IMG/VR virus record: IMGVR_UViG_2703718817_000003
DNA from: a virus
Taxonomy: Duplodnaviria > Heunggongvirae > Uroviricota > Caudoviricetes
Strand: one strand, 5' to 3'
Length of the DNA: 64,000 nt
Under the pieces are notes generated by a model. The model ran no database searches and was not told the origin of the DNA. It was given only the letters and a program-made list of their open reading frames with translations. The translations under genes and the position numbers were made by a program. Of the stretch, positions 1-64,000 are shown piece by piece. Each line of letters opens with the position of its first letter. Positions within the stretch are counted from its first letter, which is position 1.

Positions 1-1
1 C

Positions 2-208
2 CGCAACCTGGTCAACGCTTACCGGATACCCACTGATACGCATGAGTTTTTGACGCCAGAGGGGGTATTGTCGCGTCGTACTATTGTGGCCTTATCTCCC
101 TTCATGAATGCCTTTACCCTGATGATGTCGGAGGCTGAACACCGAGGAAAACGCTGGTATCACCCAAGGATGGGACAATTCCAGGTGATCGGTTGGGGAG
201 GCGAGTGA
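2..208 (+). CDS. 3' fragment of a Rha-family regulator/antirepressor-like gene, truncated by the window edge; ends at TGA 206-208
   Basis: Frame-2 translation RNLVNAYRIPTDTHEFLTPEG...KRWYHPRMGQFQ parallels the C-terminal part of the 41191-42132 protein (CRNLVNAYRIPTDTHEFLTPDG...KRWYHPRMGLFQ); DNA roughly 80-90% identical by eye. Confidence 0.5.
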   Translation, partial: RNLVNAYRIPTDTHEFLTPEGVLSRRTIVALSPFMNAFTLMMSEAEHRGKRWYHPRMGQFQVIGWGGE

Positions 209-405
209 TGGACATCATGCAGGCGGTAAAAAAAATCAGGGAAGGACAGGCTGAAGTGTGCCGCCGTAAAGCATGGAGTGTTGGTATATGGATCTGGCCT
301 GATAATTGCTCTACTACCGGATGGTTTTGTATTAATGGATGCCAGATCCGGGAAGTCGATTTATCGATGGCGGATGCAGTCGGTAATGATTGGATCGTAA
401 CTTGA
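208..405 (+). CDS. Small DUF2829-like (Tad2-family-like) domain protein; ATG 208 overlaps the upstream stop (TGATG)
   Basis: ORF track 193-405 (TTG) with in-frame ATG at 208; product MDIMQAVKKIREGQAEVCRRKAWSVGIWIWPDN...NDWIVT resembles the C-terminal domain of the 41191-42132 protein and the DUF2829 pattern (K-x-RR-x-W ... DW-I-V). Confidence 0.4.
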   Translation: MDIMQAVKKIREGQAEVCRRKAWSVGIWIWPDNCSTTGWFCINGCQIREVDLSMADAVGNDWIVT

Positions 406-436
406 AGTGTGATGCCCCGGCCTGGCCGGGGCTTTT

Positions 437-922
437 TCATGCCTCATTAGTTGAGGTTGCTGCGTCTCCGACAGGTAACAGAGCTGTATTGCGTGGTTCG
501 CCAGCAGGCCAGCGATAGCCAGACACTCTTGATGTTGGGAATGCGCGAATATTAACAGCATCCCCCTGGTTCCCACCCAAGACAAGCAGATCGCCATTGG
601 CGCGGCGTCCGACAACAAAGCCTACATGCCCACCGCCTGCGCGAGTAAATACAACGATACATCCGTATGCCGGTGTATCTAATTTCTCGCCCCAATCCAG
701 ATAGGATTTTGCCGACTCAAATCTTGTTGAGCGGATACCTACACGTTCCAGCATTGCACCAACAAATGCAGCGCACCACGGCGTTTCGTCGTCTTTAATT
801 CCGCTGCGCTTAATATCCCGCCAGAACTGGACGATCTCAGGATTGTGTTTCGCTCCTTTTATTTCGGTGACTCCAATATTTTTACGGGCCTCAATAAGCC
901 AACGAGGTTCATTGTTTGCCAT
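437..922 (-). CDS. CHAP/NlpC-P60-like cysteine peptidase domain protein (TIGR02594-like)
   Basis: 161 aa ORF; Cys in TPWCAAFVGAM and His in GGGHVGFVVG are spaced as in CHAP-type peptidoglycan amidases. Confidence 0.45.
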   Translation of the reverse strand: MANNEPRWLIEARKNIGVTEIKGAKHNPEIVQFWRDIKRSGIKDDETPWCAAFVGAMLERVGIRSTRFESAKSYLDWGEKLDTPAYGCIVVFTRAGGGHVGFVVGRRANGDLLVLGGNQGDAVNIRAFPTSRVSGYRWPAGEPRNTALLPVGDAATSTNEA

Positions 923-1059
923 ATATTTCTCCCGGTCATGGGTTAATAAGTAGGCAAACTATGGTGAGTATATGATTTTGACGGTAGTATCGTTCATCCC
1001 TGAAAATAACATTCTCCATACCCTCTCAAACCGTACCGCTTAAGGCGGATTTAACGGTT

Positions 1060-4000
1060 TTGAGGGGGCTTCCTTTGGACAAAATAATTGATTCAATTAG
1101 CCAGGCCACCAGCATTGGGGCGCTGATTGAAATTGTTAGTCGGTTGCATAAACCGCGAGCTGTAGTGACCTTTGGCGTTAAGAAAGTCGATGGCGTCAGT
1201 ATTCAGAAAACACGCCGGGCAGCAAACAACGCCGCAGTAAATCTTCTTAATTCCCTTCCGCCTGGCTTCGATGGGGCGAAATTAACTGACGAACAGCGTC
1301 AGATTCTTGCCGGGTATACCGGTGAAGGCGGCCTGACAGATGGTGAGGGCAGCCAATACGAATACTATACGCCACAGTTTATGGCAGAAGGTATATGGGA
1401 TCTCTTCGGCGACTACGGTATTGATAGCGGTCACGTACTGGAACCGTCAGCAGGCACAGGTATTTTCCAGGAGACAAAACGGCAGGGCATGATAATGACC
1501 AGCGCCGAACTGTCTCCGATCTCCGGTCGAATAAACCAGCTTTTGCACCCGGAAGATGATGTGAATATCGGGGCGTTTGAGGCGCTGGCGGCGAAAGATG
1601 CAATGTATGACCACGCAGTTGGTAACGTACCGTTTGGCGAAGGGCGTTCCGGCGTCGCCGGGCTTGATCCGGCATATGCAAACGAGAAGAACGTTGGCAA
1701 TTATTTTGTGCTGCGCACGATCGACAAGGTTAAGCCTGGTGGACTAATTGTATTGGTGGTGCCGAATGGCATGACCGATGGTACGAAATACAAAAAATTG
1801 CGCGATAAAGTCAGCCGTAAAGCGGAATTTTTGGGCGCGCATCGTATGCCTTCTGGTACGTTCAGCGAATCCGGTACAGATACCGTGGTGGACGTATGGG
1901 TATTGCGTAAACACCCGGAAACCTTCCTGGAGATGATCCCCGACACGGATGATGCAACGCTCAAATCGGCAAACGTCCTTTGGGATACCTTCCTCAAAGG
2001 GAAATGGTTTACAACCGAAGGGAAGCGATTTGTTTACGGCGACATGGAACGCACCAGCTTCCGCAATACCCTGGTGGTGAAAAAGGACGGTCGTGTATCC
2101 AATGAGTCGATGAAAACCGCGTTATCACGCCGCTTTGAAAGCCGTATTAATTGGGATTTGCTCGGAGTAACTACCCAGGCATGGCAGGGCGCAAAAGTAG
2201 GGGATAAGCGTCTTGTAGGCGGTATCTGGCATGAGTTTGATGGCCTGAAATGGGTTAAGGACACGACAACCAAATCCTCCGCGCTTGATGTAAGTCGATA
2301 TGGTGTTTCGACGTTTGGCGATCTGCAGATCGCGTTCCAGTCAACAAACGGGATTCTGGCTTTGTCATGGGACCAGATATCGGCGATCGCGTCCGACTAT
2401 CCATCGGTTGTCAGTGATGAAGTGGCAGCAATGATTCGCTTTGCTGGCAAACAGCGAGAAAAAGACAGGGAGCGCGTTATGCGCGGTGCACTGATAGGTC
2501 AGTTGATCAACAAGGCACTTGATTTGCGTAACCTGGGGGTGAACGTTGATGACAAACTGGCAGATGCATCCCGCCTGGCGGCAGCAGAAGTTGCGAAGTA
2601 TGGACCACCGCACGCGATTAAGCTGAATGGGCTTGCAGAAGCTGGAGCTAAAAACTGGATGACGTTCACTGGCAATGTGAAACAGGATGGTTCCACTTCT
2701 GACCTTCTGGCAGGGCGACTTGATGTAACGGATGGTGCTGCCGGTATTGACTTTACACGTCCGGAACAAGTGATAGCACATCTTTTCAGTGATGTAGCCC
2801 TTTATCCTATAACGCTGGGCGACTTTCGTGAGGCGTTTGCTGGTGAACTGCCAGAGGACGACGACGCGGCCCTTGAATACCTGGCGAAATTTGATGATAT
2901 CGCTATTGATGGGTATGGCTGCCTGCTGCCGATGGACCGCGCCACCAGCGGCGATATTGCAACCAAAACAACATTGCTGGTGGGCTGGCGTGATGCGTCA
3001 ACAGGTGAACAGAAAGCGAACTTTGAGCGTCAGTTGGCGAAAATCGAAGAGAAACGCATTTTCACGCCACTAAATAAAGTCACCGTTAATCTGAACGCCC
3101 GCTGGCTGGATCGCCGCTTGATAAAAGAGTTCCTGGCAGAGCAGGGCTATGACGAGTTTAAGTACACTGAACCTGATCTGAAGGTCGTCGATGGCATTCT
3201 GGTATCTCCGGACGATTACGAAGGTAAGGACGGGGTATTTACCGGCTATCAGCTACGAACCGTAAACGGCAAAAACGGGAATGAGTTCAAGAAGGCCAAC
3301 AATAAAGACGGCTTCCTGAACCAGTTAGAAAACTACCTGAACGGTGTTAAACCGCGTGGGCAGAACGCTAACGAGTACCTGGATAAAATTGCTCAACTGG
3401 AAGTTAGCTTTAACGACTGGTTACGCACCCACCCGCAGGCGGATCAGATAGCCCGTGACTATAACGACGCATTCAATGGCTTCATTCCGTTCACGCACTC
3501 TAACGCACCGCTTGGCCTGGAAGGGATTAGTGGAAAGCGCATTCCTCTGACTTATCAGAATGAAGAAGTTCGTCGCTTGTCAGAAGATGGGCGCGGCATC
3601 ATGGGATTTGGTACCGGGCTGGGTAAAACCACGACCGCGCTTGCGCTTGAGGCGTATAACTTCGAAACAGGTCGTACTAAACGCACGTGTATTGTTGTTC
3701 CGAAGGCGGTTTATCAGAACTGGTATCACGAGGCACAGAGCTTCTACAGTGCTGATGCCTTCGCCAATATGATGTTTATCGGTCTGGATGAAGTTCGTGA
3801 TGAAGACGGCAATATTCTGACCGCGCCGGTGCTTGATGAAAATGGCGAACCCCGCCTCGACAGTAACGGGCAGCCTCTTACCAGAAATGTTGTGAAAGAG
3901 TCCGCCAGCGCCGTTATCGTTCAGCGCATGAACATGATCCCGTCGTCAAATTGGCGAACGGTCATCATGACAAAAGAACAATTCGCGTCTATCCCGCTAC

Positions 4001-7000
4001 GAGAAAAAACCATCGAGGAGAACTCACAGCAAGCTGTCTTTAATGCTGTGGAAATGGGGCGTCTTGACCTGGCGTCTGGTAAACACCGTGATGCGCAGAA
4101 GAAGAACAAGATTAAGGATCAGGCCGCGAATACCGGTACAACGAAGAAGCAGAATATCCCGTACTTTGAGGATATGAACTTCGATAGCGTGATTGCCGAC
4201 GAGGGGCATAACTACCGCAACTCCTTTAATGCCGGGCGTGAAGCGGGACAACTGGCATATTTGCCTAACCCGGCAGTATCCAAGATGGCCCGCGACATGG
4301 CTGTAAAAGCTGCGTACATGATGAAACGCAACAACGGGCGTGGTGTAGTCATGCTGACGGCAACTCCGCTGGTGAACAGTCCGATTGATGCCTTCAACAT
4401 GCTGTCTACTGTCATTCCGCAGGAAGAGTGGATGCGCATGGGCATTATTACGCCGGATGATTTCGTTCGCGTGTTCGGCAAAACAGCCACAGTTCAGGTT
4501 CAGAAAATTTCCGGTGAGGTGGAAGAGAAGCAGGGGCTGGTGGGCTTCCAGAACCTTGATGGTCTGCGTGGTATTTTCCACCGTTGGACCACTCTGAAGA
4601 CTGCCGCAGATGTCGGAGCGACGGTTAAAATTCCCGACATCATCGAGAACACCTTGCAGATCCCGATGACAGGGGAGCAGGAGGCTGCTTATGAAGAGCT
4701 TCGTAAGCGTGCTCAGGAGTTAAGTCGCAATGATGAGCTGACAGTCGATGAAAACGGGCATATCACTAACGACAAACCGGATGATTTCATCTTCTCCATC
4801 ATCCGCGACATGGATAAGGTTGCTATAGATCCGGATCTGTATGCCAGTGCGATTACATTCCAGTTCCCCGTTGAGCTTGCAGACAAGGTAAAAGCTATTG
4901 CGGATGCCCTGCCAAAAGTCGCAGGCGGTAAAGTGGCAGATGATGCAGACGAGGCCGAAGAAGACGGCGCTGGTGGACTGGTCAGTACGCGTACCAGCAA
5001 GGTAGTGAAGACCACCTTTAGTGAACATCCGGCGCATGTTGAAATACGCGCCAGCATTGAACTGGAAGCTGAAATACTGAAGGCCATTGCTGCCGCCGGG
5101 ATTGATCTGCAGCAGGTATCACACCCCATCCCGCCGAAGTATGCCGCGCTGATCGAAAACCTTCGTGAAGGTTTGAAGAACGGTAAACAAATTGTCTTCA
5201 TTGATGAAAAAGCCCAGCACCAGAAGCTGCGCCGTATTATCGCCAGTGCACTGCAAATGCCGGAGCAGGAGATAGGCATTATCAATGCGACGACCGTTAG
5301 CCAGGCTGGCGGCATCAAGCTGAAGAAGGTGAATAAGCCGACTGAACCTACTCCGAATAAAAACGGTGAATACAAAGAAGGGGCATGGGAAACCTACTAC
5401 AGCAAACTTGCCCAATATGAGGATTATCTCTCAGCTAAAAATGATGCTGGCCTTGAGGGTATGGAAGGCATTGCCGCCGACTATAACGAAGGGCGCACGC
5501 GCATCATTATCTGTAACAAGAAGGCTGAAGTAGGTATTAACCTGCATATCGGGACAACCGATATCCACCACCTGACACTACCCTGGACACCAGCCAGTAT
5601 CGACCAACGAAATGGGCGCGGTGCGCGCGTAGGTTCACCGCAAGAGAAGGTCAATGTTCACTACTATTGTGGCAAAGGCACATTCGACGACTTCCGTCTG
5701 GATACGCTGAAACGTAAGAAAGACTGGATCAAGATGGTGATGACCTCCGACATGTCAGAGATCGCCAATGGTGATGCGGATGATGCTGATGAACGCGCCA
5801 TTATGCTGGCGGCAAACCCGGAAGAACGCCGCGCAATCATGGCTCGCCAGGCGCAAGAGCGCGAAGAACGTCTGAAACTGAAAGCACAGCGCGAGGCCAA
5901 CAATGCTCTCGATATCTACCTGAAAGCGGCAAACGCCGCTGGAAAAGATATCGGCATGATGGAGACAGAACTGAAAAGCGCGATGGAACAGATAGAGTAT
6001 TACCAGCGAAATCTTGACGACCTGATAAAAGCGGGTACGAACAGGAATGGGCAAAAATTCGCGCTTGAGCAGTTGAGTAGCTACAGAAAACGTGCGCGGG
6101 TGCTGCGGTTTGCGATCACCAGGGCAAAAGACGCGGATACCATAATGAAACGCTCTCGTGGTGATGTGGAGCGAGCTATTAAGTCTGGTGTGCTGGATAT
6201 CAGTATCGATGTTATTCAGAACCCACAGGAATATATGCGCACTGACAAGAATATCCTGTTGCATAAAGGTAGTTATTACCGTGCAGTCATTGATGATCGC
6301 GAAACAACAGCGATTGTCCGGGTGGAAAAAATTGACGGTGAAAAAGCACAATACCTCTGCCGTATCGCCTGGCTGGATAGAGCAAGTCGTTACGCTCGAT
6401 CACCGGGGTCAATCGTTACATTGCCGTTTGACTCTGTGATTGAAGCGGTAACTTTTGAAGAGGGGGTAGCTGAATCGCGCGCAACGGCTGCGCGTGGTGT
6501 TCAGTGCCACCAGCTATCAACAATACTTACTCGCGATCAGTTCTATGATGCTATTCGCAATGGGGTAATGAATGTTATTGCTGGTAAACCTGGTAATGCA
6601 TGGGGCGGTGGGTCAGCTATTAAATACTGGGCATATCGCACAGATGATGGTCAGATCGCGCTGTCATCGGCCTATGATGGCGTGATAGGCCAAAAAATCG
6701 GGCGAGCATCGGATATAGCACCTGAACGATGGATATATCCAGATGGCAACGATGAGGCGCTGAAGCGTGAAGTGGCAAAAATACAAGCCAGTGATAACCC
6801 GCTGAATATCGTGGACGGCGAGGGATTCCTCCAGGCATTGTATGGGTATGATTACATCCAGGGAATGCAGGCATGGGGCGCACAGGCAACGATGGATGAT
6901 GTTGTCCAGGAGTTCGAAAACTGGATGGCTGGGCGTGGTCTGTCAGGTCGTTCGCTTAATAAAGTCACTTCTGAAGATATTCTTAGCTTGTTCCGCAAAC

Positions 7001-7911
7001 CGTCCGGAGAAGGTCTGGAATCATTCTGGAGGACCGTGCTGGCATACCGTTTATTCAAGGGCAGAATGAAAGCCTTTAGCAATATCGATGATATTGAACG
7101 GATGTTTAATCAGGTCAAGATCGCGAAAATTAAGACGAAGATCGAAAAAACACGTTCTGCGCTGGTGGCCTGGCGCGATGCATTGTTTGAGCAATATAAA
7201 TCACTCAGTGATGCAGATGGATGGGCGGCATTGGAACAGTTGGCGAATAATGGGGTAGATGGAGCGAAACTCGCCATAGTCCAGGCTGATAACCCCCTGG
7301 AATCACCGGCAGCACAGTGGATTAAGGTGGGGGCTGTCATCAATGCATTTGATGAAAAACACATTAGTAAGGACGATTTTGCTGATGCTGTTTCTGTTAA
7401 TCGCCTGGTAGAAATGGCTACCCGCCGCGCCCGTGAGTTGAAAGACGGTGACTATGTGAATGAGTTGCCGGATGCGCTCAAATCAGCAACGTGGCAAGAC
7501 TATGTATCGCTGAAAAACGGCGGGGCCACCGAATCAGAGATCGCGGAAAGGCTTGAACAGGCTGAAAGCAAAAGAGAAGAGCAGGCGGCAGTGGCTGAAG
7601 CCAGAGCTGATGAAGCGGCGAATGATGACTATATCATTGTGGTTAATGATAAGCCGATTCGCGCTAAGGCGCGTGTTCGCGGGCGCTGGTGGAGTGTCAG
7701 CGAGGACGTCGGTGCGGTTTATCTCATTGCCGACCAACCTGGTTCCTCGACAATACGGAACGCCAAAGACGCGATTAAGAAGATTGGCGGGCGTTTCTGG
7801 AATTTTGAAGCAAACCCGGTTGCTGATGTGAACTTTGACCGTCCGGCATGGATGGTATCTACGCGTTACTCGGTAGATGAACTGCGTAAAATAATCGCCG
7901 ATGCGGCCTAA
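1060..7911 (+). CDS. darB: DarB-like giant antirestriction protein: N-terminal N6-adenine methyltransferase domain plus SNF2-type helicase domains
   Basis: 2283 aa ORF. AdoMet motif LEPSAGTGIF and catalytic-like NVPFGE near the N-terminus; Walker A GFGTGLGKTTTA, DEGH box (IADEGHNYRN) and helicase motif VI QRNGRGARVGS. Size and architecture match P1 DarB. Start (TTG at 1060) is uncertain. Confidence 0.8.
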   Translation: MRGLPLDKIIDSISQATSIGALIEIVSRLHKPRAVVTFGVKKVDGVSIQKTRRAANNAAVNLLNSLPPGFDGAKLTDEQRQILAGYTGEGGLTDGEGSQYEYYTPQFMAEGIWDLFGDYGIDSGHVLEPSAGTGIFQETKRQGMIMTSAELSPISGRINQLLHPEDDVNIGAFEALAAKDAMYDHAVGNVPFGEGRSGVAGLDPAYANEKNVGNYFVLRTIDKVKPGGLIVLVVPNGMTDGTKYKKLRDKVSRKAEFLGAHRMPSGTFSESGTDTVVDVWVLRKHPETFLEMIPDTDDATLKSANVLWDTFLKGKWFTTEGKRFVYGDMERTSFRNTLVVKKDGRVSNESMKTALSRRFESRINWDLLGVTTQAWQGAKVGDKRLVGGIWHEFDGLKWVKDTTTKSSALDVSRYGVSTFGDLQIAFQSTNGILALSWDQISAIASDYPSVVSDEVAAMIRFAGKQREKDRERVMRGALIGQLINKALDLRNLGVNVDDKLADASRLAAAEVAKYGPPHAIKLNGLAEAGAKNWMTFTGNVKQDGSTSDLLAGRLDVTDGAAGIDFTRPEQVIAHLFSDVALYPITLGDFREAFAGELPEDDDAALEYLAKFDDIAIDGYGCLLPMDRATSGDIATKTTLLVGWRDASTGEQKANFERQLAKIEEKRIFTPLNKVTVNLNARWLDRRLIKEFLAEQGYDEFKYTEPDLKVVDGILVSPDDYEGKDGVFTGYQLRTVNGKNGNEFKKANNKDGFLNQLENYLNGVKPRGQNANEYLDKIAQLEVSFNDWLRTHPQADQIARDYNDAFNGFIPFTHSNAPLGLEGISGKRIPLTYQNEEVRRLSEDGRGIMGFGTGLGKTTTALALEAYNFETGRTKRTCIVVPKAVYQNWYHEAQSFYSADAFANMMFIGLDEVRDEDGNILTAPVLDENGEPRLDSNGQPLTRNVVKESASAVIVQRMNMIPSSNWRTVIMTKEQFASIPLREKTIEENSQQAVFNAVEMGRLDLASGKHRDAQKKNKIKDQAANTGTTKKQNIPYFEDMNFDSVIADEGHNYRNSFNAGREAGQLAYLPNPAVSKMARDMAVKAAYMMKRNNGRGVVMLTATPLVNSPIDAFNMLSTVIPQEEWMRMGIITPDDFVRVFGKTATVQVQKISGEVEEKQGLVGFQNLDGLRGIFHRWTTLKTAADVGATVKIPDIIENTLQIPMTGEQEAAYEELRKRAQELSRNDELTVDENGHITNDKPDDFIFSIIRDMDKVAIDPDLYASAITFQFPVELADKVKAIADALPKVAGGKVADDADEAEEDGAGGLVSTRTSKVVKTTFSEHPAHVEIRASIELEAEILKAIAAAGIDLQQVSHPIPPKYAALIENLREGLKNGKQIVFIDEKAQHQKLRRIIASALQMPEQEIGIINATTVSQAGGIKLKKVNKPTEPTPNKNGEYKEGAWETYYSKLAQYEDYLSAKNDAGLEGMEGIAADYNEGRTRIIICNKKAEVGINLHIGTTDIHHLTLPWTPASIDQRNGRGARVGSPQEKVNVHYYCGKGTFDDFRLDTLKRKKDWIKMVMTSDMSEIANGDADDADERAIMLAANPEERRAIMARQAQEREERLKLKAQREANNALDIYLKAANAAGKDIGMMETELKSAMEQIEYYQRNLDDLIKAGTNRNGQKFALEQLSSYRKRARVLRFAITRAKDADTIMKRSRGDVERAIKSGVLDISIDVIQNPQEYMRTDKNILLHKGSYYRAVIDDRETTAIVRVEKIDGEKAQYLCRIAWLDRASRYARSPGSIVTLPFDSVIEAVTFEEGVAESRATAARGVQCHQLSTILTRDQFYDAIRNGVMNVIAGKPGNAWGGGSAIKYWAYRTDDGQIALSSAYDGVIGQKIGRASDIAPERWIYPDGNDEALKREVAKIQASDNPLNIVDGEGFLQALYGYDYIQGMQAWGAQATMDDVVQEFENWMAGRGLSGRSLNKVTSEDILSLFRKPSGEGLESFWRTVLAYRLFKGRMKAFSNIDDIERMFNQVKIAKIKTKIEKTRSALVAWRDALFEQYKSLSDADGWAALEQLANNGVDGAKLAIVQADNPLESPAAQWIKVGAVINAFDEKHISKDDFADAVSVNRLVEMATRRARELKDGDYVNELPDALKSATWQDYVSLKNGGATESEIAERLEQAESKREEQAAVAEARADEAANDDYIIVVNDKPIRAKARVRGRWWSVSEDVGAVYLIADQPGSSTIRNAKDAIKKIGGRFWNFEANPVADVNFDRPAWMVSTRYSVDELRKIIADAA

Positions 7912-7947
7912 CAGATAAGGAGCGGCCCCAACCGGGGCCGAATTTGA

Positions 7948-8382
7948 ATGACGACATTAATTGACACTGTAAAACCGACGGAATCCTACCTTGAGGACAT
8001 TTTGCCGCAGGCGCTCAATGGCAGGAGTGAAGAGGCGTTTCTGGATGCATATCTGGATGGCATGGCGGAAAGGCTGAAAAGAGATCCACAGCTTTATCAT
8101 CTTTATGGGCCGTGGTGGCCTGCGCTTAAAACGTTATTGCTGGAGCGCGGCGACATATCATTTGGACAAGTTGTAGATAGTGATGTGGCAGAAATCTACA
8201 AAATGAGTCGCCCGGCGCTTACGGTTTTAGCCGGGCATCTGTATTCGAGCGATCGCCTGGAAAATGACGCGGTATACAATCCCGTTCATGCTCTGGAAGT
8301 CGCGCCTTATGCTGATGATACAGAGCCATACGTATACACAAGTTACGACGAGTCTATAGAGAAATATCGAATCGTGGGGTAG
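7948..8382 (+). CDS. hypothetical protein
   Basis: 144 aa ORF immediately after the darB-like gene; no recognised motif. Confidence 0.5.
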   Translation: MTTLIDTVKPTESYLEDILPQALNGRSEEAFLDAYLDGMAERLKRDPQLYHLYGPWWPALKTLLLERGDISFGQVVDSDVAEIYKMSRPALTVLAGHLYSSDRLENDAVYNPVHALEVAPYADDTEPYVYTSYDESIEKYRIVG

Positions 8383-8384
8383 CC

Positions 8385-8645
8385 ATGCGAAAGAATCGTA
8401 GGTTTACGATCGACGACTTAAAAGCGTACTCACAAGGGAAGGGATACGCCCTTGAATACCACCGTTATAAGCGGGTATTTACCCTGCGGCATATAGAAAA
8501 CCCTTCGAAATGGGGATGGATTTATTTTCCGCACACTGACGATAAGCTGGTGGGGCTTGTTGATGATTTATCCTATGAAGGATGGATGATTGCTATCGAC
8601 AAGGCGGTTACGGAAATTAACGAACCGGATAAAATAAACCATTAA
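8385..8645 (+). CDS. hypothetical protein
   Basis: 86 aa ORF, 3 nt after the upstream gene. Confidence 0.45.
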   Translation: MRKNRRFTIDDLKAYSQGKGYALEYHRYKRVFTLRHIENPSKWGWIYFPHTDDKLVGLVDDLSYEGWMIAIDKAVTEINEPDKINH

Positions 8646-8831
8646 AAATAACAAGTTGGGTAAATGACATACAATTTACCCGGCTTGTTGACCCGCATCA
8701 CCATTTACTCTAAAAACAAGTCCGACCTGTTGCATCCGCTTATCTCTTCAGTAGTATTCCCCTCGGTTTTGATAAAACTAACGCTCTTGTTATTATCGTT
8801 TTCATGATTTCAGGAAGTTTGTGTTAGAAAT

Positions 8832-9278
8832 TTGATGCGAAGACGCAGGCATCATAGTGCGTATTCTGAAATATCCCCGCACGCTGCTGCACTAAGAGAG
8901 TTAGAAAGAAATCCTGACTTATTAAAACGGAATTACGAACATTACGAACAGGTTCGCGTTCTGGATTGGCTGTATCGCAACATGCGATACGTGTATGAGC
9001 ACACACACTCAACACCGAACGGCGGCCTGAGAGGCAAAAGGACAGCCATTAAGATGGTGGCAGAAGGTCAGAAGAAGGGCTATCCGGACCTTTCTATTGA
9101 CCTTGCTCGTGGTGGGTATCACGGAATGCGCATTGAGATGAAGCACGGGAGAAACCGTCTGACTCCCGAACAGCTCGTCTGGATGACCCGCCTCACGGAA
9201 GCAGGCTATTACTGCTTTGAGGCGCGCAGTGCCGATGAAGCCATAAAAGCTATCACGGAATATGTAAATCTTGATTAA
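8832..9278 (+). CDS. VRR-NUC domain nuclease-like protein
   Basis: 148 aa; GYPDLSIDL...EMKHGRNRLTPEQLVWM fits the VRR-NUC (PD-(D/E)xK) pattern G-x-PDL ... E-x-K ... Q. Confidence 0.55.
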   Translation: MMRRRRHHSAYSEISPHAAALRELERNPDLLKRNYEHYEQVRVLDWLYRNMRYVYEHTHSTPNGGLRGKRTAIKMVAEGQKKGYPDLSIDLARGGYHGMRIEMKHGRNRLTPEQLVWMTRLTEAGYYCFEARSADEAIKAITEYVNLD

Positions 9279-9292
9279 ACGGAGAAATAGTT

Positions 9293-9493
9293 TTGCGTTT
9301 ACTTAACGTGGCTGAACTTATCCCTGCCGGTGCTAACGTTGTTGCTCGTCGCTGCTCATGGCCTCATTCTTTCTGTATAGAGCTTAAAAAGATGGATGAT
9401 GGGGCATTAGAAGCCCGAAACATAGTTACCGGCGACAAGGTATGCATTACCCCGGAAAGCGCGAAAGCCAATGATTGGGAGTTTGTTCATTGA
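9293..9493 (+). CDS. hypothetical small protein
   Basis: 66 aa ORF in the same operon orientation. Confidence 0.3.
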   Translation: MRLLNVAELIPAGANVVARRCSWPHSFCIELKKMDDGALEARNIVTGDKVCITPESAKANDWEFVH

Positions 9494-9801
9494 GCAGAAA
9501 ACACCACGTAAATCTGACGTTTGCTGATGACGCCGGAAGAACCAGAAGCATAACCATGAAAGTTGCTTCCAGGAAAGTAACCGCTCCACTTATACGAGAG
9601 GCCGTAAGTGAACTTGATATGAGTGAGAATGCAGCTCTGTTATCGGTAAGCTGGCTTGGGAAAATGACGGATCAGGAATACTCGGATGGTATACCCCACG
9701 GTGAGCGGCAGATAGTAAAGCGCGCGTTTAGAATTTCAGAGGTAGTTGTCGTACTGATAGCTTTGATTTATATGGCATACATGCTACTCCAACACGTCTA
9801 A
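9475..9801 (+). CDS. hypothetical protein with C-terminal hydrophobic segment
   Basis: 108 aa ORF; C-terminus VVVLIALIYMAYMLL is membrane-like; followed by a terminator. Confidence 0.35.
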   Translation: MGVCSLSRKHHVNLTFADDAGRTRSITMKVASRKVTAPLIREAVSELDMSENAALLSVSWLGKMTDQEYSDGIPHGERQIVKRAFRISEVVVVLIALIYMAYMLLQHV

Positions 9802-9810
9802 ACGGTCATA

Positions 9811-9836
9811 AACCCGCCAGTTGGCGGGTTTTTTGT
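9811..9836 (+). terminator. Rho-independent terminator
   Basis: CCCGCCA-GT-TGGCGGG stem followed by TTTTTTG. Confidence 0.6.
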
Positions 9837-9875
9837 TGCCTGAGTCTTTTTATTGAAATTGCATACTAATAAAAT

Positions 9876-9890
9876 ATGTTAGAAAACTAA
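9876..9890. promoter_or_regulatory. Operator-like motif ATGTTAGAAAACTAA upstream of the 9911 gene
   Basis: Member of the recurring motif family ATGTTAGAAAATTAA (see findings). Confidence 0.45.
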
Positions 9891-9910
9891 TTTCAAGAAA
9901 GGGAACAAAC

Positions 9911-11119
9911 ATGAGTCAGCAAGTAGAATCATCAAGCCTGGAGATCATCTCAACCGCAATTGAAACGCTGCGGACACAAATCGCGCTTATACAGAAACGA
10001 AATCCGGGCGATGACCTGTCAAAGCGACTGCATGAGAGCGTCATTGCCACTACAGATAACCTGGTGGCGGAAATCAACCAGCTCCTTGATGATGGGGCAG
10101 TTGATTACAATAAGCTGGTGGATCAGTTTGAGGAGTATCAGCAAGCCGTTAATGATGGCTTGATCCGTTTTTCTCAAGTCACTGGTGTATCAGCGACAGT
10201 TGAAAGCCTGGGGGATGCAGTTAATCAATTTGCCGCGAATATGCGTAATGAGATCGGCAATCTGGAGGCGCGTCTTGAGCAGGCAAATACACTGCGCAAA
10301 TCTGCTGAAGTCGATTTGAGTCGTTACAAAAAAGACTATCCGCCAAGCCTGACAAAACGACTGGATGTTGCGGAGAAAGATAACCGCACGCTGAAAAGAG
10401 AGCGTCGCGAACTAAAAGAGCGTTTAACCAAGCTAAATCAGCAATGCGTTGAGTATCAAGGCGAACTCGTCACACTGCGTAAAAAGTTAGCAGCGGCGCA
10501 GAGCATTATTGAAACATTGAAACGAGAGTGCTCAGAGCTTGGTCATGATCTGAATCGCGCCTGTGGCATGGGGCAAAGGCCAGAGACATTCCCGCTAATG
10601 TATGACGGAAGAGAAGCTATTGCCTATATCCATGAGTTTCCGCATGGTCTGGTCGCGGAGACTGGGCAACGTGGCGAAGCGTTGCTGACGGCAAATTACC
10701 ATCAGCAAATCAGAACCAGCCGCCTGCTGACGATGGATGTGATCCCGTCAGTATGGGGAACGCCGCTTTACTACCGAATTCCTGGCTTCGAAACTGACTG
10801 GAATACCGACATAGACGAATGTCTGGCAGATAAAATTATGGCGTACCTTGAAACGGATTTTCCACGCTTGCATCGCCGGATTATGGACTCTAAGGATGCA
10901 CCGATCGACGAATTGAAAATGCGTCCAGAGACGTTGGAGGCAATCAAGCAGACTGAGTTTGATACAGTGTTCAGTGTGGCCTGCATTCCAAGCAGCTTTC
11001 ATGAAAGCATTCCGTTCATGCAGGGCGATCGCCGTCAGGAAATAATTGATGCTTGCCGGGTATGGGCGAACGAGTGGGATAAGAAGAACGGTGGAGTTGA
11101 AAATCTTTACGGGAAATAA
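9911..11119 (+). CDS. hypothetical protein, N-terminal coiled coil
   Basis: 402 aa ORF with good ATG context (gaaagggaacaaacATG); heptad-rich N-terminal half; bracketed by operator-like motifs. Confidence 0.55.
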   Translation: MSQQVESSSLEIISTAIETLRTQIALIQKRNPGDDLSKRLHESVIATTDNLVAEINQLLDDGAVDYNKLVDQFEEYQQAVNDGLIRFSQVTGVSATVESLGDAVNQFAANMRNEIGNLEARLEQANTLRKSAEVDLSRYKKDYPPSLTKRLDVAEKDNRTLKRERRELKERLTKLNQQCVEYQGELVTLRKKLAAAQSIIETLKRECSELGHDLNRACGMGQRPETFPLMYDGREAIAYIHEFPHGLVAETGQRGEALLTANYHQQIRTSRLLTMDVIPSVWGTPLYYRIPGFETDWNTDIDECLADKIMAYLETDFPRLHRRIMDSKDAPIDELKMRPETLEAIKQTEFDTVFSVACIPSSFHESIPFMQGDRRQEIIDACRVWANEWDKKNGGVENLYGK

Positions 11120-11120
11120 T

Positions 11121-11152
11121 ATGTTAGAAAATTAAAATTGTTTTTCTAACAT
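11121..11152. promoter_or_regulatory. Inverted pair of operator-like motifs (ATGTTAGAAAATTAA ... TTTTCTAACAT)
   Basis: Near-perfect palindrome directly after the 9911-11119 stop. Confidence 0.5.
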
Positions 11153-11980
11153 ATTGATTATGGGGTTAACTTAACATAGAATTTTTCGTGCTGGTGGGGA
11201 GCTTCCCATGTCGCTTGCGGGTTTGATAGTCACTTCATTGTCTTTCCCCACCAGCATCAAACAAATTTAAGTGTTAGAAAGTAAATTTTAAGGTAAGGGA
11301 AAGCTCCGGCACCGTGCAAATACATGCCCGGCAGGTTTAGTGCGTAAAGTGGCTTCAGCGAGAGCATTTTACGGAGTAAACGACAGTGACTTGAGCCACG
11401 GAAGGTCTTTTTATGGTGTTCATTGATGATGATCTGGCAGTGAGTATGTTAAGTGGGCCAGGCTGCATCGGGTCATCATCAGTGCACATCCTCAACGTTA
11501 AGGAGGCGCAGAGTTGGGTTTTCCTCTTATTTTGCTGACTCTGAGTCTCCTTAACGTTGCGGTAATGCACCTATGCGGATGTGGCCTTGCATTGTGTCTT
11601 GAAAGAATGGGGTAAGGCCGGGGATATCCCCAGGGGGAGGCACCCCCGCTGCAACGAACAGCCACAGACGGCAGTCGAGTGATGGAAACGTGCAAAGACT
11701 TTAAACCTCGTTACGGCTGGCGTGGCAAACGCGACAACCGAGACAGAGCGGTGACGGGCGGAGAGAGAGCCGCTTCAAGATAAAAGCCGACTATGGATTC
11801 CTTTCTGCGGGCCTTTGAAAGTGAATCTTGCTCAGGCAGTCGGCTTTTATGTTGATACGTAGCGATAGCCGCGACAGGCGCGGCGGCAAGTATGGCGGGG
11901 TAGTGACTCCTTCCCCCTTATGACGCCGATTTGCCAGGCTGGCCATACGCCTAAGTGGCAATACCGCGAGTGGGATATTT

Positions 11981-12006
11981 GCCCACCTTCGGGTGGGTGT
12001 TTTTTC
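11981..12006 (+). terminator. Rho-independent terminator
   Basis: CCCACC-TTCG-GGTGGG stem followed by TGTTTTTTC, inside an ORF-free region. Confidence 0.55.
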
Positions 12007-12466
12007 AGGGTTTTCGTCATGGTTAGCGACTTTGCGGCGGTTTAGAACCCGACCATTAAAGTAAATGCAAACGATGATCTGATGATGGTAGCGGCCTAAG
12101 AAGCCTGACGCCACGGGGTATGAGTCGTCCCCCGTCAAAAAATCGACCGCAGAGTGTCCCCGTCTGTGTATTAGGGAACGGGGAGGCATAACAGGCAAGG
12201 GCGCTGGTGTGATTAACCAGATGAATGAGAAGGGTCAGGTCTTTCTGGTCAGCGCCCTTACCTGTTACGTCCTTACCGCGTAACAGCCATTGGTTAATGG
12301 CTTTCTGGAATAATGTCTTGTAACGGGTATATCCCGTCATGCTGAAGGCGCTAATCACGCTGGAAGCCAGGGTTATGCATCCCCTGTTACCGAATTGCAG
12401 CCAGGGCGCGGTGCGCCGAAAAGCATACGGAGGTGGAAGCCCTCGCCGGAGACGTACCCGGCAAGT

Positions 12467-12543
12467 GATGGTGTAGCTCAGTAGGATAGAGCAGCAGCCT
12501 TCTAAGCTGTCGGTCGGTGGTTCGAATCCACCCACCATCGCCA
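12467..12543 (+). tRNA. tRNA-Arg (anticodon UCU)
   Basis: Manual cloverleaf: acceptor GATGGTG/CACCATC, D-arm GCTC...GAGC, anticodon loop CTTCTAA, T-arm GGTGG-TTCGAAT-CCACC, encoded CCA. Confidence 0.8.
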
Positions 12544-12548
12544 ATTTA

Positions 12549-12635
12549 GGGGAGTTAGTCCGTAGGGGTAGCGGGGTAGACTGTAAATCTACTGTCATTG
12601 CGACTCGGATGGTTCGACTCCATCACTCCCCACCA
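12549..12635 (+). tRNA. tRNA-Tyr (anticodon GUA), class II with long variable arm; D-arm atypical
   Basis: Acceptor GGGGAGT/ACTCCCC, anticodon arm GTAGA-CTGTAAA-TCTAC, variable arm TGTCATTGCGACTCG, T-arm GATGG-TTCGACT-CCATC, CCA encoded. Confidence 0.6.
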
Positions 12636-12639
12636 AATT

Positions 12640-12715
12640 GCCGGTTTAGCTCAGTTGGTAGAGCAGTCGCTTTGTAAGCGAATGGTCAGCGGTTCGATCC
12701 CGTTAACCGGCACCA
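12640..12715 (+). tRNA. tRNA-Thr (anticodon UGU)
   Basis: Acceptor GCCGGTT/AACCGGC, D-arm GCTC-AGTTGGTA-GAGC, anticodon loop TTTGTAA, T-loop TTCGATC, CCA encoded. Confidence 0.85.
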
Positions 12716-12903
12716 ACACAACAGGTAAGGGTATTTTGCGACATCGGAGATCGCCGAGCTTGGCAGAGGGTTCGAATCCCTACGAAGTACCCTTGCCGTT
12801 GTGATGAATGCACAGGCTGATGTGCCGCAACTACAGTAGTGCGCGCTTTGCGGGGCTTGCTACAACCCTGTGTCGGAGTTCAGCACCGACCATCACAATC
12901 ACT

Positions 12904-12990
12904 GGAGAGTAGGGAGCATGGTGCTCAAGCGGTCTTGAAAACCGTCCCATTGCGCAAGCGATGATGGTTCGATTCCATTACTCTCCGCCA
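12904..12990 (+). tRNA. tRNA-Ser-like (anticodon UGA), class II; D-arm noncanonical
   Basis: Acceptor GGAGAGT/ACTCTCC plus GCCA; anticodon arm GCGGT-CTTGAAA-ACCGT; long variable region; T-arm GATGG-TTCGATT-CCATT. Confidence 0.55.
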
Positions 12991-13419
12991 GCGCAACGTT
13001 AAGAGTATTTGGCTAATTAAGCGAATGCCGGAAGCAGAACCGGATCACCAAATGCGTACAGGCGTCATCGCCGCCCAGTCAGCCAAATGCTCTTACCATT
13101 GCGGTGAATGCGGCTAAGCGCACGCGGAACAGTTAAAACAGTAAAGGTGGTCTTTTTACTGGCGTAACGAGCATCCATAAGTGATCCGGCGTTAATTGTT
13201 AACTGGTTAACGTCACCGGGAGGCACCCGGCACCGCAACCTAACAGCAATGGCGTTTTGTCTTAAAAGGTGGCTGCAAGTGATGGATTTTTGGGCGTTTG
13301 CCGATAAAAACCCGGAGTGGACATTATTGTTTCTGCTGGTGGTTGCATACGGGGTAGAGCAAGCGGCAAAAGCCTTACGCGGTTCTGGCAAAAAGCGTAA
13401 GCGTAATTAACAGTAATCT

Positions 13420-13495
13420 GGCCCTTTAGCTCAGTGGTTAGAGCGGGCGACTCATAATCGCACGGTCACCGGTTCAAGTCCGGTAGGGGCCACCA
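13420..13495 (+). tRNA. tRNA-Ile2-like (anticodon CAU, lysidine type) or tRNA-Met
   Basis: GGCCCTTTAGCTCAGTGGTTAGAGC...CTCATAA...GGTTCAAGTCCGG...AGGGGCCACCA; closely resembles enterobacterial ileX from memory. Confidence 0.75.
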
Positions 13496-13949
13496 CATTT
13501 GGTTGTAACACGGCGTATGGCACATGCGTCGTTAGCGGTCTGGTGTAGCTGTTAGGTGCCTTACTAACACTGCATGGGCACACCAGGTAGCCGGAATGTG
13601 CAAGTCACCGTTGGAGGGATAGCGGACTCAGGGACTCACCATCCTGGCGATTCGGTGTGACAGCCGGAATAGCACGGCGTACAACAGGAAAAGGTGTTTA
13701 ATTAATACGAGCGCCTTCTCCGTTGTGGTAATTGCGGCTATGCGCTCGTGACGAAGCCATTTTCATTCACTACGTTCTGATAAGTGTCGTCGCCGGGCGT
13801 GGCTAACCTGGCAGGTGGAGGCACCACCGCCACAACTCCTTTCAATTCATCATATAGCCGCTCAGGCTGTAACCCTTAATTAATACGAAGTTACGACGTC
13901 ACTACCGGTTCAGCCGGGGGATAGTCGCGCGTGTAAAAAAGGAGACGTT

Positions 13950-14525
13950 ATGTTAACGGCGAACGATAACGCGTATTCAGAAGATGATCTCGTTTTGAGT
14001 GACTTTATAGGGCGACGAGAATGCTGGACGCAAAAGCGCGAGGAGCTTTATGCAGCGTTAGTTCGTAAAGGCGTCAACATCGAAACCGCACAGAACGGTG
14101 ATATGACAGTGGTAAGTGTTGGACTGCACGGCGTAAGCGTGTCAGCAATCAATCATGAGCCGTACATTGCGTTATCCGAGTCAATGGTAAGGTTAGTTAA
14201 GTTCCTGAAGTACACAGAAGCGAATAACGTGCTCATCGCCAAAAAGAACATCCCGTTCTCATCGGCCTTTTACTGGATGATGAAGGGGCTTGATGCCCGG
14301 CGAACATCATGGCCTAAAGGGAGCTATATATCGATGCTCCGTGGCAGTGTTGGCAGCAAAGAAAAGCTCGTCGAATTCCTGCCGGAAGAGGCATTCGATA
14401 TTGTTGAAGGTTGTGATGTGATGGTTATGCCTCGCCTGGTAATGATGAATGGGGATTTACAGGCACAGACAGACTGGTTTGCAACTGGTGTTGATATTAT
14501 CGCTACTGACTGGGAGGTTTTTTGA
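13950..14525 (+). CDS. hypothetical protein with C-terminal DUF2829-like domain
   Basis: 191 aa; C-terminal FSSAFYWMMKGLDARRTSWPKGSY...TDWFATGVDIIATDWEVF has the W...RR..W...DW-x-V pattern. Confidence 0.5.
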   Translation: MLTANDNAYSEDDLVLSDFIGRRECWTQKREELYAALVRKGVNIETAQNGDMTVVSVGLHGVSVSAINHEPYIALSESMVRLVKFLKYTEANNVLIAKKNIPFSSAFYWMMKGLDARRTSWPKGSYISMLRGSVGSKEKLVEFLPEEAFDIVEGCDVMVMPRLVMMNGDLQAQTDWFATGVDIIATDWEVF

Positions 14526-14905
14526 TGTACGAGGCTACTAAATTACGCATTGAGGATGCGATGCACATTGGTTGGGACATCATCACCTGCAAGATAACAT
14601 CATGCAAGGCTACACGCACAGACGCCGGACACAAGAGCACAATATCAGGTTATGTCGTGATGTCAGTCAGGAGTGTGCGCATACGCTTCAGATGGAAAGC
14701 CTGCCAGGTTACATCATCAATGCCGCTTACCGTCGAGCAGGATTACTTATGCTTACCTGAAATAGACGGAGCGTTGCTGGTGGGTAATAGTGGTCGAAAA
14801 GCCGATTTTGAAGCCAGTCTGAAGATGGCCCAGACGGTGATCAACAAACATAAAGGGAAGTGGGAGGCAAAAGTTAAGCATGTTGTTCGTTTATCCCGCT
14901 GGTAG
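14522..14905 (+). CDS. hypothetical protein
   Basis: 127 aa ORF overlapping upstream stop by 4 nt (ATGA). Confidence 0.45.
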   Translation: MMYEATKLRIEDAMHIGWDIITCKITSCKATRTDAGHKSTISGYVVMSVRSVRIRFRWKACQVTSSMPLTVEQDYLCLPEIDGALLVGNSGRKADFEASLKMAQTVINKHKGKWEAKVKHVVRLSRW

Positions 14906-14936
14906 TGTTAGTAAATTAATATTAATTTTCTAATAC
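14905..14936. promoter_or_regulatory. Inverted pair of operator-like motifs (GTGTTAGTAAATTAA ... TTAATTTTCTAATAC)
   Basis: Palindromic copy of the recurring motif between the 14522-14905 gene and the pacAB operon. Confidence 0.45.
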
Positions 14937-15012
14937 ATCATGTTTTTGACAGTCTTCTCAGTATTAACAAGCTGATTATCATCCCCTCGGTCTTTTTCTA
15001 TCCGGGGGATAA

Positions 15013-15405
15013 ATGGAGCAAATCAGTAGCGCCGAAATAGCGGATATCATGATCAGGGCTGACTGCTATCTGACGGTCACCGAAATCACCAGCCGTGCAA
15101 AAGCACAATATCCTCACCTTCATGTGTCGCGCGTAAACGTAAATAACATCATACGTTTTTTTGTTCGTTCCAGTCGTGCCATTTGCGAAATAGACGACCG
15201 CGTATACCCCCGGAAATATTGGTTACATGGCCTGAATGGATACCAGTTCAAGGTGCGCGGGCGCACTCCTGAATTCGGTCGGCTGTTGGTGAAAAACACC
15301 AACCGAAAGATAGAAGCTCAATTACGAAAGGAGCAGCGTCAGTTGGTGGCGATGACTAACCAGCTATGGAACGCCGCTGTGAAAAAACGTGAGGCTTCCC
15401 TATGA
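15013..15405 (+). CDS. hypothetical protein upstream of pacA (position of P1 lpa)
   Basis: 130 aa ORF overlapping pacA start by 4 nt; function inferred from position only. Confidence 0.4.
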   Translation: MEQISSAEIADIMIRADCYLTVTEITSRAKAQYPHLHVSRVNVNNIIRFFVRSSRAICEIDDRVYPRKYWLHGLNGYQFKVRGRTPEFGRLLVKNTNRKIEAQLRKEQRQLVAMTNQLWNAAVKKREASL

Positions 15406-16766
15406 CGTTAATTAACTGGGAAGCGCATCGAGCTAAGTTCCTGGAGTTAAGAGAAGAAACCGGGATCACCATAAAAGAATATTGCGAGCAGCATGACCTC
15501 AGCTTTAACACCGCCAGAAAGCATCTCAATATGAAAAAAAATGAGGTTAAGGCGAAAGCAAAGGCTGCCGGGAAAAGTACAAAACAGCGCGCAAAAAGCA
15601 GCGCCACCGGCTCAAAAAAAGAGCAAAAAAAGGCTGATAAAAGCACAGAATTTACAAAAACTGACAAATCGTTAGCTGGTGGACGGTTCCGCGCCATGCC
15701 GCAAAAACAAAATGCGGATCACAAAGAAAAGCCAAGTAATAACAACAAGATACACAAGGATGTGAAGGGATCATTTTGTGATGAAATGGGAGAAATGATC
15801 CCTAAAAGCAGCGAAAAAGCCCAACGAAACAAGGGATCATTGCAAATGATCCCTGACTCATCAGCTCAAAGCGCCACTTTGCCTGCCACCAACGTCGCCC
15901 GTGAGATGATGAAGAACGGCGCGACTGAACATTTACGACTTGCGATACAGATGGCGCAGGAACGAGCAATTCAGTATCAGGCCATCGTTGACCAGGAAGC
16001 GGAGCGACTACAGGAAGAGATTGACGCCCTCGGCGATACACAGCCAGAGGGGATGCACCCAGGGCAGCGTCTTCTCGGCCTAATAAGCGATGCGGCCTAC
16101 TACATGAATGACTTTATCAGTAGGTTGGCAGCCATCTACCAGACCGAGCAGAAGCTACGCCAGGGGGATGAAAAACTTGCGCAGGGCGCGCGTCAGCAGG
16201 CATTCAGGGAGGCTGAGGCCAGAGAAAAACTGGCGATTGCCCGCCTGCAGGCCGAGCAGCGTGGCAAGGAGATTGAGTATCGCATTGGCGCTGACGCACG
16301 CGCCGCCAGGGTTATCGCCGCCGCTATACGTATGCGTGAGCGCGAGGAGCTGGACGATATAGGCGTAGCTGAATATATCGAGCGGCAGGGCGTCAGTGTC
16401 CCAGCTATCCTGGCGGCACGAGCGGCAAAAGCGATCTCACTTCTGGAGCCTCCGGTTTCTGACGTTAACGATGTTGATGATGAGCAACTGGATAAAGAGG
16501 CGAAGCAGTTTGCCGAGCAACAAGCTGGACTACCACAATGGCTTGCACAACGCCGGGCTGAAGTAGCGAAAATCGTTGATAGGCTTGGGATGGGGGATTA
16601 CGACCGGAACGGAGAACGTAAAGCCGGTGAATTTGAGGCCAATGATGAAGACCTGAATATAGACCCTTCCGCCACGGCTGATATCTACGGTGATTATGAC
16701 GCGGGGGATACCGGTTTTGATGCTGTAGATGACGAGATTGTGATAGACCAGCCGGAGGATGACTAA
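15402..16766 (+). CDS. pacA: Terminase small subunit PacA-like
   Basis: 454 aa; N-terminal HTH-like segment; lysine-rich linker; acidic C-terminus; translationally coupled to the large subunit (TAATG); contains a GATC cluster. Confidence 0.65.
   Translation: MTLINWEAHRAKFLELREETGITIKEYCEQHDLSFNTARKHLNMKKNEVKAKAKAAGKSTKQRAKSSATGSKKEQKKADKSTEFTKTDKSLAGGRFRAMPQKQNADHKEKPSNNNKIHKDVKGSFCDEMGEMIPKSSEKAQRNKGSLQMIPDSSAQSATLPATNVAREMMKNGATEHLRLAIQMAQERAIQYQAIVDQEAERLQEEIDALGDTQPEGMHPGQRLLGLISDAAYYMNDFISRLAAIYQTEQKLRQGDEKLAQGARQQAFREAEAREKLAIARLQAEQRGKEIEYRIGADARAARVIAAAIRMREREELDDIGVAEYIERQGVSVPAILAARAAKAISLLEPPVSDVNDVDDEQLDKEAKQFAEQQAGLPQWLAQRRAEVAKIVDRLGMGDYDRNGERKAGEFEANDEDLNIDPSATADIYGDYDAGDTGFDAVDDEIVIDQPEDD
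15765..15855. other. Candidate pac site: four GATC-containing elements in alternating orientation inside pacA
   Basis: GGGATCATT (15769), AATGATCCC (15797), GGGATCATT (15835), AATGATCCC (15848) within about 85 bp; P1 pac is a cluster of Dam-methylatable hexamers inside pacA. Confidence 0.45.
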
Positions 16767-18274
16767 TGGCTGGTGGTCGTAAGATTAAGTGCGTCACCAG
16801 TGATCCACGTTGGCGCGATATGGTTATCAGGTATCGATACAACTTTACCCAGGCGGTTGTCGATATTTTTGGGATGTTCCCCTCCCATCAGCAGCAGCAG
16901 ATCATTCAGTCAGTGCAGGAGACGGGGAGCAGGACGACCGTTACGTCCGGACACGGAACGGGTAAGTCATCCCTTACCGCGATGTTGCTACTAATTTTTA
17001 TGATCCTGTTCCCCGACGCCCGCGTCATTATTGTTGCGAACAAAATAGGCCAGGTAAAAACAGGCGTATTCAAATACGTGAAACAGTTTTGGGCGAATGC
17101 TGTTAAGCGCCACGGCTGGTTACAGACCTATTTTGTCCTGTCTGACACCATGTTTTATGAGCGTTCCCGTAAAGGGATATGGGAAGTGCTCTGTAAAGGT
17201 TATCGACTCGGTAACGAAGAGGCACTGGCGGGGGAGCACGCGGAGCATTTACTGCTAATCCTTGATGAAGCATCGGGCATATCCGATAAGGCGATTAACG
17301 TCATGACGGGGGCGTTAACGCAGAAAGATAACCGTATGCTCATGCTTTCCCAGCCTACGCGTCCAAGCGGTTACTTTTATGAATCCCACCATTCAAGGGC
17401 AAAGGCAGAAGGCAATCCGGAAGGAGTCTGGACGGCAATAGTCCTTAACTCTGAAGAATCTCCATTCGTTGAACCGAGCTTTATTCGTGAGAAATTGCTG
17501 GAGTACGGCGGCAGGGATTCGCTGGAGTACATGGTTAAGGTGCTGGGCCAGTTCCCGCGTGCAATTAACGGGTATTTGCTTGGTCGTGATGAGTGCGACC
17601 GCGCCGCACGGCGTAAAGTGTTGCTGGAGAAAGATTGGGGCTGGGTAGCGACCGCTGACGTCGGTAATGGTCGCGACAAATCGGTGCTCAATATATGCAA
17701 AGTATCCGGTTATCGTGAGAAACGACGCGTTGTGAACTTTAAGATACTGGAGATGCCAGGCACTATGGACCCGTTGGCTTTTGCCGACTTTATCTATAAC
17801 GAATGCACTCCTGATAAATACCCGAACATCACCATTGCTGTGGATGCTGATGGCTTTGGTTCAGATACGTGTGCGCAGCTTGTCCGCCGTGGTGCTAATC
17901 CCGTTCGCATCCGTTGGGGTAAGCCTATGTTTGCGCTAAGAGACAGAGAACGCTTTGTCAATCAGCGTGCTTACGCCAATATTATGGCAGGGGATGCCAT
18001 TAAATCAGGGCGTATGCGTATCGATAGTGACCCCAAAACCGCAGATCAGGCATCAAAAATCCCGTATATGCTTAACGAAGAAGGGAAGGTAGCGATGATG
18101 CGCAAGGAGCACATGCGGCAGAAGTTAAACATCAAGTCGCCGGACAGATGGGATACCTACTGCTTCACTATGCTGGTGGATTACGTGCCTGCTAATGAAG
18201 ACATTGGCGCAGAACTCGCAACATTCCGCGATCAGGTGTTGGCAGAAGTGGATATTCCTGATATTGACATTTAA
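16766..18274 (+). CDS. pacB: Terminase large subunit PacB-like
   Basis: 502 aa; Walker A TSGHGTGKSS; acidic motif LLLILDEASGI; position after pacA. Confidence 0.8.
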   Translation: MAGGRKIKCVTSDPRWRDMVIRYRYNFTQAVVDIFGMFPSHQQQQIIQSVQETGSRTTVTSGHGTGKSSLTAMLLLIFMILFPDARVIIVANKIGQVKTGVFKYVKQFWANAVKRHGWLQTYFVLSDTMFYERSRKGIWEVLCKGYRLGNEEALAGEHAEHLLLILDEASGISDKAINVMTGALTQKDNRMLMLSQPTRPSGYFYESHHSRAKAEGNPEGVWTAIVLNSEESPFVEPSFIREKLLEYGGRDSLEYMVKVLGQFPRAINGYLLGRDECDRAARRKVLLEKDWGWVATADVGNGRDKSVLNICKVSGYREKRRVVNFKILEMPGTMDPLAFADFIYNECTPDKYPNITIAVDADGFGSDTCAQLVRRGANPVRIRWGKPMFALRDRERFVNQRAYANIMAGDAIKSGRMRIDSDPKTADQASKIPYMLNEEGKVAMMRKEHMRQKLNIKSPDRWDTYCFTMLVDYVPANEDIGAELATFRDQVLAEVDIPDIDI

Positions 18275-18296
18275 AAGCCCCGGCGATTCGGGGCTT
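18275..18296. terminator. Bidirectional hairpin terminator between convergent pacB and the 18312-19349 gene
   Basis: AAGCCCCG-GCGATT-CGGGGCTT, A/T runs on both sides. Confidence 0.5.
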
Positions 18297-18311
18297 GTGG
18301 GTGGTTTGCGA

Positions 18312-19349
18312 TTACCAGAGTTTTGCCGCGTACATCGTTTGTGTGAATGTGTACCCATAGCGTTCTTCAACGCTTTTACCGTATTTTTTCCTGGCTTCAG
18401 TAAGGCGGATGCCTGTCAGGTCATCGCCGGAGGCAATCATAACTTCCAGTAGTTCCAGGTCCATTTTATCCAGCCTTGCCATTGCATCTTTAGCCTCTTG
18501 AATTTTCCGGCTAACGATCTGGTGTATGGCTGGATCGGCTTCGGCCAGCATTTTATCTGATTTGTTTTTTAAACTCTGATTGCGGATATCAATGTTTCTC
18601 AGGATATATGACTTCACGACATAGCTTGGCTGCTGCTTTTCCAGATCACGAACCCGATAAAGGTCAAATTCGCCGAGAAGTCCGCACGGAAGCGGTTTAA
18701 TGCCAGTGTAAATGGTAAGGGTACGGCGCTCACCAACGTTGTTAACAACGGGAATCTCTGTGTTTGCTTTTCTTGCAAAGATCAGCGCACCGTGCGCACC
18801 CACTCGGAAGCGTGAAAGTCCATTGTTGCCCTCGATATTGGTGGTAATCACCACATCGGTATAACCTTCTTTTCTTGCGCGGTATACCTCGCCCTCACGT
18901 TCAGCGGCGAAGAATCTGCGTTCTTCTTCAAGCGCACCGACAACCTGTGAAAATATCCTGTTTTTCATGCTTTTCTTTATAGTTTTATCGTATTTTTTCA
19001 GCAGGTCTTCGCGCGTAAATGTTCTCGTTGTGGTTGCGCTTTGCATAACGATATGCGTACTCTGATTAGTATCCTCAACAATGAATGGGATCGGTAAATA
19101 AACCGACTCAACAATGTTTGAGGCTTTGTCATCATCCTTGCGACACAGATCAACAAAGGCTTTCCATTCGGCTATGCATTTTTCAGCTTCTTCTAATACA
19201 GCCGGATCATGTGTTAATGCAACATGGCGAAATTCCTCGCCAACATAACTGGTATCATGGAAAACAGAGTTTGCGACCACCAGCTCTTTCCACCGTTCGG
19301 CGGTTTGCAGGAACCGTTTGTACTCATTCTCGATCGACTTCTTACTCAT
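18312..19349 (-). CDS. hypothetical protein; candidate C1-like immunity repressor by position
   Basis: 345 aa from ATG at 19349 (MSKKSIENEY...); the longer track ORF to 19637 is rejected. Lies between pacB and the lox-like site/cre, the position of c1 in P1; operator-like motif at 19364-19378 directly upstream. Confidence 0.4.
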   Translation of the reverse strand: MSKKSIENEYKRFLQTAERWKELVVANSVFHDTSYVGEEFRHVALTHDPAVLEEAEKCIAEWKAFVDLCRKDDDKASNIVESVYLPIPFIVEDTNQSTHIVMQSATTTRTFTREDLLKKYDKTIKKSMKNRIFSQVVGALEEERRFFAAEREGEVYRARKEGYTDVVITTNIEGNNGLSRFRVGAHGALIFARKANTEIPVVNNVGERRTLTIYTGIKPLPCGLLGEFDLYRVRDLEKQQPSYVVKSYILRNIDIRNQSLKNKSDKMLAEADPAIHQIVSRKIQEAKDAMARLDKMDLELLEVMIASGDDLTGIRLTEARKKYGKSVEERYGYTFTQTMYAAKLW

Positions 19350-19363
19350 TATTCCTACTCGAT

Positions 19364-19378
19364 TTAGTTTTCTAACAT
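19364..19378. promoter_or_regulatory. Operator-like motif TTAGTTTTCTAACAT upstream of the candidate repressor gene
   Basis: Recurring motif family; consistent with autoregulation. Confidence 0.45.
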
Positions 19379-19545
19379 AAAAGTCCTGTGACAAATTTAT
19401 GCTGAATAACAAGGTGAGTAAAGGATAAAACCGCTTTTTTTTGATTGTTCCTATTAGAAAATGTAGCCAGGAACGGCTACCGCATGGCTGACGGATTTGC
19501 GAAGTGATCTGGTCGGTGTTTTTTTGGGAAAAAAGCCCCGATTCC

Positions 19546-19575
19546 AACTTTAAATAATTGGCATTATTTAAAGTT
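19546..19575. other. lox-like recombination site candidate (perfect 13-4-13 palindrome, readable as 11-8-11)
   Basis: AACTTTAAATAAT-TGGC-ATTATTTAAAGTT, 155 bp upstream of the Cre-like gene; arm AACTTTAAATA matches 8 of 11 positions of the loxP arm AACTTCGTATA. Confidence 0.4.
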
Positions 19576-19728
19576 AGGCTATAATCTCCAGTAAACAGGT
19601 AGTATTGACAAGGATGAAAAATCATGCCTCGAATCAAAGGCTTGAATTTTGAAAATTAACTTATAACTACCCTGTCAGTTTTCTATTTTTCATGTAGCGT
19701 TATCTGTATATAGAGGTTTAATAGTTTC

Positions 19729-20757
19729 ATGGGTGAACTAGTTATCTCCGGCGGTTCTGGTGGTTTTCTGCGCGATATTGGCACCGAATACCAGGAAGCT
19801 GCAAAAAACTTTATGCAGTTCATGAACGACCAGGGAGCTTATGCCCCAAATACGCTTCGAGATCTCCGTCTGGTGTTTCATTCCTGGGCGCGGTGGTGTA
19901 ACTCGCGCCAGCGCCCCTGGTTCCCGATTACGCCGGAAATGGCCCGCGAGTATCTTCTCCAGTTGCATGAGGCCGATCTGGCTTCGACCACCATTGATAA
20001 GCACTATGCCATGCTTAACATGCTGCTTTCGCAATGTGGCCTCCCGCCGCTCTCGGACGATAAAAGTGTGTCTCTGGCCATGCGGCGCATCCGGCGCGAA
20101 GCGGCAACGGAAAAAGGCGAGCGAACAGGCCAGGCTATACCGTTGCGGTGGGATGATCTGAAATTGCTCGACGTGTTGCTGTCCCGTTCCGAGCGGCTGG
20201 TGGACCTGCGCAATCGGGCGTTTCTCTTCGTGGCATACAATACCCTGATGCGTATGTCAGAAATCTCGCGCATCCGCGTCGGAGATCTGGAACAAACAGG
20301 TGACACTGTAACGCTGCATATTTCACACACGAAGACCATCACGACCGCCGCCGGACTTGATAAGGTGCTTTCTCGTTACACTACCGCCGTACTGAACGAC
20401 TGGCTGGAGGTGTCCGGACTTCGAGAACATCCGGACGCGGTGCTATTCCCGCCAATACACCGCAGTAATAAGGCCAGAATCACGACAACGCCCCTTACTG
20501 CACCTGCAATGGAGAAAATATTCAGCGATGCCTGGGGGTTGCTGAACAAACGAGATGCCACGCCGAACAAAGGAAGATACCGGACGTGGACAGGCCATAG
20601 TGCGCGTGTTGGTGCGGCAATTGATATGGCTGAGAAACAGGTGTCAATGGTCGAGATCATGCAGGAAGGCACATGGAAAAAGCCCGAAACACTTATGCGA
20701 TATTTGCGCCGTAGCGGGGCATCCGTTGGTGCAAATAGTCGCCTGATGGATTCATAA
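19729..20757 (+). CDS. cre: Cre-like tyrosine site-specific recombinase
   Basis: 342 aa; colinear with P1 Cre as recalled (WFP...E...REYLL, AYNTLMRMSEISRIRVGDL, GHSARVGAAIDMA, C-terminal catalytic region). Confidence 0.9.
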   Translation: MGELVISGGSGGFLRDIGTEYQEAAKNFMQFMNDQGAYAPNTLRDLRLVFHSWARWCNSRQRPWFPITPEMAREYLLQLHEADLASTTIDKHYAMLNMLLSQCGLPPLSDDKSVSLAMRRIRREAATEKGERTGQAIPLRWDDLKLLDVLLSRSERLVDLRNRAFLFVAYNTLMRMSEISRIRVGDLEQTGDTVTLHISHTKTITTAAGLDKVLSRYTTAVLNDWLEVSGLREHPDAVLFPPIHRSNKARITTTPLTAPAMEKIFSDAWGLLNKRDATPNKGRYRTWTGHSARVGAAIDMAEKQVSMVEIMQEGTWKKPETLMRYLRRSGASVGANSRLMDS

Positions 20758-20758
20758 A

Positions 20759-20773
20759 TTAATTTTCTAACAA
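20759..20773. promoter_or_regulatory. Operator-like motif TTAATTTTCTAACAA just after the cre stop
   Basis: Recurring motif family; precedes the 20830 operon. Confidence 0.4.
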
Positions 20774-20829
20774 TCTTTTTAGACAGTGCATTTTAATGTA
20801 AAGTACCCTCGCCTATTGCGGAGGGTACT

Positions 20830-21174
20830 TTGCACAATCGTATTACGGAATCAAAACGCTTCACTGTTGACGGTTACACCATAACCTTCACTGCGGGCGT
20901 TAAGCGCGACCAGGCGGTCGTGGTGTTCGGTGTTATGACCGGACTTGATGCCGTTCCCGTATTTACCCTCGAAAAAAACTGGCGAAATCTGGAGGAAGCT
21001 GAACGCTACGTCCGGAAAGTAACCGTCATTGCTGCTGAAAAACTCCTGGCCCACTATCAGGAAAATTATCGCGCTATGACCGAGAAAATTAACCATGTTT
21101 TCACTCGCCCCACCAGCGGCTTCATTGCCCCTGATGCGAATGCCGGGCGCTATCCGGCAAGGGGGCGCAAATGA
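20830..21174 (+). CDS. hypothetical protein (cre-adjacent)
   Basis: 114 aa ORF. Confidence 0.45.
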   Translation: MHNRITESKRFTVDGYTITFTAGVKRDQAVVVFGVMTGLDAVPVFTLEKNWRNLEEAERYVRKVTVIAAEKLLAHYQENYRAMTEKINHVFTRPTSGFIAPDANAGRYPARGRK

Positions 21175-21659
21175 AAACTTACTACCCATCTCTGAACTGC
21201 TATCCAACCACTAATCCTGAGCTGTCAGGGAAACTTCTGTCCCTCCTGGCTGATAGTCCTGATGAATGGCATAAGCCTGGTGATATCAACACACAGTTCC
21301 CTGAGTACGGGTGTATCCGCACCCGAAATGAGCTGAAGAACCTCATTGCTCACGGTTTTGTCCGTCACCGTAGCGGGAAAGGCTATCAGTTGGCTATCCC
21401 ACAAGGAGAGGCAAGAGAACTCTTTGGCTATCGAGAAAGCCAGACGCAAGCGCGGGTGATCGCAGAAATTATCCGTAATGGCAGCGTCTATGCCCGCAAA
21501 TTCTGGCTGTCTGGCGGTGGCGATGCATCACAGTTCTTGCGTGCTGTGCGATCGCTGGAGGAACAAGGTGTAATCGAGAATACCTGCGTCTCCGTTCCGA
21601 CCGCTCCGCATATCAAACGCCGGATTTATACATTTACCCGGAGAGCTAAAAAGCAATGA
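21171..21659 (+). CDS. hypothetical protein
   Basis: 162 aa ORF, 4-nt overlaps with both neighbours. Confidence 0.5.
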   Translation: MKTYYPSLNCYPTTNPELSGKLLSLLADSPDEWHKPGDINTQFPEYGCIRTRNELKNLIAHGFVRHRSGKGYQLAIPQGEARELFGYRESQTQARVIAEIIRNGSVYARKFWLSGGGDASQFLRAVRSLEEQGVIENTCVSVPTAPHIKRRIYTFTRRAKKQ

Positions 21660-22150
21660 TTAACGTGAAAGTGAAACGCCTTCATCCGGCGGCAAAACTC
21701 CCCGTTTACGCCACCGCCGGATCGGCGGCGATGGATTTTGTTGCTGTTGAAATAACGCCTGGTATCGATAGCAATGGCGCTATTTCCTCAAGCTGGTGGG
21801 TGCATACCGGCCTCGCTATGGCGATCCCTCCTGGCTGGTGTCTGAAACTTTATCCTCGTTCCGGATTGGGCTGCAAAAAGCATACGCGCCTGGCTAACTG
21901 CGTAGGAATTATCGACGCCGATTATCGCGGTGAAATCATGGCAAAACTGATTACAGATCCTGGTGGTGAAGGTGTTTGCCTCAAGCCTGGAATGGCGGTC
22001 ATGCAAGGCATTTTTGAGCGTGTTGAACCGGTATCGCTGGTAGAAGTTGATGAACTCGATGAAACAGAGCGAGGTGCTGGTGGCTTTGGTAGCACATCGG
22101 AAGACCGCATTGAAATCAAGCGTACACCGCTTCAGTACGAAAAGTTTTAA
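21656..22150 (+). CDS. dut: dUTP diphosphatase (dUTPase)
   Basis: 164 aa; motif 3 GIIDADYRGEI and C-terminal motif RGAGGFGSTS. Confidence 0.8.
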   Translation: MINVKVKRLHPAAKLPVYATAGSAAMDFVAVEITPGIDSNGAISSSWWVHTGLAMAIPPGWCLKLYPRSGLGCKKHTRLANCVGIIDADYRGEIMAKLITDPGGEGVCLKPGMAVMQGIFERVEPVSLVEVDELDETERGAGGFGSTSEDRIEIKRTPLQYEKF

Positions 22151-22164
22151 GTAGAGGAAAGATT

Positions 22165-22851
22165 ATGGCCAGCACTTTTCAGGTGTTCCCCAAATACAAA
22201 AGCCACAGCATCATTCGGGCATCGAAAATCAAAGATATTGTTATTGTCGGCGAAGCTTATGCGCCCATTTTTGGCAGTATCGAAGTCGTGGAGCCAAAAG
22301 GAATGACGCTTCGTGTTGATGGTGTGTTCTTGGAAAAATTCCGACCGCAAATAGGAGGATATCTCGTCACTGCTGAAAATGGCTATCTGGTCTATGTGCC
22401 AGAGAAAGCATTTGAAAAATGCTATAGCCGGGTTAACGACGCCTCCGAAAATGGGGTATCGCTCAGCATTGAAGGTCACAATGGGGTGACATTCATTACA
22501 GCCAGGGACGTAACTATTTCTGCAGGCGGTATCGCTACTCTACAAGAAGAAATCGACCTTGAAGCAGCCGACTTTTCTGACGCGCTGATGTGGCTGAAGG
22601 ATGGCAAGAAAGTTGCCCGGCGCGGGTGGAATGGCGAAAACCAATTCTGCTGGCTGGTTCCAGACAAACAGGGCGCTTCAAGACTAACCCCTATAAAACA
22701 TGCCATCAATGGAGAGCTTGAAATCAATTTCGACTCTCCTCTTGCTCCTTATGGTACGCATTTCGCTTTGAAAAATGCACAAGGTGTAGTTGTTCCGTGG
22801 GTGCCTTCAGTTGGCGACCTGCTGGCCTGTGACTGGTTTGTTGTGGAGTGA
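22165..22851 (+). CDS. Two-domain protein with C-terminal DUF2829 (Tad2-family-like) domain
   Basis: 228 aa; C-terminal FSDALMWLKDGKKVARRGWNGENQFCWLV...VVPWVPSVGDLLACDWFVVE matches the DUF2829 pattern as recalled. Confidence 0.55.
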   Translation: MASTFQVFPKYKSHSIIRASKIKDIVIVGEAYAPIFGSIEVVEPKGMTLRVDGVFLEKFRPQIGGYLVTAENGYLVYVPEKAFEKCYSRVNDASENGVSLSIEGHNGVTFITARDVTISAGGIATLQEEIDLEAADFSDALMWLKDGKKVARRGWNGENQFCWLVPDKQGASRLTPIKHAINGELEINFDSPLAPYGTHFALKNAQGVVVPWVPSVGDLLACDWFVVE

Positions 22852-22857
22852 TTTAAC

Positions 22858-23655
22858 GTGGAAAATACCAAGAACATTCAATATCGCCTGCGTAACGGCC
22901 TGCTGGTGGATGTAAACGATGATATGTCCCTGCCCTTTGCCACCATTGAGCGAACCATCCTTACATACCTGGGTTTAGACGAAGAGTTAGATAGTGAGAA
23001 TGGCATTGCTATCTGGCGTGACGGAAAAACGGGAGTCAGACGTTTTATTACGGCAAGAGGCATTCAGTGCACACAGGAAGAATTGTTTGAACTGGCGCAG
23101 TCTTATGGATGCATCGCGTTAGATCCCCTGCATGACCCAGCCATAGCGCAACAACTCATTCGAGAGCTGTCGCTTTCGGTCACGCCAATAATCTTCCGCC
23201 AGGGAACCTTAACCGGCACATGGCGTGTAGAACGCATCTCTAAATATCAGCCATATAATATCCATTTGAACGGCACTATTACTGGTGTGGATCAACCAGT
23301 AGCAGGTGAAAACAAAGACCTGGAACTTGCAGTAATGATGGCTGCTTGTCGCGTGCTTGGCCTGGGCAAGCAGATGTTTATCCATTTCCCAAACGGCGCG
23401 GAAGGCGAAGTAGAGCTGATTTCCTGCGACTTTTCCTTAACCTGGATGCTTGATGAATTCCTGGACAAAACAGTATTCCGTGCTGAAGAACTGGATATGT
23501 ATGTCACCTCAAGTATTCCTAATGACGTGAAAGTTGAGGCCATCGCTACAGCCAGGGCGAAATGCCGTGCGGCGATTGCAGAACAGGCCAAAGAAGAACA
23601 GTCCGATGAAGTCGCGGCAGATGTGGAAGCAGAGGATGCTGATGCTGACGCCTAA
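22858..23655 (+). CDS. hypothetical protein with acidic C-terminal tail
   Basis: 265 aa; GTG start; C-terminus EEQSDEVAADVEAEDADADA. Confidence 0.5.
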   Translation: MENTKNIQYRLRNGLLVDVNDDMSLPFATIERTILTYLGLDEELDSENGIAIWRDGKTGVRRFITARGIQCTQEELFELAQSYGCIALDPLHDPAIAQQLIRELSLSVTPIIFRQGTLTGTWRVERISKYQPYNIHLNGTITGVDQPVAGENKDLELAVMMAACRVLGLGKQMFIHFPNGAEGEVELISCDFSLTWMLDEFLDKTVFRAEELDMYVTSSIPNDVKVEAIATARAKCRAAIAEQAKEEQSDEVAADVEAEDADADA

Positions 23656-23735
23656 AAGCAAGAAATTAGCTGGCTGACAGCAGAAAAAATCATTGAGTGA
23701 TAGTAGGAAGCCCGCTTGGTTGAGCGGGCTTCTTT

Positions 23736-24116
23736 TCAAATATTGGAACCATATAGTTCACGTAGTTTTTCCGCTACTGAAGATACGGGGATTTCACCAG
23801 TTGCAGCCCCCACCGCAAGTTCCACCAGCACGGGAGAATCATATACCTGTATACCGTTACGGCGTAGAAATAGCAGCGCACTGTTTAGCGCGGTACGCTT
23901 ATTGGCATCATTGAATATATGCCCTCTCGCAGTAGCCACCAGGTAGGTGGCGGAGACTTCGAAAAGGCCGGTGATCTCTTCGTAGGCAACTCTGGCCTGA
24001 ACTCTCCCGATAATGGCCTCTGCCCTACCCGGATCTGACATTCCCGGCAGGCCGCCGTAGCGGTTTATATTCGCATCATGAAGCGCAATAAGTTCTTCCG
24101 GTGATATATGCCTCAT
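23736..24116 (-). CDS. doc: Doc toxin (Fic-fold kinase) of the phd-doc addiction module
   Basis: 126 aa; near-identical to P1 Doc as recalled ([38 protein letters not shown]). Confidence 0.9.
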
Positions 24117-24337
24117 TATCGGTTAACCAGTTCCTTGTTAGTGGAGTCCAGGGTGTCAAACAGGGATGCAAATTCAGCATCCAGCGCCGCTTTTTTGTAG
24201 GCTTCGAAAGTAGCCTTGCTGACAATTACTGCTGGCTCACGGCCTCTGCGGGTGATTTCAACCTCTTCACCGGCTTCAACATTGTTGAGCACTTCAGAAA
24301 GGTTGCCACGCGCGGTACGGAAGTTAATGGATTGCAT
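24116..24337 (-). CDS. phd: Phd antitoxin
   Basis: [49 protein letters not shown]... matches P1 Phd as recalled; ATG at 24337 preferred over track start 24343; stop overlaps doc start. Confidence 0.9.
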
Positions 24338-24409
24338 AAACACCTCGTGTACTCGTTATGTGTACACAATTATAAACTTCACAGGCATAAAGCACCAGCA
24401 CTTTGCAGC

Positions 24410-24799
24410 TTAAATAACCGGACAATCATCAAATTCCCCACTCCGGGCATCATTGATGATGTGAGTGATCACGCCAAACACAGCATTGCTACCAGTATAT
24501 CCATCATCATCCACTGGCAACGCCTCTTTCTTCCCGGTGCTTAAATCTTCCAGGTGCTGGCTCGGATGCTTCCGGTATCTCTTTATGCGATATTCCCCCT
24601 CTATAGCGCATACAAGCAGTGAACCATCAACCGGAGTAAGTGAGGAATCAACCACCAGCAAAGCACCTTGCAATATTCCCTCACGGTGATGGCTGTCTGC
24701 CGCCCGCATGAAGTAGGTCGCTGAAGGATGTCTGATTAGTTGCTGATCAAGAGAAATACGGCTCTCTGCATAATCCGCCGCAGGAGAAGGGAAGCCCAT
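24410..24799 (-). CDS. humD: UmuD-like SOS mutagenesis protein (HumD-like)
   Basis: 129 aa; LexA/UmuD-type peptidase fold (...VVDSS...GSLLVCAIEGEYRIKRY...); gene order hot-lxr-humD-phd-doc as in P1. Confidence 0.75.
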   Translation of the reverse strand: MGFPSPAADYAESRISLDQQLIRHPSATYFMRAADSHHREGILQGALLVVDSSLTPVDGSLLVCAIEGEYRIKRYRKHPSQHLEDLSTGKKEALPVDDDGYTGSNAVFGVITHIINDARSGEFDDCPVI

Positions 24800-24898
24800 A
24801 GCGTTTTACCTCAATGATACTGTTTATTCATACAGTATACATTGAAAAGGCATAGTTTGTGAAAGCGGGGTTTGTACGCGCGCCACGCTGGGGGCTAA

Positions 24899-25249
24899 TC
24901 ACATTGGTGGCGTGAACGTGCCATTCATATATTGCAAAATGCTTGACTCGATTTTTTCATTAAAATCAGAATGATGCTCCTCAAGGACAAAGCGCGCCTT
25001 ATTGTTGCGCACAATAACCTCCGCCAACGGCTTAACCAGAGATGTGGAGTTAGAGATTTTCTCGGCGCGCTCTACATCGCTTTTAAACGTTACGATGAAG
25101 TGCTGGTGGCCTGGTGACCGGCGACACAACATGCGTCGCACTTCCACGGTATCTTCACGGCCTTGAGTATGTACAGGAAAGCTATCGACCACCGCTGTAT
25201 TGGTGCGGATTGTCTGCATAGAACGCGTGTTGTCGTGATAGTTAAGCAT
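24899..25249 (-). CDS. hypothetical protein (position of P1 lxr)
   Basis: ORF 24899-25291; start placed at ATG 25249 (MLNYHDN...), which has a GGGGGAG Shine-Dalgarno and avoids overlap with hot. Confidence 0.45.
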   Translation of the reverse strand: MLNYHDNTRSMQTIRTNTAVVDSFPVHTQGREDTVEVRRMLCRRSPGHQHFIVTFKSDVERAEKISNSTSLVKPLAEVIVRNNKARFVLEEHHSDFNEKIESSILQYMNGTFTPPM

Positions 25250-25274
25250 GTTTAATGTCTCCCCCATCTTGCCG

Positions 25275-25526
25275 TTATTTTTTTGGTGCATCCTCGTTCT
25301 GATACACCGGATCGCTCCCTTTTGGCAGCAGGAGGCTTAACTGCCGGTAGTGCCGTAGCCGTTCCATGAAATAGGCGCGCAGGTTTTCCGGTTGCTCACG
25401 GGCCACCTGCTCTGCAATCACAGGTATATTCAGTCGTTCTTTGTAAGCAACGCCGCTGGCGGCAAGGTCTACGTTCACCTTGTCTCGCTCTTCCTGGCTT
25501 TTAGCTGCTATATTTCGATCTGACAC
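25275..25526 (-). CDS. hot: Hot: homolog of DNA polymerase III theta subunit (HolE)
   Basis: 83 aa; [43 protein letters not shown] parallels E. coli HolE as recalled. Confidence 0.8.
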
Positions 25527-25558
25527 AAGAAACCTCCCGGAGTTAGTGGATCAGGCAC

Positions 25559-25909
25559 ATGCACAATAACGTTCTCAATGTTAGCCGTTCAATTCAGACA
25601 ATCAGAGACTGCACCAGTGTGGTGGCATCAATCCCATTGCGAAACAGCATAGACGAACTGCAAATTCGTGTATTGAATCTGAATCAGGCTAATAAGCAAT
25701 TGCGCTTTATTTTGACGCTGAAAAGTGAAACAGAGGGGATAAAGCACAGCGTAAAAGTATTTTCTGAGGCCATTCTGCTTAATGGGAAGCTCCGGCATCT
25801 GGTAAGGCCAGAACGTCAATATCCTGACGTCCTGGCGCGTGAAAAAGACCTTCTTTCCGAAGTTCAGAATAGGGTGATCGATTTCGTTAAATGCCACCCA
25901 CTACAATGA
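25559..25909 (+). CDS. hypothetical protein (uncertain; only plus-strand ORF in a minus-strand block)
   Basis: 116 aa ORF, largely overlapped by the antisense ORF 25628-25897. Confidence 0.3.
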   Translation: MHNNVLNVSRSIQTIRDCTSVVASIPLRNSIDELQIRVLNLNQANKQLRFILTLKSETEGIKHSVKVFSEAILLNGKLRHLVRPERQYPDVLAREKDLLSEVQNRVIDFVKCHPLQ

Positions 25910-25965
25910 TTTGTAGTAACCAGGGGTACTGCGGGTAGCCAAAACTACAAGCTCACCAGTCATCA

Positions 25966-26781
25966 TTAATACCGGCATTCATAGCATGAGTATCTCCACT
26001 GTTCATGGTCAAAGCACCAGAATGCTTCCCTGGGCAGATTGTGTTTGTTCATTAGCGCCAATACTTGCGTAGGCGTATTCGCGGGAATTTCTGGTAGTAA
26101 AGCCTTCGCCATTTCATGAACCAACATGGCATCAATGACGCCTAGCGTATGGCCTGCCTTAATCTTTAATGCAGTTTCAAGATAGCTCCTTTCCAGAGTT
26201 GTGCTTACTCTTGGCTTCGGCACCTCTTGTGGATGAGTATCCAGACGGTTGCCAGATTCATAGGCTACCCGCAGCCAGTGCATGAATGTTTCAGTAGACA
26301 CACAACCGCAGTCCAGGTCGATTTTTTCGCGTTGTTGCCCCAGCCATTGCTCAAAATTTAACTTATTGGATGCTTCAAGAGCCTCTTCGTATTGTTTGCG
26401 CGAAATTATTTCCGTGTATTCCTCGCGATAAAGGTTACTTATCGGAAGCCTGACCTCAAGGCAAAAATTGCGCCCACACGGGCTTTTCGCTGGATCAGAG
26501 CCAAAAGCAAAGAAACCATATGATGGTTCACAGCAGTCCTCTCTAACCATGCGACAATCGAGCATATCATCAGGCCACCCTCCACGCTTTGGCAGCTCCT
26601 GCACCAACAAGTCAATCAGCTTTATACTCTCACCGTCTTTGCAGGTTGCTAACGCTATTTGGGCAAGCTCCAATACCTCATCTGCCGTGTATCCAGCGCC
26701 GTGTCCATACATTTCGATGCGTGCAATAATCTCTGATATGCGGAATTTAGTGATTTTAGTCATAGTTTTATTTCCTTGCAT
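25966..26781 (-). CDS. hypothetical protein, Cys-rich
   Basis: 271 aa; several CxxC-like pairs; no recognised domain. Confidence 0.5.
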   Translation of the reverse strand: MQGNKTMTKITKFRISEIIARIEMYGHGAGYTADEVLELAQIALATCKDGESIKLIDLLVQELPKRGGWPDDMLDCRMVREDCCEPSYGFFAFGSDPAKSPCGRNFCLEVRLPISNLYREEYTEIISRKQYEEALEASNKLNFEQWLGQQREKIDLDCGCVSTETFMHWLRVAYESGNRLDTHPQEVPKPRVSTTLERSYLETALKIKAGHTLGVIDAMLVHEMAKALLPEIPANTPTQVLALMNKHNLPREAFWCFDHEQWRYSCYECRY

Positions 26782-26969
26782 GGTTCGCCTTTACGGCATA
26801 CAGCTACACGGTCATTTCTTACATTAACCACTGTCACCGTTCCGTCATCACATTGAATAACGATGAAAGGGTGTTCATTCTCTTTTGTGCAATGTTGCTG
26901 TTCTCCAGCCATTGCAGCCGGAGGAGCAAATAGCGCCAGAACAAATGCCAACCTTAAAAAATGCTTCAT
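26760..26969 (-). CDS. small secreted Cys-containing protein
   Basis: 69 aa; signal peptide MKHFLRLAFVLALFAPPAAMA; overlaps downstream gene by 22 nt. Confidence 0.45.
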   Translation of the reverse strand: MKHFLRLAFVLALFAPPAAMAGEQQHCTKENEHPFIVIQCDDGTVTVVNVRNDRVAVCRKGEPCKEIKL

Positions 26970-27210
26970 TTGGCCTTATCCGTTATCAAAATTGGAATAT
27001 CCGTTATCACGAGCGTGATATCCGTTATGAAGGGGGTAATAAAATTACTTAGTAATACCCTCCTCCAGACTGAACGCCAGCGATAACCCAGGCTGCAAGA
27101 AGCGTAAATCCACTCCCAGCTTCACATTCAAGCGTTCCCCATTCAACACCACCAGCCAACAAAACAAATAACAAACAAAAAAGTAATCCAAAATTTCTTT
27201 CTGTTTTTCA

Positions 27211-27510
27211 TTATGGTTGACTCCAGTTATCTTCAATAACAATGCTCAATCTTTGTAGCCATTCTGCTAACTTCAGCATTGCTTCTCTTTCGCTTAAACC
27301 ACGAGGGAAATCATCAAGCGATATTGTTGGCTTGAAATTCCCGAAATTATCCATTTCAACGGTCAGATTTTGCTCCAGCACGGTATTCCTTACGCGGCTA
27401 TTGTGCCGGAGCAAATATACTGAGCGCGATTTATTGGTTTTGTGGTCTAGCTTATATTCGGTAAGTATCATATGGCTTCTGCCATGATTATTACCGCGCC
27501 ACATAATCAC
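27211..27510 (-). CDS. hypothetical protein
   Basis: 99 aa ORF. Confidence 0.4.
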   Translation of the reverse strand: MIMWRGNNHGRSHMILTEYKLDHKTNKSRSVYLLRHNSRVRNTVLEQNLTVEMDNFGNFKPTISLDDFPRGLSEREAMLKLAEWLQRLSIVIEDNWSQP

Positions 27511-27516
27511 TCCGTG

Positions 27517-27918
27517 TTAATAAGAAAAGTAGACCGTTGCGACTCTGTTATATTGATCGAACGAAATAGCATTTACTTCATAGCTGGTGGGTATCTTTTC
27601 GCCAAGAATGTAACCAGGCCATGATTTCCACGGAATTTCTGCTCGTTCGTCATGCCACACTGCGCAACCAAGAGAACCGACCGTCTCTCCATACCGTTTT
27701 CCGCAAGTAACAAAGCCTATATTTGGCTTATCTTGCGTGACTGCTACAGTGGTAGTATTTGCGGATGCATTGATTGCAGTGCGTTGCTCCTGCTCGCTTG
27801 CGGCTGAGGCGCTAATTGCTGCCGTTGTTGCGGCGGTTGCAACAATAACCGATGCATGTGATAAATGGCAGGCAGATAACATTGCCAGAAAAATAATAGT
27901 TCTCCGAAATTTAGCCAT
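27517..27918 (-). CDS. secreted protein (signal peptide)
   Basis: Start chosen at ATG 27918 (MAKFRRTIIFLAMLSACHLSHA...); Ala/Thr-rich linker then Cys-containing domain. Confidence 0.45.
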   Translation of the reverse strand: MAKFRRTIIFLAMLSACHLSHASVIVATAATTAAISASAASEQEQRTAINASANTTTVAVTQDKPNIGFVTCGKRYGETVGSLGCAVWHDERAEIPWKSWPGYILGEKIPTSYEVNAISFDQYNRVATVYFSY

Positions 27919-28094
27919 TGATTTACCCTTTATTGCGAACATATTTAGCTGTGTGTTGCCGATGCGCGGAGATTCTCTTATATCAATTCCACGCGCTCTG
28001 CTAACGAGCAATCCAAATAATCATCCGGATGCTTGTCGGTGTTATTAATGATGCGAATCCTCAAATCTTTTCACCTTTGAGGATAAGTTGCAGG

Positions 28095-28773
28095 TTAGCC
28101 ACGGTTAACTCCTTGCTGTGTGGCGTCGAGTAATAAATCCCACAACCGCTGAGAGCAATTTCCGCATGTACAGCGTTGACCCACAACGTTTATCGCGTTG
28201 CTGATTTCCGGCGTTACCTGTTTAGGAACCATAACCCAACCATCCGGAGTTACCGGAAGCGAGAACGGCAGCACATCTCTGTGAACAAGTTTTTGCTGTG
28301 ACAGGTTATCCAGAACTTTCTGTACTGCTGCATCACCGAATACACCAAGCGCATCTGCCATAACTCCTACAACCTGATAAGCCTCAGCGCATACCGTGGA
28401 TAAACCATCCGGAATTACCGGAGAGTTGCCTGCCAGTCTACGCAAAACAGTCTTAACCGCCTCAATACGGTCATCATCGCAACTTTCCAGCGTATCTATG
28501 CGATCGAGCATGATGATGGCGTTATCAATATCAGGATTGCCGGTCCACTCATTACCGCGATTGGATTCGGCAGCCTGGTTGCCGCGTACTGGTTGATTCT
28601 CGGCTTTACCCTGTCTGTCGTCGCTGCATGAATGCCCTTCCAGCCAGACCAGTGCTTGTCGCATGAAATACGCAATATGCTTGCCGTGGTAATCGTCTTC
28701 ATCGATGTGAAAAGCGATACTGCGGATATATTCAATTGCGTTTTCAATGGCCTCCGGCGTTATCGGTGCTGAC
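28095..28773 (-). pseudogene. 3' portion of a gene split by the IS2 insertion
   Basis: Reading frame stays open from 28664 up to the IS2 boundary at 28773 and is in phase with the 5' portion at 30105-30477 once one CTGAC copy is removed. Confidence 0.6.
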
Positions 28774-28784
28774 TGGATTTGCCC

Positions 28785-29690
28785 CTATATTTCCAGACAC
28801 CTGTTATCACTTAACCCATTACTGGCCTGCTGCCGCAGATATTCCCGTGGCGAGCGATAACCCAGTGCACTATGCGGATGCCATTCGTTATAATGCTCGA
28901 ACGCCTCTGCAAGGTTCTTTGCTGCCGTTAACCCGTCTGGTTTAGGCATGATACTGATGTAGTCACGCTTTATCGTTTTCACGAAGCTCTCTGCTATGCC
29001 GTTACTCTCCGGACTCCGCACCGCCGTGTTCTTCGGTTCAAGCCCCAACATCCGGGCAAACTGCCGTGTTTCATTAGCCCGGTAGCATGAACCATTATCC
29101 GTCAGCCACTCTACTGGAGACGCCGGAAGCTCGTTGCCGAAGCGGCGTTCCACCGCTCCCAGCATTACGTCCTGTACTGTTTCACTGTCGAAGCCGCCCG
29201 TAGTGACTGCCCAGTGCAGTGCCTCACGGTCACAGCAGTCCAGCGCGAACGTGACTCGCAGTTTTTCTCCGTTATCACAGCGGAACTCGAACCCGTCAGA
29301 GCACCATCGTTGATTGCTTTCTTTCACGGCCACTTTGCCAGTATGTGCCCGTTTCGATGGCGGTACAGCGGTTTTTCGCTCAAGCAACAGCGCATTCTGG
29401 CGCATGATCCGGTAAACACGTTTGGCATTGATCGCAGGCATACCATCAAGTTCGGCCTGTCTGCGAAGCAGCGCCCATACCCGACGATAACCATACGTGG
29501 GCAGCTCTCCGATAACATGGTGTATACGGAGAAGCACATCCGTATCATCTGAGTGACGGCTGCGGCGACCATCTTTCCAGTCATCGGTTCGTCTGAGAAT
29601 TACGTGCAACTGCGCACGCGACACCCGGAGACAACGGCTGACTAAGCTTACTCCCCATCCCCGGGCAATAAGGGCGCGTGCGCTATCCAC
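28785..29690 (-). CDS. insD: IS2 transposase OrfB (InsD), DDE integrase core
   Basis: 301 aa; IS3-family catalytic region (...[25 protein letters not shown]...[14 protein letters not shown]...). Confidence 0.85.
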
Positions 29691-30013
29691 TTTTTTGCAC
29701 GCCCGTATTCAACGGCTTCTTTAAGGAGTTCATTTTCCATCGTTTTTTTGCCGAGCAGGCGCTGGAGTTCTTTAATCTGCTTCATGGCAACAGCAAGTTC
29801 AGAGGCAGGAACGACCTGCTCTCCTGCGGCCACAGCAGTAAGACTTCCCTCCTGGTATTGCTTGCGCCAGAGAAATAACTGGCTGGCTGCCACACCGTGT
29901 TGCCGGGCAACAAGGGAGACCGTCATTCCCGGTTCAAAACTCTGCTGAACAATAGCGATCTTTTCCTGTGTAGTACGCCGTCTGCGTTTCTCCGGTCCTA
30001 AGACATCAATCAT
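29648..30013 (-). CDS. insC: IS2 transposase OrfA (InsC), HTH
   Basis: [53 protein letters not shown]...; start at ATG 30013 with GGAGAG Shine-Dalgarno. Confidence 0.85.
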
Positions 30014-30104
30014 CTGCTCTCCAATGACTAGTCTAAAAACTAGTATTAAGACTATCACTTATTTAAGTGATATTGGTTGTCTGGAGATTCAGGGGGCCAG
30101 TCTA

Positions 30105-30477
30105 CTGACATATTTTTATTTTGGAGTGCCAAGACGCGGCTGGCATCCTCTACGCCTTTAACTGCATCTGCGCAGTAGTTATAGCGATTGCATTCCACTA
30201 ACTTCTGCTTGAGATTTTCAATTGCTTGTGCGACATCAGCCTGCAATTCCGGAACTGGCGGAGTGGCATATAACGGCACCCACTTTGGTGCTTTATCCCC
30301 GACCGAACGCTGATACCAGTCACCCGGTTTGTATTCATAAAAATCACCAACTGGCTCTGCTTCCAGAGATGCCAGCGCAATTTCATAAGCACGGCGCTCA
30401 ATATTGTCTCGCACGTCCAGACTGCCTATGCGCTCTTTGATTTCTTTAATCAGTTCTTTGTCGGTTAAAGTGGTCAT
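30105..30477 (-). pseudogene. 5' portion of the gene split by IS2
   Basis: 124 native codons (MTTLTDKELIKEIKERIGSL...) then read-through into the IS2 end; see finding. Confidence 0.6.
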
Positions 30478-30487
30478 AAATTATGCC

Positions 30488-31021
30488 TCAGTTGTATCCG
30501 ATTGGATTAACCGCAACAATAACGCCATCCGCGAACAAATCTTTAATGAGGTGTTCGCTCGGCTCGCCTTTTTCGTACTCTTCAATAAGGTAAGTGTCTC
30601 CATCCTCATTGATATAAACTGGAAGAATGGAACCGTTGATGAAGTAGGTTCCGTTGTTATCGAGGATTTTTGCCTCGGCGATTTGTTTTTTGGTAAAACG
30701 ATCTTCTTTTTTCAAAGTTGCCATATCTGTTTCCTTATGTGGGTTAATTTTATTGTGTAGCTTCCTGAATGGGGTCCACACTATATCGATATACAGTTCA
30801 ACTAACGGTTCAAATACTTTCCCCATTAGAACAGTCACTAATATTGAGGCTATTGGTATCAGCAACACGAAAAACAGAATGATAAACAGCAATTCTAGTG
30901 CTCTACTCTTTCGCGGATATTCTTTTCTGAATAAAGTGGGCATTTCCTCCCCATTAAATGCCTCAATGATTTCTCCAGTGTTTTGCGCTGCACCTGAATT
31001 ATCTTTAAATCCTTCTTTCAT
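30488..31021 (-). CDS. membrane protein, hypothetical
   Basis: 177 aa with one strong transmembrane segment (LLFIILFFVLLIPIASILVTVLMG). Confidence 0.45.
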   Translation of the reverse strand: MKEGFKDNSGAAQNTGEIIEAFNGEEMPTLFRKEYPRKSRALELLFIILFFVLLIPIASILVTVLMGKVFEPLVELYIDIVWTPFRKLHNKINPHKETDMATLKKEDRFTKKQIAEAKILDNNGTYFINGSILPVYINEDGDTYLIEEYEKGEPSEHLIKDLFADGVIVAVNPIGYN

Positions 31022-31716
31022 CGTTTGCTATCTTCCTCACACCCAAGATATGAAAGAGATGTAATTGCTTTTGCACGGAAACCACCAACCTTGCTAAGTG
31101 CGCTTTTAAGTGCGTCAAGGTCAGATTGTGATTTGATCATGAAAGTTAACCGCGCAATTCCAGACATAGAGTCAGAACCATTCACTGCGTTGTAGTGATA
31201 TATGTATCGGGTGACTGATTGAGTCACGCCCTCCTGCTGGTGGTTTATATTGGCGTCCTGTCTTGTGTTGGCCTGCTCCAACTCTTCGATACGTTCAGCC
31301 ATCGCAGCACACTCTTCAAAGTTGCTTAATGCTTTTCGCTCCGATTCAGCGCATTGTTTTTCCAGTTCTGCTATGCGCTTACCTCCATCCGCGATTACTC
31401 CCTCGTAATGCTCGCGCTGCTCGTTGAGTTTTGATTTTGCCGACTCCAGTTGTTTTGTTAGTTCCACAATACGGCAAACATCGTTGATACGCGTTTCCTC
31501 TAATGCGTTGATCTCATCCAGTAGTGCCAAAGCAACCTTGGGATTAAAGGCAGCAATAAATTCAGCGTTGTTTTTCAGAACGTGTTGCGCAATGGCCTGA
31601 CTACTTAGTCGGACCTCATAACCACGTGCGCCACGGTGTGGTTTATATGAGTCCCAGTCTCCCCACGTTGCTTTCACTGCCGCCTCACGCAGTGCCTGGT
31701 AATTAATTTCGCTCAC
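31018..31716 (-). CDS. Ead/Ea22-like coiled-coil protein
   Basis: GTG start; N-terminus [15 protein letters not shown] shared with the 31703 and 37245 paralogs; coiled-coil centre. Confidence 0.55.
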   Translation of the reverse strand: MSEINYQALREAAVKATWGDWDSYKPHRGARGYEVRLSSQAIAQHVLKNNAEFIAAFNPKVALALLDEINALEETRINDVCRIVELTKQLESAKSKLNEQREHYEGVIADGGKRIAELEKQCAESERKALSNFEECAAMAERIEELEQANTRQDANINHQQEGVTQSVTRYIYHYNAVNGSDSMSGIARLTFMIKSQSDLDALKSALSKVGGFRAKAITSLSYLGCEEDSKR

Positions 31717-32161
31717 TGGTTGCCTCCTTATTAATCAGTTTATACAGGTGCACCACAGTCACAGAGAGTGCATCCATCGCTCGTTTATCCAGGCGCGGGG
31801 CCAGAGCAACCAGTTCATTTATTGCAATCTGAATACGCTGCTCCGCCGCCAGCGTCGCGCGATTGCTCTCCAGTTCTGCAATTCGGCACATGGCATCAAT
31901 ATTTGCGTCTTCCAGGCGCTTAATTTCGCCCAGTAGCGCCAGCGCAACTTTTGGTGGGATAGCCGCGATATAACGGGCATTGGCACCAGCGTTTCTCAGC
32001 CCATCAATACCAGGCCAGTCAATAAAGTATCCGCAATGCCTACCCTCAGACGTGCGCGCAGGATAAATGCCGTTATGACCCGGCAAAATATATGCTACCC
32101 ATTCATCTTGCGTTGCCTGTTCCGCCGCCTCGCGCAGTTCTTGATAGTTAATTTTGATCAC
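31703..32161 (-). CDS. Ead/Ea22-like coiled-coil protein
   Basis: GTG start; N-terminus IKINYQELREAAEQA; coiled coil CRIAELESNRATLAAE. Confidence 0.55.
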   Translation of the reverse strand: MIKINYQELREAAEQATQDEWVAYILPGHNGIYPARTSEGRHCGYFIDWPGIDGLRNAGANARYIAAIPPKVALALLGEIKRLEDANIDAMCRIAELESNRATLAAEQRIQIAINELVALAPRLDKRAMDALSVTVVHLYKLINKEATSERN

Positions 32162-32414
32162 TGGTTGCCTCCGCTTCCCACGTTTTCAGACTTTCACCAC
32201 AGAACGGGCAAAATGAAATTCGAATCGGCGATTTAGAAAACTCGCCTGACCGCAGCATGATCAGGTCTTGTGAATGAATTAATGCATGGTTATAGATTTT
32301 GTATTTCAGCAGACCTTTTCGCGTCGTGTATTCAGCGTCATGTTCCAGGGATTGCGTCAACGCCGCGCACGGTTCTATCTTGTTGCCATTAATTTGGCAT
32401 TTTGACTCACTCAC
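32148..32414 (-). CDS. small zinc-ribbon-like protein
   Basis: Start placed at GTG 32414 after GGAGG (SESKCQINGNK...); C-terminal CPFCGESL plus upstream Cys residues. Confidence 0.4.
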   Translation of the reverse strand: MSESKCQINGNKIEPCAALTQSLEHDAEYTTRKGLLKYKIYNHALIHSQDLIMLRSGEFSKSPIRISFCPFCGESLKTWEAEATSDQN

Positions 32415-32650
32415 TGGTTGCCTCCTTTGCGGAGTTGCGCTGCGATGCACGAAAAAAAAGACTCCCGAGTATGACAGTTAAGAGCTGGTGCGAACGCCGC
32501 GTTAAGAACGGCGGCATCACAGCCGTCATCAATATAGAGCGCAATTTTTTTCTCCAGGCGCGCTTTGGCTTCCTGCAACTGCATACCCCGGCACGCACGC
32601 GGGATATAATCAGCAATTTGAGCGATAGCTTTTTCGTTCTGTTTAAACAT
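32411..32650 (-). CDS. hypothetical protein ending in QLRKGGNQ
   Basis: 79 aa; C-terminus [10 protein letters not shown] shared with the 36213 and 37727 proteins; stop overlaps downstream GTG (GTGA). Confidence 0.45.
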   Translation of the reverse strand: MFKQNEKAIAQIADYIPRACRGMQLQEAKARLEKKIALYIDDGCDAAVLNAAFAPALNCHTRESFFSCIAAQLRKGGNQ

Positions 32651-32846
32651 GCTTCACCTCGATAGGCTTGATGGTGTCTAACAGCAGTCGGCGGCGCGTA
32701 TTTTCTGCAAAATGGCGGCGTCCAGTTTCTTTGTGGTAAAACTCGTTTTTGCCAACGACCCACATCCGCTCTGTTTGGTGCAGTTTTTTTACCTGCGGGC
32801 CATCTTTGGTGATCACGGTACCGGTATGGGTTTTTACGATTGTCAT
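32643..32846 (-). CDS. hypothetical small protein
   Basis: 67 aa ORF, 8-nt overlap with downstream gene. Confidence 0.4.
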   Translation of the reverse strand: MTIVKTHTGTVITKDGPQVKKLHQTERMWVVGKNEFYHKETGRRHFAENTRRRLLLDTIKPIEVKHV

Positions 32847-32895
32847 GCCACTACCTATTCGAACAGATGAACGAGATTTGATGCATACTCACGGT

Positions 32896-33624
32896 TTATT
32901 CCTGAATGCGCTTAAACTCGATTACCCACACCCAGGGATTAGCGTTCCAGCTTTCTTCACCATAGATGGATTCCCACAGGCGCTGGAACGCAACCTTGGC
33001 CATTGCGAAATCCCCCTTGGGAGTAAGGAATGTTCCCGGGTGATCAGGGAGCAAACTTCCAGCAGGCGGAACGCCCTCATCCCTTGCATCGCATTCGCTG
33101 ATATCGTTCAACCGCTCAACGCGCACGTTGGTAATTTCCAACAGGATGCGTGATGCCCATCGCGGCATGTGAATTGATGGACGCCACCCACCATCAAACT
33201 TTTCATTCACAGTGTGAGGTTTCCAGTCGGCATCATCGGGTATCGACCATAAACCGTAATCACCAGGCTTTTGCTCACAACTGGCCCGATAAATCCTTGC
33301 TGCGTTCTTCTCATCGCCACGACAAAGGTTGTCGTTCCAGTCCACACTGCAACCATCTTCATTGCCTAATATCGCCCATGTTTCACGAACCCAAATTCGA
33401 TCGCCGACGATACCAAAGGGGCAATTGAAAACACTGCTTACACCATCAGCCCCGTACCACTGAAAACCTGCACCAATTTCCCTAACCATCACTGGTGCTT
33501 CTGGACCAACTTCCGCAGGCTGATTTTTCATTATCCGCCGCGTCTGCGTTTTCCTTCCTTCGAGGATGGCTCGGACCATCTCATCGTTAAAAATCATCCC
33601 GCGTTCTTTCATTTTTTGATCCAC
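32896..33624 (-). CDS. ASCH-like domain protein (hypothetical)
   Basis: 242 aa; N-terminal FNDEMVRAILEGRKTQTRR resembles the ASCH/PUA-like signature (ILxGxKTxTxR). Confidence 0.45.
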   Translation of the reverse strand: MDQKMKERGMIFNDEMVRAILEGRKTQTRRIMKNQPAEVGPEAPVMVREIGAGFQWYGADGVSSVFNCPFGIVGDRIWVRETWAILGNEDGCSVDWNDNLCRGDEKNAARIYRASCEQKPGDYGLWSIPDDADWKPHTVNEKFDGGWRPSIHMPRWASRILLEITNVRVERLNDISECDARDEGVPPAGSLLPDHPGTFLTPKGDFAMAKVAFQRLWESIYGEESWNANPWVWVIEFKRIQE

Positions 33625-33628
33625 ACCA

Positions 33629-34624
33629 TCAGTTATTGAACGTGATCACTCCGCGCTCGATGGCGAAGTCGAAAAGCTGGTTGGCGGCTACGTAAAGGCG
33701 TATGCCATGTGCTTTTTCCCATGCCCGGACATCGTTTTCTGCGCTTCTGGCGCATTCATCGCAAAGAGGAACGGCCCAGCGATCGTGTTCGTTTAACGAG
33801 CGGGCGCGGTACATGAACGGGTGATTAACTTTGCCTCCGCATCCGATGCACGGACGAGAAATCACAAACCGGAGATAAGCCGGGCTTTTACCGAGAACCG
33901 CTTTTGGTCGGCGCATATACAGCAGGCCGGAATCCTCATCTACAGACAGGTTGACGATCTGCTCTGCGGTTATGTCCACCAGCTCACGGGTGCTGTGCTC
34001 CCAGGTGATATCCGATTCTTTCAGTGTGCCGGTAGGGATTTCCTGTTTTGGCTGACAAAATGCAATGCGACCGGCTTCATCTGGCAGCTCGTCTTTCAGA
34101 TTCCGGCGAATGGCCCAAAAAGTGAGTTCAACCATGCTCAGATCGCGTTCTGGCGGTAGTTTTAACTCGCTCGCAGCCCAGTTCATAACCCAGTTGGCAC
34201 GATTCAGGGATAACTGGTCATCCAGCTTGCCGTACCCCTTCATCATGTATTCCGCATCATGCTTCCAGCACAGGCGAACGGCAGAGCCGTTATAGAAATG
34301 AGTGGTTAGCTGGTGGCTGCAATCGCGCTTATCGTGCGCCTGGCAATCGTGGATATTGGAACTTACCCAATGAACAAGCGAATCTTCACCGCCTAATGCG
34401 TTAAATACGCGCTCGCTTTGAAAAAATGCTTTCAGAGACTGGTTGGCAACCAGCGAATAGTTCAGATCCACTACGCCATCTGGCGTGTTTTCAGCCTGTT
34501 CGCGCGGAAGTGGAGAGATAATGAAACGGCGACCTGCGCCAATGTAGTTGCTGGTGGGCTTGTCTACCGGAAAGACAGCCACACCAGCTCCGTTTACGAA
34601 ATGAGGTGTGATTATTGCACTCAT
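33629..34624 (-). CDS. hypothetical protein with C-terminal Cys cluster
   Basis: 331 aa; CIGCGG...PLCDEC suggests a zinc-binding module; first gene downstream of an operator-like palindrome. Confidence 0.5.
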   Translation of the reverse strand: MSAIITPHFVNGAGVAVFPVDKPTSNYIGAGRRFIISPLPREQAENTPDGVVDLNYSLVANQSLKAFFQSERVFNALGGEDSLVHWVSSNIHDCQAHDKRDCSHQLTTHFYNGSAVRLCWKHDAEYMMKGYGKLDDQLSLNRANWVMNWAASELKLPPERDLSMVELTFWAIRRNLKDELPDEAGRIAFCQPKQEIPTGTLKESDITWEHSTRELVDITAEQIVNLSVDEDSGLLYMRRPKAVLGKSPAYLRFVISRPCIGCGGKVNHPFMYRARSLNEHDRWAVPLCDECARSAENDVRAWEKAHGIRLYVAANQLFDFAIERGVITFNN

Positions 34625-34665
34625 AATGTATACCGACTCTGTTTTGTTCCGAGCGGTAAAATAAT

Positions 34666-34697
34666 ATGTTAGAAAATTAAAATCAATATTCTAACAC
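34666..34697. promoter_or_regulatory. Inverted pair of operator-like motifs (ATGTTAGAAAATTAA ... ATATTCTAACAC)
   Basis: In the gap between the ppp gene stop and the 33629-34624 gene start. Confidence 0.5.
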
Positions 34698-34728
34698 GGT
34701 TTTGAGTGCATAAACGATGTGTTCAGGA

Positions 34729-35445
34729 TTACGGCTGGCCTCCCTTCACCTGCTTTAGCGTCAGATTTCCGCAAAAAACCGCGCCAGTGTCTATGTAGTG
34801 CTGGTTCCAGAAAGATTTCGGGCTGTTTACTGGCGTATGCCCGAAAATAAAGCTATCTGCACCAGTGATCATTCCACCAACACCATCAACCGCGTCATAA
34901 AATCGCTCACGCCGCCAGGTAACATTGAGATCGCTAACAGGTTTACCAAACTGGTATTCGTTATCAGGATAGTCGGCATGGGCTATAACGATAGTTTCAT
35001 GCCCGGTGTTCAACTCAATGATATAGGGTAAACGTCTTACCAGCTCCACCAGCGCCCTGGCTAATATTTCCCGATCAGCGTCCAGCATGAAGAACCATTG
35101 GCCGCCATTCATTAGCCAGTTATTCACGTTGCCTGCGGGGCTTAACGCATCGATCATTAATCGCTCGTGGTTTCCCATAACCGACCGAAACCAGGGCATC
35201 TGCAATAGCTCCAGGCATTCAACATTTTCGGTGCCGCGATCGATAAGGTCGCCAACCGATATCAGTAAATCCTGTGTCGGGTCAAAGTCCACACGATGAA
35301 GTTCAGACATCAATCTGGTGTAGCAACCATGCAGATCACCAACAACCCATATGTTTCTGTAGCCTGAACCATCAATACTGCTATATAAATTCACTTCATG
35401 CAGCGCCTGGGTCATGCGGCAACCTTCTCCCGCAGCCAGATACAA
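34729..35445 (-). CDS. ppp: Ser/Thr protein phosphatase (lambda PPase/calcineurin-like; P1 Ppp-like)
   Basis: 238 aa; metallophosphatase motifs GDLHG, GDLIDRG, GNHE. Confidence 0.8.
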
Positions 35446-35723
35446 ACCGGGCCATCTTCAGTGTCATGAATAGAGCCAACAAACCATCCTTCGCCCTCTG
35501 GTCGCTCTGGTTCCCAGGCGGCAATATCGGGACCATCTGCGTCCAGATTAAAATGATCTTCATCCATACTGCGAATAGTCCACTGAAGATTATTTTCCTT
35601 CATCCAGGCGTCAAATTCCTCAGTGGATATATATTCACGACCTGCGCAAAACTTTTCATACTCCGGATGTGTCCAGCAGCCATATTCATCACGTTCTACC
35701 GGCATTTCTTTAATGATGCTCAC
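35412..35723 (-). CDS. hypothetical protein
   Basis: 103 aa ORF in operon context. Confidence 0.4.
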
Positions 35724-35944
35724 TCTTCATCCTCCAAGTCGGCAACGGCCTCCATCACATCAGAACCGCGAATAACCTCAAAAGCACGGCAGGCCATTTC
35801 AAACACCTGTTGTTCTTGCGGATGCGGTGACTCCCAATACTTAAAACCAGGTCGATGCTCGTAACCCAACATGGAATAAAAATCGCCAGCAAGCTCAATC
35901 GCGGCATCAACAAGTTCGCGATTTGTCATCGTCTGTTCTGTCAT
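35720..35944 (-). CDS. hypothetical protein
   Basis: 74 aa ORF; 4-nt overlaps with both neighbours. Confidence 0.4.
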   Translation of the reverse strand: MTEQTMTNRELVDAAIELAGDFYSMLGYEHRPGFKYWESPHPQEQQVFEMACRAFEVIRGSDVMEAVADLEDEE

Positions 35945-36216
35945 TTTGTTTTCTCCTGTCTGAACATCACTATCATCAGGTCGCCTTTTGTCGCTATCCT
36001 GGCTGTTGTACCTGGTTCAATGCGGCTAAGCTCAAATGCGTCATAGAACGCTTCTAATGCCTTCTGGCGTAGTTCCTGTTTGCGCCGTTTTTTCCACTGT
36101 TTCAGGAAAATGGAACCCAGCCATCGCCATGTACGGGACATGATGTAAAGCCAACCGAGAAGTGCCAGACCGGTATTTAGGAGCGTATCGATCGTTATTG
36201 TCGTGTCGATATTCAC
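35941..36216 (-). CDS. small membrane protein
   Basis: 91 aa; GTG start in the conserved GGAGGCAGCCAGTGA junction; hydrophobic N-terminal half. Confidence 0.45.
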   Translation of the reverse strand: MNIDTTITIDTLLNTGLALLGWLYIMSRTWRWLGSIFLKQWKKRRKQELRQKALEAFYDAFELSRIEPGTTARIATKGDLMIVMFRQEKTK

Positions 36217-36923
36217 TGGCTGCCTCCTTTGCGAAGCTGTTCAGCAATACTTACGCATATCTCTGCGCCTCTAATCAGCCCCGGAACGTTCTTGTTTGGC
36301 CCAACTTCACCATCGACAAAATCAATCATCGCGTTACGAGCCATATCCACGCCCTGCGCACGTACTTCAGCCAGGAAAGCATCGGTGGCTGGGGTATCAA
36401 CACGGATACTGTCGCGCAAGATGAAAAATGCATTGAGCATTCCAGTCTCTGGCACTTCATCCTGATGCTTCTCATACGCATCAAGAGCCTTCATCATCTC
36501 AGCTCCGAATGGTTGAGGGTGCACAGACTTCAGCTCCGCATTCTCCGCCGCCAGCACCGCGCGTTCGCTCTCCAGTTCTGTAATGCGCCGTCTTGCAGCA
36601 TCCAGTTCAATCGACAATTTTCCCAACTGCTCTTTATGCTTCTTGTATTCCTGATATGCGTGCCAAGACTGACCTTTGCGCACACTATCCGTGATATCAG
36701 TAATCTGTTCTGGTGTTAGCGTGGTCAGTGGCTGTGCTGGGAAAATCAGCACTTTCCCGGCATCCCAATCAAAACCCACCTGAATTGACTGAACCTCAAC
36801 TGATGGTGTTGAACCGATGCGACCAGGCGAATGAACAACGATCGTTACATCCATATCGCGACGATGGCTGTGGTTGTTGGACAAAATACGATTCACCAAC
36901 TCAGAAAATTTGGAAAATTTCAT
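36213..36923 (-). CDS. Ea22-like coiled-coil protein ending in QLRKGGSQ
   Basis: Start placed at ATG 36923 ([10 protein letters not shown]...), overlapping the upstream stop (ATGA); coiled coil [30 protein letters not shown]. Confidence 0.5.
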
Positions 36924-37276
36924 GCTGATTCCCTTTGCTCTTCCAGGATAATGTTGTTGCAATCTTTCACGCACTCGTTGCAGATGAAAACGTTGTCCCC
37001 GGCAATTAACTTTTTAACGGTGTGCTGGGATTTGTTGCAGAAGCTGCAATAAAGCGTTGGACTGGCTGATACGGATGGTGCGCCAGATGTCAGCCGCGCG
37101 ATGTCGTTCTTGCGACGCAATATCACACGGCTGCACTCGACCAGCATCTCCGGGGATATATCCTCCTCCGTGGCGAGCGCCTCCAGACGTTCGAGCAAGC
37201 GAAATACTTTTTCCCGGGTGATTGCAGAATGCGATGTGGTCATCTCACTCTCCTTTGAGGCGAATGCCTGTTGCAA
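36920..37276 (-). CDS. ClpX-type zinc-finger domain protein
   Basis: 118 aa; C-terminal [26 protein letters not shown] matches the ClpX zinc-finger pattern. Confidence 0.5.
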
Positions 37277-37730
37277 TGCTGTTTATGATGCTGTCAGTGC
37301 ATGGGGTAGAAAGCTGGGCATCTCCAGCAATTTTCATGACCTCAACATCTGCATATCGAATACCGAGGTGTATCAGACCGGCTATGCCTGACTTAAGCCG
37401 AGCATTTTCCATAAATAGAACCTTTGCCCGCTGTTTTTCTGCTTCAAGCTCAACGCGCAGCTTCCCTACCGTTAGCGCAATATCCTCGTTCTCCTGGTCG
37501 CGGCGTTTGATGTATTGCTGGTTTCTTTCCCGTTCATCCAGTAGTGCCAGCACGGTTTCTGGTCCGGCCAGAAATTTGAAGGCGTTGAGCGCATCAATAT
37601 CCACACCGTAATCTTTAAGTTCCTGTTCACTTAACAAATCATCATCAGCTGGCAACATTAACAGGCGTTCCATTGCTGGAATTGCACGTTCCGCCGCCTC
37701 ACGCAGTGCCTGGTAATTAATTTCGCTCAC
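37245..37730 (-). CDS. Ead/Ea22-like protein
   Basis: GTG start overlapping upstream stop; first ~50 bp of gene plus junction identical to the 31018-31716 paralog. Confidence 0.55.
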
Positions 37731-38401
37731 TGGTTGCCTCCTTTGCGAAGCTGGGCAGCGAACCTATCAGCTGCATCCGCGCAAGCAGAAGCAACGGAAT
37801 CAAAAAATGGATCATCTCCTGTATCGCGCATCGTCAAAGCGAATGCCTCCACCCCTTGTGCCTGTATTTCTACAAGGGATGCCTTAGATGTAGTGCTTTT
37901 CGCCTCGCCTAATTCGTTATGAGCGATGTTCGCTATACATGCGATGTCTATATCTGGATGATTAATTGGGCAATGGCTAAGAATTGCCTCAAGTGCTGCT
38001 TTTTTGCTTTGGCATTCCGCCACCAGCGCCCCGCAATTGCTTTCCAGCTCTGCAATACACTTTTTAGCGGCCTCCAGCTCAACACGCAGATTCTCAAGCG
38101 TTAGAGCCTTCTCCACGTTCTCGTCCAGCAGTTCAATCACATCAGGATCGCTACCATCAACTACTGATATGCGCGAATTTTTGTAATGCTCGTCAGCATA
38201 AGTTCGTCCAGTTTTGAAGCATCCGTCATCCTCCATGCCGGAACAGGCATAAACAACATGTGATCCAGATATGCGCTGCATTGACATTTCCTCGCCACAA
38301 ACAGGGCATTTAGGCGCTGGTTTCGGTGAATAACGTTCACGTAACGGATAGTAAAGCTCGATCTCCGCCAGTTGCTCTGGCGTTAAACCTTCAGACTTCA
38401 T
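37727..38401 (-). CDS. zinc-ribbon / coiled-coil protein ending in QLRKGGNQ
   Basis: 224 aa; N-terminal CPVCGEE...C...C ribbon; coiled coil; shared C-terminal domain. Confidence 0.5.
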   Translation of the reverse strand: MKSEGLTPEQLAEIELYYPLRERYSPKPAPKCPVCGEEMSMQRISGSHVVYACSGMEDDGCFKTGRTYADEHYKNSRISVVDGSDPDVIELLDENVEKALTLENLRVELEAAKKCIAELESNCGALVAECQSKKAALEAILSHCPINHPDIDIACIANIAHNELGEAKSTTSKASLVEIQAQGVEAFALTMRDTGDDPFFDSVASACADAADRFAAQLRKGGNQ

Positions 38402-38708
38402 GTACTCTCCTTTCGAAATAAACGTACTGATTAATCATTCCCAGGGGCATTTCGAGTTTTTCTGCGATCTCACGGCGGGGAACACCACACTGATGAAGCT
38501 GCCGCGCCAGTTCTATATCGCTCTGCCGGTATTTGGCTGACTGGTGAAAGTCTCCTTTCAGAATCATGCTGATCCGCAGTTGCCGCGCTTTAGTCCTGAC
38601 AGCACCACCGGTACGCCCGATCAGTCTCCCAATACCCTCGACTGTCATAGTCCCGGCGCACTGGCGGAGCATCATGATTTCTGCCCTTCCCCATCCCCGC
38701 CAGCTCAC
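38391..38708 (-). CDS. helix-turn-helix protein (hypothetical regulator)
   Basis: 105 aa; two HTH-like segments. Confidence 0.45.
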   Translation of the reverse strand: MSWRGWGRAEIMMLRQCAGTMTVEGIGRLIGRTGGAVRTKARQLRISMILKGDFHQSAKYRQSDIELARQLHQCGVPRREIAEKLEMPLGMINQYVYFERRVHEV

Positions 38709-39316
38709 GCAGAACTCCTTCTAACCAAAAGAACGCCATCTTCAGAAACAATGTTGCAGGACTTCAGGTAATTCATTGCTACTTTCGGTAATGGATTCTT
38801 TGGATCGGCGTTTGCCAGGGATTTCGATAACCTCATGATAAATTTGATCATTACCTTCTGACGGAGCTTGTGCTCATGAGATGCAGACAGGTAATAGGAA
38901 ATGGTATGGGCTAAACGCTCACGAAGCTGTTCTGTGCCGTGATATACAGCAGCGATATCACGCAGTGCATTGACCAGTTCCCGGTAAATATGCGGAGCAA
39001 CCTGGCATTCAATGTTGGTTGGTGACTCATAAATTACATTCAGCCCCAGCTTTTGAGCCAGCTCGTGCTCTGCACGAGCGCCAACTGATTCCTCCCACCC
39101 CTTGAGCAAATAGACCGCATTAGCCGAACGCACCATTGCAAGGCAAATATCCATGTATTCGCTCTCGCAGAGGCCAGCAGGTAACAGCGCCGGATTCAGA
39201 ACAATATGCCCTACCTCCATCAGCTCTTTTGCTTTCGAAAAAAACGCTGTGCGGTTGTAGTCGGGATAACCAGTCATCGGCCCTGCGATGTAAATTTTCA
39301 TAATGCGTTTTGACAT
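38705..39316 (-). CDS. DUF4406-like (nucleoside 2-deoxyribosyltransferase-like fold) protein
   Basis: Start placed at ATG 39316 (MSKRIMKIYIAGPMTGYPDYNR...), overlapping the upstream small ORF stop. Confidence 0.5.
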   Translation of the reverse strand: MSKRIMKIYIAGPMTGYPDYNRTAFFSKAKELMEVGHIVLNPALLPAGLCESEYMDICLAMVRSANAVYLLKGWEESVGARAEHELAQKLGLNVIYESPTNIECQVAPHIYRELVNALRDIAAVYHGTEQLRERLAHTISYYLSASHEHKLRQKVMIKFIMRLSKSLANADPKNPLPKVAMNYLKSCNIVSEDGVLLVRRSSA

Positions 39317-39471
39317 CAAAGTTTCCCCAGGAACGTTACGCAAAAGTTGATGAGAGCAAAGAGTTCAATGCCCAGCTCAAACAACGCCAGGACAGTGAAA
39401 AACAGGGCATATAGCAACCCAATTTCTGTACCGGATTGCTGGTGGATTGCACTTATTGCGACAAGCATCAT
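39316..39471 (-). CDS. small hydrophobic protein (51 aa), first gene downstream of the 39512 operator
   Basis: Not in ORF track (<60 aa). ATG 39471 preceded by AGGAGG; product MMLVAISAIHQQSGTEIGLLYALFFTVLALFELGIELFALINFCVTFLGKL; TGATG coupling to next gene. Confidence 0.35.
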   Translation of the reverse strand: MMLVAISAIHQQSGTEIGLLYALFFTVLALFELGIELFALINFCVTFLGKL

Positions 39472-39511
39472 GACCTCCTGATATAGCGTCTGAAAAAAGT
39501 ATCTTCATTTT

Positions 39512-39543
39512 GTGTTAGAAAATCAATTTTGATTTTCTAACAC
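39512..39543. promoter_or_regulatory. Near-perfect operator palindrome GTGTTAGAAAATCAA-TT-TTGATTTTCTAACAC in a divergent promoter region
   Basis: Best-formed copy of the recurring motif, between the minus-strand operon head and the Ref-like gene. Confidence 0.55.
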
Positions 39544-39587
39544 GTTTGATCAACCATAGCGGCGATGTAGACAAACCGGGTATTTCT

Positions 39588-40163
39588 ATGAAGCAAAGCT
39601 ATTGGGAGAAACAGACACAAAAAGCCCTGCAAAAACTGGCTGATCCGAAATGGCGGGAGGAACAAAGGGCAAAGCGTCTTCAGCAAGCTCAACGCCTGCA
39701 GCAGCGTGCGCGAGAAAAAGCCGCATCGCCTGAATATCGGCAAAAGAAAATTGAAAAAGCGAAGCAATATGAACAGCGAAGAAAAGAGAAGGCCGCTTCT
39801 GCTCCTGTCAAAAAAACTCGCGCGTCACGCGGCCTGAAAGGCAGAACACTCACAGCAGATGAGCGCCGGATACAAACTGCCATCGGTGCTCTCCCCTGCA
39901 TTGCCTGCCATATGCACGGACAGCATAGCCCTGTGGTATCCCTGCACCACATCTTCGGAAGAACAGCAGAGAACGCGCATAAATACGTCCTCCCTTTGTG
40001 TAAATGGCACCATCAACACGCAGCGCCAGCAGAGATCCGCGAGCAATACCCCTGGTTGGTTCCTGTTCATGCTGATGGAAAAATAGGCGGCAAAGCAGAT
40101 TTCAGGCGGCACAATGCTGATGAAATGACGTTGTATCAGATGGTGACTGAATTAATAAATTAA
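39588..40163 (+). CDS. ref: Ref-like HNH endonuclease (basic disordered N-terminus plus HNH/His-Me finger)
   Basis: K/R/Q-rich N-terminal ~75 aa; C-terminal CIACHMHGQHSPVVSLHHIFGR...LPLCKWHHQH HNH-type motif; alternative TTG start at 39546. Confidence 0.55.
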   Translation: MKQSYWEKQTQKALQKLADPKWREEQRAKRLQQAQRLQQRAREKAASPEYRQKKIEKAKQYEQRRKEKAASAPVKKTRASRGLKGRTLTADERRIQTAIGALPCIACHMHGQHSPVVSLHHIFGRTAENAHKYVLPLCKWHHQHAAPAEIREQYPWLVPVHADGKIGGKADFRRHNADEMTLYQMVTELIN

Positions 40164-40174
40164 TTTTCTAACAT
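40160..40174. promoter_or_regulatory. Operator-like motif TTAATTTTCTAACAT overlapping the ref stop
   Basis: Recurring motif family. Confidence 0.4.
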
Positions 40175-40494
40175 TTTAAGTTGAATTGTGAGATCCGCCG
40201 TTGTACATTCACAACCGATTGGTACACCGGTCAACTTTTTGAGACAAACCGTTTGGTTTTTCGTATGATTGCCGCCGCCATACCAATGGCGGTGCAATAT
40301 AGGTGGCTGAAAAGCCCCCGTTGACTCACGGTGTTCCAACCTTTATTGCGCCGCCACCAGACCGTGGAACAGTCGATGGCGGCTCCGAAAGCAAGGAGTC
40401 ACTACACTATGAACAGCTACTGTCTTTTCCCATCACTCGTTATCCGCCACTCACGCGATAATCTGCATTCTTTACTCGCGCTGGGGGTGTCAAA

Positions 40495-40662
40495 ATGACC
40501 GTTCGCTATCTCAACTTTCAAATCCAGAACATCACTGGCGGTTGCTATGACTGGTTTGTCACTCTCGGAAAAGAAGTGATCACCGGAAAGCTGGATGAAG
40601 TGAAAGCTAAAGCAATGGCCTACGCCTGCAAGCAAGCCCAAAAGAAGAAAAGAAAAGCATAA
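40495..40662 (+). CDS. small basic protein (55 aa), hypothetical
   Basis: Not in ORF track; MTVRYLNFQIQNITGGCYDWFVTLGKEVITGKLDEVKAKAMAYACKQAQKKKRKA; followed by a terminator. Confidence 0.3.
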   Translation: MTVRYLNFQIQNITGGCYDWFVTLGKEVITGKLDEVKAKAMAYACKQAQKKKRKA

Positions 40663-40763
40663 TAAAACACACAGTTGCGCCCTGGCATTATCGTGGGGTA
40701 TATTTCTACGGCACCTTAGAAAAACGGGTGCCGGGATTGGAACCCCGGATAATGTCAAAGGCG

Positions 40764-40796
40764 ACACAGACGCCGAAAGCGTCTTTTTTTGTGTCA
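40764..40796 (+). terminator. Rho-independent terminator
   Basis: GACACAGACGC-CGAAA-GCGTCTTTTTTTGTGTC. Confidence 0.6.
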
Positions 40797-40975
40797 TGCC
40801 ATCGCGCAGCCATACGTAGCGTTTAGCTCAGAGATCAATGGTAGTGCTGGCTGGGCTGCCGAAAGGCAGGCCGGTTCCCTTTGACGCCGGTAGTTCCAAC
40901 CCAGTCAGTGCTACCGCCATTGAGATTGGAACCTCACGCGGTAGCTCCTTAACTTAGTCAAAGGAGGCTGCCAAT

Positions 40976-41191
40976 ATGGCTACTATCCCCACCCCAACTC
41001 ATTCTGAATTTATCTGGCGTTTCTATTCCTGCCAAAAACACCTCTATATCTGCGTCATGGCTGCTACCGAAGCAGAAGCGCGCTCATACCTTCCCGAAGA
41101 ACCCTGCATTTTTGCTGCTCGCTTCACTCTTGATGCGATGGAGATCCTCAATTACTGGAATCTGCCGATGAACTGCGTGGAGGTGCACTGA
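40976..41191 (+). CDS. hypothetical small protein
   Basis: 71 aa ORF with AAAGGAGG Shine-Dalgarno; coupled to the next gene. Confidence 0.45.
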   Translation: MATIPTPTHSEFIWRFYSCQKHLYICVMAATEAEARSYLPEEPCIFAARFTLDAMEILNYWNLPMNCVEVH

Positions 41192-42132
41192 TGAATCTGT
41201 CCATCTCTCAAAAAGCGACAATGACCAGTATTGAAATCGCGGAACTGGTAGGTAAGCGTCATGATAATGTGAAGCGTACCATTGAAGTATTAACTAAAGG
41301 TGGTGTCATTCAATTTCCTCAAATTGAGGAAATTGAAAATAAACAATCAGTTGGCCCTCGTCGATTTTCCAAGGCTTACATCTTTGAAGGCGAACAAGGC
41401 AAGCGTGACAGTATCATTGTCGTTGCGCAGCTCTCTCCGGAATTCACCGCCCGGCTGGTGGACCGCTGGCGCGAACTGGAGAATGCCAGGGGACCGTTAA
41501 AATCAAAAGCCGAAATCCTGGCTGAAATGGCGCAAATGCATCTTGAGCATGAACGCCGGATCAACGCTGTTAATGCCCAGGTAGCCGAAGTATCGGCACA
41601 AGTGTCCAAAGTCGCTGAAACCGTCGAGCAGATCAAGAAAGGCAACATACCAGAAGGTTACATTGGCTATCGCCAGTTAGCGGCGAAATGCGGCCTGACT
41701 GAAGCCAAATGCCGCAACCTGGTCAACGCTTACCGGATCCCCACAGATACGCATGAGTTTTTGACTCCCGACGGTTTGCTTGCGCGACGCTCAATTGTGG
41801 CCCTGGCCCCCTTCCGGAAAGCCTTTAAGCAGGTGATGTCGGAGGCAGAACCACGTAACAAACGCTGGTATCATCCCAGGATGGGGCTATTTCAGGCCAT
41901 TCACCATCCTGTGCCTGAAAGTCCAAAGGCAAACCTGTCGTTGCATACCGCCAGAGAGAAGATTAAAACAGGGTATGCAACCGTATGCCGTCGAGCATCC
42001 TGGCCTGAAAGTGTCTGGGTATGGCCCGAAAGAGGCTCACGGAAAAACTGGCGCACCATTCGCGACGGCAAGATCTGTGCGATTGATTTACAGCCAGAAG
42101 ATGTAGCAGCGACCGACTGGATTGTTAGTTAA
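41191..42132 (+). CDS. Rha-family phage regulatory protein (antirepressor-like) fused to a C-terminal DUF2829-like domain
   Basis: 313 aa; N-terminal TSIEIAELVGKRHDNVKRTIEVL matches the Rha signature; central coiled coil; C-terminal ...VCRRASWPESVWVWPE...ATDWIVS. Confidence 0.6.
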   Translation: MNLSISQKATMTSIEIAELVGKRHDNVKRTIEVLTKGGVIQFPQIEEIENKQSVGPRRFSKAYIFEGEQGKRDSIIVVAQLSPEFTARLVDRWRELENARGPLKSKAEILAEMAQMHLEHERRINAVNAQVAEVSAQVSKVAETVEQIKKGNIPEGYIGYRQLAAKCGLTEAKCRNLVNAYRIPTDTHEFLTPDGLLARRSIVALAPFRKAFKQVMSEAEPRNKRWYHPRMGLFQAIHHPVPESPKANLSLHTAREKIKTGYATVCRRASWPESVWVWPERGSRKNWRTIRDGKICAIDLQPEDVAATDWIVS

Positions 42133-42170
42133 TAGATTTGCCCCGGTCATGCCGGGGCTTTAACTACTAA

Positions 42171-42509
42171 GTGACCGGACACAGCAAAATGTATGCCACG
42201 AAAAAAATTGATTTCACTTATTCTTCCGCCACAATTGAGCGGCGCTTCACCCTCATTAGAGAGTTGGAACTGTCAAAAGTCTGGTATCAAATTCTACTGG
42301 ATGAAGAGTTCTCACTGATGATAATGGCTGAAAAAGAAGCAATGCCGAATGACCGGCATAAAGTCATTGCCAGCCTTGACCTGGTGACAAACAGATACTG
42401 GGAGACAGAGGAACTGCGTGAAGCGGGAGTAATTCGTGACCTGATGGAGAGTTCCGTTCCCCGCCGCTATCGTGCGGGAAACGAAATCTCCGTGATTAAA
42501 GGGGCTTAA
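42171..42509 (+). CDS. hypothetical protein
   Basis: 112 aa ORF. Confidence 0.4.
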   Translation: MTGHSKMYATKKIDFTYSSATIERRFTLIRELELSKVWYQILLDEEFSLMIMAEKEAMPNDRHKVIASLDLVTNRYWETEELREAGVIRDLMESSVPRRYRAGNEISVIKGA

Positions 42510-42898
42510 AGCTCACCAGCACGCTGTTTTTCAAGCGTAGATTTAACATTGGGCGCTTTCCCTTTAAAAGAATGGAAAGTGCCACATTTTTCTGTTTTAA
42601 CCTCGCGCAGAGCTTCGCCATCGGCATTCTGCCATTGATGAGATAACGTCATATCACCACGAGAAGGAACATCCAGCGAGTACAACGTGTAAGTTCCCCC
42701 CATCTCGGCATACTCCTGGAACACATAGCTCATTACGTCAGATTCAGTTTTCCGGTGCGCGTTATCGACCTTATTCCCATTCAGAAATATGGCGTTCGGA
42801 TAGATTTTTATATCAAACCTACCGCACTTCACTTGTAAATTCCCGGCATGAGCGATCAAAGGGAAAGCTGCCAATAAAGCAATAGCTAATCTTTTCAA
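42506..42898 (-). CDS. secreted protein (signal peptide), hypothetical
   Basis: 130 aa; MKRLAIALLAAFPLIAHA signal peptide. Confidence 0.45.
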   Translation of the reverse strand: MKRLAIALLAAFPLIAHAGNLQVKCGRFDIKIYPNAIFLNGNKVDNAHRKTESDVMSYVFQEYAEMGGTYTLYSLDVPSRGDMTLSHQWQNADGEALREVKTEKCGTFHSFKGKAPNVKSTLEKQRAGEL

Positions 42899-42918
42899 TT
42901 CTGCCTCCGCTGCGTAAC

Positions 42919-43539
42919 TTATTGCCCGTATTGTTTACACCATTGCTCTGCCATTTGTGGGGCTAAAGGCCCAGCCACTGCGCTGTATTCTGCTGTTTTG
43001 CTTTGCACGCATGAGGCAGATGGTTTTTTATTGCGCTGTTCCTTGAGTTGTTTTTCATAGGCAACGATGGCATCGAAACCAGCTACATCTTCCTCCCTCA
43101 TGAACCCTTTCTTGATCAGAAACTGCTGACCTTCCGGCACCAATGCTAGAGCATACAACGGCTGCAACAGCTCCCCCAATCCTTCCCGGCTATAAACTTG
43201 AAACTGCATCCAGCTTTTACTTAACGCTGTCATAGTGTCTTTGGTGGAATAGCCAGCCTTGCGTATAGCCTTGTCTAATCGATCTGCTGAATACGCAAAC
43301 AAACAGAAATCGCCCTTTCCTGTAAACCCCGGTTCAACCGGTTGCAACGTGATATTTTCTTTTTCGCAAAAGTCTATAAATTCATCAGGTCTATCGGTTT
43401 TATAGTCCCGCAATACCTTCAGTCCAGCCTCATACTTTGCAGGTAACGCGCCTGCATAGGCAGCATTAAGAGAAACTCCCCCCAATATAACCGCGAGCAC
43501 TGCTCCCAAAACCCTTAACTTCACAAAACCATCCTTCAT
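42919..43539 (-). CDS. secreted protein (signal peptide), hypothetical
   Basis: Start placed at ATG 43539 (MKDGFVKLRVLGAVLAVILGGVSLNAAYA...). Confidence 0.45.
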   Translation of the reverse strand: MKDGFVKLRVLGAVLAVILGGVSLNAAYAGALPAKYEAGLKVLRDYKTDRPDEFIDFCEKENITLQPVEPGFTGKGDFCLFAYSADRLDKAIRKAGYSTKDTMTALSKSWMQFQVYSREGLGELLQPLYALALVPEGQQFLIKKGFMREEDVAGFDAIVAYEKQLKEQRNKKPSASCVQSKTAEYSAVAGPLAPQMAEQWCKQYGQ

Positions 43540-43804
43540 GTAAAAAAACTGAAGTTTTATGTTACAAAAGCAAACATGTACGCCAAAATGACCTAGGCCA
43601 AATTCAGCGCGAATAAAAAATTCAAAAAAATTGTTGACACTATTCTGGAAATCACAATCTGGACAAAATCCATTACGCAAACGGCTCCCGTTGAAGGTTC
43701 TTTTGACGACTAACTTTCAGCCGATGCGCGGTAGGGAGTCATAACGCCAAAGCAGGCCGCCATGTGCGGCCTTTTTTTGTGCCTGCTATCGTGGAGTAAA
43801 AGCC

Positions 43805-44458
43805 ATGCAAAAGATCGCAATATTCAGCCTTTCTACTAACAAGCCGCTGATGGCTACAGCAGTCCTGAAAGACGGCGCGCTTGTAATTGACAAAGTAAAG
43901 CCCCTCCCTGCATCTGCAATTGAGCAAAAACGAAAAATTCCACCAGCAATTGCCGAGCTGCGTAAAAGTGAATTTAAGGTGCTGGTTGACGAAATCACGC
44001 CAACCATTTCAGCCGGTACAGGGGCCAGTCAGGTAACATTAAAAACACGGCACGCCGACGGCAGAGCGGCGATCATTGTCGGCATGGAGAGATACCGAGA
44101 GCTGAAACTACAAAGACTGCTATCCCTGCCTGACAAGAACAAAGGGGCATTCGAGATCCCCGACTCTATCGTCGATACCGAATACAACGGCAACGGTGAA
44201 GAGGTTTATCGAGTTAACTGGCAAGATATCCGACCAGAGCACATCCTGATGATTCTGTGCTGCTATGCAACGGTATACCACAATGTTGCCAGCGCGGATT
44301 ACCTGAAACAAATGACAGGAGCGGTAGAGAAAGAAAACAAAGCAGGGATAATGGCCTCGTTCCTGTCAATTATCAGCGATCAAAAAGCTAAAGCAGGAAA
44401 TACCCAACCAAAATCGCTGGCCGGGCAAGTAATTGATGAAGATACGGTGATACTTTAA
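43805..44458 (+). CDS. hypothetical protein
   Basis: 217 aa ORF preceded by a hairpin terminator-like element. Confidence 0.5.
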   Translation: MQKIAIFSLSTNKPLMATAVLKDGALVIDKVKPLPASAIEQKRKIPPAIAELRKSEFKVLVDEITPTISAGTGASQVTLKTRHADGRAAIIVGMERYRELKLQRLLSLPDKNKGAFEIPDSIVDTEYNGNGEEVYRVNWQDIRPEHILMILCCYATVYHNVASADYLKQMTGAVEKENKAGIMASFLSIISDQKAKAGNTQPKSLAGQVIDEDTVIL

Positions 44459-44794
44459 TCAACTCAGTAGCTTTGTTAACTCCCTTAATACAAGGTAGAA
44501 GAGTAACAAAAACACTGACGTGGATACCTGCTGAGTTAAAGAAGCACTAATGAATTTATTCAATAAATCAATCAGCTTATTAAAAATATTCATCTTTTCG
44601 AATCCATTCGATCGGTAAATAACACCCAGCTCACTATCGAGCTGGTCCATGCCTTAAGATTAATGAAAGTCACTTGTTGACAGTCAATAAATTCCAGGGC
44701 GGCGAAAAAACTCTGTCTATACGGATAGTGCTTGCATTTTGCTCTTTCTGCGTGTAGCGTATATACACAGGTTACACGCACGAATGGAATTATT

Positions 44795-45076
44795 TTGATT
44801 AAGTCATTTCGCCATAAAGGGCTTGAACGCTTTTTCAAGACAGGTTCAACCGCAGGCATTCAGGCCAAACATGCGGTTAAGCTACGCATTCAATTGACTG
44901 CGCTTAATACAGCTAAACGCCCGGACGATATGTCTGCGCCTGGATGGGAATTGCACCCTCTAAAGGGGGCGGACCTTAAAGGTCACTGGGCAATATCGGT
45001 AAACGGTAACTGGCGACTTACCTTCCGATTTGAAGGAGAAGACGCAATTCTAGTTGACTATCAGGATTATCATTGA
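44795..45076 (+). CDS. higB: HigB-like (RelE/ParE superfamily) toxin
   Basis: [39 protein letters not shown]...[41 protein letters not shown] matches the plasmid-killer HigB pattern; start uncertain (TTG 44795 or upstream ATG 44732). Confidence 0.7.
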
Positions 45077-45084
45077 GGAACACT

Positions 45085-45366
45085 ATGAGTCGTATGCATA
45101 ATCCCGCGCATCCAGGCGCGGTTCTTCGTGAATATTTGGGAGACATGTCAGTCACAGACGCCGCTGCTGCATTAGGCATTACTCGCACGGCGCTTTCCCG
45201 AATTCTGAACGAAAAAGCAGGTATTTCTGCTGATATGGCACTTCGTCTGGAGTCCGCTCTTGGAACCAGTGCCGAAATGTGGACCGGTATGCAATCCCAG
45301 TATGAGCTTTGGGTTGCTTCGCAAACCACTCGCCCAAACATCCGTCCATTATTTTTCCACGCATAA
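45085..45366 (+). CDS. higA: HigA-like HTH antitoxin
   Basis: [66 protein letters not shown] matches the HigA antidote pattern; toxin-first order typical of higBA. Confidence 0.7.
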
Positions 45367-45458
45367 TTTCACAGCGTCACCAAGCCAGGTGGCGCTGCTT
45401 TCTCGCATTTCACACCCTGCATACAGTTCCCCCCAGGTTATGACTGTGAGGAACTGTT

Positions 45459-45788
45459 ATGAGTTACAGCAGGCTCGACGATCGATGCATTGAAGACGAT
45501 GTGCTGCGCGCACTATTCCATCAGGAGATGATCAAGCGGGTATCGGAGTATCACTCCGATAATTTCCAGTACACGATAAAAATTGATGAGGTTTATCGCT
45601 CAGACCTGGCGGCCTATCGCGCCTATGGCAACGCTGATTTGCGCTGGGTATTTCGCGTGCTGGTGGGCCATGAGTCAGAAATGGAAGAAATGCCGGTCGG
45701 GACAACGTTAACTCTTCCTGACGCAGCATGGCTAAGAAACAAGATTCGCGATTACGCTGGCTCGGCACCGGAGATAGAAAATGCCTGA
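45459..45788 (+). CDS. hypothetical protein
   Basis: 109 aa ORF overlapping the next gene by 8 nt. Confidence 0.45.
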   Translation: MSYSRLDDRCIEDDVLRALFHQEMIKRVSEYHSDNFQYTIKIDEVYRSDLAAYRAYGNADLRWVFRVLVGHESEMEEMPVGTTLTLPDAAWLRNKIRDYAGSAPEIENA

Positions 45789-46986
45789 CTTCCTGAAAAA
45801 TCAGGACGGGCGATATATCACTGACGGCCTGTCCTCTAAGGATTTCACACGCGTATTTGAACTCATCAGGAAAGAGCAAAACCGCAAACGCCGCCAGGCG
45901 CACAGGACACTCACGCCGGGCAGGCTTAGGAATAAATCAGCCGAAGACATTCTTAAGCTGGGGAAAAAGAAAGGCGGCACGTTCTTTACGCGTGACGATC
46001 TGAAAGGCTTCGAAAAGCTGCGAAGCAAAGCTCGCGAAAAATACGACAGCAAGACGGCTGGCATTACATACGCACAACTGGTAGCGTCCAGCCAGGCTAT
46101 CGATATTAAGCGAGCAAATAACGCCGTAGACGACGGTTCTGGTATCAAAAGAGCTACGCCCGTATCTCTTCGTCACAATGTGATTAATATCCGCGTGGAA
46201 GCGTCCGATATATCCGTTCACCAGCACCACATTGTCCGGGTACGTTTTGAAGAATGGGATCAGATGGTCGATGACATCGCAGAAGACGATAAATCAGCCC
46301 TGAAAGTCACAAAATCACTGTGTGCCGGGCGAGTGTCTTTCGATTGTGACTGCGGTCGCCATCAATACTGGTATCGCTACATCGCCACTGCGGGTAACTT
46401 TGCCCTGGCCCCGCCAAAAGAATACGCCTATCCAAAAGTTCGCAACCCTAAGCTGCAAGGCGTCGCCTGTAAACATGTGATCCACTCAATGACACGACTA
46501 CAGTCTGCCAGTTGGCAGATGAGTATTGCTCGCGCCCTGCAAAAAGCTGCAACGCAAGTTGCCTTTGGTGACGATCGCCGCCGCACGACAAAACACTTCA
46601 CAAAAGAAGACGAGAAGGCGTTCAATCGAAACCGTAGCAGCAAAACGAATGTTGAGGCAGCTAAACGTGAATGGAAGCTCTATCAGAAACGCCAGGCCGC
46701 TTTAAGCTCAAAACTGGCAAAGGACAACGGTAAGATCGACAAGCTGCGCGACCAACTGACCAGGGCCAGAAAGTTATCCGACGCACAGAAAAAACGGGCA
46801 GCGGCAAAAGAAGCTGCTTTGCAACGGGAGAAGCAGAAAAACAAGGAACTTCAGCAACGCCTTGCTGATCAGTTCGCACTGAAGAAGCAGGCGTTCATTG
46901 ATGCGCTTGTTATGGCAGGAACACCACCAGCACAAGCCGAAAAGATGTTCATGGCGTATGTGAAGAACAACGTAAAAAATGTATAA
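45781..46986 (+). CDS. SWIM zinc-finger-like protein with basic coiled-coil C-terminus
   Basis: 401 aa; CDCGRHQYWYRY...CKHVIH fits the CxCxnCxH SWIM pattern; K/R/Q-rich coiled coil at the C-terminus. Confidence 0.5.
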   Translation: MPDFLKNQDGRYITDGLSSKDFTRVFELIRKEQNRKRRQAHRTLTPGRLRNKSAEDILKLGKKKGGTFFTRDDLKGFEKLRSKAREKYDSKTAGITYAQLVASSQAIDIKRANNAVDDGSGIKRATPVSLRHNVINIRVEASDISVHQHHIVRVRFEEWDQMVDDIAEDDKSALKVTKSLCAGRVSFDCDCGRHQYWYRYIATAGNFALAPPKEYAYPKVRNPKLQGVACKHVIHSMTRLQSASWQMSIARALQKAATQVAFGDDRRRTTKHFTKEDEKAFNRNRSSKTNVEAAKREWKLYQKRQAALSSKLAKDNGKIDKLRDQLTRARKLSDAQKKRAAAKEAALQREKQKNKELQQRLADQFALKKQAFIDALVMAGTPPAQAEKMFMAYVKNNVKNV

Positions 46987-47187
46987 GTGTTTGCAAGGAC
47001 ATGAATAGTACACTATTATGATGGTGAAGGAATGGTACATGTTGAACCAAACCTTCGAGGATGCAGCAGACTGAAGAAATTCAGACATCCCGCAACCAGC
47101 TATCATAACAGGTCAAACCAGTTGTGATACTTGGTCAAGGCAAAGTCCGGTAATGGCGTTCTGAATACCAGAAAATAATTTCTGGCG

Positions 47188-47217
47188 AAGCCCACCTTAA
47201 GGTGGGCTTTGTTATTT
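47188..47217. terminator. Bidirectional Rho-independent terminator
   Basis: AAGCCCACC-TTAA-GGTGGGCTT with T-rich tracts on both sides, between convergent genes. Confidence 0.6.
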
Positions 47218-47751
47218 TGGTGGCTTAGGAAGCGGTTTGTTCCTTAACAGATTGTATGCGATTGCGAAAAACTTCACTGACCTGCCATTTGGTTTTTCTG
47301 ATACCGGGTAGGCGCTAGTGATGTGTAACCGCAACTTTTTCTTTTCCCTGAAAGCCTTAAACGCAACAAAATAATACTCCTTGTTACCCTCCCCAATATT
47401 TACCTCAATAACGGCATAGCTTCCGTATCCGGCATGGATCACCTTACCTTCCGACAATGACAGAATTGCCTCTTTTAAGTGAAGTTTGGCAAGATTATAG
47501 CGACGCTCACAAAATGGACGAGACTCTTTAGGGGCGTGGTACATTAACGCCAGTTTCTCTTCCTCAGTCTGGTGTGCATAGTCTTTTGTGAAGCAGTGAA
47601 AAGAGTACGTAACCCAAAAGCGATACTCTATCGGTTGCTTTCCTTCTTGTTGCTGAACAAACACAGCCTGATGAGCATCAAGAAATGACAAATCACGAAT
47701 AACACCATCAGGGTGTTCAAATGCTCGCCACTTTTCAACTTCCTGACTCAC
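47212..47751 (-). CDS. hypothetical protein
   Basis: 179 aa ORF. Confidence 0.45.
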   Translation of the reverse strand: MSQEVEKWRAFEHPDGVIRDLSFLDAHQAVFVQQQEGKQPIEYRFWVTYSFHCFTKDYAHQTEEEKLALMYHAPKESRPFCERRYNLAKLHLKEAILSLSEGKVIHAGYGSYAVIEVNIGEGNKEYYFVAFKAFREKKKLRLHITSAYPVSEKPNGRSVKFFAIAYNLLRNKPLPKPPK

Positions 47752-47890
47752 TGTCTCTCCTTAAATTTCAACCGAGCAATGATACCGCACCTCTGATAGT
47801 TTTCGCCTCCCCAATCTACATAAATCTCCTGTCAGCAAACAAATCACAATCTCCCGAAAATCTTCCTTTCGATACCTGATAAATCGACCT

Positions 47891-48697
47891 TTGAGGACGC
47901 TTATGGGCCGTTTTGATGAATGGCTTGCTGATGATGCAAGCCTGATGAGAAAGGGAACAGAACATGACAGCACGCAGAGAGAAGAGACAACGACGGTTGA
48001 AGCGAATGAAGGAAGCACAACGGAAAATGGGAAGGTCAGTACAGGGCCATTCAGTATTCTGGAAGAACGCGCTGCCACCGAAGCAGATAGCCGCCATGAT
48101 AATTGGTCTGATAATGCTGGTGACTCTGTTACGGAAGTGATTGAACCTGACATCGCTCCCCTACCGGCATCGCTCGCTAACAGAGAACCAAACCAGCAGC
48201 TTAAAACCCGATATAACGGACACAAAGCGTTCAACGACCAGATCCGCGCCGATTGGATGCTCATTATTGAATCAAGCCCTGACGCATTCGAGGCGCTTTT
48301 ATATCGCCCGGCTGATGGCACCTATGGCGTCGTAAACGATGAAACAGGTGAAGAGTCATTCACGCAACTGGACAACAACCAGCGTGAGCTTACCTATCTG
48401 GAACCGGAAATCGTATACGTCCTGGACAACCCGGACGGAAGGGATTCGTTTCATGCCATTGATGCCGATGGAGAACAGGATGGTCTTGCTGATGAAGTGC
48501 TAATCCTGCGTATTGCTGCAAACAACGTACCTGTTGGTTCAATCCTGGAATGGAACGAAGAAATGGCGAATGGCCTCGCCCGCCGCTGGTGGTACGTGCA
48601 CCGAATCTTCAGCTACGGAACACAACACGTCGGCTCCCTTTATTACTGCATCCCGGCCAGGAACTTTGATACCACTCAAAACGGAGTGATCGAATGA
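47891..48697 (+). CDS. hypothetical protein (probable virion/baseplate operon member)
   Basis: 268 aa; first gene of a coupled plus-strand block ending in the gpV-like spike gene. Confidence 0.5.
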   Translation: MRTLMGRFDEWLADDASLMRKGTEHDSTQREETTTVEANEGSTTENGKVSTGPFSILEERAATEADSRHDNWSDNAGDSVTEVIEPDIAPLPASLANREPNQQLKTRYNGHKAFNDQIRADWMLIIESSPDAFEALLYRPADGTYGVVNDETGEESFTQLDNNQRELTYLEPEIVYVLDNPDGRDSFHAIDADGEQDGLADEVLILRIAANNVPVGSILEWNEEMANGLARRWWYVHRIFSYGTQHVGSLYYCIPARNFDTTQNGVIE

Positions 48698-49461
48698 CAT
48701 CCAACAAAACTCTCCTGTCCCGCATTGGCGAGTGGCAGACAACGCGTACTGGAAAATTCCAGACAACTGGTCTGGAAAGAGTGGATAACGCTTTTGCTAC
48801 GCTAATCAGCGACATTTTTTCTGACGTAACGCTGGTGGAACCAGCAAAAGAAGAAAGGCGCTTTGCATCATTCCTGAGTCGCCCACCAGCGGAGCGTGTT
48901 TATGTTGCCCGTTTTGATAACGCGGTCGAGTTCCTTAAATCGGTTCGCCGTGCTAATGCCGGGCAAGGGAGAAAGCCAGAGAATCCGAACATTAATCGCG
49001 ATGCGCTCCCTCTGATTAATATCTCGCGCTCAATGGATATCAGCTATATCAACAATGACCAGCAGATAGACCGCAAAAGCTGTGATCACTTCTGCGAACC
49101 TGGCAGCGGTATGCCTTTAGTAGCCCTGGAATACACCCAGGCAAATCTGACGTATGACGTTACGTTAATGGCGACGGATAAGGCGACCATGAGTCTGATG
49201 TGTAATTCGCTAGGAGCACGTCTTCGCTTGATGGCAGGAACGCAGTTTGAAGCAACAACCCCGCTGGTACGAGTACCCGTCCCGCTAATTTGCGCGATTC
49301 AGGATGCTAAAGACATCAGTTTTACTGATGTTTCAGCCCCAATTGGGGAAGAGCGTATTTATGCTGCACAAACGGCAATTAGTGTTATAGCAGACGTGAT
49401 CACCGCCTGGGAGCTGGACGCGAAACGAATTATTACTGAAACCTCTCTGAGAATGGGGTAA
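48694..49461 (+). CDS. hypothetical protein (baseplate operon)
   Basis: 255 aa; 4-nt overlap with upstream gene. Confidence 0.5.
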   Translation: MTSNKTLLSRIGEWQTTRTGKFQTTGLERVDNAFATLISDIFSDVTLVEPAKEERRFASFLSRPPAERVYVARFDNAVEFLKSVRRANAGQGRKPENPNINRDALPLINISRSMDISYINNDQQIDRKSCDHFCEPGSGMPLVALEYTQANLTYDVTLMATDKATMSLMCNSLGARLRLMAGTQFEATTPLVRVPVPLICAIQDAKDISFTDVSAPIGEERIYAAQTAISVIADVITAWELDAKRIITETSLRMG

Positions 49462-49464
49462 GCC

Positions 49465-50445
49465 ATGTCCCAGGAGCTACAGCAATACTTTCTACAGTCC
49501 GTTACCATCAACGGAAACAAAGTACCCAGGGAGTGGATATTCACTGCCGTATATGTGGAAAAGGCAAACCTGCGTGCACCATTGCTGAAACTGGAAATTC
49601 ACGACATTACCGGCACCATAATTGATGACTGGAAAACAAAATACGGCGCAGCACTGGTTGCAGAGATGGGAGATCCACAAGGCAATTCAGGCACGTTTAA
49701 AACAACTTTTTTCGTAACATCTGCGGTGCTGGCTGGTGATGTCATCACGGTCATTGCAGTCAGTGAAGACGTTCGGATATTTAAGATCCCCGCTATACGG
49801 GCTAACCTGCATACAAATAAAACGCCTGATACCATTTTCAAGACGTATACCGGTACACTGAAAATCGCCTCCAGCGCATTGAAACGAAGCTGTACGTACC
49901 ATCTTTCCGCCGGGGAAAAACCCTCCAAAATGCTATCTGAAATGGCCCGCGACAAAGGCGCTTTATGCTGGGCCTGCCGTGGTCAGTTTAACTTTTATAC
50001 ATTAGCTGACCTTATGAAAGCCAAACCATCATTCACCTATGAAGGGAACAACCCCAGGGCGGAATACACGATTTCAAAAATGAGGCTTATACAGCAAGAG
50101 TATGCCGTTACGGCAAATACTCAGTATCGATTTACCGGCTATTCAATGACTGAAGGCTATGTCGAATATGGCGATAGCTCACTTCCAATACGCTATATAT
50201 CCGATCCGGATATGGAAACTCTGCGCAATATGCAATTGTCGCTCGTACCCAAAATGGATATTGAGGTCGCGGGTAATCCCGACATCACGCCGGGAATGGT
50301 TATTGAGATCCTCGTGTATCGTTACGACCAGGAAAATAAGCTGGACGAATCGTTGCCTCGTAAGCTGTTGGTGAAAAACGTAGCCCATTTTGAGGACCGG
50401 ATCGGATATACAACACGAATGATATTAGGAGTACCCAACCAGTGA
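49465..50445 (+). CDS. putative tail/baseplate protein (gpD-like position)
   Basis: 326 aa; immediately upstream of and overlapping the gpV-like spike gene. Confidence 0.45.
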   Translation: MSQELQQYFLQSVTINGNKVPREWIFTAVYVEKANLRAPLLKLEIHDITGTIIDDWKTKYGAALVAEMGDPQGNSGTFKTTFFVTSAVLAGDVITVIAVSEDVRIFKIPAIRANLHTNKTPDTIFKTYTGTLKIASSALKRSCTYHLSAGEKPSKMLSEMARDKGALCWACRGQFNFYTLADLMKAKPSFTYEGNNPRAEYTISKMRLIQQEYAVTANTQYRFTGYSMTEGYVEYGDSSLPIRYISDPDMETLRNMQLSLVPKMDIEVAGNPDITPGMVIEILVYRYDQENKLDESLPRKLLVKNVAHFEDRIGYTTRMILGVPNQ

Positions 50446-51119
50446 AACGCAGAGCGCAAATCGTAGGGACCAAACACCCTGCCGGACTTATGCGAGCGCA
50501 GGTCCGCATACTGCCTGACTGGAACGGTGTACCGGATGAAGACCTCCCATGGGCAGAGTATCAAATGCCTATCGGTAACGCCTTTACACCTACAGTCAGC
50601 GGCGATTTAGTCTGGGTAGAATTTCCTTATCTGGATGCTAAAGGCAGGATAGACACGCGCCGACCTTTAATCGTTGGTGCGGCGCAGGATGCCCCAGGAG
50701 GCGTACCAAATGTGCCTCCGGAAGCCTCCGGACAAGGAAGTGGATGGTCGCCAGAAGAAGTTGATGGTGCTCCTGCCCGCCCCCAGTTTTCGGCGACTGA
50801 AGATTTTGTTATTCACCGAAACAATATCCTTGAGGTCAGAACGGCTGGCGGTGGCTATGAAATAGCAAACACCGCCGCAGGATCAAGGATAGGGATGAAC
50901 GAATCCGGCCAGATTTACATAATCGGCCCGGCGAATATAGTGCTTAATGCTGGAGGTGAGGTTAACGTCAAATCAAGCAGCAAAACCAATGTATCCTCTG
51001 ATGGAGACGTTAATGTAAAAGGCAGCAATGTAACCGTCGCCGCTGATGGTGATATAGCCCTGAAAGCTGGTGGCGCGCTAAAAGCAACAGCGAGCAATTT
51101 CTCCTTTGTGAAGGGATAG
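50442..51119 (+). CDS. Baseplate spike protein, gpV / Mu gp45-like (OB-fold plus beta-helix)
   Basis: 225 aa; N-terminal GLMRAQVRILPDWNGVPDEDLPWAEYQMPIGN...GDLVWVEF; C-terminal repeats NVKSSSKTNVSSDGDVNVKGSNVTVAADGDIALKAGG. Confidence 0.6.
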   Translation: MKRRAQIVGTKHPAGLMRAQVRILPDWNGVPDEDLPWAEYQMPIGNAFTPTVSGDLVWVEFPYLDAKGRIDTRRPLIVGAAQDAPGGVPNVPPEASGQGSGWSPEEVDGAPARPQFSATEDFVIHRNNILEVRTAGGGYEIANTAAGSRIGMNESGQIYIIGPANIVLNAGGEVNVKSSSKTNVSSDGDVNVKGSNVTVAADGDIALKAGGALKATASNFSFVKG

Positions 51120-51133
51120 CAAAATGCAAAACT

Positions 51134-51165
51134 GTGTTAGATAATTGAGTTTTATTTTCTAACAC
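51134..51165. promoter_or_regulatory. Inverted pair of operator-like motifs (GTGTTAGATAATTGA ... TTATTTTCTAACAC)
   Basis: Directly upstream of the rdgC-like start. Confidence 0.5.
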
Positions 51166-51178
51166 AGTTTTGCGAAAC

Positions 51179-52084
51179 ATGAGATTAGTCGCCTTTAAAA
51201 ACATATACGTCTATCGCCTTGCCCGCGAAATTAAACTGGACTCAACCACCGTTAGTGATGCCTTAAGCCAATTCACATTCACTCCATGCGCATCACAAGA
51301 AATGGCAAAAGTCGGATGGGTGCCGGTTCTGGCTGACAACCTGATCCATGAATACCACGGTTTTCTACTTCTCCAGCAACAGCGAGAAATTAAGCTCCTG
51401 CCCTCTCATGTCATTAAGGAGGAAGTGCAGAAAAAAGTGGAAAAGCTCGAAAATGAGCAATCTCGTAAGCTGAAGAAGTCGGAAAAAAACACCCTGAAGG
51501 ATGAAGTTCTCCACTCTTTGTTGCCTCGCGCATTCACTCGCAAATCATTGTCGCGAATCCTTATTGATCGCGACAACTATCTGGTCTTCGTAGAAGCTTC
51601 CAGCGCCAGAAAAGCAGAAGAAATGCTGGCGCTCTTACGTAAATCACTTGGCAGCCTGCCAGTGATTCCATTCACGCCGATAGAACCGCTCGAAATGACT
51701 ATGACCGAATGGTTCAAGTCAACATTTCCTCAAGGCTTTAAAGCAGGCGAAGAAGCCATATTGAAATCGCTGTTCGATGACGGCGGCGCAGTTCGTTGCA
51801 AGAAAGTAGACCTACAGTCAGAGGAAATAATGACTCATATTGAAGCCGGAAAAGTTGCAACAACAGTTGCAATCAACTGGCAGGACCGCGCGACCTTCAG
51901 GTTAAACGATGATATGAGCATCAAAGCACTGACGTTTTGCGATGATCTCTATGACCAGAACGATGACATCGACCGTGAAGATGTTGCCCAGCGATTTGAT
52001 GCTGACTTCATTCTGTTCACAAGCGAATTATCCGCGATGTTTAGCTCGCTGGTGGAGGCCATTGGCGGTGAAGCAGAGCATTAA
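51179..52084 (+). CDS. rdgC: RdgC-like recombination-associated protein
   Basis: Colinear with E. coli RdgC as recalled (FKNIYVYRL, LKDEVLHSLLPRAF, LALLRKSLGSLPV, IEAGKV, DQNDDIDREDVAQRFDADFIL); ATG 51179 preferred over TTG 51170. Confidence 0.8.
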   Translation: MRLVAFKNIYVYRLAREIKLDSTTVSDALSQFTFTPCASQEMAKVGWVPVLADNLIHEYHGFLLLQQQREIKLLPSHVIKEEVQKKVEKLENEQSRKLKKSEKNTLKDEVLHSLLPRAFTRKSLSRILIDRDNYLVFVEASSARKAEEMLALLRKSLGSLPVIPFTPIEPLEMTMTEWFKSTFPQGFKAGEEAILKSLFDDGGAVRCKKVDLQSEEIMTHIEAGKVATTVAINWQDRATFRLNDDMSIKALTFCDDLYDQNDDIDREDVAQRFDADFILFTSELSAMFSSLVEAIGGEAEH

Positions 52085-52100
52085 TAACCGACCGCTGGCG

Positions 52101-52748
52101 GTGAGTCTTTGTGATTATACAGGGAATATGGTTTCCCCCTGGCTGGAACACGGCATTGATGCAGTCATTGTCGATCCGCAACACCAGGAGTCCGGCAGCC
52201 AATTGATGGAGTCAGGTGCTGTACTCACACGTATCAGCGCAATTATTGACAGTGATGAGGTCTACAATTTCCTTCGGAAAAATTTGCACAGAGTTGTATT
52301 TTTAGCCGGTTTCCCTCCATGTACTGACCTGGCTGTATCTGGCGCACGCTGGTTCGCAGATAAAGCGAAAAAAGATCCGGTTTTCCAGTTCAAAGCAATG
52401 CAGGTTGTCTGGCAGTGTTACGACATTGCAAAGATGATTGGTTGCCCGTACATGATTGAAAACCCGGTCAGCCAAATATCGACATTCTGGCGTAAACCTG
52501 ATCACATATTCCATCCTTATCACTTCACTGCATATTGCAAGGAAGACAATTACACCAAAAAAACATGCCTGTGGAGCGGACAAGGATTCATCATGCCAAC
52601 TCCGCGAATCGACGAGTCGTTAGGTGATCCAGACAACCGAATACACAAGGCACCGCCAGGACCTGAAAGAGCGAATTTTCGTAGCGCAACACCTTACGGT
52701 TTTGCAAGAGCTGTATTTGAAGCAAATAAGGAGGGAATCCGTGGCTGA
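52101..52748 (+). CDS. Short DNA (cytosine-5)-methyltransferase-like protein
   Basis: Motif IV-like GFPPC...SGA and motif VI-like YMIENPV; shorter than typical C5-MTases; GTG start inferred. Confidence 0.45.
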   Translation: MSLCDYTGNMVSPWLEHGIDAVIVDPQHQESGSQLMESGAVLTRISAIIDSDEVYNFLRKNLHRVVFLAGFPPCTDLAVSGARWFADKAKKDPVFQFKAMQVVWQCYDIAKMIGCPYMIENPVSQISTFWRKPDHIFHPYHFTAYCKEDNYTKKTCLWSGQGFIMPTPRIDESLGDPDNRIHKAPPGPERANFRSATPYGFARAVFEANKEGIRG

Positions 52749-52815
52749 TATTGGTGCTAAATTTATTTCTTATAGCGACAATCATCGTCCTGCGGCGGAA
52801 GCCACTATCAACCAT

Positions 52816-53658
52816 ATGCGACGTATTCGCTCGGAGGACGAATTTGATCGCCCCGTCTTTAAGTGGGTCGGCGGCAAATTTTCTGCACTGCCCATTATCT
52901 TCGAACACCTGCCCCACGGAAAACGGTTGATAGAACCTTTCGTTGGAGGTGGCGCTGTTTTCACTAATGCCGGATTTAAAAGCAACCTGCTGAACGATAT
53001 CAATAATGACCTGATTAACTTCTATCAGACATTGCAGCGTGAAGGGCATTCTCTTATCACACTGGCATATCGTTTTTTTCAGGATTACAACTCTGCTGAT
53101 GCATTTTTGAATGTTCGCAATGCATTCAACAATGGTGCTTATGATTCTCTTCACCATGCGGCGGCGTTCCTGTATCTCAATCGTCATTGTTTTAATGGCG
53201 TCACTCGCTATAACCGTAAAGGAGAGTTCAACGTCGGATATGGAAAGCAGAAATCTCCCTACTTCCCTCTCGCGGAAATGGAGGCGTTCCTGGATGACGA
53301 TATTTCAAAGTATTCGGAGTTTGTGTCCGGCGATTTTGCTGGTGTAATTGAGGCTGCCGGGAATGATGATGTGATTTTCTGCGATCCCCCCTATGAACCA
53401 TTGCCTGACACTACCGGATTTACAAATTACTCAGGGCATAGCTTTAGGTTTGAAGATCAACAACGGCTGGTGTCACTGCTGGTGGATGCCCACAGACGCG
53501 GAGCGAAAATTGTGATAACAAACAGTGGTGCGCCTAACATTCGCGAACTTTACGTTGGCAATGGCTTCAAGGTGTATCCTATGCCATCCCGTCGCTCTGT
53601 ATCCTGTAAAGCATCAACGCGAATGATAGCTAACGACATTATAGCCACGCTTAATTAA
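52816..53658 (+). CDS. dam: Dam-family DNA adenine (N6) methyltransferase
   Basis: FKWVGGK, EPFVGGGAV, NDINNDLINFY and catalytic DPPY; alternative in-frame GTG start at 52741. Confidence 0.8.
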   Translation: MRRIRSEDEFDRPVFKWVGGKFSALPIIFEHLPHGKRLIEPFVGGGAVFTNAGFKSNLLNDINNDLINFYQTLQREGHSLITLAYRFFQDYNSADAFLNVRNAFNNGAYDSLHHAAAFLYLNRHCFNGVTRYNRKGEFNVGYGKQKSPYFPLAEMEAFLDDDISKYSEFVSGDFAGVIEAAGNDDVIFCDPPYEPLPDTTGFTNYSGHSFRFEDQQRLVSLLVDAHRRGAKIVITNSGAPNIRELYVGNGFKVYPMPSRRSVSCKASTRMIANDIIATLN

Positions 53659-53660
53659 GA

Positions 53661-53683
53661 AAAGCCCCATATGGGGCTTTTAT
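53661..53683. terminator. Bidirectional terminator
   Basis: AAAAGCCCCAT-ATGGGGCTTTTAT perfect palindrome. Confidence 0.6.
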
Positions 53684-53793
53684 AACATCAAACAAGCACC
53701 GTTACGGTACACTAATAACACCATTCTGGTACTAAAAAGGAACCAAAGCAGCCTCAAAATAACACATGGAACCAAAACGGTGTTATTCCGGCG

Positions 53794-54081
53794 TCATTTT
53801 GTATCCTCAGACTCTGCAAGCATGAGGATAGCATGGCGGATCATATTCAATTTGCTGCGATTATGCTTTTTGCTTAACGCATCAAGTACCTGGTACTCGT
53901 ATTCATTGAAGCCAACACGAATGGATTTAAAATCACGTGGGGCGTCCTTATCGAGCACTTTGTTGTCTTCTGGTTGCTCACCCGGCACCAAATCAGCTTT
54001 GCTGGCAAAAGCCTCAATTCGGCGTTCAAGATCGAGGTCTTTTACTTCGGGGGCTTTTACCGATTTACGAGGCTTAATCAC
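53794..54081 (-). CDS. ParG-like ribbon-helix-helix centromere-binding protein (type Ib partition)
   Basis: 95 aa; C-terminal RHH-like FKSIRVGFNEYEYQVLDALSKKHNRSKLNMIRHAIL; follows a small ParA-type ATPase gene. Confidence 0.55.
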   Translation of the reverse strand: MIKPRKSVKAPEVKDLDLERRIEAFASKADLVPGEQPEDNKVLDKDAPRDFKSIRVGFNEYEYQVLDALSKKHNRSKLNMIRHAILMLAESEDTK

Positions 54082-54715
54082 TTAATAACTCCTTAACCAA
54101 CATCTGGATTTCACCTTTAGCTTTCCCGTTGTCCATCTCAACAACGCCCTTCCCTTCAGCCATACAATCGCGGTAAACCTTGCGATCGCGAATGATGGTT
54201 TTCAGCAACTTCAGTTGCGGATATTCAGCAAGGTACTCTTTGGCCTCATTGGCTTCATTCACAACCGGATTGGATGGGGCCATTGTTAAGACTGCGCACG
54301 CCTTAATGCTAGGATTAGGCATCAGATCCAAAGCCTCTTCAAAGACTTCAACAAAATGCGCCAGCGTGTCTAAATCTGGCTGAGATGGCCTGAATGGAAC
54401 AAGCAAAACATCCGCCGCAGTAATACCGGTGCGCATCTCTTTGCTATCACGACCAGCGGTATCAACAACCACAAATTCATAACGCTTGTCCAGATCAAGA
54501 AGTGTTTCACGAATATTCCCAAACTTCTGGACGCAATGAATTACTGGAGAAACCTCTGCCGCATTACGGTCCGATGCCCAACGGGCAGATGTTCCTTGCT
54601 TATCTGCATCAAGTAGAACTACGTCCTTATTTGCGCGGGCAAGCTCCGCACAAATGTTTACGCTGGTGGTTGATTTGCCACAGCCACCTTTTTGGCTGGC
54701 TACCAATATAATCAT
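54074..54715 (-). CDS. parA: ParA/ParF-type partition ATPase
   Basis: 213 aa; deviant Walker A SQKGGCGKSTTS; Walker B VVVDTAG. Confidence 0.85.
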   Translation of the reverse strand: MIILVASQKGGCGKSTTSVNICAELARANKDVVLLDADKQGTSARWASDRNAAEVSPVIHCVQKFGNIRETLLDLDKRYEFVVVDTAGRDSKEMRTGITAADVLLVPFRPSQPDLDTLAHFVEVFEEALDLMPNPSIKACAVLTMAPSNPVVNEANEAKEYLAEYPQLKLLKTIIRDRKVYRDCMAEGKGVVEMDNGKAKGEIQMLVKELLSD

Positions 54716-55000
54716 ATCCGTTCCTCGGTGTTATTTTGGTATCAAAATGGTTCCAAACAGAAGCCTTATTGATGCGGTTTTGGCTCTATAGTGGAGTCAC
54801 TATGCTTTGCAAAAGTATAACACTAAACACTCTAAATTTGCCCTCTGTTGCATCCTGTTTAACACGAAATCAGCCTCAAAGTGGAACCAGACACAAAACA
54901 GCACCATAACAACACCGTTTTGGTACTAAAAGAACACCAAATTAGAACCATAACAGTATAAAAAAGGCTGCAAATTGCAGCCTTTGAAGATGTAGATTTG
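54716..55000. repeat. Repeat-rich centromere/operator-like region upstream of parA
   Basis: Repeated GGTACTAAAA, GGAACCA/TGGTTCC and AACACC motifs (54726-54757, 54871-54938); related repeats recur downstream of the parG-like gene at 53720-53790. Confidence 0.4.
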
Positions 55001-55366
55001 TTAATCAGGGAGTGAGTTTGCCAAATTCTGTGCAGAGCGGCTTTTCGAAACGCCAGGTTTTTTAACATCCGCTGAGGCAGAGGGGTTTCCTTCAGGGTTT
55101 TCCCGAACTTCAGGCGAAATTTCAAGAAATGAAACCAGCATTTTTCTGATCACTTCAGGGCTATTATCACCGGATAAAAGCGATGCCAACATGGGAGGTA
55201 ATCTGCTATCAACCTCGCCAAGAGCGATACCTGCAAGCATCGCTGTGCGCGCCATATCATTGCGATCTCTTAATGGATGGCCCTCAAGTTTTGCATCAGC
55301 ATATTGCTCACTGGCGTTAAGACCAGGACGAAGATAAAACAATACTTTTCGACGTTCCTGAGACAT
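55001..55366 (-). CDS. parR: ParR-like centromere-binding adaptor (type II partition)
   Basis: 121 aa ORF immediately downstream of the ParM-like gene. Confidence 0.5.
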   Translation of the reverse strand: MSQERRKVLFYLRPGLNASEQYADAKLEGHPLRDRNDMARTAMLAGIALGEVDSRLPPMLASLLSGDNSPEVIRKMLVSFLEISPEVRENPEGNPSASADVKKPGVSKSRSAQNLANSLPD

Positions 55367-55376
55367 GGCAACCTCA

Positions 55377-56336
55377 TCAACCGATAGATTTTAGACCATA
55401 GACAAGAGCAAGTTGTGGATCATCAGCAACGAAAAACCTATCGTCACGAATGTTTACCTGCTCACGGATAGCATCAGCAACAAGCGGCGCGCCGCCACCA
55501 ATGACCATAACATGCGTGTATCCTTTGAAATCACTGATCACATCCAGTACGCGTGTACGGAGTCGTTCTATGCTTGACGAAATGGCTTTCTTAACATCAT
55601 CAATAGCAGACGGATCGTTAATATTGTCGGTCAAATAATCCTCATCATCACGATTAATGATTAATTGATCGACATTATAATTAGAGGTTTCGGTATTCGC
55701 TTTTGCAAGTGCCTGTCTGACCTCTTTAGTTACCAGCGAAACGCCGAGATTAGAATCGCCAAATACGCGAGAAACGGCGGTCATTTGCCCGGCGACCATC
55801 GACACATCCAGAGTAGTCCCACCAAGATCAACAATAAGCACAGAATGCGCTGGCACAAGGCTGTCGCACAGACCGATCCCTGCGGGTATTGACTCCGGGC
55901 GCACAGTCACTTTTTTGATAGTAAAAACCTGACCTTTGTTAAGGGTGACTGGTCGCATCAGGCTGGCCTTTTTCCGCTCAATATTTTTCATGTTGTATTG
56001 TGCGTCGTCGTCATAAAACTCTGCCAGTGGCAACGTGACAACTATTTCCACTTCTTGAGGCTCAATGCCACTTGTAAGCAGGGCATGATGAACAGCAAGC
56101 ACATTAAGCGGGCTGTATTGCCATTCAACGTTATTCGTCGGCAGCACATCCGGCGAGATCAAGTCATATGAATATTTTTCGTCATCAATGATGTAGTTAA
56201 ACGGCTTTCCTGCGCCAAATGTGGCGGACCATCCACGTTTAAAACTGTTCGGACAGATATGGGTTCGAGTTTCCCCGTCTTGTTCCCACAGCATTTTGAT
56301 ATTGGTAGAACCATCGTCGATAAAAATGCGCATCAT
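55377..56336 (-). CDS. parM: ParM/StbA-like actin-type segregation ATPase
   Basis: Start at ATG 56336 (MMRIFIDDGSTNIK...); actin-fold phosphate motifs (IFIDDGSTN, VLIVDLGGTTLD, VMVIGGGA). Confidence 0.75.
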   Translation of the reverse strand: MMRIFIDDGSTNIKMLWEQDGETRTHICPNSFKRGWSATFGAGKPFNYIIDDEKYSYDLISPDVLPTNNVEWQYSPLNVLAVHHALLTSGIEPQEVEIVVTLPLAEFYDDDAQYNMKNIERKKASLMRPVTLNKGQVFTIKKVTVRPESIPAGIGLCDSLVPAHSVLIVDLGGTTLDVSMVAGQMTAVSRVFGDSNLGVSLVTKEVRQALAKANTETSNYNVDQLIINRDDEDYLTDNINDPSAIDDVKKAISSSIERLRTRVLDVISDFKGYTHVMVIGGGAPLVADAIREQVNIRDDRFFVADDPQLALVYGLKSIG

Positions 56337-56393
56337 ATTGCTCCACTTCTGAGACACATTTGAGAAAGAATTGAATTTTATATGAGAAAACAA

Positions 56394-56585
56394 AATAAGA
56401 CCAGAAGTTAGATAGCGTAAAAAGCATCAAACTAGAGACGTAAAAGAGACACAAAAGAGACTTAGATGATACATGATGTACCCACGATACCCATTTGAGA
56501 CAAATCAGAGACAAATATGAGAAGTAAGAAATCTGAAGAGTGAAAATCACAAAGTGGAGAAGATTTAAGAAAAAGGAGGTGTTAG
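56394..56585. repeat. parC-like iteron array upstream of parM
   Basis: AGAGAC-containing units at roughly 11-bp spacing (tagagacgtaa aagagacacaa aagagacttag ... tttgagacaaa tcagagacaaa). Confidence 0.5.
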
Positions 56586-56870
56586 ATGAGTGCAATAGCG
56601 ACCAGTGACACAGTTTGTTCTGGTCATGGAGGATTCCCTCCGCGACCTGTAGCAGAAACAGTTTCCTGGTTTACCGTAAATGGAAAGCCAGTGGTTGTAG
56701 ATGGGGGAGCGTTCCCCAGCCATACAGACGGAAATAGCGCGCACCCCGGATCAGCCGTATCGACGCGCTCATGGTTTGCAATAGGCGGAAAAGGAGTTGT
56801 TTGTGTGGGAGATCCCCTTTCTTGTGGCTCAGTCATCGCCAATGGTGAGGCAATTTTTCAGGTGTCATAA
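56586..56870 (+). CDS. PAAR-like spike-tip protein
   Basis: 94 aa; Gly/His/Cys-rich with repeated motifs (GHGGFPP..., VVVDGG, HPGSAV, CVGDPLSCGS); strong AAGGAGG Shine-Dalgarno. Confidence 0.45.
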   Translation: MSAIATSDTVCSGHGGFPPRPVAETVSWFTVNGKPVVVDGGAFPSHTDGNSAHPGSAVSTRSWFAIGGKGVVCVGDPLSCGSVIANGEAIFQVS

Positions 56871-57664
56871 TGCTTGATTCAATCGCTGAAGTTAATGCAT
56901 TCAAAATTCTAAATGCATCAGGCACAACTACGCCTGCATCTATCACGCTAAGTAAAACAGCGTCATCCAATGCCAGTTCTCTGGAAGAGAATATCCAGGC
57001 TCTTATCCTGAAGGATAAAGCATACCCGGCGTCGGTGGTTTCATGGGTCAATCAGCTTTCTGTCTTTTCAGAACAACTGAAAACTGTCAGTGCAGAAGCA
57101 ACCAATTTAGCCGACTCGCTGTCTCCGTATACTTCGCCAACTGAATTACTTCAGATGAAAATTGGCTGGGAATGTTACGTCAAAGGTAATGAGTTATCTC
57201 CTGCGCCAGAATTTGCTCTCGTAACAGTTATGGGAGATACCCTGCATCCGCAATCGCTTATTGACGCGTTGGCTGCATTTGAACTGGTGCCAATCACTTC
57301 AGCCATGGCCGCTATAAATGCAAAAGTTCAGGCGTCAAGCGGGGAGGCTTCAGGCAACGGAAGTTCCACCGGAACAACACAGCAACCAGCACTAACAGAA
57401 GAAGAGATCAAAGCACTAAAAGACGCTGTGGAAGCAGCAACAGAACAAATAAATGCAATAAACAACACGAGCAGTAGTCTCTCAACACTTGCACAGCAAG
57501 TTAAGGACTCTACCGGAAAAGCCAAACAGGGACTGGAAAATGCTGTAGCTATTACGTTAACCGGTTCTCTACTGGGCGATGAAGTAATGAGTCCGGCAAT
57601 CAGTTTGATCATGCCACAAGGTGTAATCGATGCGCTCCAAAGCAACACTAAAAAGGAATCATAA
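56870..57664 (+). CDS. hypothetical protein
   Basis: 264 aa ORF, ATG overlaps upstream TAA. Confidence 0.5.
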   Translation: MLDSIAEVNAFKILNASGTTTPASITLSKTASSNASSLEENIQALILKDKAYPASVVSWVNQLSVFSEQLKTVSAEATNLADSLSPYTSPTELLQMKIGWECYVKGNELSPAPEFALVTVMGDTLHPQSLIDALAAFELVPITSAMAAINAKVQASSGEASGNGSSTGTTQQPALTEEEIKALKDAVEAATEQINAINNTSSSLSTLAQQVKDSTGKAKQGLENAVAITLTGSLLGDEVMSPAISLIMPQGVIDALQSNTKKES

Positions 57665-57734
57665 CCACACCATTTAAGCCCATAAATGGTTACAAATTGG
57701 TACACATATCACACCAACAAAAAATCTGAAGAGG

Positions 57735-58193
57735 ATGGTTTTGAAAAAGATAATTTTGATAGTAGTTGCGCTTTTAGCCATTTATGGAATTTACCGTACT
57801 ACGGCGGCAGTTATCGATCACATCAGGTATATCCGTTCCCTGGAAGACTCAAAATCACAACTTGAAAGCGAGAACAACACGCTTTCTACCGCATTGCAGT
57901 TAAGTGAAAAATCGCGATCTGCCATGATGGCTGAAAACGAAAGAATTAAAACACTGGAGAAGGAGTACCAGCGCAAAACAGCAGAACTGAATACCAGCCT
58001 GATCAAACAACGGGAGGAAAGCCAGAATGAAATCAATCGTCTTGAAACTGCGTTACGTAATGCCGGGGTTAATGATGTGCGTGTGCCTGATGACGTTATC
58101 AGGATGCAGCGGGAACGGGCAAAAGAAATCAATCAGCGTGCCAATGCAAATTACCGTAGAAGCCACCAGCAAACCGCAGGGAAATCTGATTGA
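57735..58193 (+). CDS. i-spanin (Rz-like): N-terminal transmembrane anchor plus periplasmic coiled coil
   Basis: 152 aa; KKIILIVVALLAIYGIY membrane segment then heptad-rich region. Confidence 0.55.
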   Translation: MVLKKIILIVVALLAIYGIYRTTAAVIDHIRYIRSLEDSKSQLESENNTLSTALQLSEKSRSAMMAENERIKTLEKEYQRKTAELNTSLIKQREESQNEINRLETALRNAGVNDVRVPDDVIRMQRERAKEINQRANANYRRSHQQTAGKSD

Positions 58194-58359
58194 TTATACC
58201 CCTTGCATAGTGCCAGAGGACACACCTGTGCTGTTAAACAAGTATCCGGCATACACTGAACAGTTATTCAGCACTATCGATGAATGCAACCAACGAAATG
58301 CACTGAATAACCAAAGGAACAGGGAAATTTGGGAAGGGAAGGGGGATCACGGCTCCTGA
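58027..58359 (+). CDS. o-spanin (Rz1-like) lipoprotein, overlapped with the i-spanin gene in another frame
   Basis: ATG 58027 after GGAGG; lipobox LMTLSG-C; starts inside the i-spanin gene and extends past its stop. Confidence 0.45.
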   Translation: MKSIVLKLRYVMPGLMMCVCLMTLSGCSGNGQKKSISVPMQITVEATSKPQGNLIDYTPCIVPEDTPVLLNKYPAYTEQLFSTIDECNQRNALNNQRNREIWEGKGDHGS

Positions 58360-58829
58360 AGCCAGATATCCTGGCTGTCAGCTTCTTCAAAACCGTGACA
58401 GACGTTAAAGTCACTCAAGCGATACTGGCGCTGACGGCCTCTATTTCGCTCATGCCAATGCATATATCCACCGGCAAATGCCAGCGGACAATCGCTATAG
58501 TCGATGTAGCCAATACCATTACCCAAACGCGCTTCGCGCGCCCCGGCTTTCCAGGACAGTAGAAAAGAGTCACGATCTGCCAGCATGACTACAAAATCAT
58601 CTGGATCGCCTATGCAGTGAAGAATGCCTGCCTTGCATAACTGTTTGAGTGCCTTAGACTGGCTCAGGATGTCTTCACCGTAATACTGAAAACAATCATC
58701 AACAATAGCGGGATAGCCAGCGGGTGGATTCAGGCTGGTTGGTATAGCTGACGCGATAGCCAGCATTAAACGATATTGTGTTTTCGATGGGTTCGCGTGA
58801 CTCATGTTTCCTCTACTCACTGTCTCCAT
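58347..58829 (-). CDS. hypothetical protein
   Basis: 160 aa ORF. Confidence 0.5.
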   Translation of the reverse strand: METVSRGNMSHANPSKTQYRLMLAIASAIPTSLNPPAGYPAIVDDCFQYYGEDILSQSKALKQLCKAGILHCIGDPDDFVVMLADRDSFLLSWKAGAREARLGNGIGYIDYSDCPLAFAGGYMHWHERNRGRQRQYRLSDFNVCHGFEEADSQDIWLQEP

Positions 58830-59209
58830 GCATTTTTCAGCTCCGGAATATCAGCCATTTCCACTAACTTCCGAAGCCCCGCGCTGACCTTCCCATTACC
58901 AACCGCAGCAAGCCAATCCCTTACTGACTTCGGCATATAAAGAGTGGTCGTTACAGGATCTTCCACTCTTACAGGCGTGCCAATTTGAGGCCACTTAACA
59001 GATGCCAAAACGTCAGAAGGCGGGGTAAGCGCGGGAACATTAAGAATAGCCTTTCCTGAATGGAGAATCACGATTCGTTCAGCCAGGGAAAGAATGTCTC
59101 TTTCAGTAAGGATTGATGACAGTTGAGCTTCTACAAGGCATCTGCTGCTTGTATTCAGAGAATGGCTTTTAGCACCATTTTTGTATGAAACGAAGATCTT
59201 GTACGCCAT
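58817..59209 (-). CDS. hypothetical protein
   Basis: 130 aa ORF; start faces the operator-rich region at 59211-59290. Confidence 0.45.
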   Translation of the reverse strand: MAYKIFVSYKNGAKSHSLNTSSRCLVEAQLSSILTERDILSLAERIVILHSGKAILNVPALTPPSDVLASVKWPQIGTPVRVEDPVTTTLYMPKSVRDWLAAVGNGKVSAGLRKLVEMADIPELKNAWRQ

Positions 59210-59224
59210 TTGTTCTAATGTTTT

Positions 59225-59290
59225 ATGTTAGAAAATTAAGATTAAAACATACTAACACAAGATTGTTAACGAAAATTATTTTTCTAATGC
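59225..59290. promoter_or_regulatory. Cluster of operator-like motifs in a divergent promoter region
   Basis: ATGTTAGAAAATTAA (59225-59239), AACATACTAACAC (59246-59258) and TTATTTTTCTAATGC (59277-59290). Confidence 0.5.
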
Positions 59291-59368
59291 TATTGACTAA
59301 ATAACAAAGTGAGTATTGTCACCTCGTCAAAAGAATCTTCACGCCGCGCCCGAATTTAGGGTTTAACC

Positions 59369-61066
59369 GTGAACAAGAACATTGAGCCAGCTCGTAAGCG
59401 CGAGCGCGAGATTATGAATCGGGCGGCAAGCGTCATGGCTATGACCGTCGATCCAACCACTGATGCTGCCGGTAACATGATTGCCGACAACGAAGTGATG
59501 ATGGCTAACCTGGAAAAAGCTATCCAGAAAGAGCCTATGTTTGAAGGCGTTGAACCAGAAGCAGCTCGCCAGATCATTGGTAGCTGGGCCATGTCTATTC
59601 ATGAATACAAACGCCAGTATGGGCATTATCCGGCAAGCGATGTATTAGCCAACGCCCATGTAGCACTTGAGCGCCTGATGATGGAGTCCGCTAAAGAGAC
59701 TCATGAAGGCGCTGGCAAAGCCATGTTTGAATCAGTAGCCAAGGACATGCGCACCTCCGATGGTGTAATGAAGGTTGCACAATATGCCGCACTGATCCTG
59801 CCTGCTTCTCTCGGCGCAGCCACCAGCGACGCATGTACGTTTATCCCTTGTGATCGTGATGAAACCAATATTTACGAGCTGACCAACGTTGCTGGTACAA
59901 AATTCGGTACATTCGAGCAGGGCGATGAACTGAACATGCAGTCTGCTGGAGTGTATTCGCAGATGAAACGCCTGTACATCCTGACCGAAAAAGGAGATGG
60001 CAGCAAAACCACCTTCCAGTTTGATATCCAGAACTTCGAAGGCCAGGCCTGCCCACTGCGCCAGGGCTACAACAAACTGCTGATTAACCGCAAACCGTCC
60101 AAAGTAGATGATGGTGACGGCAACCTGTATTTCAACGACAAAGACGTCAACGGCAACTCTTTCTCTGTGACGGCAAAGGTTCGATACGATACCGGCGTTA
60201 TCGATATCACCTTTAATGAAGCACCAGCAGAAGGCACAGAAATCGCTGTTCAGGTTGAAATCAACATTGAACGCAATCCGAACCTGATACCTGTCATTAA
60301 CCAGTCCATGCGCAATTACGCCCTGCGCCCGTCGGAGTACGTGATCGCATCCGAACATACGGTTATGGCTGCATCTGACCTGAGCCGTGAACACGGACTC
60401 GAACTGGCAGCATTGCAATTCTCTGCAATGCGCAACTGGATTTCCCACGAAATCGATATGATGCGCCTGCGCACTCTGGTATTCCACACCGTTTACGGTC
60501 GTGAATTTGATGTGGCACTGCCAGAAGCGCAGAACTACGAGTCGTGGGTTGGTTTAATTCGCCATGTTGTGAACGCGCTGTCACAGGAGATGGCTGACCG
60601 CACCCTGACTACCGGTATCCGTGGTGGCTTTGCTGGTGGCGATGCTGCTAACTTCCTGCGTTCCTTACCGCCGCAGCACTTCCAGTTGGCACCGGGCTAT
60701 GTACAGTCGCCGTACATTCAATACATCGGCACCCTGTTTGGTTCCATTCGTATCTACGAAGTGCCGAAGCCTATCTGCAAACAATTCCAGAAATATGGCT
60801 ACGACTTCGGCCTGGACGACATCTATTTCTATGGTCGTGGCGAAGGCATTGGTAAAGCAGGCCTGGTCGCAGGTGATGCTGTGCCTGCTATTCCGTATGT
60901 CCACGAAACAAATCCAGCCCTGGTGAACCGCACCACTTTCTGGGGCAAAGCAATCAACGATGTGCATCCGCGCAACGGTGAGAACTATTTCACTCGCCTT
61001 CGCCTGACACGTTCGAAAGAAGGTGCGATTGACATGTTGAGCGGGCAAATCAACGAAAAAAAGTAG
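59369..61066 (+). CDS. putative major capsid protein (P1 gp23-like by size and position)
   Basis: 565 aa ORF (GTG start) heading the structural block before the Ig-like and sheath genes; assignment is positional. Confidence 0.45.
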   Translation: MNKNIEPARKREREIMNRAASVMAMTVDPTTDAAGNMIADNEVMMANLEKAIQKEPMFEGVEPEAARQIIGSWAMSIHEYKRQYGHYPASDVLANAHVALERLMMESAKETHEGAGKAMFESVAKDMRTSDGVMKVAQYAALILPASLGAATSDACTFIPCDRDETNIYELTNVAGTKFGTFEQGDELNMQSAGVYSQMKRLYILTEKGDGSKTTFQFDIQNFEGQACPLRQGYNKLLINRKPSKVDDGDGNLYFNDKDVNGNSFSVTAKVRYDTGVIDITFNEAPAEGTEIAVQVEINIERNPNLIPVINQSMRNYALRPSEYVIASEHTVMAASDLSREHGLELAALQFSAMRNWISHEIDMMRLRTLVFHTVYGREFDVALPEAQNYESWVGLIRHVVNALSQEMADRTLTTGIRGGFAGGDAANFLRSLPPQHFQLAPGYVQSPYIQYIGTLFGSIRIYEVPKPICKQFQKYGYDFGLDDIYFYGRGEGIGKAGLVAGDAVPAIPYVHETNPALVNRTTFWGKAINDVHPRNGENYFTRLRLTRSKEGAIDMLSGQINEKK

Positions 61067-61195
61067 CAGTGGCGAACGTGTCAGTTTCACCAACGGCAAT
61101 TGAAGTAAACGAAGGTGAAACTATCGCCGCGAGCACTTCAAAGACACGAAAAACACCCAAAAAGAAGTAAAACCAGCCCCTGAATAGGGGGCTAT

Positions 61196-61486
61196 ATGGA
61201 GGAAAAAATGGCTGATATCAAAGTAACTATTACCCCACCAAATGCGACAGATAAAACTTTCACTGTCGAATCCGATCATCCGGAAATTGTGAGAGTTGAT
61301 GGAACCACATGCACCGCAGTATCTGCTGGTACTGCGGTACTAACCATCAAAACTACAGATGGAAATAAAACCGCAACGTGCACTGTAACGGTTAATGAAG
61401 CCGTAGTAAGTGTCGACTCTGTCAGCGTTGATCCGTCAACCAAAGAAGTGACGGTAGGTGACAGCTTCACGGTCGGCGAAGCCTGA
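61196..61486 (+). CDS. Ig-like (Big_2-type) domain protein, possible virion decoration protein
   Basis: 96 aa; beta-sandwich pattern TFTVESDHPEIVRVDGTTCTAVSAGTAVLTIKTTDGNKTATCTVTV. Confidence 0.55.
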   Translation: MEEKMADIKVTITPPNATDKTFTVESDHPEIVRVDGTTCTAVSAGTAVLTIKTTDGNKTATCTVTVNEAVVSVDSVSVDPSTKEVTVGDSFTVGEA

Positions 61487-61488
61487 TA

Positions 61489-61522
61489 AAAGCCTCCCCA
61501 TGCAAATGGGGAGGCTTCTCTC
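61489..61522 (+). terminator. Hairpin terminator/attenuator
   Basis: AGCCTCCCCAT-GCAA-ATGGGGAGGCT followed by TCTCTCAT (weak T tract). Confidence 0.4.
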
Positions 61523-61551
61523 ATCCGCTCGATAAAGAGGAAAAGAGCAGC

Positions 61552-63207
61552 ATGAATAAAATTGGTTTTTCTGTTGGTCAGGCTGCGGGCGTTGCGGTAG
61601 CGGACGTTAATGCCGATGCTACTCTGACTAACACATCTGGCGGTGCTTCCGTCTTTGCCGGGCTGGTCATTTCCCGCAGAGGGGCGCCAGGTAAGGTTTT
61701 GCAGGTTACAGCAGCCAACTATCAGAGCGTGTTAGGTTCACCTCTTCACCCGCGCACCGGGGCCGCATTTGAACCATATCGCCACGTTGAACGCGCAGTA
61801 AAAGGCGGCAGCGGTTATGTGGTTCGCGTATGCGCAAAAGACATGAAAGTACCGGGCATTGCCGTTTCTGTTCAGGCCAAGTCGAAAAGCACTAAGTCTG
61901 CAAAAACTCTGCAAATTGCTCCGACCGAAGCAACGGTAAACATCGGCGATACACTGACCGTTCGTGCCGTTTCTGGTGCCACTTCTACGGTAACTTTCGC
62001 TGCAAGCGAAACACCTGAAATTTCCGGCAGTGAACTGGCTATTTTCTACATAAAGGACGGTGATGCTTCGACAAACCGCACGTTATCACTGACCCGTGAG
62101 GACGAAGAAAATGACCTGTTCACTCTGGAACTGAAAGAGACACAGACCGATGGTTCTGTAGAAACTCTGGAAAGCTACCAGGTTTCTTTCGATCCGGATG
62201 CAACGAACGATATGGGCCAGCCAGCATGGATTCCTGCGTTGTTAGAAAGTCAGTCCACCAGGCTTGGAGCTGTACTGGCTGATGGTGCCGAAGACTCCGC
62301 TCACTTGCTGACTTTCGAAGATGTAGCGTTTGAAGGCGGTACAGATGGCGATCTGTCCTCAATTGACGCTGATGATTATCTGAAAGCGTTAGAGGTTCTC
62401 GAAGCGTCAGAAGTTAATTATACCGCGCTGCTTTCTCTGGGCTGCTACGACGCATCCGTGCTGGCAAAAATCAATTCGCTGGCAGAAGACGTTCGCGTGG
62501 ATATGTTCTACGACCTGAAATGTGCTCAGACTGGTGAAAACGCTATCGCAGAAGCTAAATCACATGGTTTCGGCAAATCCCACCAGGCTGCACGTTATCA
62601 CTTCCCGTACTCATGCCGTGACACTTTCAGCGGTATGAATGTGGTTTACGGAATCAGTTGCGACGCATTTGTGGCAAAAGCGAAAGGCGTTGCGCTTGTG
62701 TCTGATGTAGGCGGCTGGCATTACGCCCCGGCTGGTCTGTCTCGCGCAATCATTGATCGCCAGAACATCACCAGACTCTCCGGGATTGGCACAATCGATC
62801 GTGAAGCGTATGTAACCGCTCGTATTAACCCTGTAAGCGTTGCAGCGGATGGTTCTGTCTACATCGACGACTCCCTGACGACATACAGCAAAAATAACCA
62901 TCTGCGATTCCAGCACGTTTCATCACTGATGAATGCAATTGCCCGCAATTTCTATGAAGTTGCTCAGGCAATCAAGCATGAACCTGATGGCGTAACGCAG
63001 GAAAGTCTGACTAACGCACTGACAGATCTTCTGGACCGTTTTTATGCGGCTGGTGCGCTGGTTACACCACGCGATGAATCTCAAGGTTCAGACCCTTATG
63101 TGGTCAAGGTAACTCAAAAAGACATCGACTTGTGGGAAGTGGAATGGTCCGTGTGCCCAACAGGCACTGCTCGTCGAATCCTCGGCAAACCAATCCTGAT
63201 GCGTTGA
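61552..63207 (+). CDS. Tail sheath protein with an inserted Ig-like domain
   Basis: 551 aa; C-terminal region has the contractile-sheath pattern (GWHYAPAGLSRAI, ARINPV, HEPDG, WEVEWSVCPTGTARRILGKPILM); internal Big_2-like segment. Confidence 0.55.
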   Translation: MNKIGFSVGQAAGVAVADVNADATLTNTSGGASVFAGLVISRRGAPGKVLQVTAANYQSVLGSPLHPRTGAAFEPYRHVERAVKGGSGYVVRVCAKDMKVPGIAVSVQAKSKSTKSAKTLQIAPTEATVNIGDTLTVRAVSGATSTVTFAASETPEISGSELAIFYIKDGDASTNRTLSLTREDEENDLFTLELKETQTDGSVETLESYQVSFDPDATNDMGQPAWIPALLESQSTRLGAVLADGAEDSAHLLTFEDVAFEGGTDGDLSSIDADDYLKALEVLEASEVNYTALLSLGCYDASVLAKINSLAEDVRVDMFYDLKCAQTGENAIAEAKSHGFGKSHQAARYHFPYSCRDTFSGMNVVYGISCDAFVAKAKGVALVSDVGGWHYAPAGLSRAIIDRQNITRLSGIGTIDREAYVTARINPVSVAADGSVYIDDSLTTYSKNNHLRFQHVSSLMNAIARNFYEVAQAIKHEPDGVTQESLTNALTDLLDRFYAAGALVTPRDESQGSDPYVVKVTQKDIDLWEVEWSVCPTGTARRILGKPILMR

Positions 63208-63250
63208 TTTATCTTCCCCGCTGAAACGCGGGGATGAATGAGGTTTCCTA

Positions 63251-63997
63251 ATGAAAAACTATTCTGTTGTTGATCCATTCATGCGCGCGCTATTTGCAGG
63301 CAAAACAGCCGATAACGCAGATACAGCCATACTGGAAAGCGCCAAAGATTCTGGTTGTTTTGAAAGTGGCGATAACGCCATCCTGGAAAGTGCCAAGAAT
63401 GGAACCGATGGCGCGGATATCGAAGCCGCAATGATGGAAGCGGTGGAATCCCGTGCACAAAGTGACATCCGCAGTCTGGCAGCTTCAATGCTGGCGAGCT
63501 GGGTAGAAGATGGCGACCCTGAAGCGGATTCATTTGATGCGCTGGCAATCACAATGGCTGGCCTGGCCGACATTGACGAAGACACAGAACTGACCGACGA
63601 ACAGGTTGACGCATATAACGACGCACTCGCGGCGTTGGCTAACGCGGCTGTGGCCCTGGGCGCTGATCAGGACGACGTCACCGAGATGATCGATGACGAA
63701 GATGACGCGGCAGCAGAACGCGTATTTGACGCACTGTCAGAAAGCGATAGCGAAATGATGGAAGAAGCCATTGCAATTTACACCGTTGCTGGTGGCAATA
63801 CAGCAATGCTCGAAGCTGTAAGCAAAAAAGTCGTCCGTGATGGCAAGGTTACTATCATCCGCAAACGCCCGCGCCCGCGTCGCATGACGTCCTTACAAAA
63901 GCAGGCGCTGAAAAAAGCGCGCCTTAAGGCGCATACGTCGATAGCTAACACTCGCCGCCGGAAGTCTATCCGCATTCGCAAAAAACGCGGCCTGTAA
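63251..63997 (+). CDS. hypothetical acidic protein with strongly basic C-terminal tail
   Basis: 248 aa; D/E-rich body and C-terminus RKRPRPRRMTSLQKQALKKARLKAHTSIANTRRRKSIRIRKKRGL. Confidence 0.5.
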   Translation: MKNYSVVDPFMRALFAGKTADNADTAILESAKDSGCFESGDNAILESAKNGTDGADIEAAMMEAVESRAQSDIRSLAASMLASWVEDGDPEADSFDALAITMAGLADIDEDTELTDEQVDAYNDALAALANAAVALGADQDDVTEMIDDEDDAAAERVFDALSESDSEMMEEAIAIYTVAGGNTAMLEAVSKKVVRDGKVTIIRKRPRPRRMTSLQKQALKKARLKAHTSIANTRRRKSIRIRKKRGL

Positions 63998-64000
63998 TTA

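What the first reader, a model, noticed from the sequence alone, without database searches (positions are those of the whole stretch)
2..405. Rha-DUF2829 paralogs: fused at 41191-42132, split into two coupled ORFs at the window start
The first 190 bp is a diverged copy of the 3' part of the Rha-like gene at 41191-42132. In the upstream copy the Rha reading frame stops at 206-208 and the DUF2829-like domain restarts in another frame at ATG 208 (TGATG), whereas the downstream copy is one continuous ORF. This is either domain fission/fusion or a frameshifted pseudogene.
Basis: seen in the sequence. Interest (0 to 1): 0.45.

Follow-up and report, generated by a model that had tools for sequence, protein, structure and literature searches.

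The report
Split and fused antirepressor–Tad2-like gene pair
A D6-like phage-plasmid carries two antisense-RNA-controlled "immunity" operons that encode the same two protein modules, a Rha-type putative antirepressor and a tiny Tad2-fold protein, as two coupled genes in one operon and as one fused gene in the other. This is a stable gene fusion/fission pair, not a fresh frameshift.

Summary
Window 1-190 matches 41712-41901 at 149/190 bases (shuffles reach at most 79). The 65-aa ORF 208-405 is 37% identical (E 2e-16) to the last 65 residues of the 313-aa ORF 41191-42132, and TGA/ATG overlap at 206-210.

The window is a D6-like P1-family phage-plasmid with two complete immI-type operons (C4 antisense RNA, icd, Rha/Roi-type "antirepressor", small domain).

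The split form is not a recent frameshift:
- D6, about 110 plasmids and 38 of 39 other contigs keep the same GGAGG-N6-ATG / TGATG junction.
- The Rha core ends at the same "IGW" C-terminus as stand-alone homologues in unrelated phages.
- Distant homologues of the small protein are solo genes placed directly behind a C4 RNA whose loop pairs with their ribosome-binding site.

The fused domain is under purifying selection (dN/dS 0.12). The split ORF evolves near-neutrally (0.72; 21 nonsynonymous to 6 synonymous variants), so it is either drifting or diversifying.

Fusion in the second operon is probably the derived state. Biochemical function is untested.

The parts
2..208 (+). 3' end (68 codons plus TGA) of the module-A Rha/Roi-type putative antirepressor gene. 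The full gene is 708 nt (235 aa) in pEC361_3 and D6 orf18; its 5' part lies upstream of the window.
   Evidence: The C-terminal half has dN/dS 0.08. The '..FQVIGWGGE*' ending is shared with unfused homologues.
197..201 (+). Shine-Dalgarno GGAGG for the 65-aa ORF, 6 nt before the ATG and embedded in the last codons of the Rha gene.
   Evidence: Sequence. Invariant in all 39 type-A copies examined; only the next base varies C/T.
206..210 (+). TGATG stop/start overlap (termination-reinitiation coupling). The same overlap joins icd to the Rha gene at 41189-41193.
208..405 (+). 65-aa ORF (D6 orf17 homologue, phrog_7385): a divergent Tad2/AcrIIA7 (DUF2829)-fold protein made as a separate polypeptide.
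414..437 (+). Intrinsic terminator (8 G-C pairs, 3-nt loop, T5) that ends operon A. It lies between the small ORF and the convergent TIGR02594/CHAP hydrolase gene (437-922, minus strand).
40711..40789 (+). isrK-like leader RNA element of module B. It occupies the slot held by the c4-a1b1 element in module A.
   Evidence: RF01394, 62.7 bits. The same element is found in D6.
40834..40921 (+). C4 antisense RNA of module B.
   Evidence: RF01695, 77.1 bits.
40957..40964 (+). b2-type target GTCAAAGG overlapping the icd-B ribosome-binding site, complementary to C4-B loop nt 45-52.
   Evidence: D6 carries a compensatory variant (GCAAAAGG / CCTTTTGC).
40976..41191 (+). icd-like gene of module B (71 aa).
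   Evidence: NF033153, 49.4 bits against cutoff 25.
41191..42132 (+). Fused gene (313 aa; D6 orf82 homologue): Rha N-terminal domain, conserved core, an 11-residue Pro-rich linker (41902-41934) and the Tad2-like domain (41935-42129).
   Evidence: phrog_63 matched end to end. The fused small domain has dN/dS 0.12. The ORF is intact in most other copies.
42140..42161 (+). G+C-rich hairpin homologous to the module-A terminator, followed by only TTT.
   Evidence: It was not called by the scan because the T-run is short.

Best explanation
Positions 2-405 are the distal end of one of two C4-antisense-RNA-gated immI-type operons of a D6-like P1-family phage-plasmid.

**Operon layouts**
- Operon A: leader with a1/b1, C4 RNA, icd, Rha/Roi-type putative antirepressor (235 aa), a 65-aa Tad2-fold protein, terminator. 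Each cistron is joined to the next by a TGATG overlap.
- Operon B (40711-42161) has the same layout, but the last two modules form one 313-aa polypeptide joined by a Pro-rich linker.

**What is shown**
- Both forms are fixed in the lineage.
- The split Rha gene has a natural C-terminus and is under constraint.
- The small module is an autonomous gene family. In other phage-plasmids it is the only gene behind a C4 RNA whose loop pairs with its ribosome-binding site.

**What is inferred**
- This is a Rosetta-stone type gene fusion/fission pair. The fusion in operon B is most likely the derived state.
- When C4 is present (lysogen), it masks the ribosome-binding site of the first cistron and nothing is made.
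- When C4 is absent or titrated (fresh infection or induction), serial termination-reinitiation yields Icd, the Rha core and the small protein in linked amounts.
- The small protein works together with the Rha core as its ligand-, RNA- or protein-binding partner, non-covalently in A and covalently in B.
- Whether its target is the C1-type repressor, an immune signalling nucleotide (as for Tad2) or an RNA (as for AcrIIA7) is open.
For: **Identity of the element.** 92.8% identity to phage D6 and 98.1% to pEC361_3.

**Two full modules.** C4 RNA above the Rfam threshold in both, icd in both, and paralogous Rha genes at 66% amino-acid identity.

**Fixation of the split form.** 110 plasmids are annotated the same way. 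The ORF and junction are intact in 22/23 and 16/16 further copies.

**Natural C-terminus.** Klebsiella phage P12620-1 and an Stx2 phage encode 235-236-aa homologues that end ..IGW.. with no small ORF after them.

**Solo small genes.** In L006 and L007 they lie 44-52 nt after a C4 RNA and are followed by a terminator-like hairpin.

**C4 targeting.** The C4 loop is complementary to a b2 target at -9 to -23 from the first start codon in all seven modules, with compensatory changes between modules.

**Selection.** Fused domain dN/dS 0.12 and Rha core C-half 0.07-0.08.

**Fold.**
- Pfam Tad2-like hits in 6/7 members, matched end to end for the window copy and nearly so for P0005; best 23.9 bits.
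- The P0005 model has the a1-b1-b2-a2-b3-b4-a3-b5 order described for Tad2.
- An independent model of the window protein gave the same two chains at ranks 2 and 6.

**Operon end.** Terminator directly after the ORF.
Against: - The split 65-aa ORF evolves near-neutrally within D6-like elements: dN/dS 0.72 and 21 nonsynonymous to 6 synonymous variants, against 19:47 and 9:37 in its neighbours (p 2e-5 and 1e-6). Two variants hit family-invariant columns, so present-day function of this copy is not demonstrated.
- No expression, interaction or activity data exist.
- 'Antirepressor' for the Rha-type protein rests on its position behind icd and on annotation. P1 Ant is an unrelated ANT/KilAC protein.
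- No family member reaches the Pfam Tad2-like cutoff. HMMER against PDB sequences and Foldseek found no Tad2.
- The models have only moderate confidence (pLDDT 70 and 61).
- The direction of the event (fusion or fission) rests on parsimony from three outgroup sequences and two solo lineages. The Rha core is recombinant between the modules (dS 0.2 to saturated).
Confidence: 0.7

Rival explanations
1. The small ORF at 208-405 is a decaying relic. After the operon was duplicated, the fused copy kept the function, and the split-off 65-aa ORF is no longer under selection. It is effectively a pseudogene that has not yet been broken.
For: - dN/dS is 0.72 and the nonsynonymous:synonymous count is 21:6, close to the roughly 3.3:1 expected without selection. 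Both flanking genes differ significantly.
- Singleton variants hit invariant family columns (G13E, R19C).
- Frameshifted or truncated variants exist (L036, P0002, P0003, P0007).
- The ORF contains an A8 run (228-235).
Against: - The ORF, start codon, SD and TGATG are intact in 38 of 39 copies.
- The family motif (CRR, W23, W28, P31, D61-W62) is retained despite saturated synonymous divergence from copy B. The copy was therefore constrained for most of its history.
- Population diversity is low (pS 0.058), so near-neutrality rests on 27 variants.
- Recurrent multi-state changes at codons 29, 34, 45 and 57 fit diversifying selection equally well.
Confidence: 0.25
2. The direction is reversed. 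The fused gene is ancestral and operon A arose by fission: a stop codon, SD and start codon were created at the domain boundary, or the tail was imported by recombination from an unfused Rha gene.
For: - The Rha core is a recombination mosaic between the two modules (dS 0.22-0.41 in patches and saturated elsewhere), so a tail swap is possible.
- tblastn extends the match of solo protein P0005 into the linker of the fused copies (residues 4-94). This could mean the solo genes derive from a fused ancestor by deletion.
Against: - The split copy shares the IGW C-terminus with unfused homologues from unrelated phages, while the fused copy has lost it.
- Both components exist independently elsewhere.
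- Fission would need a stop, an SD and an ATG to arise together.
- The resemblance between the linker and the P0005 leader is weak.
Confidence: 0.2
3. The small domain is a genuine Tad2-type sponge. It sequesters TIR/Thoeris or CBASS signalling nucleotides and has nothing to do with antirepression. It merely uses the immI operon as an early promoter that is silent in the lysogen.
For: - The fold matches ModTad2 and AcrIIA7, with Pfam Tad2-like hits just below threshold.
- Tad2 proteins are short phage sponges (10.1101/2023.05.01.538930).
- Elevated dN/dS in copy A fits an arms race.
- A DarB-like anti-restriction gene lies next door (1060-7911).
- The solo form shows that it acts without Rha.
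Against: - No sequence-level match to any solved Tad2.
- The D6-type domain lacks helix a2.
- Ligand-contact residues could not be compared.
- Covalent fusion to a Rha-type regulator under purifying selection suggests a joint function.
- A protein of the same fold, AcrIIA7, binds tracrRNA rather than a nucleotide signal (PMC13133391), so the fold does not fix the ligand.
Confidence: 0.3
4. The split copy still makes a fused protein, by programmed -1 ribosomal frameshifting or transcriptional slippage near the stop codon.
For: In the window and a few relatives, the frame of the small ORF stays open for 23 codons upstream of the ATG.
Against: - In the majority D6-type sequences, a TGA lies two codons upstream of the ATG in that frame, leaving no overlap window.
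- There is no slippery heptamer at the junction.
- A strong SD and an ATG are conserved instead.
Confidence: 0.02

Closest known systems
Phage D6 orf18 / orf17 and orf83 / orf82 (MF356679), with the same genes in D6-like plasmid prophages such as pYU39_89
   Same: These are the same genes in the same order at 85-93% identity. The second c4-icd region has already been noted in the literature (PMC6799933).
   Different: orf17 is annotated only as hypothetical and orf82 only as a putative antirepressor. The homology between orf17 and the orf82 C-terminus, the Tad2-like fold and the solo C4-linked relatives were not found in the papers searched. The D6 genome paper itself could not be read.
Phage P1 immI operon (c4 - icd - ant1/ant2)
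   Same: - C4 antisense RNA with a/b loops that pair with targets at the icd ribosome-binding site.
- icd as the first cistron, translationally coupled to the downstream gene.
- In P1 the output is two polypeptides (Ant1 and Ant2) that act as a complex.
   Different: P1 Ant is an ANT/KilAC-domain protein with no detectable similarity to the Rha-type protein or to the small domain. D6-like elements carry two such operons with different C4 loop/target sequences.
Tad2 (DUF2829, PF11195) sponges and AcrIIA7
   Different: - Below the Pfam cutoff.
- 65 aa and lacking helix a2 in the D6 forms.
- Fused or coupled to a Rha-type regulator and placed under C4 antisense control.
- Tetramer formation and ligand binding are untested.
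Rha / Roi family phage regulators (HK97 and HK022 Roi; PF09669)
   Same: An N-terminal Phage_pRha domain and a conserved central core, 50-65% identical to Roi-like proteins of lambdoid and Stx phages.
   Different: Those homologues end at ..IGW.. or diverge after about residue 146, and they carry no Tad2-like module. Here the gene sits behind icd in an immI-type operon.
Gifsy-1 isrK - orf45 - anrP locus
   Same: An IsrK-type leader RNA upstream (Rfam hit in module B) and a small upstream ORF whose stop overlaps the start of an antirepressor-like gene and couples its translation (PMC4825925).
   Different: IsrK activates translation in trans, whereas C4 represses it. No Tad2-like module is described there, and the relationship of AnrP to these Rha proteins was not tested.

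Membership tests
Phage_pRha (PF09669) / Rha-Roi regulators | N-terminal Rha domain scoring above the Pfam gathering cutoff (29.9 bits) | tested here: met
   The fused 313-aa protein scores 37.5 bits over profile positions 1-91 of 91. The split copy (pEC361_3 protein) scores 29.4 bits, just under the cutoff, but is 66% identical to the fused one.
Tad2-like / DUF2829 (PF11195) | Sequence score above the Pfam gathering cutoff (25 bits) | tested here: not met
   17.3 bits for the window protein and 23.9 bits for the best member (P0005). 6 of 7 members match at E <= 1. The window protein and P0005 cover nearly the whole profile (1-72 and 2-71 of 73), but P0006 matches only profile positions 15-73.
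Tad2-like / DUF2829 (PF11195) | Tad2 fold: N-terminal helix followed by a five-stranded antiparallel sheet, with short helices in the b2-b3 and b4-b5 loops | tested here: met
   - The AF2 model of P0005 has H27-35, E41-44, E52-55, H57-60, E69-73, E76-80, H84-88, E92-95, matching the description.
- The window-protein model gives the same chains at ranks 2 and 6.
- Both are models of moderate confidence, and Foldseek found nothing.
Tad2-like / DUF2829 (PF11195) | Homotetramer that binds gcADPR, His-ADPR or cyclic nucleotides at protomer interfaces | not testable with these tools
   No multimer prediction or ligand assay is available. Contact residues could not be aligned because no solved Tad2 matched by sequence.
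P1-type immI operon | C4 antisense RNA upstream of the protein genes | tested here: met
   RF01695 scores 77.1 bits in module B (window) and 72.1 bits in module A (L002), against a gathering score of 45.
P1-type immI operon | C4 loops complementary to a/b targets, with b2 over the ribosome-binding site of the first cistron | tested here: met
   Targets of 7-11 nt lie at -9 to -23 from the start codon in all seven modules compared, with compensatory differences between modules.
P1-type immI operon | icd as first cistron | tested here: met
   NF033153 scores 49.4 bits against a cutoff of 25; alignment. This feature is not met in the solo loci L006 and L007, where the small gene takes that place.
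P1-type immI operon | ANT/KilAC-type antirepressor that inactivates the C1 repressor | tested here: not met
   P1 Ant1 matches PF03374 (E 1.2e-30). The D6-type proteins do not, and they show no similarity to Ant1. Activity against C1 is not testable here.
Frameshifted pseudogene | A reading frame broken relative to intact orthologues, no start signals of its own, and a break that is sporadic rather than fixed | tested here: not met
   The stop lies where unfused homologues end. SD plus ATG are conserved in 39/39 junctions and the ORF is intact in 38/39. The arrangement is shared by D6 and 110 plasmids.

The most novel reading that the evidence does not exclude
A divergent branch of the Tad2/AcrIIA7 fold is the cargo that C4 antisense RNAs gate in enterobacterial phage-plasmids. 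It occurs solo, translationally coupled to a Rha-type antirepressor, or covalently fused to one. Two readings follow:
- The immunity-region antisense RNA controls an anti-defence sponge, so that it is made only on infection or induction and never in the lysogen.
- The Tad2 fold has been co-opted as the repressor- or RNA-binding module of a two-part antirepressor.
Probability: 0.25. Interest if true: 0.65.

Novelty: new variant of a known kind. Interest (0 to 1): 0.4.

Why it matters
The pair gives a natural experiment: the same two modules are made as separate, stoichiometrically coupled subunits in one operon and as a single chain in the other, within one genome. This predicts a physical partnership between a Rha-type regulator and a Tad2-fold protein.

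It also links a fold known from immune-signal sponges and a tracrRNA-binding anti-CRISPR to the lysis-lysogeny switch region of P1-like phage-plasmids. It identifies a minimal "C4 RNA plus one small gene" cassette that could be tested directly.

If the small protein is an anti-defence factor, antisense gating would explain how a prophage avoids disarming its own host. If it is an antirepressor module, it would broaden the known uses of the Tad2 fold.

Tried and rejected
- **Simple frameshift with one indel.** Rejected, because the junction is remodelled and the arrangement is fixed.
- **Programmed frameshifting to make a fusion from the split copy.** Rejected, because an in-frame TGA lies two codons before the ATG in most copies.
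- **Homology of the D6-type proteins or the small domain to P1 Ant1.** None found.
- **Sequence links to solved structures.** HMMER with two profiles and with P0005 gave only noise.
Nothing significant.
- **Exhaustive HMMER of a three-sequence profile against 1.84 billion representatives.** Only 7 hits, so the family is very narrow and no bridge to bona fide DUF2829 proteins was obtained.
- **Word-indexed searches.** Only D6-like proteins plus P0005 and P0006.
- **Genome-contig scan.** No relatives.
- **Metagenome and IMG/VR scans.** Only D6-like A and B copies.
- **Search for solo forms.** tblastn of P0005 against phages and plasmids, and blastn of the solo locus, found no further solo copies. 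Only the C4 segment matched.
- **NCBIfam.** No model for the small protein.
- **The D6 genome paper.** Could not be retrieved.
- **Homology between the P0005 leader and the fusion linker.** Too weak to use.

Full report
**1. What the window is**

Bases 1-1060 are 92.8% identical to Escherichia phage D6 and 98.1% identical to E. coli plasmid pEC361_3. 111 plasmids of Escherichia, Salmonella and Shigella match, nearly all about 90 kb and non-mobilizable.

D6 is a P1-family plasmid prophage. In D6 and pEC361_3 the window start falls inside a 708-nt gene annotated as putative antirepressor or Rha family regulator (D6 orf18). An icd-like gene precedes it. A 198-nt hypothetical gene (orf17) follows it, then a convergent TIGR02594/CHAP hydrolase and a DarB-like gene.

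**2. Check of the observation**

- Window 1-190 aligns without gaps to 41712-41901 with 149/190 identities. Shuffled queries never exceeded 79 (alignment).
- The translated Rha-frame tail is 78% identical to residues 175-237 of the 313-aa ORF 41191-42132 (E 1e-35).
- The 65-aa ORF 208-405 is 37% identical, without gaps, to residues 249-313 (E 2e-16).
- TGA 206-208 overlaps ATG 208-210, and GGAGG lies at 197-201.
- The 313-aa protein passes the Pfam Rha cutoff.

So the description is correct. The alignment shows no single indel. Between the last shared codons (..FQ[VA]I) and the first shared codons of the small domain, the two copies are not alignable. One carries GWGGE-stop with the SD inside it, and the other carries the linker HHPVPESPKAN. 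Similarity resumes in the small domain and continues through the terminator hairpin.

**3. The paralogy is a whole operon**

Rfam finds a C4 antisense RNA upstream of both copies. Module B has an isrK-like element at 40711-40789 and C4 at 40834-40921. Module A, read in pEC361_3 and D6, has a c4-a1b1 element and C4. Each is followed by an icd-like gene (37% identical between modules) joined to the Rha gene by another TGATG.

A paper on D6-like plasmids had already noted a second c4-icd region (PMC6799933).

In every module compared, a 7-11-nt segment of a C4 loop is perfectly complementary to a target 9-23 nt upstream of the first start codon. The modules were P1, A of two elements, B of two elements and two solo loci. 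The sequences differ between modules with compensating changes on both sides. The two operons of one element therefore have different antisense specificities.

Divergence between A and B is mosaic. Synonymous divergence is 1.9 for icd and saturated for the small domain (50% nucleotide identity), but only 0.2-0.4 in two patches of the Rha core. This indicates recombination or gene conversion inside the core.

**4. Not a frameshift pseudogene**

- *The arrangement is fixed.* It is the same in D6, in 110 plasmids, in 22 of 23 copies from D6, pEC361_3, the window and IMG/VR, and in 16 of 16 metagenomic copies. The junction TGGGGAGG[C/T]GAGTGATGG is invariant.
- *The Rha core ends naturally.* Homologues of 235-236 aa in Klebsiella phage P12620-1 and an Stx2 phage end ..FQAIGWEEKHCEN and ..FQVIGWQR. 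No small ORF follows them. The split copy keeps this IGW ending, and the fused copy has lost it.
- *The split Rha gene is constrained.* dN/dS is 0.08 in its C-terminal half.
- *Read-through by frameshifting is excluded.* In most copies, a TGA in the small-ORF frame lies two codons before the ATG.

**5. The small module is an autonomous, C4-gated gene family**

The family is very narrow. A profile search of 1.84 billion representatives gave seven hits. Two are distant relatives: P0005 (96 aa, on a Raoultella plasmid and four other contigs) and P0006 (68 aa).

In both, the gene stands alone. The order is a c4-a1b1 element, a C4 RNA, a leader of 44-52 nt whose ribosome-binding-site region is complementary to the C4 loop, the small gene, then a terminator-like hairpin. 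Convergent spanin-like genes follow. No icd or Rha gene is present at these loci.

So each component exists on its own, the Rha core in other phages and the small gene in other phage-plasmids. Together with the IGW ending, this makes fusion in module B the more parsimonious direction. Fission cannot be excluded because the core is recombinant.

**6. What the small module is**

- *Pfam.* Tad2-like (DUF2829) matches 6 of 7 family members, over nearly the whole profile for the window copy and P0005. All stay below the cutoff (17.3 bits for the window copy, 23.9 for P0005, cutoff 25).

Proteins of this fold sequester Thoeris or CBASS signals (10.1101/2023.05.01.538930). In the case of AcrIIA7 they bind tracrRNA (PMC13133391). 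The fold alone does not tell the ligand.

**7. Selection**

| Region | dN/dS |
|---|---|
| Fused small domain (pS 0.37) | 0.12 |
| Fused-copy linker | 0.11 |
| Fused-copy Rha core, C-half | 0.07 |
| Split 65-aa ORF (pS 0.058) | 0.72 |
| Split-copy Rha core, C-half | 0.08 |
| TIGR02594 hydrolase next to the split copy | 0.06 |

The split 65-aa ORF has 21 nonsynonymous and 6 synonymous variants. The adjacent Rha half has 19:47 and the hydrolase 9:37 (Fisher p 2e-5 and 1e-6). A ratio of 21:6 is what neutrality predicts.

Yet the family motif has survived saturated synonymous divergence from copy B, and the start signals are invariant. Changes recur at codons 29, 34, 45 and 57. Either the split copy is now drifting, or it is under diversifying selection. 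These data cannot separate the two.

**8. Most likely mechanism**

*Shown:* the operon anatomy, the C4/target complementarity, the stop-start overlaps, the terminator at 414-437, and conservation of both forms.

*Inferred from established P1 biology (annotation):* C4 masks the first ribosome-binding site in the lysogen. When C4 is lacking, Icd, the Rha core and the small protein are made by serial reinitiation.

*Inferred from the fusion (Rosetta-stone logic):* the small protein and the Rha core act together, as two subunits in A and as one chain in B.

*Open:* whether the small module binds the C1-type repressor, an immune nucleotide or an RNA.

**9. Novelty**

The genes themselves are already in GenBank as D6 orf17, orf18 and orf82. 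Four points appear to be new as far as the searchable literature shows:
- the homology between orf17 and the orf82 C-terminus;
- the assignment of the small module to the Tad2/AcrIIA7 fold;
- the solo C4-gated relatives;
- the contrast in selection between the two copies.

I rate this a new variant of known kinds (immI operons, Rha regulators, the Tad2 fold) and of moderate interest.

Noticed in passing
window 228-235: An A8 homopolymer lies inside the 65-aa ORF (codons 7-9). Public variants with frameshifts or truncations of this ORF exist (L036, P0002, P0003, P0007). It is unclear whether these are sequencing errors, decay or slippage.
   Followed up: partly
window 208-405, codons 34 and 45 (also 29 and 57): Residues 34 and 45 change together across D6-like variants: C/C in the window type, Y/L in the D6 type and S/Y in the pEC361 type. 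Codons 29 and 57 are also multi-state. This may reflect a contact pair or selected sites.
   Followed up: partly
L050, L051, L052, L060 (IMG/VR); also L048, L053, L062, L084: A lineage of type-B copies has a frameshift inside the Rha part of the fused gene, yet keeps a 122-aa open frame that still ends in an intact small domain. This is a second, independent way of 'splitting' the gene.
   Followed up: partly
L012-L015 (protein P0016, 81 aa): An 81-aa remnant starts at Met235 of the fused protein (linker plus small domain). It sits next to a tyrosine integrase and IS elements on unrelated E. coli contigs, so the small domain also travels without its operon.
   Followed up: no
window 40834-40964, with L002 2144-2276: The two C4 RNAs of one element have different loop/target sequences (module A TCATGAGT/ACTCATGA, module B CCTTTGAC/GTCAAAGG). 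D6 differs again in both (TCGTAAGT, CCTTTTGC). The two immI operons look orthogonal and appear to diversify between strains.
   Followed up: yes
window 41281-41370 (fused protein residues 31-60) and the same region of the split copy: The segment after the first helix-turn-helix of the Rha domain is hypervariable. It is 27% identical between modules, and the N-terminal regions have dN/dS of 0.37-0.40 within each module. The adjacent EGEQGKRDSIIVVAQLSPEFTARLVDRWRELE block is nearly invariant.
   Followed up: partly
window 47025-47210: A strong Rfam match to sroH RNA (113 bits) lies on the plus strand of this phage-plasmid.
   Followed up: no
window 12467-13492: A cluster of four tRNA genes.
   Followed up: no
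window 1060-7911: A 2283-aa ORF homologous to P1 DarB (methyltransferase/helicase, defence against restriction) lies immediately downstream of the operon-A / hydrolase block.
   Followed up: no
L006 4323-4941 and L007 4587-5202 (minus strand): In the solo loci, the gene convergent with the small gene is a spanin pair (i-spanin with an embedded lipoprotein o-spanin). In D6-like elements that position holds a TIGR02594/CHAP hydrolase. In both cases lysis-related genes flank the end of the immI operon.
   Followed up: no

Follow-up and report, generated by a model that had tools for sequence, protein, structure and literature searches.

Setting of the gene-free stretch

The sequence analyzed here, referred to as the window, is a 64,000-nt stretch of viral DNA that, judging by its sequence, is a D6/P1-type phage-plasmid. 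Positions 11120-12466 lie between pmgS and the tRNA cluster and form the non-coding leader of a tRNA operon that corresponds to the ban operon of P1. The leader is a mosaic composed of an operator and promoter, a D6-lineage part, a module related to the flank of dicF together with a terminator, an element of ~180 nt, a hairpin and a 3' block. Its features are as follows; the subdivisions of the ~180-nt element are given further below.

11097-11182, plus strand: two sigma-70-like promoter matches that flank or overlap the operator pair
11097-11125, plus strand: first promoter match, TTGAAA-17-TATGTT
11154-11182, plus strand: second promoter match, TTGATT-17-TAGAAT
11121-11152, no strand assigned: bivalent operator, two 17-bp sites (RTGTTAGAAAAYTAAWT), inverted and overlapping
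11187-11258, plus strand: leader-start hairpin with a 12-bp G+C-rich stem, a few nt past the TAGAAT -10 element
11271-11287, plus strand: third copy of the 17-bp operator motif, ~80 nt 3' of the putative transcription start
11410-11575, plus strand: two overlapping long hairpins with conserved arms and a variable tip (~11508-11545) that carries indels
11550-11770, plus strand: near-invariant block in D6-lineage relatives whose overall identity is ~83%
11775-11855, plus strand: hairpin whose 18-bp stem is 94% complementary, located where D6-type sequence meets P1-type sequence
11866-11968, plus strand: segment homologous to the DNA just 5' of dicF in the Qin prophage and many lambdoid phages
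11980-12005, plus strand: intrinsic-terminator-like hairpin and U6, at the position of DicF in Qin
12008-12184, plus strand: tmRNA-like element of ~180 nt, near-invariant in P1, D6 and the window
12189-12267, plus strand: long hairpin with a variable tip, the 'H module' (5' AACAGGYAAGRG..., 3' ...CYCUUNCCNGUU)
12322-12466, plus strand: almost invariant P1/D6-specific 3' block that reaches the first base of tRNA-Arg

The 3' part of the leader is shared with P1. Positions 11976-12466 are near-identical among the window, P1 and D6, and the sequence 5' of 11976 diverges; the longer interval 11860-12466 is 86-90% identical to P1 68729-69347. According to the P1 annotation (NC_005856), the ban-operon leader occupies the same genomic slot 5' of the tRNAs, and both genomes have the promoter overlapped by a bivalent operator. 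However, the operator of the window is D6-type and does not follow the P1 C1 consensus, and the slot comes after pmgS in the window but after dmt in P1. The tmRNA-like element bears no annotation at all in the P1 record.

The initial annotation of this DNA had suggested one or more structured non-coding RNAs or a long leader of the tRNA cluster. The present analysis supports that suggestion: none of the relatives has a coding version of the stretch, its position is 3' of an operator-controlled promoter and 5' of the first tRNA, and compensatory changes among 45 distinct sequences back the secondary structure of at least one RNA within it.

Coding potential

The stretch had been described as having no convincing ORF, and no credible gene was found between 11120 and 12466. 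All plus-strand ORFs are 45 aa or shorter, and the 33-aa ORF at 11682-11783 has no homologue beyond D6. ORFs of 65-180 aa are present on the minus strand; a Pfam search with these returned no match. The largest, of 180 aa, runs antisense to two tRNA genes, and its sole family match is phrog_27020 (68 aa, 12137-12340, minus strand; E = 2e-46). Indels of 1, 2, 4 and 10 nt occur in relatives across the minus-strand ORFs. An intact protein gene in homologues, which the initial annotation had named as the observation that would speak against non-coding RNA, was looked for and not found. Protein-coding readings of both the minus-strand ORFs and the 33-aa plus-strand ORF were rejected for lack of support, and the hypothetical proteins annotated over this stretch are probably spurious.

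It is barely plausible that a small minus-strand protein gene, the 68-aa phrog_27020 frame, explains the conservation of this DNA. The family match and the hypothetical proteins annotated at the same location in SJ46 and a few plasmids would fit such a gene. However, the frame is split over two reading frames in P1-type genomes, where the DNA is nonetheless conserved, it has no Pfam match, and the conservation in unrelated phages is limited to the plus-strand tag and pseudoknots described below.

Operator motif and probable promoter at the left edge

The left edge of the stretch (11097-11290) consists of DNA-level control sites, operators and a promoter, and is not an RNA structure; this had been missed in the initial annotation. 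The operator pair forms a perfect 14-nt palindrome with arms at 11118-11131 and 11142-11155. Its core, TGTTAGAAA, occurs 14 times in the window against an expectation of 0.58, and four bivalent pairs are found among the 14 exact cores, the further inverted pairs, offset by 15 bp, being at 14905/14920, 34666/34681 and 39512/39527. The motif is found at the same place in D6, and the P1 C1 operator consensus is absent from the window. An asymmetric 17-bp site, copies throughout the genome and bivalent copies at some promoters are the layout of P1-type C1 operators; the motif shares this layout and is a putative repressor target.

The two promoter matches are the sole promoter-like sites within 10900-13600, and transcription of the leader most likely starts at this operator-overlapped promoter. 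In P1, Pban and operator Op72ab occupy the corresponding position 5' of the tRNAs (NC_005856 annotation), and the promoter pair is proposed, by analogy, as the counterpart of Pban. Since the promoter is overlapped by a bivalent repressor operator, the leader would be on in lytic growth and off in the prophage.

Folding of the leader

The stretch folds more stably than shuffled sequence overall, with strength that varies from segment to segment when compared with dinucleotide shuffles. Folding energies were low for 11186-11545 (z = -3.4) and 11545-11860 (z = -2.8), in each case with 0 of 100 shuffles as stable, and less so for 12186-12466 (z = -2.25; 5 of 200 shuffles). The dicF-flank segment (11860-12006) has an ordinary folding energy (z = -0.7).

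Long perfect inverted repeats had been reported at two places, and one of these is perfect. CTGGTGGGGA (11191-11200) pairs without mismatch with TCCCCACCAG (11245-11254), within longer arms detected at 11184-11200 and 11245-11261. ACAGGCAAGGGCGCTG, placed earlier at 12198, in fact starts at 12191, and its pairing with 12250-12265 is imperfect, with 15 of 16 positions paired and one C.A mismatch (12196/12260); the arms detected here are 12189-12206 and 12250-12267 (94% complementary). This second repeat corresponds to the H-module hairpin, which is recurrent and also flanks the element in other phages. At its 12189/12267 pair, U-A is replaced by C-G among P1-like copies. Additional long hairpins have arms at 11477-11514/11538-11575, 11410-11432/11473-11495 and 11775-11792/11838-11855.

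The structured part of the leader between 11186 and 11860 is confined to the D6 lineage. The stem of the leader-start hairpin is invariant in eight D6-type relatives and gave no covariation evidence there. In the case of the overlapping hairpins at 11410-11575, one compensatory change (A-U to G-C) was read from the alignment by eye. The block at 11550-11770 has 90-98% invariant columns in the D6-lineage alignment, as compared to 60-80% in its flanks, and nothing in Rfam matches it. At the other end of the leader, the 12322-12466 block was not found beyond P1/D6-like genomes, and RNase P cleavage is expected at the boundary between 12466 and tRNA-Arg.

The dicF-related segment and the terminator

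The segment at 11866-11968 is part of what is annotated in P1 as a 'dicF-like region'. Positions 11869-11967 share ~79% identity with the Qin sequence lying 5' of DicF: the K-12 homology lies at 1501-1598 of the Qin locus (L128), where Rfam places DicF at 1622-1673. Homologues of this flank were found in 4229 of 5426 E. coli genomes. The identity of the 'dicF-like' segment as DicF itself was rejected. The DicF covariance model (RF00039), which detects DicF in Qin at 76.7 bits, has no match anywhere in the window, and even a cutoff of E <= 10 yields none in 11100-12480; what the window shares with the Qin locus is only the flank 5' of DicF. As in the Qin dicF locus, a short terminator-ended unit follows the shared flank at the DicF position, but the terminal hairpin unit of the window differs in sequence.

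A terminator previously placed at 11981-12006 was recovered here as a predicted hairpin and U6 at 11980-12005. It has the G+C-rich hairpin and U-tract of an intrinsic terminator, with an 8-bp stem containing five G-C pairs, a UUCG loop (11980-11999) and T6 extending to 12005, and it is kept in P1 and D6. Its role in closing a module homologous to the dicF flank of lambdoid prophages had been overlooked. The hairpin and U6 may serve as an attenuator within the leader. Because a strong terminator lies between the sole detected promoter and the tmRNA-like element, expression of the element in the window would need read-through.

Structure of the tmRNA-like element

The best-conserved part of the stretch is the element at 12008-12184, which includes none of the hairpins cited in the initial annotation and was overlooked there. 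It can be divided as follows.

12008-12066, plus strand: 5' domain, with closing helix GGGUU (12008-12012) / AACCC (12046-12050)
12067-12099, plus strand: tag frame GCA AAC GAT GAT CTG ATG ATG GTA GCG GCC TAA, encoding ANDDLMMVAA-stop
12086-12113, plus strand: P5-like hairpin whose loop contains the stop codon (outer pairing 12086-12088/12111-12113, inner 12093-12095/12103-12105)
12114-12147, plus strand: pseudoknot A (stem A 12114-12118/12130-12134; stem B 12124-12127/12144-12147)
12148-12184, plus strand: pseudoknot B (stem D 12148-12153/12163-12168; stem C 12157-12162/12179-12184)

The 5' domain contains the conserved sequences GCGACUUUGCGG and UUUAGAA, followed by an A/U-rich linker that ends in UAAAU. 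On by-eye reading, the closing helix (of AGUUU/AAACU type, GGGUU/AACCC in the window) is plausible, and SUSP2 has a 7-bp version of it (UUAGUUU/AAACUAA). A second helix, CUUUG/CAAAG, is not kept in N4-like phages and Ackermannviridae, and SUSP2 lacks the 3' strand of this helix. Of a PK1-type pseudoknot, a reading that was tried for the 5' domain and not adopted, a single helix is plausible.

Covariation analysis across relatives, proposed earlier as a check, supports the P5-like hairpin and the pseudoknots. Overall, 90.8% of the alignment cells are paired as compared to 38-43% with slid partners, both-sided changes were seen in 15 of the 24 pairs, and 0 of 500 shuffles attained the observed values. 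The P5-like hairpin (helix 1) is paired in 100% of cells, and all four of its pairs have changed on both sides. In pseudoknot A, helix 3 is 99.6% paired with three of five pairs compensatory, and in helix 4 GUCG/CGAC is swapped for CCGA/UCGG, CCAG/CUGG or CCAA/UUGG. Helices 5 and 6 of pseudoknot B are 92% and 78% paired, with five compensatory pairs, in this sequence-only alignment. These counts are conservative, as they were taken from a MAFFT alignment of the 45 distinct sequences that was not fitted to the structure rather than from a covariance model.

The tag frame

The tag frame has neither a start codon nor a Shine-Dalgarno sequence, and an in-frame UAG lies eight codons upstream within the invariant UUUAGAA. 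Exactly ten sense codons and a stop are present in 36 of 36 distinct nucleotide versions of the tag (184 instances). The other two frames hold stops in 35 and 30 of these 36 versions. Codon position 3 accounts for 17 of 25 tag changes between close relatives, where codon changes are synonymous in 16 cases as compared to 9 non-synonymous ones. In one locus (L132), GCA AAC is replaced by GCT AAT and Ala-Asn is preserved. Aligned to E. coli ssrA, the profile of the element family matches resume codon to resume codon and stop to stop. The first search pattern fixed the first two and two-thirds tag codons, a bias which a search with an independent anchor removes only partly.

The resume codon is preceded by U at -5 and A at -4. 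The A is present in 123 of 123 instances and the U in 121 of 123, counts for which the search anchor excludes these two positions. In E. coli tmRNA, the corresponding U85 and A86 set the reading frame (PMC2481249).

Comparison with tmRNA

The element resembles the one-piece tmRNA (RF00023) in its start-less GCA resume codon, its ten-codon degron-type tag of the ANDENYALAA kind ending in a stop, the frame-setting U/A at -5/-4, and the placement of the stop in the loop of a P5-type hairpin followed by H-type pseudoknots. It differs in lacking an acceptor stem, T-arm and CCA end, and thus alanylation of the element or its entry with SmpB/EF-Tu is not available in cis. In addition, the element measures ~180 nt as compared to 363 nt for tmRNA, its two compact pseudoknots are unlike PK2-PK4 in sequence, and it is borne by phages and phage-plasmids in the leaders of tRNA operons or late operons.

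A tRNA-like domain in cis was rejected on three lines of search. ARAGORN found no tmRNA in the window or in ~45 related loci. The RNA family search that had been proposed earlier assigned no Rfam family: the best match over the tag was tmRNA_permuted at 24.1 bits (E = 0.014), below the threshold of 47, the beta_tmRNA model reached 10 bits in the region against a threshold of 84, and none of the Rfam tmRNA models reached threshold at 16 related loci. A T-arm scan covered the whole window and representatives of 47 sequence clusters. T-arms are absent from -400 to +700 nt of the element in at least 17 of the 47 clusters and, where present, lie at no fixed distance from it; the sole non-tRNA T-arm in the window, at 12766, is not followed by CCA. 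In SUSP2 and STGO-35-1 the promoter is directly 5' of the element and an ordinary tRNA is the next downstream feature, so no cis partner can exist there. Because there is no tRNA-like domain in cis, the element is not classed as a tmRNA. The predicted RNA at 12008-12184 is a free-standing version of the mRNA-like half of tmRNA, with tag and pseudoknots and without the tRNA-like domain.

Several other candidates for the absent half were considered and not retained. A tmRNA P2-like closing helix formed from strands of the flanking hairpins was rejected, as each hairpin co-varies within itself; in L005, for example, GGGC/GCCC pairing occurs inside its own module and the next module is different. 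The long-stem tRNA-like module at 12716-12800 was not supported as an alanine-accepting partner, having no G3.U70 and no consistent CCA. Modules of this type have U3.G70 in the P1 type and G4.U69 in L068, and they are missing near many elements. Pairing of the element with host E. coli tmRNA was rejected, duplex energies being no better than those of shuffled sequence.

In the two-piece permuted tmRNAs (RF04321, RF01849-51) the tag template is likewise separate from the 3' acceptor piece. The coding piece, however, keeps the 5' acceptor strand and pairs with an acceptor piece encoded just upstream, whereas the element has neither; no complementary partner of this kind was found for it, and some phages have a promoter immediately 5' of it. 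The tRNA-like-domain-only tmRNA of DS6A (PMC4131195; PMC11915505) is also a phage-borne partial tmRNA, but it is the mirror image, keeping the tRNA-like domain and lacking the tag. Papers describing tmRNA databases give phage tmRNAs only with a tRNA-like domain.

Distribution of the element

The element was found in 752 of 50,697 phage records, spread over unrelated families that include Ackermannviridae, Ounavirinae, N4-like phages, Drexlerviridae, lambdoid phages and SSU5; of 5426 complete E. coli genomes, 660 have it. Annotations of it are extremely rare. Its location in lambdoid prophages is the late leader, with Q on one side and the holin gene on the other. The copies of virulent phages sit within tRNA arrays, ~10 nt downstream of a strong promoter of their own. 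A full-text literature search for the tag peptides, nucleotide strings of the element and phage tmRNA-like RNAs returned nothing describing it. The element is thus an unannotated RNA that appears to be undescribed in the searchable literature.

This distribution bears on whether the stretch is simply a structured 5' leader with spacers for the tRNA precursor, stabilizing and punctuating it through RNase P, E and III sites, and with a meaningless resemblance to tmRNA. The region does end exactly at a tRNA 5' end, hairpin modules recur between RNA units of related phages, and several hairpins are invariant and so without covariation. Such a leader is nevertheless an unlikely explanation: the element is conserved in unrelated phage families, also where no tRNA is nearby, it sometimes has its own promoter, and it is under coding-type constraint.

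Origin of the element from a bacterial ssrA gene was rejected, since among 185,579 species-representative genomes the exact motif turned up in just 4, never as a tmRNA gene. The same counts weigh against a non-functional, decaying fragment of a captured ssrA gene, a possibility that is very improbable and already largely refuted. The element is only a part of tmRNA, and phages commonly carry ssrA pieces from integration sites (PMC4131195). However, integration-derived fragments are 3' ends and not tag regions, and decay accounts neither for compensatory changes that preserve structure nor for maintenance in 752 phage records.

Possible functions of the element

Taken as a whole, the leader is best explained as a chain of RNA modules that includes an alternative tag-template RNA, an explanation we consider about equally likely to be right or wrong. 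The element RNA would be freed from the precursor by tRNA-processing and hairpin-cutting RNases, and ribosomes would read its tag frame during infection. It could then act as an alternative tag template in SmpB-dependent ribosome rescue, with the alanyl-tRNA-like function supplied elsewhere, by host tmRNA-SmpB or by a phage tRNA-like RNA. Stalled nascent chains in infected cells would receive a phage tag ending in VAA, MAA or AVA and not the LAA of the host. More tentatively, and with doubts that outweigh our confidence, the RNA may be a stand-alone tag template with which hundreds of phages and phage-plasmids of enterobacteria, among them P1 and the lambdoid, Felix O1-like and Vi1-like groups, plug into host SmpB-dependent rescue during lytic growth and rewrite the degradation tag, possibly together with adjacent tRNA-like long-stem RNAs. 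This would be a split tmRNA system without a base-paired acceptor piece. We know of no earlier case in which a tag template is supplied in trans and is not base-paired to an acceptor piece.

A tmRNA decoy, in which an untranslated mimic titrates SmpB, ribosomal protein S1 or RNase R and host trans-translation is dampened or redirected in lytic growth, is rather unlikely. Canonical use is impossible without a tRNA-like domain, and in tmRNA, S1 crosslinks and SmpB protection map to the features that are invariant here, the U/A at -5/-4 and the pseudoknots (PMC2481249). The tRNA-like-domain-only tmRNA of DS6A offers the mirror case: an RNA of this kind is inhibitory to tmRNA, with titration of SmpB as a possible cause (PMC4131195). 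Pseudo-ToxI is a reported precedent for RNA mimicry by a phage (PMC3475682). A decoy leaves unexplained why every tag version keeps a fixed frame of ten codons and a stop, why third-position and synonymous changes predominate, and why the peptide pattern is ssrA-like, although some of the coding-type constraint could come from the P5-like helix, which restricts part of the tag.

The tag frame might also be translated independently of any tRNA-like domain, which we regard as quite improbable. The 5' domain would dock on vacant ribosomes or on stalled ones with an empty A site, and ordinary Ala-tRNA would decode GCA; the product would be a tag or a free ten-residue ssrA-like peptide, the latter competing for SspB/ClpXP. 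An RNA that has no tRNA-like domain, and whose start-less frame opens with Ala at the end of an A/U-rich linker preceded by a structured domain, is consistent with such a mechanism. The dicistrovirus IGR IRES, which initiates at alanine, provides a parallel, and we know of no bacterial precedent. Against it, the second helix of the 5' domain fails in the N4-like, Ackermannviridae and SUSP2 sequences noted above.

A widespread RNA family under selection that consists of the mRNA-like half only challenges the assumption that a tag template needs a tethered tRNA-like domain. If the tag is read, phages would be changing how infected cells control the quality of their proteins; this would be a novel mode of host takeover, and nature would offer a system in which a tag is delivered in trans. 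If the element is a decoy, it would inhibit ribosome rescue as an RNA and form the counterpart to the DS6A case. Under both readings, well-studied genomes contain an unannotated RNA, namely those of P1, of Stx-type and lambdoid prophages and of Felix O1-like and Vi1-like therapeutic phages, and the existing genetics of P1 and lambda give direct access to it.

A tmRNA-like RNA in an ORF-free region

The hairpin-dense stretch at 11150-12466 of the window contains, at 12008-12184, a tmRNA-like RNA that is made of the mRNA-like half only and is new to the literature searched. No prior description of this element was found in the full-text literature, of which coverage was partial, and an earlier account is possible. 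In tmRNA database papers, the phage tmRNAs listed possess a tRNA-like domain; one of them, DS6A, consists of that domain only (PMC4131195). In GenBank and RefSeq the element is either without annotation or covered by hypothetical proteins.

The window comes from a phage-plasmid of the D6/P1 type. Over the stretch, identity is 98% with E. coli and E. marmotae plasmids of ~90-94 kb and 89.7% with phage D6; over its right half (11860-12466) it is 86-90% with P1, P7 and SJ46. The P1 counterpart is the ban operon leader, which begins at Pban, where the bivalent C1 operator Op72ab lies, and extends as far as the first tRNA. The sole annotation of this homologous leader in the P1 record is 'dicF-like region', and the D6 record carries none.

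Neighbours of the stretch
9911-11119: pmgS-like head gene (phrog_1660 match), left
12467: start of tRNA-Arg, first of a cluster of five tRNA genes, right

The initial annotation saw no convincing ORF here, and this held: no plus-strand ORF exceeds 45 aa and the minus-strand ORFs have no Pfam match. The single PHROG match, a 68-aa antisense ORF at 12137-12340, was rejected as a gene because it is frameshifted in P1-type genomes although the DNA is conserved. The intact protein-coding gene that was to be sought in homologues was not found in them, and indels among relatives across the stretch are of 1, 2, 4 and 10 nt. The terminator and inverted repeats described earlier are present, except that the arm placed at 12198 begins at 12191 and that repeat has one mismatch. 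Folding was more stable than dinucleotide shuffles at 11186-11545 (z = -3.4), 11545-11860 (z = -2.8) and 12186-12466 (z = -2.25), and did not exceed them in the dicF-flank segment 11860-12006 (z = -0.7).

The tag reading frame

The sole Rfam signal in the element was a sub-threshold match to tmRNA_permuted (24.1 bits, E = 0.014) over UAAAUGCAAACGAUGAU...GCGGCCUAA. Read from GCA, this segment is, judged by its sequence, a tmRNA-type tag. It encodes ANDDLMMVAA-stop in the window, P1 and D6, and the tags of other phages include ANDDVVLMAA, ANEEMYLAVA, ANDEQFLAVA and ANDNEFKVAA; the E. coli tmRNA tag is ANDENYALAA. The frame has no start codon or Shine-Dalgarno sequence and is closed eight codons upstream by an in-frame UAG within an invariant UUUAGAA. 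Exactly 10 sense codons precede the stop in 36 of 36 distinct nucleotide versions (184 instances), and the other two frames hold stops in 35/36 and 30/36 versions. Between close relatives, codon position 3 takes 17 of 25 changes in the tag frame, with 16 synonymous and 9 non-synonymous codon changes. In one member GCA AAC became GCT AAT, with Ala-Asn retained. The family profile aligned with E. coli ssrA over the tag only, resume codon to stop in register. In E. coli tmRNA, A86 and U85 determine the reading frame (PMC2481249). Their equivalents here are A at -4 (123/123 instances) and U at -5 (121/123), counted among the matches listed, which were found by an anchor excluding both positions.

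Secondary structure and the missing tRNA-like domain

As in P5 of tmRNA, the last tag codons and the stop form a hairpin with the stop codon in its loop, and two H-type pseudoknots lie downstream. The structure was assessed on an alignment of 48 cluster representatives (45 distinct) that MAFFT built from sequence alone. Paired cells made up 90.8%, compared with 38-43% when partners were slid; 15 of 24 pairs had changes on both sides, and none of 500 shuffles attained the observed values. The covariation check that had been proposed across relatives came out positive for the element, with 110 compensatory cells compared to 33 expected. Stem A was also recovered independently by RNAalifold.

Compensatory sets
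Stem A: CGGGG/CCCCG, CAAGG/CCUUG, UGAGG/CCUCA
Stem B: GUCG/CGAC, CCGA/UCGG, CCAG/CUGG, CCAA/UUGG

These comparisons show a conserved structured RNA element whose reading frame is under coding-type selection. Ribosomes would read this frame in the manner of tmRNA, and so the RNA would supply SmpB-dependent rescue with an alternative tag template, with the alanyl-tRNA-like function provided in trans. Taken alone, the role as a trans-supplied template is tentative and rather less likely than not; for the anatomy and that role stated together, we put belief and doubt in balance. The main alternative is an RNA that goes untranslated and imitates the mRNA-like part of tmRNA as a decoy. It makes a partner RNA unnecessary but accounts poorly for the coding-type constraints, and we consider it unlikely.

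The element has the tag, frame-setting nucleotides, stop hairpin and downstream pseudoknots of a tmRNA and lacks its defining feature, the tRNA-like domain, which ARAGORN, Rfam and a T-arm scan did not find in the window or related loci. In STGO-35-1 and SUSP2, a near-consensus sigma-70 promoter ends ~7-15 nt upstream of the element, so a 5' acceptor strand is impossible there. Among 185,579 species-representative bacterial genomes, just 4 carry the exact motif, and in none of them is it a tmRNA gene, which rules out a copy of some host's ssrA. The element shows no unusual complementarity to E. coli tmRNA.

Distribution and transcriptional setting

Between ~11976 and the tRNA there is hardly a difference among the window, P1 and D6, whose sequences diverge upstream. 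BLAST places the first 190 nt of this block in unrelated virulent phages, in intergenic DNA that carries no annotation. A majority-type query found the element in 752 of 50,697 phage records, and 660 of 5426 E. coli genomes have it too, at 582 plasmid and 140 chromosomal sites. Each of two exact patterns matched at least 120 IMG/VR contigs.

Element-bearing phage groups
Ackermannviridae; Ounavirinae (Felix O1-like); N4-like Gamaleyavirus; Drexlerviridae
Caminolopintovirus-type siphoviruses; SSU5; Aeromonas and Erwinia phages

In a lambdoid prophage the element occupies the late leader, between the Q antiterminator and holin genes, immediately preceded by a tR'-like terminator. In STGO-35-1 and SUSP2 it is followed by a hairpin module and then an ordinary tRNA. 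These placements show that the element sits in transcription units active during lytic growth.

Lytic units holding the element
P1/D6-type plasmids: operator-controlled operon
Lambdoid phages: Q-dependent late leader
Virulent phages: own promoter inside tRNA arrays

A strong terminator separates the element from the only detected promoter in the window, so read-through must be assumed. The same applies to P1, in which ban is located beyond this terminator.

Upstream region

The left edge carries a perfect palindrome (11118-11155) of two 17-bp RTGTTAGAAAAYTAAWT copies, inverted and overlapping.

Further RTGTTAGAAAAYTAAWT copies
11271-11287: third copy
8822, 9877, 14905/14920, 19369, 20764, 34666/34681
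39512/39527, 40165, 51156, 59226, 62240

Across the window there are 14 occurrences of the 9-nt core (0.58 expected). Several further copies form inverted overlapping pairs of the 11118-11155 type, at three other sites. The sites look like the regulon map of the plasmid's putative C1-type repressor. Their architecture is that of P1 C1 operators, whereas the 17-bp motif differs and the P1 consensus is absent from the window; D6 carries a RTGTTAGAAAAYTAAWT-type motif at the equivalent spot. Only two promoter-like sites were detected in 10900-13600; they flank the operator pair, and with the P1 C1-like architecture this leads us to read 11097-11182 as a putative repressor-controlled promoter of the tRNA operon, by analogy with Pban/Op72ab.

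The leader at 11186-11860 was compared among eight D6-type relatives (~83% identity). The hairpin at its start (11187-11258) did not vary, so covariation is uninformative for it. A large hairpin (11477-11575) keeps its arms, with one compensatory change and a variable tip with indels. Block 11550-11770 is 90-98% invariant, compared with 60-80% in its flanks; it has no Rfam match, and no homologues beyond D6 were found for its 33-aa ORF. A motif, GGGAGGCACCC(C/G)GC(U/A)(G/C)CAAC..ACAGC, follows a short G+C-rich hairpin at 11625-11660, in this leader, and at 13210-13245, in an STnc100-like region.

Many lambdoid phages, and 4229 of 5426 complete E. coli genomes, carry homologues (~79% identity) of 11869-11967, which lies within the module at 11866-12005. 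The K-12 match lies in the Qin prophage (L128) between ydfC and dicB (1501-1598), directly upstream of DicF (1622-1673, Rfam). Rfam found no DicF in the window, which has a hairpin and U6 of its own in that place. The P1 label is thus correct for the locus and incorrect for the RNA.

Downstream modules and neighbouring RNAs

The segment at 12189-12267 (5' AACAGGYAAGRG, 3' CYCUUNCCNGUU) is one copy of a recurrent long hairpin, the H module; its closing pair changes from U-A to C-G among P1-like copies. H modules bracket the element and other RNA units in many element-bearing phages. They have related stems (ACAACAGGUAAGAGCAUU..., AUAACUGUGAGAGUAUU..., AUCAAUGAGUACACUU...) and variable cargo, and punctuate non-coding RNA regions of lambdoid, P1-like, N4-like, Felix O1-like and Vi1-like phages. 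Their strand-specific G.U pairs suggest action at the RNA level, for example as processing signals or protein-binding stems.

H modules
Window: 12189-12267, 12716-12800
Lambdoid late leader (L129): 3921-3990, 4335-4415
Related phage/prophage loci: L006 2668-2795; L003 2675-2795, 3020-3125; L035 10890-10995; L200 1628-1690

The interval between tRNA-Thr and tRNA-Ser holds, at 12716-12800, a tRNA-like module that is unannotated and has no ARAGORN or Rfam call. A 16-bp stem of the recurrent-hairpin type, which co-varies between phages, encloses three arms: a D-arm-like hairpin (GCGA/UCGC), a 3-bp mini anticodon-like arm and a canonical T-arm, AGGGUUCGAAUCCCU. The mini-arm loop in loci L068 and L052 is AUUGCUA or AUUGCCA, giving a UGC (Ala) anticodon. 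The module often adjoins the tmRNA-like element.

The tRNA-like module elsewhere
P1 (L001): ~4770-4860
D6 (L002): ~5350-5440
Also in loci L012, L031 and L068

P1 plp ('putative lipoprotein', L001 4744-5121, minus strand) lies opposite this module at 4825-4839, and its annotation may deserve re-examination. In phage Bp4 (L004), ARAGORN calls of Ala(CGC) at 2310-2381, unannotated in the record, and Cys(ACA) at 2673-2751 flank the element; neither reaches threshold with the Rfam tRNA model, and they may be non-canonical tRNA-like RNAs.

A hairpin GUCGGAGUUCAGCACCGAC followed by CAUCACAAUCAC occurs at 12868-12903, at L006 2865-2895 and in several lambdoid loci, with the variant GCCGGAGAUCAGCACCGGC then CAUCACAACA in others. 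The tail is similar to CACAACA, the GcvB-target motif carried by the prophage anti-sRNA AgvB (PMC4104026); the Rfam AgvB model does not match. The best Rfam model for tRNA-Ser(UGA) at 12904-12990 is tRNA-Sec, below threshold (44.6 bits, threshold 47), and tRNAscan assigned no amino acid to its counterpart for the D6 annotators. Window 13010-13080 is common to the lambdoid late leader (L129 4415-4490). A sub-threshold match to STnc100, a family of prophage sRNAs (40.8 bits, threshold 47), lies 3' of tRNA-Ser at 13100-13237, and Qin has a similarly weak one after DicF (L128 1671-1880).

P1/D6-type genomes alone carry the segment 12322-12466, with hardly any variation; its right end meets the predicted RNase P cleavage site of the first tRNA. 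This tRNA is tRNA-Arg(UCU) in the window and tRNA-Asn at the same position in P1 and D6. Its first ~19 nt (12467-12485, GATGGTGTAGCTCAG...) align identically with P1/D6; the body of the tRNA was apparently exchanged while its 5' end and the leader were kept.

Follow-up and report, generated by a model that had tools for sequence, protein, structure and literature searches.

What is the role of three small hairpins with an identical loop which are found in and around a group of tRNA genes in a D6/P1-like phage-plasmid? We call window the whole stretch of 64,000 nt which was analysed. On its + strand we find the perfect hairpins GGGGG-AGGCA-CCCCC in positions 11633-11647, CCGGG-AGGCA-CCCGG in 13216-13230 and GGTGG-AGGCA-CCACC in 13814-13828, exactly where the initial annotation had placed them. 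The sequence AGGCA is not enriched in the window (149 observed vs 141 expected), and no other AGGCA loop in it is closed by five Watson-Crick pairs. On the - strand, in positions 4384-4398, there is one more AGGCA loop whose closure needs a G-U pair. In 300 dinucleotide-preserving shuffles of the window we never found three perfect 5+5+5 hairpins which share a loop of any sequence and lie within 2.3 kb; 50 of the 300 had two such hairpins, and none had more. Given these shuffles and the conservation of the element in relatives, we have rejected chance as an explanation. A search of the literature with the hairpin sequences found no paper.

The hairpins are part of a larger unit. Each of them had been described as followed by a tail of similar sequence. 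Such tails exist (GCTGCAAC, CACCGCAA(C) and GCCACAAC), and they are more than a loosely shared motif. Each tail is complementary to a stretch of 8 nt found 70-120 nt upstream (GTTGCGGT, TTGCGGTG and GTTGTGGT); therefore the tails are the 3' strand of a closing helix, P1. The functional unit is not a hairpin of 15 nt with its tail, as it had been proposed: the hairpin is one arm of a module of 100-140 nt with five helices. They are found in a constant order: the closing helix P1 (8-9 bp), a joiner AAU (3 nt), a small hairpin P2, a variable hairpin P3, another hairpin P4, an invariant A and finally P5, with its 5-bp stem and AGGCA loop. The 3' side of P5 directly abuts the 3' strand of P1, and P5 is therefore able to stack on it. 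The minimum free energy (MFE) fold of every window copy taken separately has this same layout. The three copies are listed here, with their scores in R1, a covariance model described below.

11556-11655, + strand: module c1 (MFE fold; R1 55.0 bits, E 2.8e-11). P1 5' strand 11556-11563, joiner (AAT) 11564-11566, P2 11567-11582, P3 11583-11619, P4 11620-11631, linker A 11632, P5 11633-11647, P1 3' strand 11648-11655.
13099-13238, + strand: module c2 (Rfam STnc100 match below threshold; R1 122.5 bits). P1 5' strand 13099-13106, joiner 13107-13109, P2 13110-13125, P3 13126-13187, P4 13188-13214, linker A 13215, P5 13216-13230, P1 3' strand 13231-13238.
13722-13836, + strand: module c3 (MFE fold; R1 75.1 bits). 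P1 5' strand 13722-13729, joiner 13730-13733, P2 13734-13749, P3 13750-13791, P4 13792-13812, linker A 13813, P5 13814-13828, P1 3' strand 13829-13836.

It is solidly established that a single family of structured RNA is present here in three copies, which diverged anciently, and that each hairpin is the P5 arm of one of them. Compared with the family, c1 has two compensatory pairs in P2 (G-C to A-U and G-C to C-G). Module c3 has homologues among the Lastavirus phages of Klebsiella and in two lambdoid phages, Eeyore and LLS. A possible fourth, degenerate copy found 5' of tRNA-Arg (GCCGG-AGACGTAC-CCGGC, ~12446-12463) was discarded, as it has no R1 match at E<=10.

Covariation of the stems had been taken as a sign of a functional RNA structure. 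This holds for the + strand, and the orthologues add independent compensatory changes: P5 of c2 is CCGGG/CCCGG in the window and CCTGG/CCAGG in D6 and Qin, while G-U pairs in helix P1 of c1 become A-U in relatives. In 27 representatives the helices P1, P2 and P5 taken together are paired at 98.4%, compared with 88.4% in shuffles, with changes on both sides in eight pairs. The covariation score is 0.317 vs 0.146: it was reached by none of 500 shuffles, and slid controls remained at or below 0.067. RNAalifold recovers the same three helices independently. Within the c2 type covariation is also found in P4 and in the base of P3. G-U pairs are frequent, with U-G in 12 of the 27 representatives at one position of helix P1 and G-U in 7 of the 27 in P2. 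They would become C-A mismatches on the other strand, so that the pairing fits only an RNA from the + strand; a reading of the element on the - strand did not show an equal conservation of pairing.

Conservation of P5 was determined in 122 copies which had been ascertained through the P2 box and helix P1 alone, not through P5. The loop is AGGCA in 116 of them and differs by one base in the remaining six; the stem is fully paired in 121 copies and the linker A is present in all of them. GGAGG is invariant across the boundary between the stem and the loop. The P2 loop has the form UNNGC, with a different sequence in 933W. A tertiary contact between the P2 and P5 loops may be imagined; neither of them varies enough for a test by covariation.

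The covariance model R1 was built without STnc100, an Rfam family which is discussed below. It contains c1-c3 in its seed alignment, and the R1 scores of the window copies are for this reason not independent evidence. All three have the features of the R1 family: covarying P1, P2 and P5, the AAU joiner, the A before P5 and the AGGCA loop. A covariance model search in relatives, as the initial annotation had suggested, does find further copies, in 933W, HK639, Qin and E. coli genomes. Two kinds of evidence are independent: the structure counts, and the R1 matches to sequences which do not belong to the seed (933W, HK639 and E. coli genomes).

The databases have catalogued the family only partly, since they capture a single subtype of it, STnc100 (RF02076), a prophage-encoded sRNA of Gammaproteobacteria. 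The Rfam model matches c2 in positions 13100-13237 with 40.8 bits and E 2e-6, below its gathering score of 47. In this alignment model positions 31-147 cover the hairpin and the closing helix of c2. For c1 and c3 there is no Rfam STnc100 match at E<=10. The STnc100 consensus has CACCGGGAGGCACCCGGCACC within the same closing helix and contains the hairpin CCGGG-AGGCA-CCCGG verbatim. In the reverse direction R1 matches the STnc100 core of phage 933W with 56 bits and E 2e-11; this same 933W sequence, used as a control, scores 207.7 bits with the Rfam model. Homology is thus shown both ways. All three window copies have the core architecture of STnc100, with a closing helix and several hairpins, the last of them abutting the 3' strand; the AAU joiner, the single A before P5 and the phage or prophage setting are also common. 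The sequences of P2, P3 and P4 differ. STnc100 has in addition a 5' leader and a Rho-independent terminator ~25 nt after helix P1 (model positions ~170-200), which delimits a discrete sRNA of ~200 nt, whereas the window copies have no terminator nearby and are embedded between tRNAs and ORFs. In phage 933W, for example, STnc100 is found 75 nt downstream of stxB2. PasD1 and PasD2 of EPEC are Hfq-dependent sRNAs confirmed by northern blots (PMC8550237; bioRxiv 10.64898/2026.05.13.724894); their kinship to the STnc100 family is taken from the report in the preprint (bioRxiv 10.64898/2026.05.13.724894). For STnc100 itself there is a report, based on qPCR alone, of its presence in outer-membrane vesicles (PMC12370729).

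The surroundings of the three copies contain other RNA elements:

11477-11575, + strand: P0 of c1, a long imperfect hairpin (inverted repeat, MFE fold), with core arms 11494-11514 and 11538-11558.
11869-12005, + strand: stretch homologous to the DicF precursor of Qin (190 nt) in its 5' part (alignment with Qin, phage P1 and D6).
12467-13495, + strand: tRNA genes Arg-UCU, Tyr-GUA, Thr-UGU, Ser-UGA and Met/Ile2-CAU (ARAGORN; Rfam).
12989-13106, + strand: P0 of c2 (inverted repeat, MFE fold), with core arms 13000-13014 and 13081-13095.
13691-13717, + strand: P0 of c3, a short hairpin, AAGGTGTTT / GAGCGCCTT (MFE fold).

The five tRNAs are presumably co-transcribed with the modules. These had been described as flanking the tRNA cluster, which is true of c1 on its 5' side and of c3 on its 3' side, but c2 is found inside it, between tRNA-Ser and tRNA-Met. 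The P0 hairpin of c1 lies directly 5' of the module, and the extended form of its 3' arm reaches into the P1 5' strand and P2, so that an alternative fold arises: once the sequence 5' of the module is added, the long P0 is preferred to P1/P2 in the MFE structure (z = -5.2). This hairpin is a candidate substrate for RNase III, as judged from its predicted fold. In c2 the extended P0 is formed by the sequence right after tRNA-Ser (CAGCGCAAC), which pairs with the P1 5' strand. With P0 included, helices P1 and P2 are disrupted in the MFE folds of c1 and c2; the five-helix fold may therefore form only after processing, or only part of the time. The loop of the c3 P0 carries the first copy of TTAATTAATACGA.

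Behind the DicF precursor homologue come a seed-like stretch of its own and an intrinsic terminator (11980-11999, followed by a T-run). The equivalent stretch is annotated in phage P1 as 'dicF-like region'. It is not DicF itself: the Rfam DicF model matches Qin and not the window, and only the 5' part of the precursor is homologous. In a scan of positions 10900-14200 this is the sole terminator of the + strand, 325 nt after c1, and none was found after c2 or c3. Since they have no terminator nearby, unlike STnc100, the copies c1-c3 may not yield Hfq-type sRNAs at all. The window also contains a C4 RNA, and an ORF similar to the anti-defence gene Tad2 adjoins the island. Several other elements were considered and rejected. 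Promoter hairpins of the N4 type or T7-like promoters, which were suggested by TTAATTAATACGA, do not agree with the P1/D6-like nature of the window, and the motif occurs only twice. Integron attC-like sites were discarded by inspection only: the GTTG.../...CAAC ends are oriented opposite to R''/R' and the core is unfit. In the region Rfam gave no match, with limits of E<=1 to 10, to the hammerhead, to other ribozymes or to riboswitches.

A relative of c2 is informative about processing. Copy c2 is ~80% identical to the spacer between dicF and dicB in Qin and lambdoid prophages. In E. coli K-12 the Qin module matches R1 with 117 bits (Qin stretch 4455-4582) and lies at K-12 coordinates 1649454-1649581; it has the same P2 and P4 sequences as c2, its P5 is CCTGG-AGGCA-CCAGG, and upstream of it there is a DicF-type sRNA region, as in the window. 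The K-12 RefSeq record and the literature which we examined give no feature or name of its own to this spacer. In lambdoid copies helix P1 is extended to ~21 bp (21 bp predicted in Qin). The window copies lack this extension, and separate P0 hairpins are predicted there instead. [quoted passage not shown] By our own counting on the K-12 sequence from the published lengths, this cut falls inside the extended P1 of Qin and outside the hairpin itself; it coincides exactly with the outer boundary of the 9-bp P1 which is conserved. Of the two roles which had been proposed for the hairpin, processing signal and protein-binding site, the first would thus have indirect support. As an RNase III site we considered a duplex of ~20 bp or more, which may be coaxial, together with a mapped RNase III-dependent end. 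In the window copies, RNase III may cut at the long P0 hairpins which are predicted there.

The module is found in 4673 of 5426 complete E. coli genomes (~86%), with up to 9 copies per genome, and it is unannotated among the E. coli genomes listed. It is also present in P1/D6-like phage-plasmids, Stx phages and Klebsiella phages. Members of the family include the dicF-dicB spacer of Qin and the leaders of kil, dicB and tciA in lambdoid and P1-like phages, where the ORF starts 28-41 nt downstream of the core. In 933W and in Eeyore/LLS the core is followed by a single-stranded stretch and a terminator, in LASTA by a tRNA at a distance of 4 nt, and in HK639 the R1 copy lies between Q and the holin gene. 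The module is often placed at the boundaries between mosaic gene cassettes. A specific relation with tRNA clusters does not extend to the family: most copies belong to lambdoid prophages with no tRNA nearby. Among 60 IMG/VR loci scanned for a general association only the five P1/D6-like contigs had a tRNA near the module, and the association is confined to P1/D6-like elements and Lastavirus.

We propose, with a probability of about 0.6, that the module is an RNA domain within polycistronic phage transcripts which is excised or delimited by RNase III, and that its loop is a recognition surface. The identity of the module is solid; for its function and mechanism we infer the following steps. In the window the modules would be transcribed on the + strand, in a non-coding island with five tRNAs and a DicF-like sRNA, and each would fold as a compact domain inside the polycistronic transcript. 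RNase III would cut the long helices at the base of the module: the extended P1 in lambdoid copies, the P0 hairpins in the window. These cuts would part the upstream RNAs (sRNA, tRNAs) from those downstream (small ORFs, a tRNA, or a seed with its terminator). A nuclease-resistant core with the 9-bp helix P1 would remain, and the AGGCA loop, presented on the stack of P1 and P5, may serve as contact surface for a putative partner: a host protein or, alternatively, a tertiary contact.

Other readings start from the neighbours of the module. It could be a cis-acting 5' leader of the ORF which follows, often a toxic small protein (DicB, Kil, TciA/B), which would insulate the ribosome binding site from upstream RNA, stabilise a processed 5' end or offer the GGAGG of P5 as a ribosome standby site. 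Copies of the c2 type do have a start codon with a good Shine-Dalgarno sequence 28-41 nt after P1; in the window there are ATG codons in positions 11682, 13282 and 13950, which are 27, 44 and 114 nt after c1, c2 and c3 (the ORF starting at 13282 is annotated in a close relative), and GGAGG is invariant in P5. However this GGAGG is half buried in the stem, and the core may also precede a terminator (933W, HK639), a seed-like stretch with a hairpin (Eeyore/LLS) or a tRNA (LASTA). The downstream elements vary and therefore an ORF is not a feature of the family, so that we find a leader unlikely. The module might instead imitate a tRNA, as a substrate of tRNA enzymes such as RNase P or the CCA-adding enzyme, or as a decoy for host nucleases which target tRNA: P1 would take the place of the acceptor stem, P2 and P3 those of the D and anticodon arms, P4 that of the long variable arm found in class II tRNAs, and P5 that of the T arm. 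The C4 RNA of phages P1 and P7 is a substrate of RNase P, and C4 is present in the window, whose island lies beside the Tad2-like ORF. The helices follow the order of a class II tRNA, with a joiner of 2-3 nt after P1, a P5 of 5 bp and no nucleotide between P5 and the P1 3' strand, as in the junction of T stem and acceptor; tRNA genes of the same strand are interleaved with the modules in P1/D6-like elements or lie 4 nt away in LASTA. Against this, ARAGORN calls only the five true tRNAs, and neither it nor the Rfam models for tRNA, tmRNA and tRNA-Sec recognise any copy. A tRNA would have a T loop of 7 nt, GG in its D loop, an acceptor stem of 7 bp and a discriminator with CCA. In the module the P5 loop has 5 nt (AGGCA), the P2 loop also has 5 nt, P1 has 8-9 bp and up to 21 bp in lambdoid copies, no NCCA is conserved after P1, and among the 60 loci scanned tRNAs are near it in no more than the five contigs mentioned above. 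The resemblance to class II tRNAs and tRNA-like RNAs (the tmRNA domain, the C4 of P1) is in layout only, and mimicry appears quite unlikely to us.

The P5 hairpin might also act by itself, either as a protein-binding site similar to boxB or as a nuclease signal. Its stem of 5 bp and its nearly invariant loop of 5 nt have the geometry of lambda boxB, but the loop sequence differs and is not a GNRA-like pentaloop, P5 is never free-standing, with no isolated copy in the window, and an N-like gene is not a shared neighbour. All the 122 copies ascertained independently of P5 have it in the same position of the module, after the A and directly before the P1 strand, and an autonomous hairpin is accordingly very improbable. 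We consider highly unlikely a related proposal, a processive antiterminator RNA similar to put or nut which would make the RNA polymerase pass the terminators of the island or operon. The module shares with lambda nut and HK022 put a location in early or late phage operons with terminators: all copies are found in long operons with internal terminators, c1 precedes the terminator in 11980-12005, and in Eeyore and LLS the module is found shortly downstream of the repressor gene and before other genes of the early left operon, the place of nutL and putL. Several copies also have a boxA-like TGCTCTT(A/T) just 5' of P1, but this stretch is predicted to be paired within P0. There is no R1 match in the put regions of HK022 (21000-33000) or in the putL-like RNA of HK639 (34187-34312), and the position of the module in Qin and 933W is after the terminator or beside it, not before it. 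The put RNA has ~70 nt and two stem-loops and is placed just downstream of pL/pR (PMC9378689). Finally, a site which acts at the DNA level, perhaps a recombination linker as suggested by its frequent place at cassette boundaries, or a chance similarity, is extremely improbable: the G-U pairing is specific for one strand, compensatory changes are found in five helices, and the shuffles never reproduced the cluster.

Several neighbours of the module have practical relevance: stx2, dicB, kil and tciA, together with phage tRNAs and a Tad2-like anti-defence gene. In the window, ~2.8 kb of 'non-coding' DNA can be read again as an organised array of tRNAs, a DicF-like sRNA and three modules. In the dicBF operon of K-12 a conserved structure can now be assigned, by our counting, to the mapped RNase III site. 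A model for the whole family allows the annotation of these RNAs, and the dicF-dicB region of Qin is a simple genetic system for tests. A more speculative idea, to which we give a low probability, is that the module is a tRNA-shaped domain which punctuates the operons of Enterobacteriaceae phages, with the P1-P5 stack and its AGGCA loop read by a host factor. Such a factor might belong to host tRNA or RNA processing, and in tRNA islands the domain could also be a decoy for defence nucleases directed against tRNA. If this idea is true, it would give a function to an unannotated RNA of ~86% of the complete E. coli genomes, including that of the dicBF operon.

The three hairpins with an AGGCA loop described in the initial annotation are confirmed by a read-out of the sequence:

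11633-11647, + strand, GGGGG-AGGCA-CCCCC, in copy c1
13216-13230, + strand, CCGGG-AGGCA-CCCGG, in copy c2
13814-13828, + strand, GGTGG-AGGCA-CCACC, in copy c3

AGGCA as such shows no enrichment in the window (149 occurrences, about 141 expected). Only in these three places is it a loop closed by five Watson-Crick pairs; at 4384-4398 on the - strand closure needs one G-U pair. None of 300 dinucleotide-preserving shuffles of the window gave three perfect 5+5+5 hairpins with any common loop within 2.3 kb, and chance is rejected as the origin of the cluster, as had been argued before. The tail which follows each hairpin is also real, but it is not a loose motif: it pairs with an 8-nt stretch found 70-120 nt upstream (GTTGCGGT / GCTGCAAC in c1, TTGCGGTG / CACCGCAA in c2 and GTTGTGGT / GCCACAAC in c3). 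Folded in isolation, each copy has the same layout: a closing helix P1, the joiner AAU, a small P2, a variable P3, P4, one unpaired A, P5, which is the AGGCA hairpin, and the 3' strand of helix P1, with 0 nt between the latter and P5. The modules are:

11556-11655, + strand, module c1
13099-13238, + strand, module c2
13722-13836, + strand, module c3

The RNA structure of this module is under selection. In an alignment of 27 representatives (A2), 98.4% of the cells in helices P1, P2 and P5 are paired, compared with 88.4% after shuffling, and in eight pairs both partners change. For covariation the score is 0.317, versus 0.146 in shuffled alignments, none of which reached 0.317 in 500 trials; when the partners are slid by 1-3 columns it is at most 0.067. 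RNAalifold recovers helices P1, P2 and P5 independently. Within the c2 type, P4 shows the exchanges G-C/U-A/A-U and U-A/G-C, and the base of P3 covaries too. G-U pairs are common in A2: U-G is found in 12 of the 27 sequences at one position of helix P1, G-U in 7 of 27 at one position of P2. Such pairs would be mismatched on the opposite strand; therefore the selected molecule is the + strand RNA, and a site acting at the DNA level is rejected. The functional RNA structure proposed for the hairpins is thus upheld, but not as a free-standing unit of 15 nt, since each hairpin is arm P5 of a larger module; a free-standing boxB-like hairpin is rejected for the same reason.

In order to avoid circularity about the P5 hairpin, we gathered 122 copies by the P2 box and helix P1 alone. 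Their P5 loop is AGGCA in 116 cases, AAGCA in 3, AGGAA in 2 and AGGCG in 1. All 122 have the A before P5, and the P5 stem is fully paired in 121, with a single mismatch in the other one. A covariance model built without STnc100 (R1), whose seed includes the window copies, finds exactly three copies in the window, and most IMG/VR loci have a single one.

Elements of this kind are already known, because the hairpin and its closing helix belong to a curated Rfam family. Positions 13100-13237 of c2 match RF02076 (STnc100) with 40.8 bits (E 2e-6), below the gathering score of 47; the consensus of this family holds CACCGGGAGGCACCCGGCACC within the same closing helix. A search of Rfam with c1 and c3 gave no match even at E<=10. 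The bona fide STnc100 of phage 933W (207.7 bits) lies 75 nt after stxB2, with the AsxR sRNA beside it in antisense; in it a leader precedes the same five-helix core, and a Rho-independent terminator follows. R1 detects this core, absent from the seed, with 56 bits (E 2e-11), and also a copy in HK639 between Q and the holin gene. The covariance-model search suggested for related phages has in this way yielded further copies, in the IMG/VR loci, 933W and HK639. Prophages encode both STnc100 and its PasD relatives; of the latter, PasD1/2 are northern-confirmed, Hfq-dependent sRNAs (PMC8550237; bioRxiv 10.64898/2026.05.13.724894; PMC12370729). Relatives of the module yield stable, Hfq-associated sRNAs.

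Each copy has its own distribution. Relatives of c2, with about 80% identity, are found in many lambdoid phages. Of 5426 complete E. coli genomes, 4673 carry this type, at up to 9 places each; none of the E. coli matches listed has an annotated RNA feature beneath it. The K-12 copy of this type, in Qin, makes up the spacer that separates the dicF terminator from dicB (4455-4582 of locus L006). Other phages have it 5' of kil or dicB, and phage P1 has it 5' of tciA with the loop AAGCA. D6 has all three copies; its c2 stem, CCTGG/CCAGG, is a compensatory change with respect to the window. The search for the c1 type found it only in D6-like elements. Klebsiella Lastavirus phages have relatives of c3, and so do two lambdoid phages, Eeyore and LLS. 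Only 4 nt separate the module of LASTA from the tRNA-Arg that follows it; in Eeyore and LLS the module lies shortly 3' of a cI-like repressor gene, ahead of other early left operon genes, and is followed by CTGTGTGTAG and a GC-rich stretch that forms a hairpin, an sRNA-like arrangement. Of 131 loci, 45 have this decamer, each a single time, among them L009 and L010 (2146-2160); it lies either just after the module, with the same kind of GC-rich stretch behind it, or about 80 nt before it, the position of DicF. It probably serves as seed in a family of prophage sRNAs that has no name yet. In a scan of one genome per species, true modules were seen only in genera of Enterobacteriaceae, with the exception of a few MAGs filed under other names; these have near-identical copies of the E. 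coli type, and their contigs are probably mis-binned. No module was present at the other sites that fitted the search pattern. Klebsiella phage SopranoGao shows a weaker second copy (L008 1771-1864, R1 28.2 bits, E 8.5e-5) about 140 nt upstream of the main one. It overlaps a hypothetical CDS annotated at 1781-1951, which may be a miscalled ORF.

In the order of its five arms and in its P5/P1 junction the module is similar to a class II tRNA, and in P1-like elements the modules are interleaved with tRNAs. Mimicry of such a tRNA is nevertheless unlikely: the loops differ in size from those of a tRNA, none of the tRNA models recognises a copy, a CCA end is missing and tRNAs are absent from the surroundings of most copies. 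A leader for downstream ORFs, which are often toxic, suits the c2 type, but not the copies followed by a terminator or a tRNA. Antitermination of the put or nut type is not supported by sequence or structure, and R1 has no match in HK022 21000-33000 or at the putL-like RNA of HK639. What follows the core is variable. It can be an ORF 28-41 nt away, a tRNA after 4 nt, or a seed with a terminator. This variety speaks for a portable domain that serves processing or stability, and against a regulator of one particular gene.

Such a domain could be released by cleavage. In the Qin copy helix P1 is extended to a predicted 21 bp, which start 8 nt after the 3' end of the 53-nt DicF. By our mapping, nucleotide 72 of DicF, the 3' end generated by RNase III (PMC5069750, PMC9438474), lies within this helix and coincides exactly with the outer edge of the family's conserved 9-bp P1, so that RNase III would detach the core from DicF and presumably, at its other end, from the dicB mRNA. 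Copies c1 and c2 have no such extension; they are preceded by long imperfect hairpins (P0) with arms of 38 and 35 nt, whose 3' arms overlap the 5' strand of helix P1. With P0 included, the minimum-energy fold prefers it over P1/P2, which suggests that in the window the five-helix fold could form once P0 is cut. The near-invariant AGGCA loop, at the end of the P1-P5 stack, is the obvious candidate for a recognition surface.

A boxA-like stretch, TGCTCTT(A/T)CC, is found directly 5' of the module in several subtypes: window c2 (13087-13094), phage P1 (L003), D6, L110 and Eeyore; rrn boxA is TGCTCTTTAACAA and that of lambda CGCTCTTA. It is the predicted 3' arm of P0 and is absent from Qin-type copies.

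The window region has 90% identity with Escherichia phage D6 across 84% of its length, parts of it are similar to the ban-operon leader of phages P1 and P7, and it recurs with 92-98% identity in many phage-plasmids, about 90 kb in size, from E. coli and Salmonella. The modules lie in a mostly non-coding island (11120-13950) with five tRNA genes on the + strand. Its borders and the Rfam RNAs above gathering score elsewhere in the window are:

9911-11119, pmgS-like gene, bounding the island on one side
13950-14525, + strand, ORF bounding it on the other side, followed by lpa and pacA homologues
40711-40789, + strand, isrK (62.7 bits)
40834-40921, + strand, C4 antisense RNA (77.1 bits)
47025-47210, + strand, sroH (113 bits)

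The pair isrK and C4 is the immI-type region expected of a P1-like element. The ORF just 3' of c3 (191 aa) has a C-terminal Tad2-like domain (Thoeris anti-defence 2; Pfam PF11195, E 4.4e-10, 40.4 bits), which suggests that the island adjoins an anti-defence gene; NCBIfam gave no match to this protein, which RefSeq names 'MW1434 family type I TA system toxin' in a close relative. Positions 11869-12005 (+ strand) are homologous to the 5' portion of Qin's DicF precursor (190 nt) and match the annotated 'dicF-like region' of phage P1. Their 3' segment is different and ends in an intrinsic terminator, TGCCCACCTTCGGGTGGGTG plus a T-run (11980-12005). The Rfam DicF model does not match this region, probably a DicF-analogous sRNA with a different seed.

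The island has other features as well. A perfect 14-nt inverted repeat, AATATGTTAGAAAA / TTTTCTAACATATT, just after pmgS (11118-11155) overlaps two sigma-70-like promoter matches (11097-11125 and 11154-11182), and TGTTAGAAAGTAAA from this area is found again at 11272; by analogy with Pban/Oban of phage P1 the site at 11118-11155 could be a repressor-controlled island promoter. The interval between tRNA-Thr and tRNA-Ser includes, at 12716-12800 (+ strand), a possible tRNA gene that is degenerate or split, with GAGGGTTCGAATCCCTAC resembling a T arm and GGTAAGGGTA/TACCCTTGCC as terminal helix; ARAGORN and Rfam both make no call there. The sequence (C/G)AAGTGATGG occurs three times on the + strand (11674-11684, 12458-12468 and 13274-13284): after c1 and after c2 it includes the ATG of the next small ORF, and the one at 12458-12468 is directly 5' of tRNA-Arg. 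These repeats may mark a cassette-recombination junction. Two exact copies of TTAATTAATACGA on the + strand, 178 nt apart, flank c3 (13698-13710, in the P0 hairpin loop, and 13876-13888, about 60 nt upstream of the Tad2-like ORF). It is not a dispersed operator, because the window has just one further site within 2 mismatches.

The evidence for the module is purely computational, and the family is ubiquitous. Beyond Rfam and the cited literature, we find that c1 and c3 are divergent members which the Rfam model cannot see, that one and the same core makes up the dicF-dicB spacer as well as the leaders of kil, dicB and tciA, and that it is present without a terminator in the tRNA islands of P1/D6-like elements. 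In Qin it would coincide with the old RNase III site.
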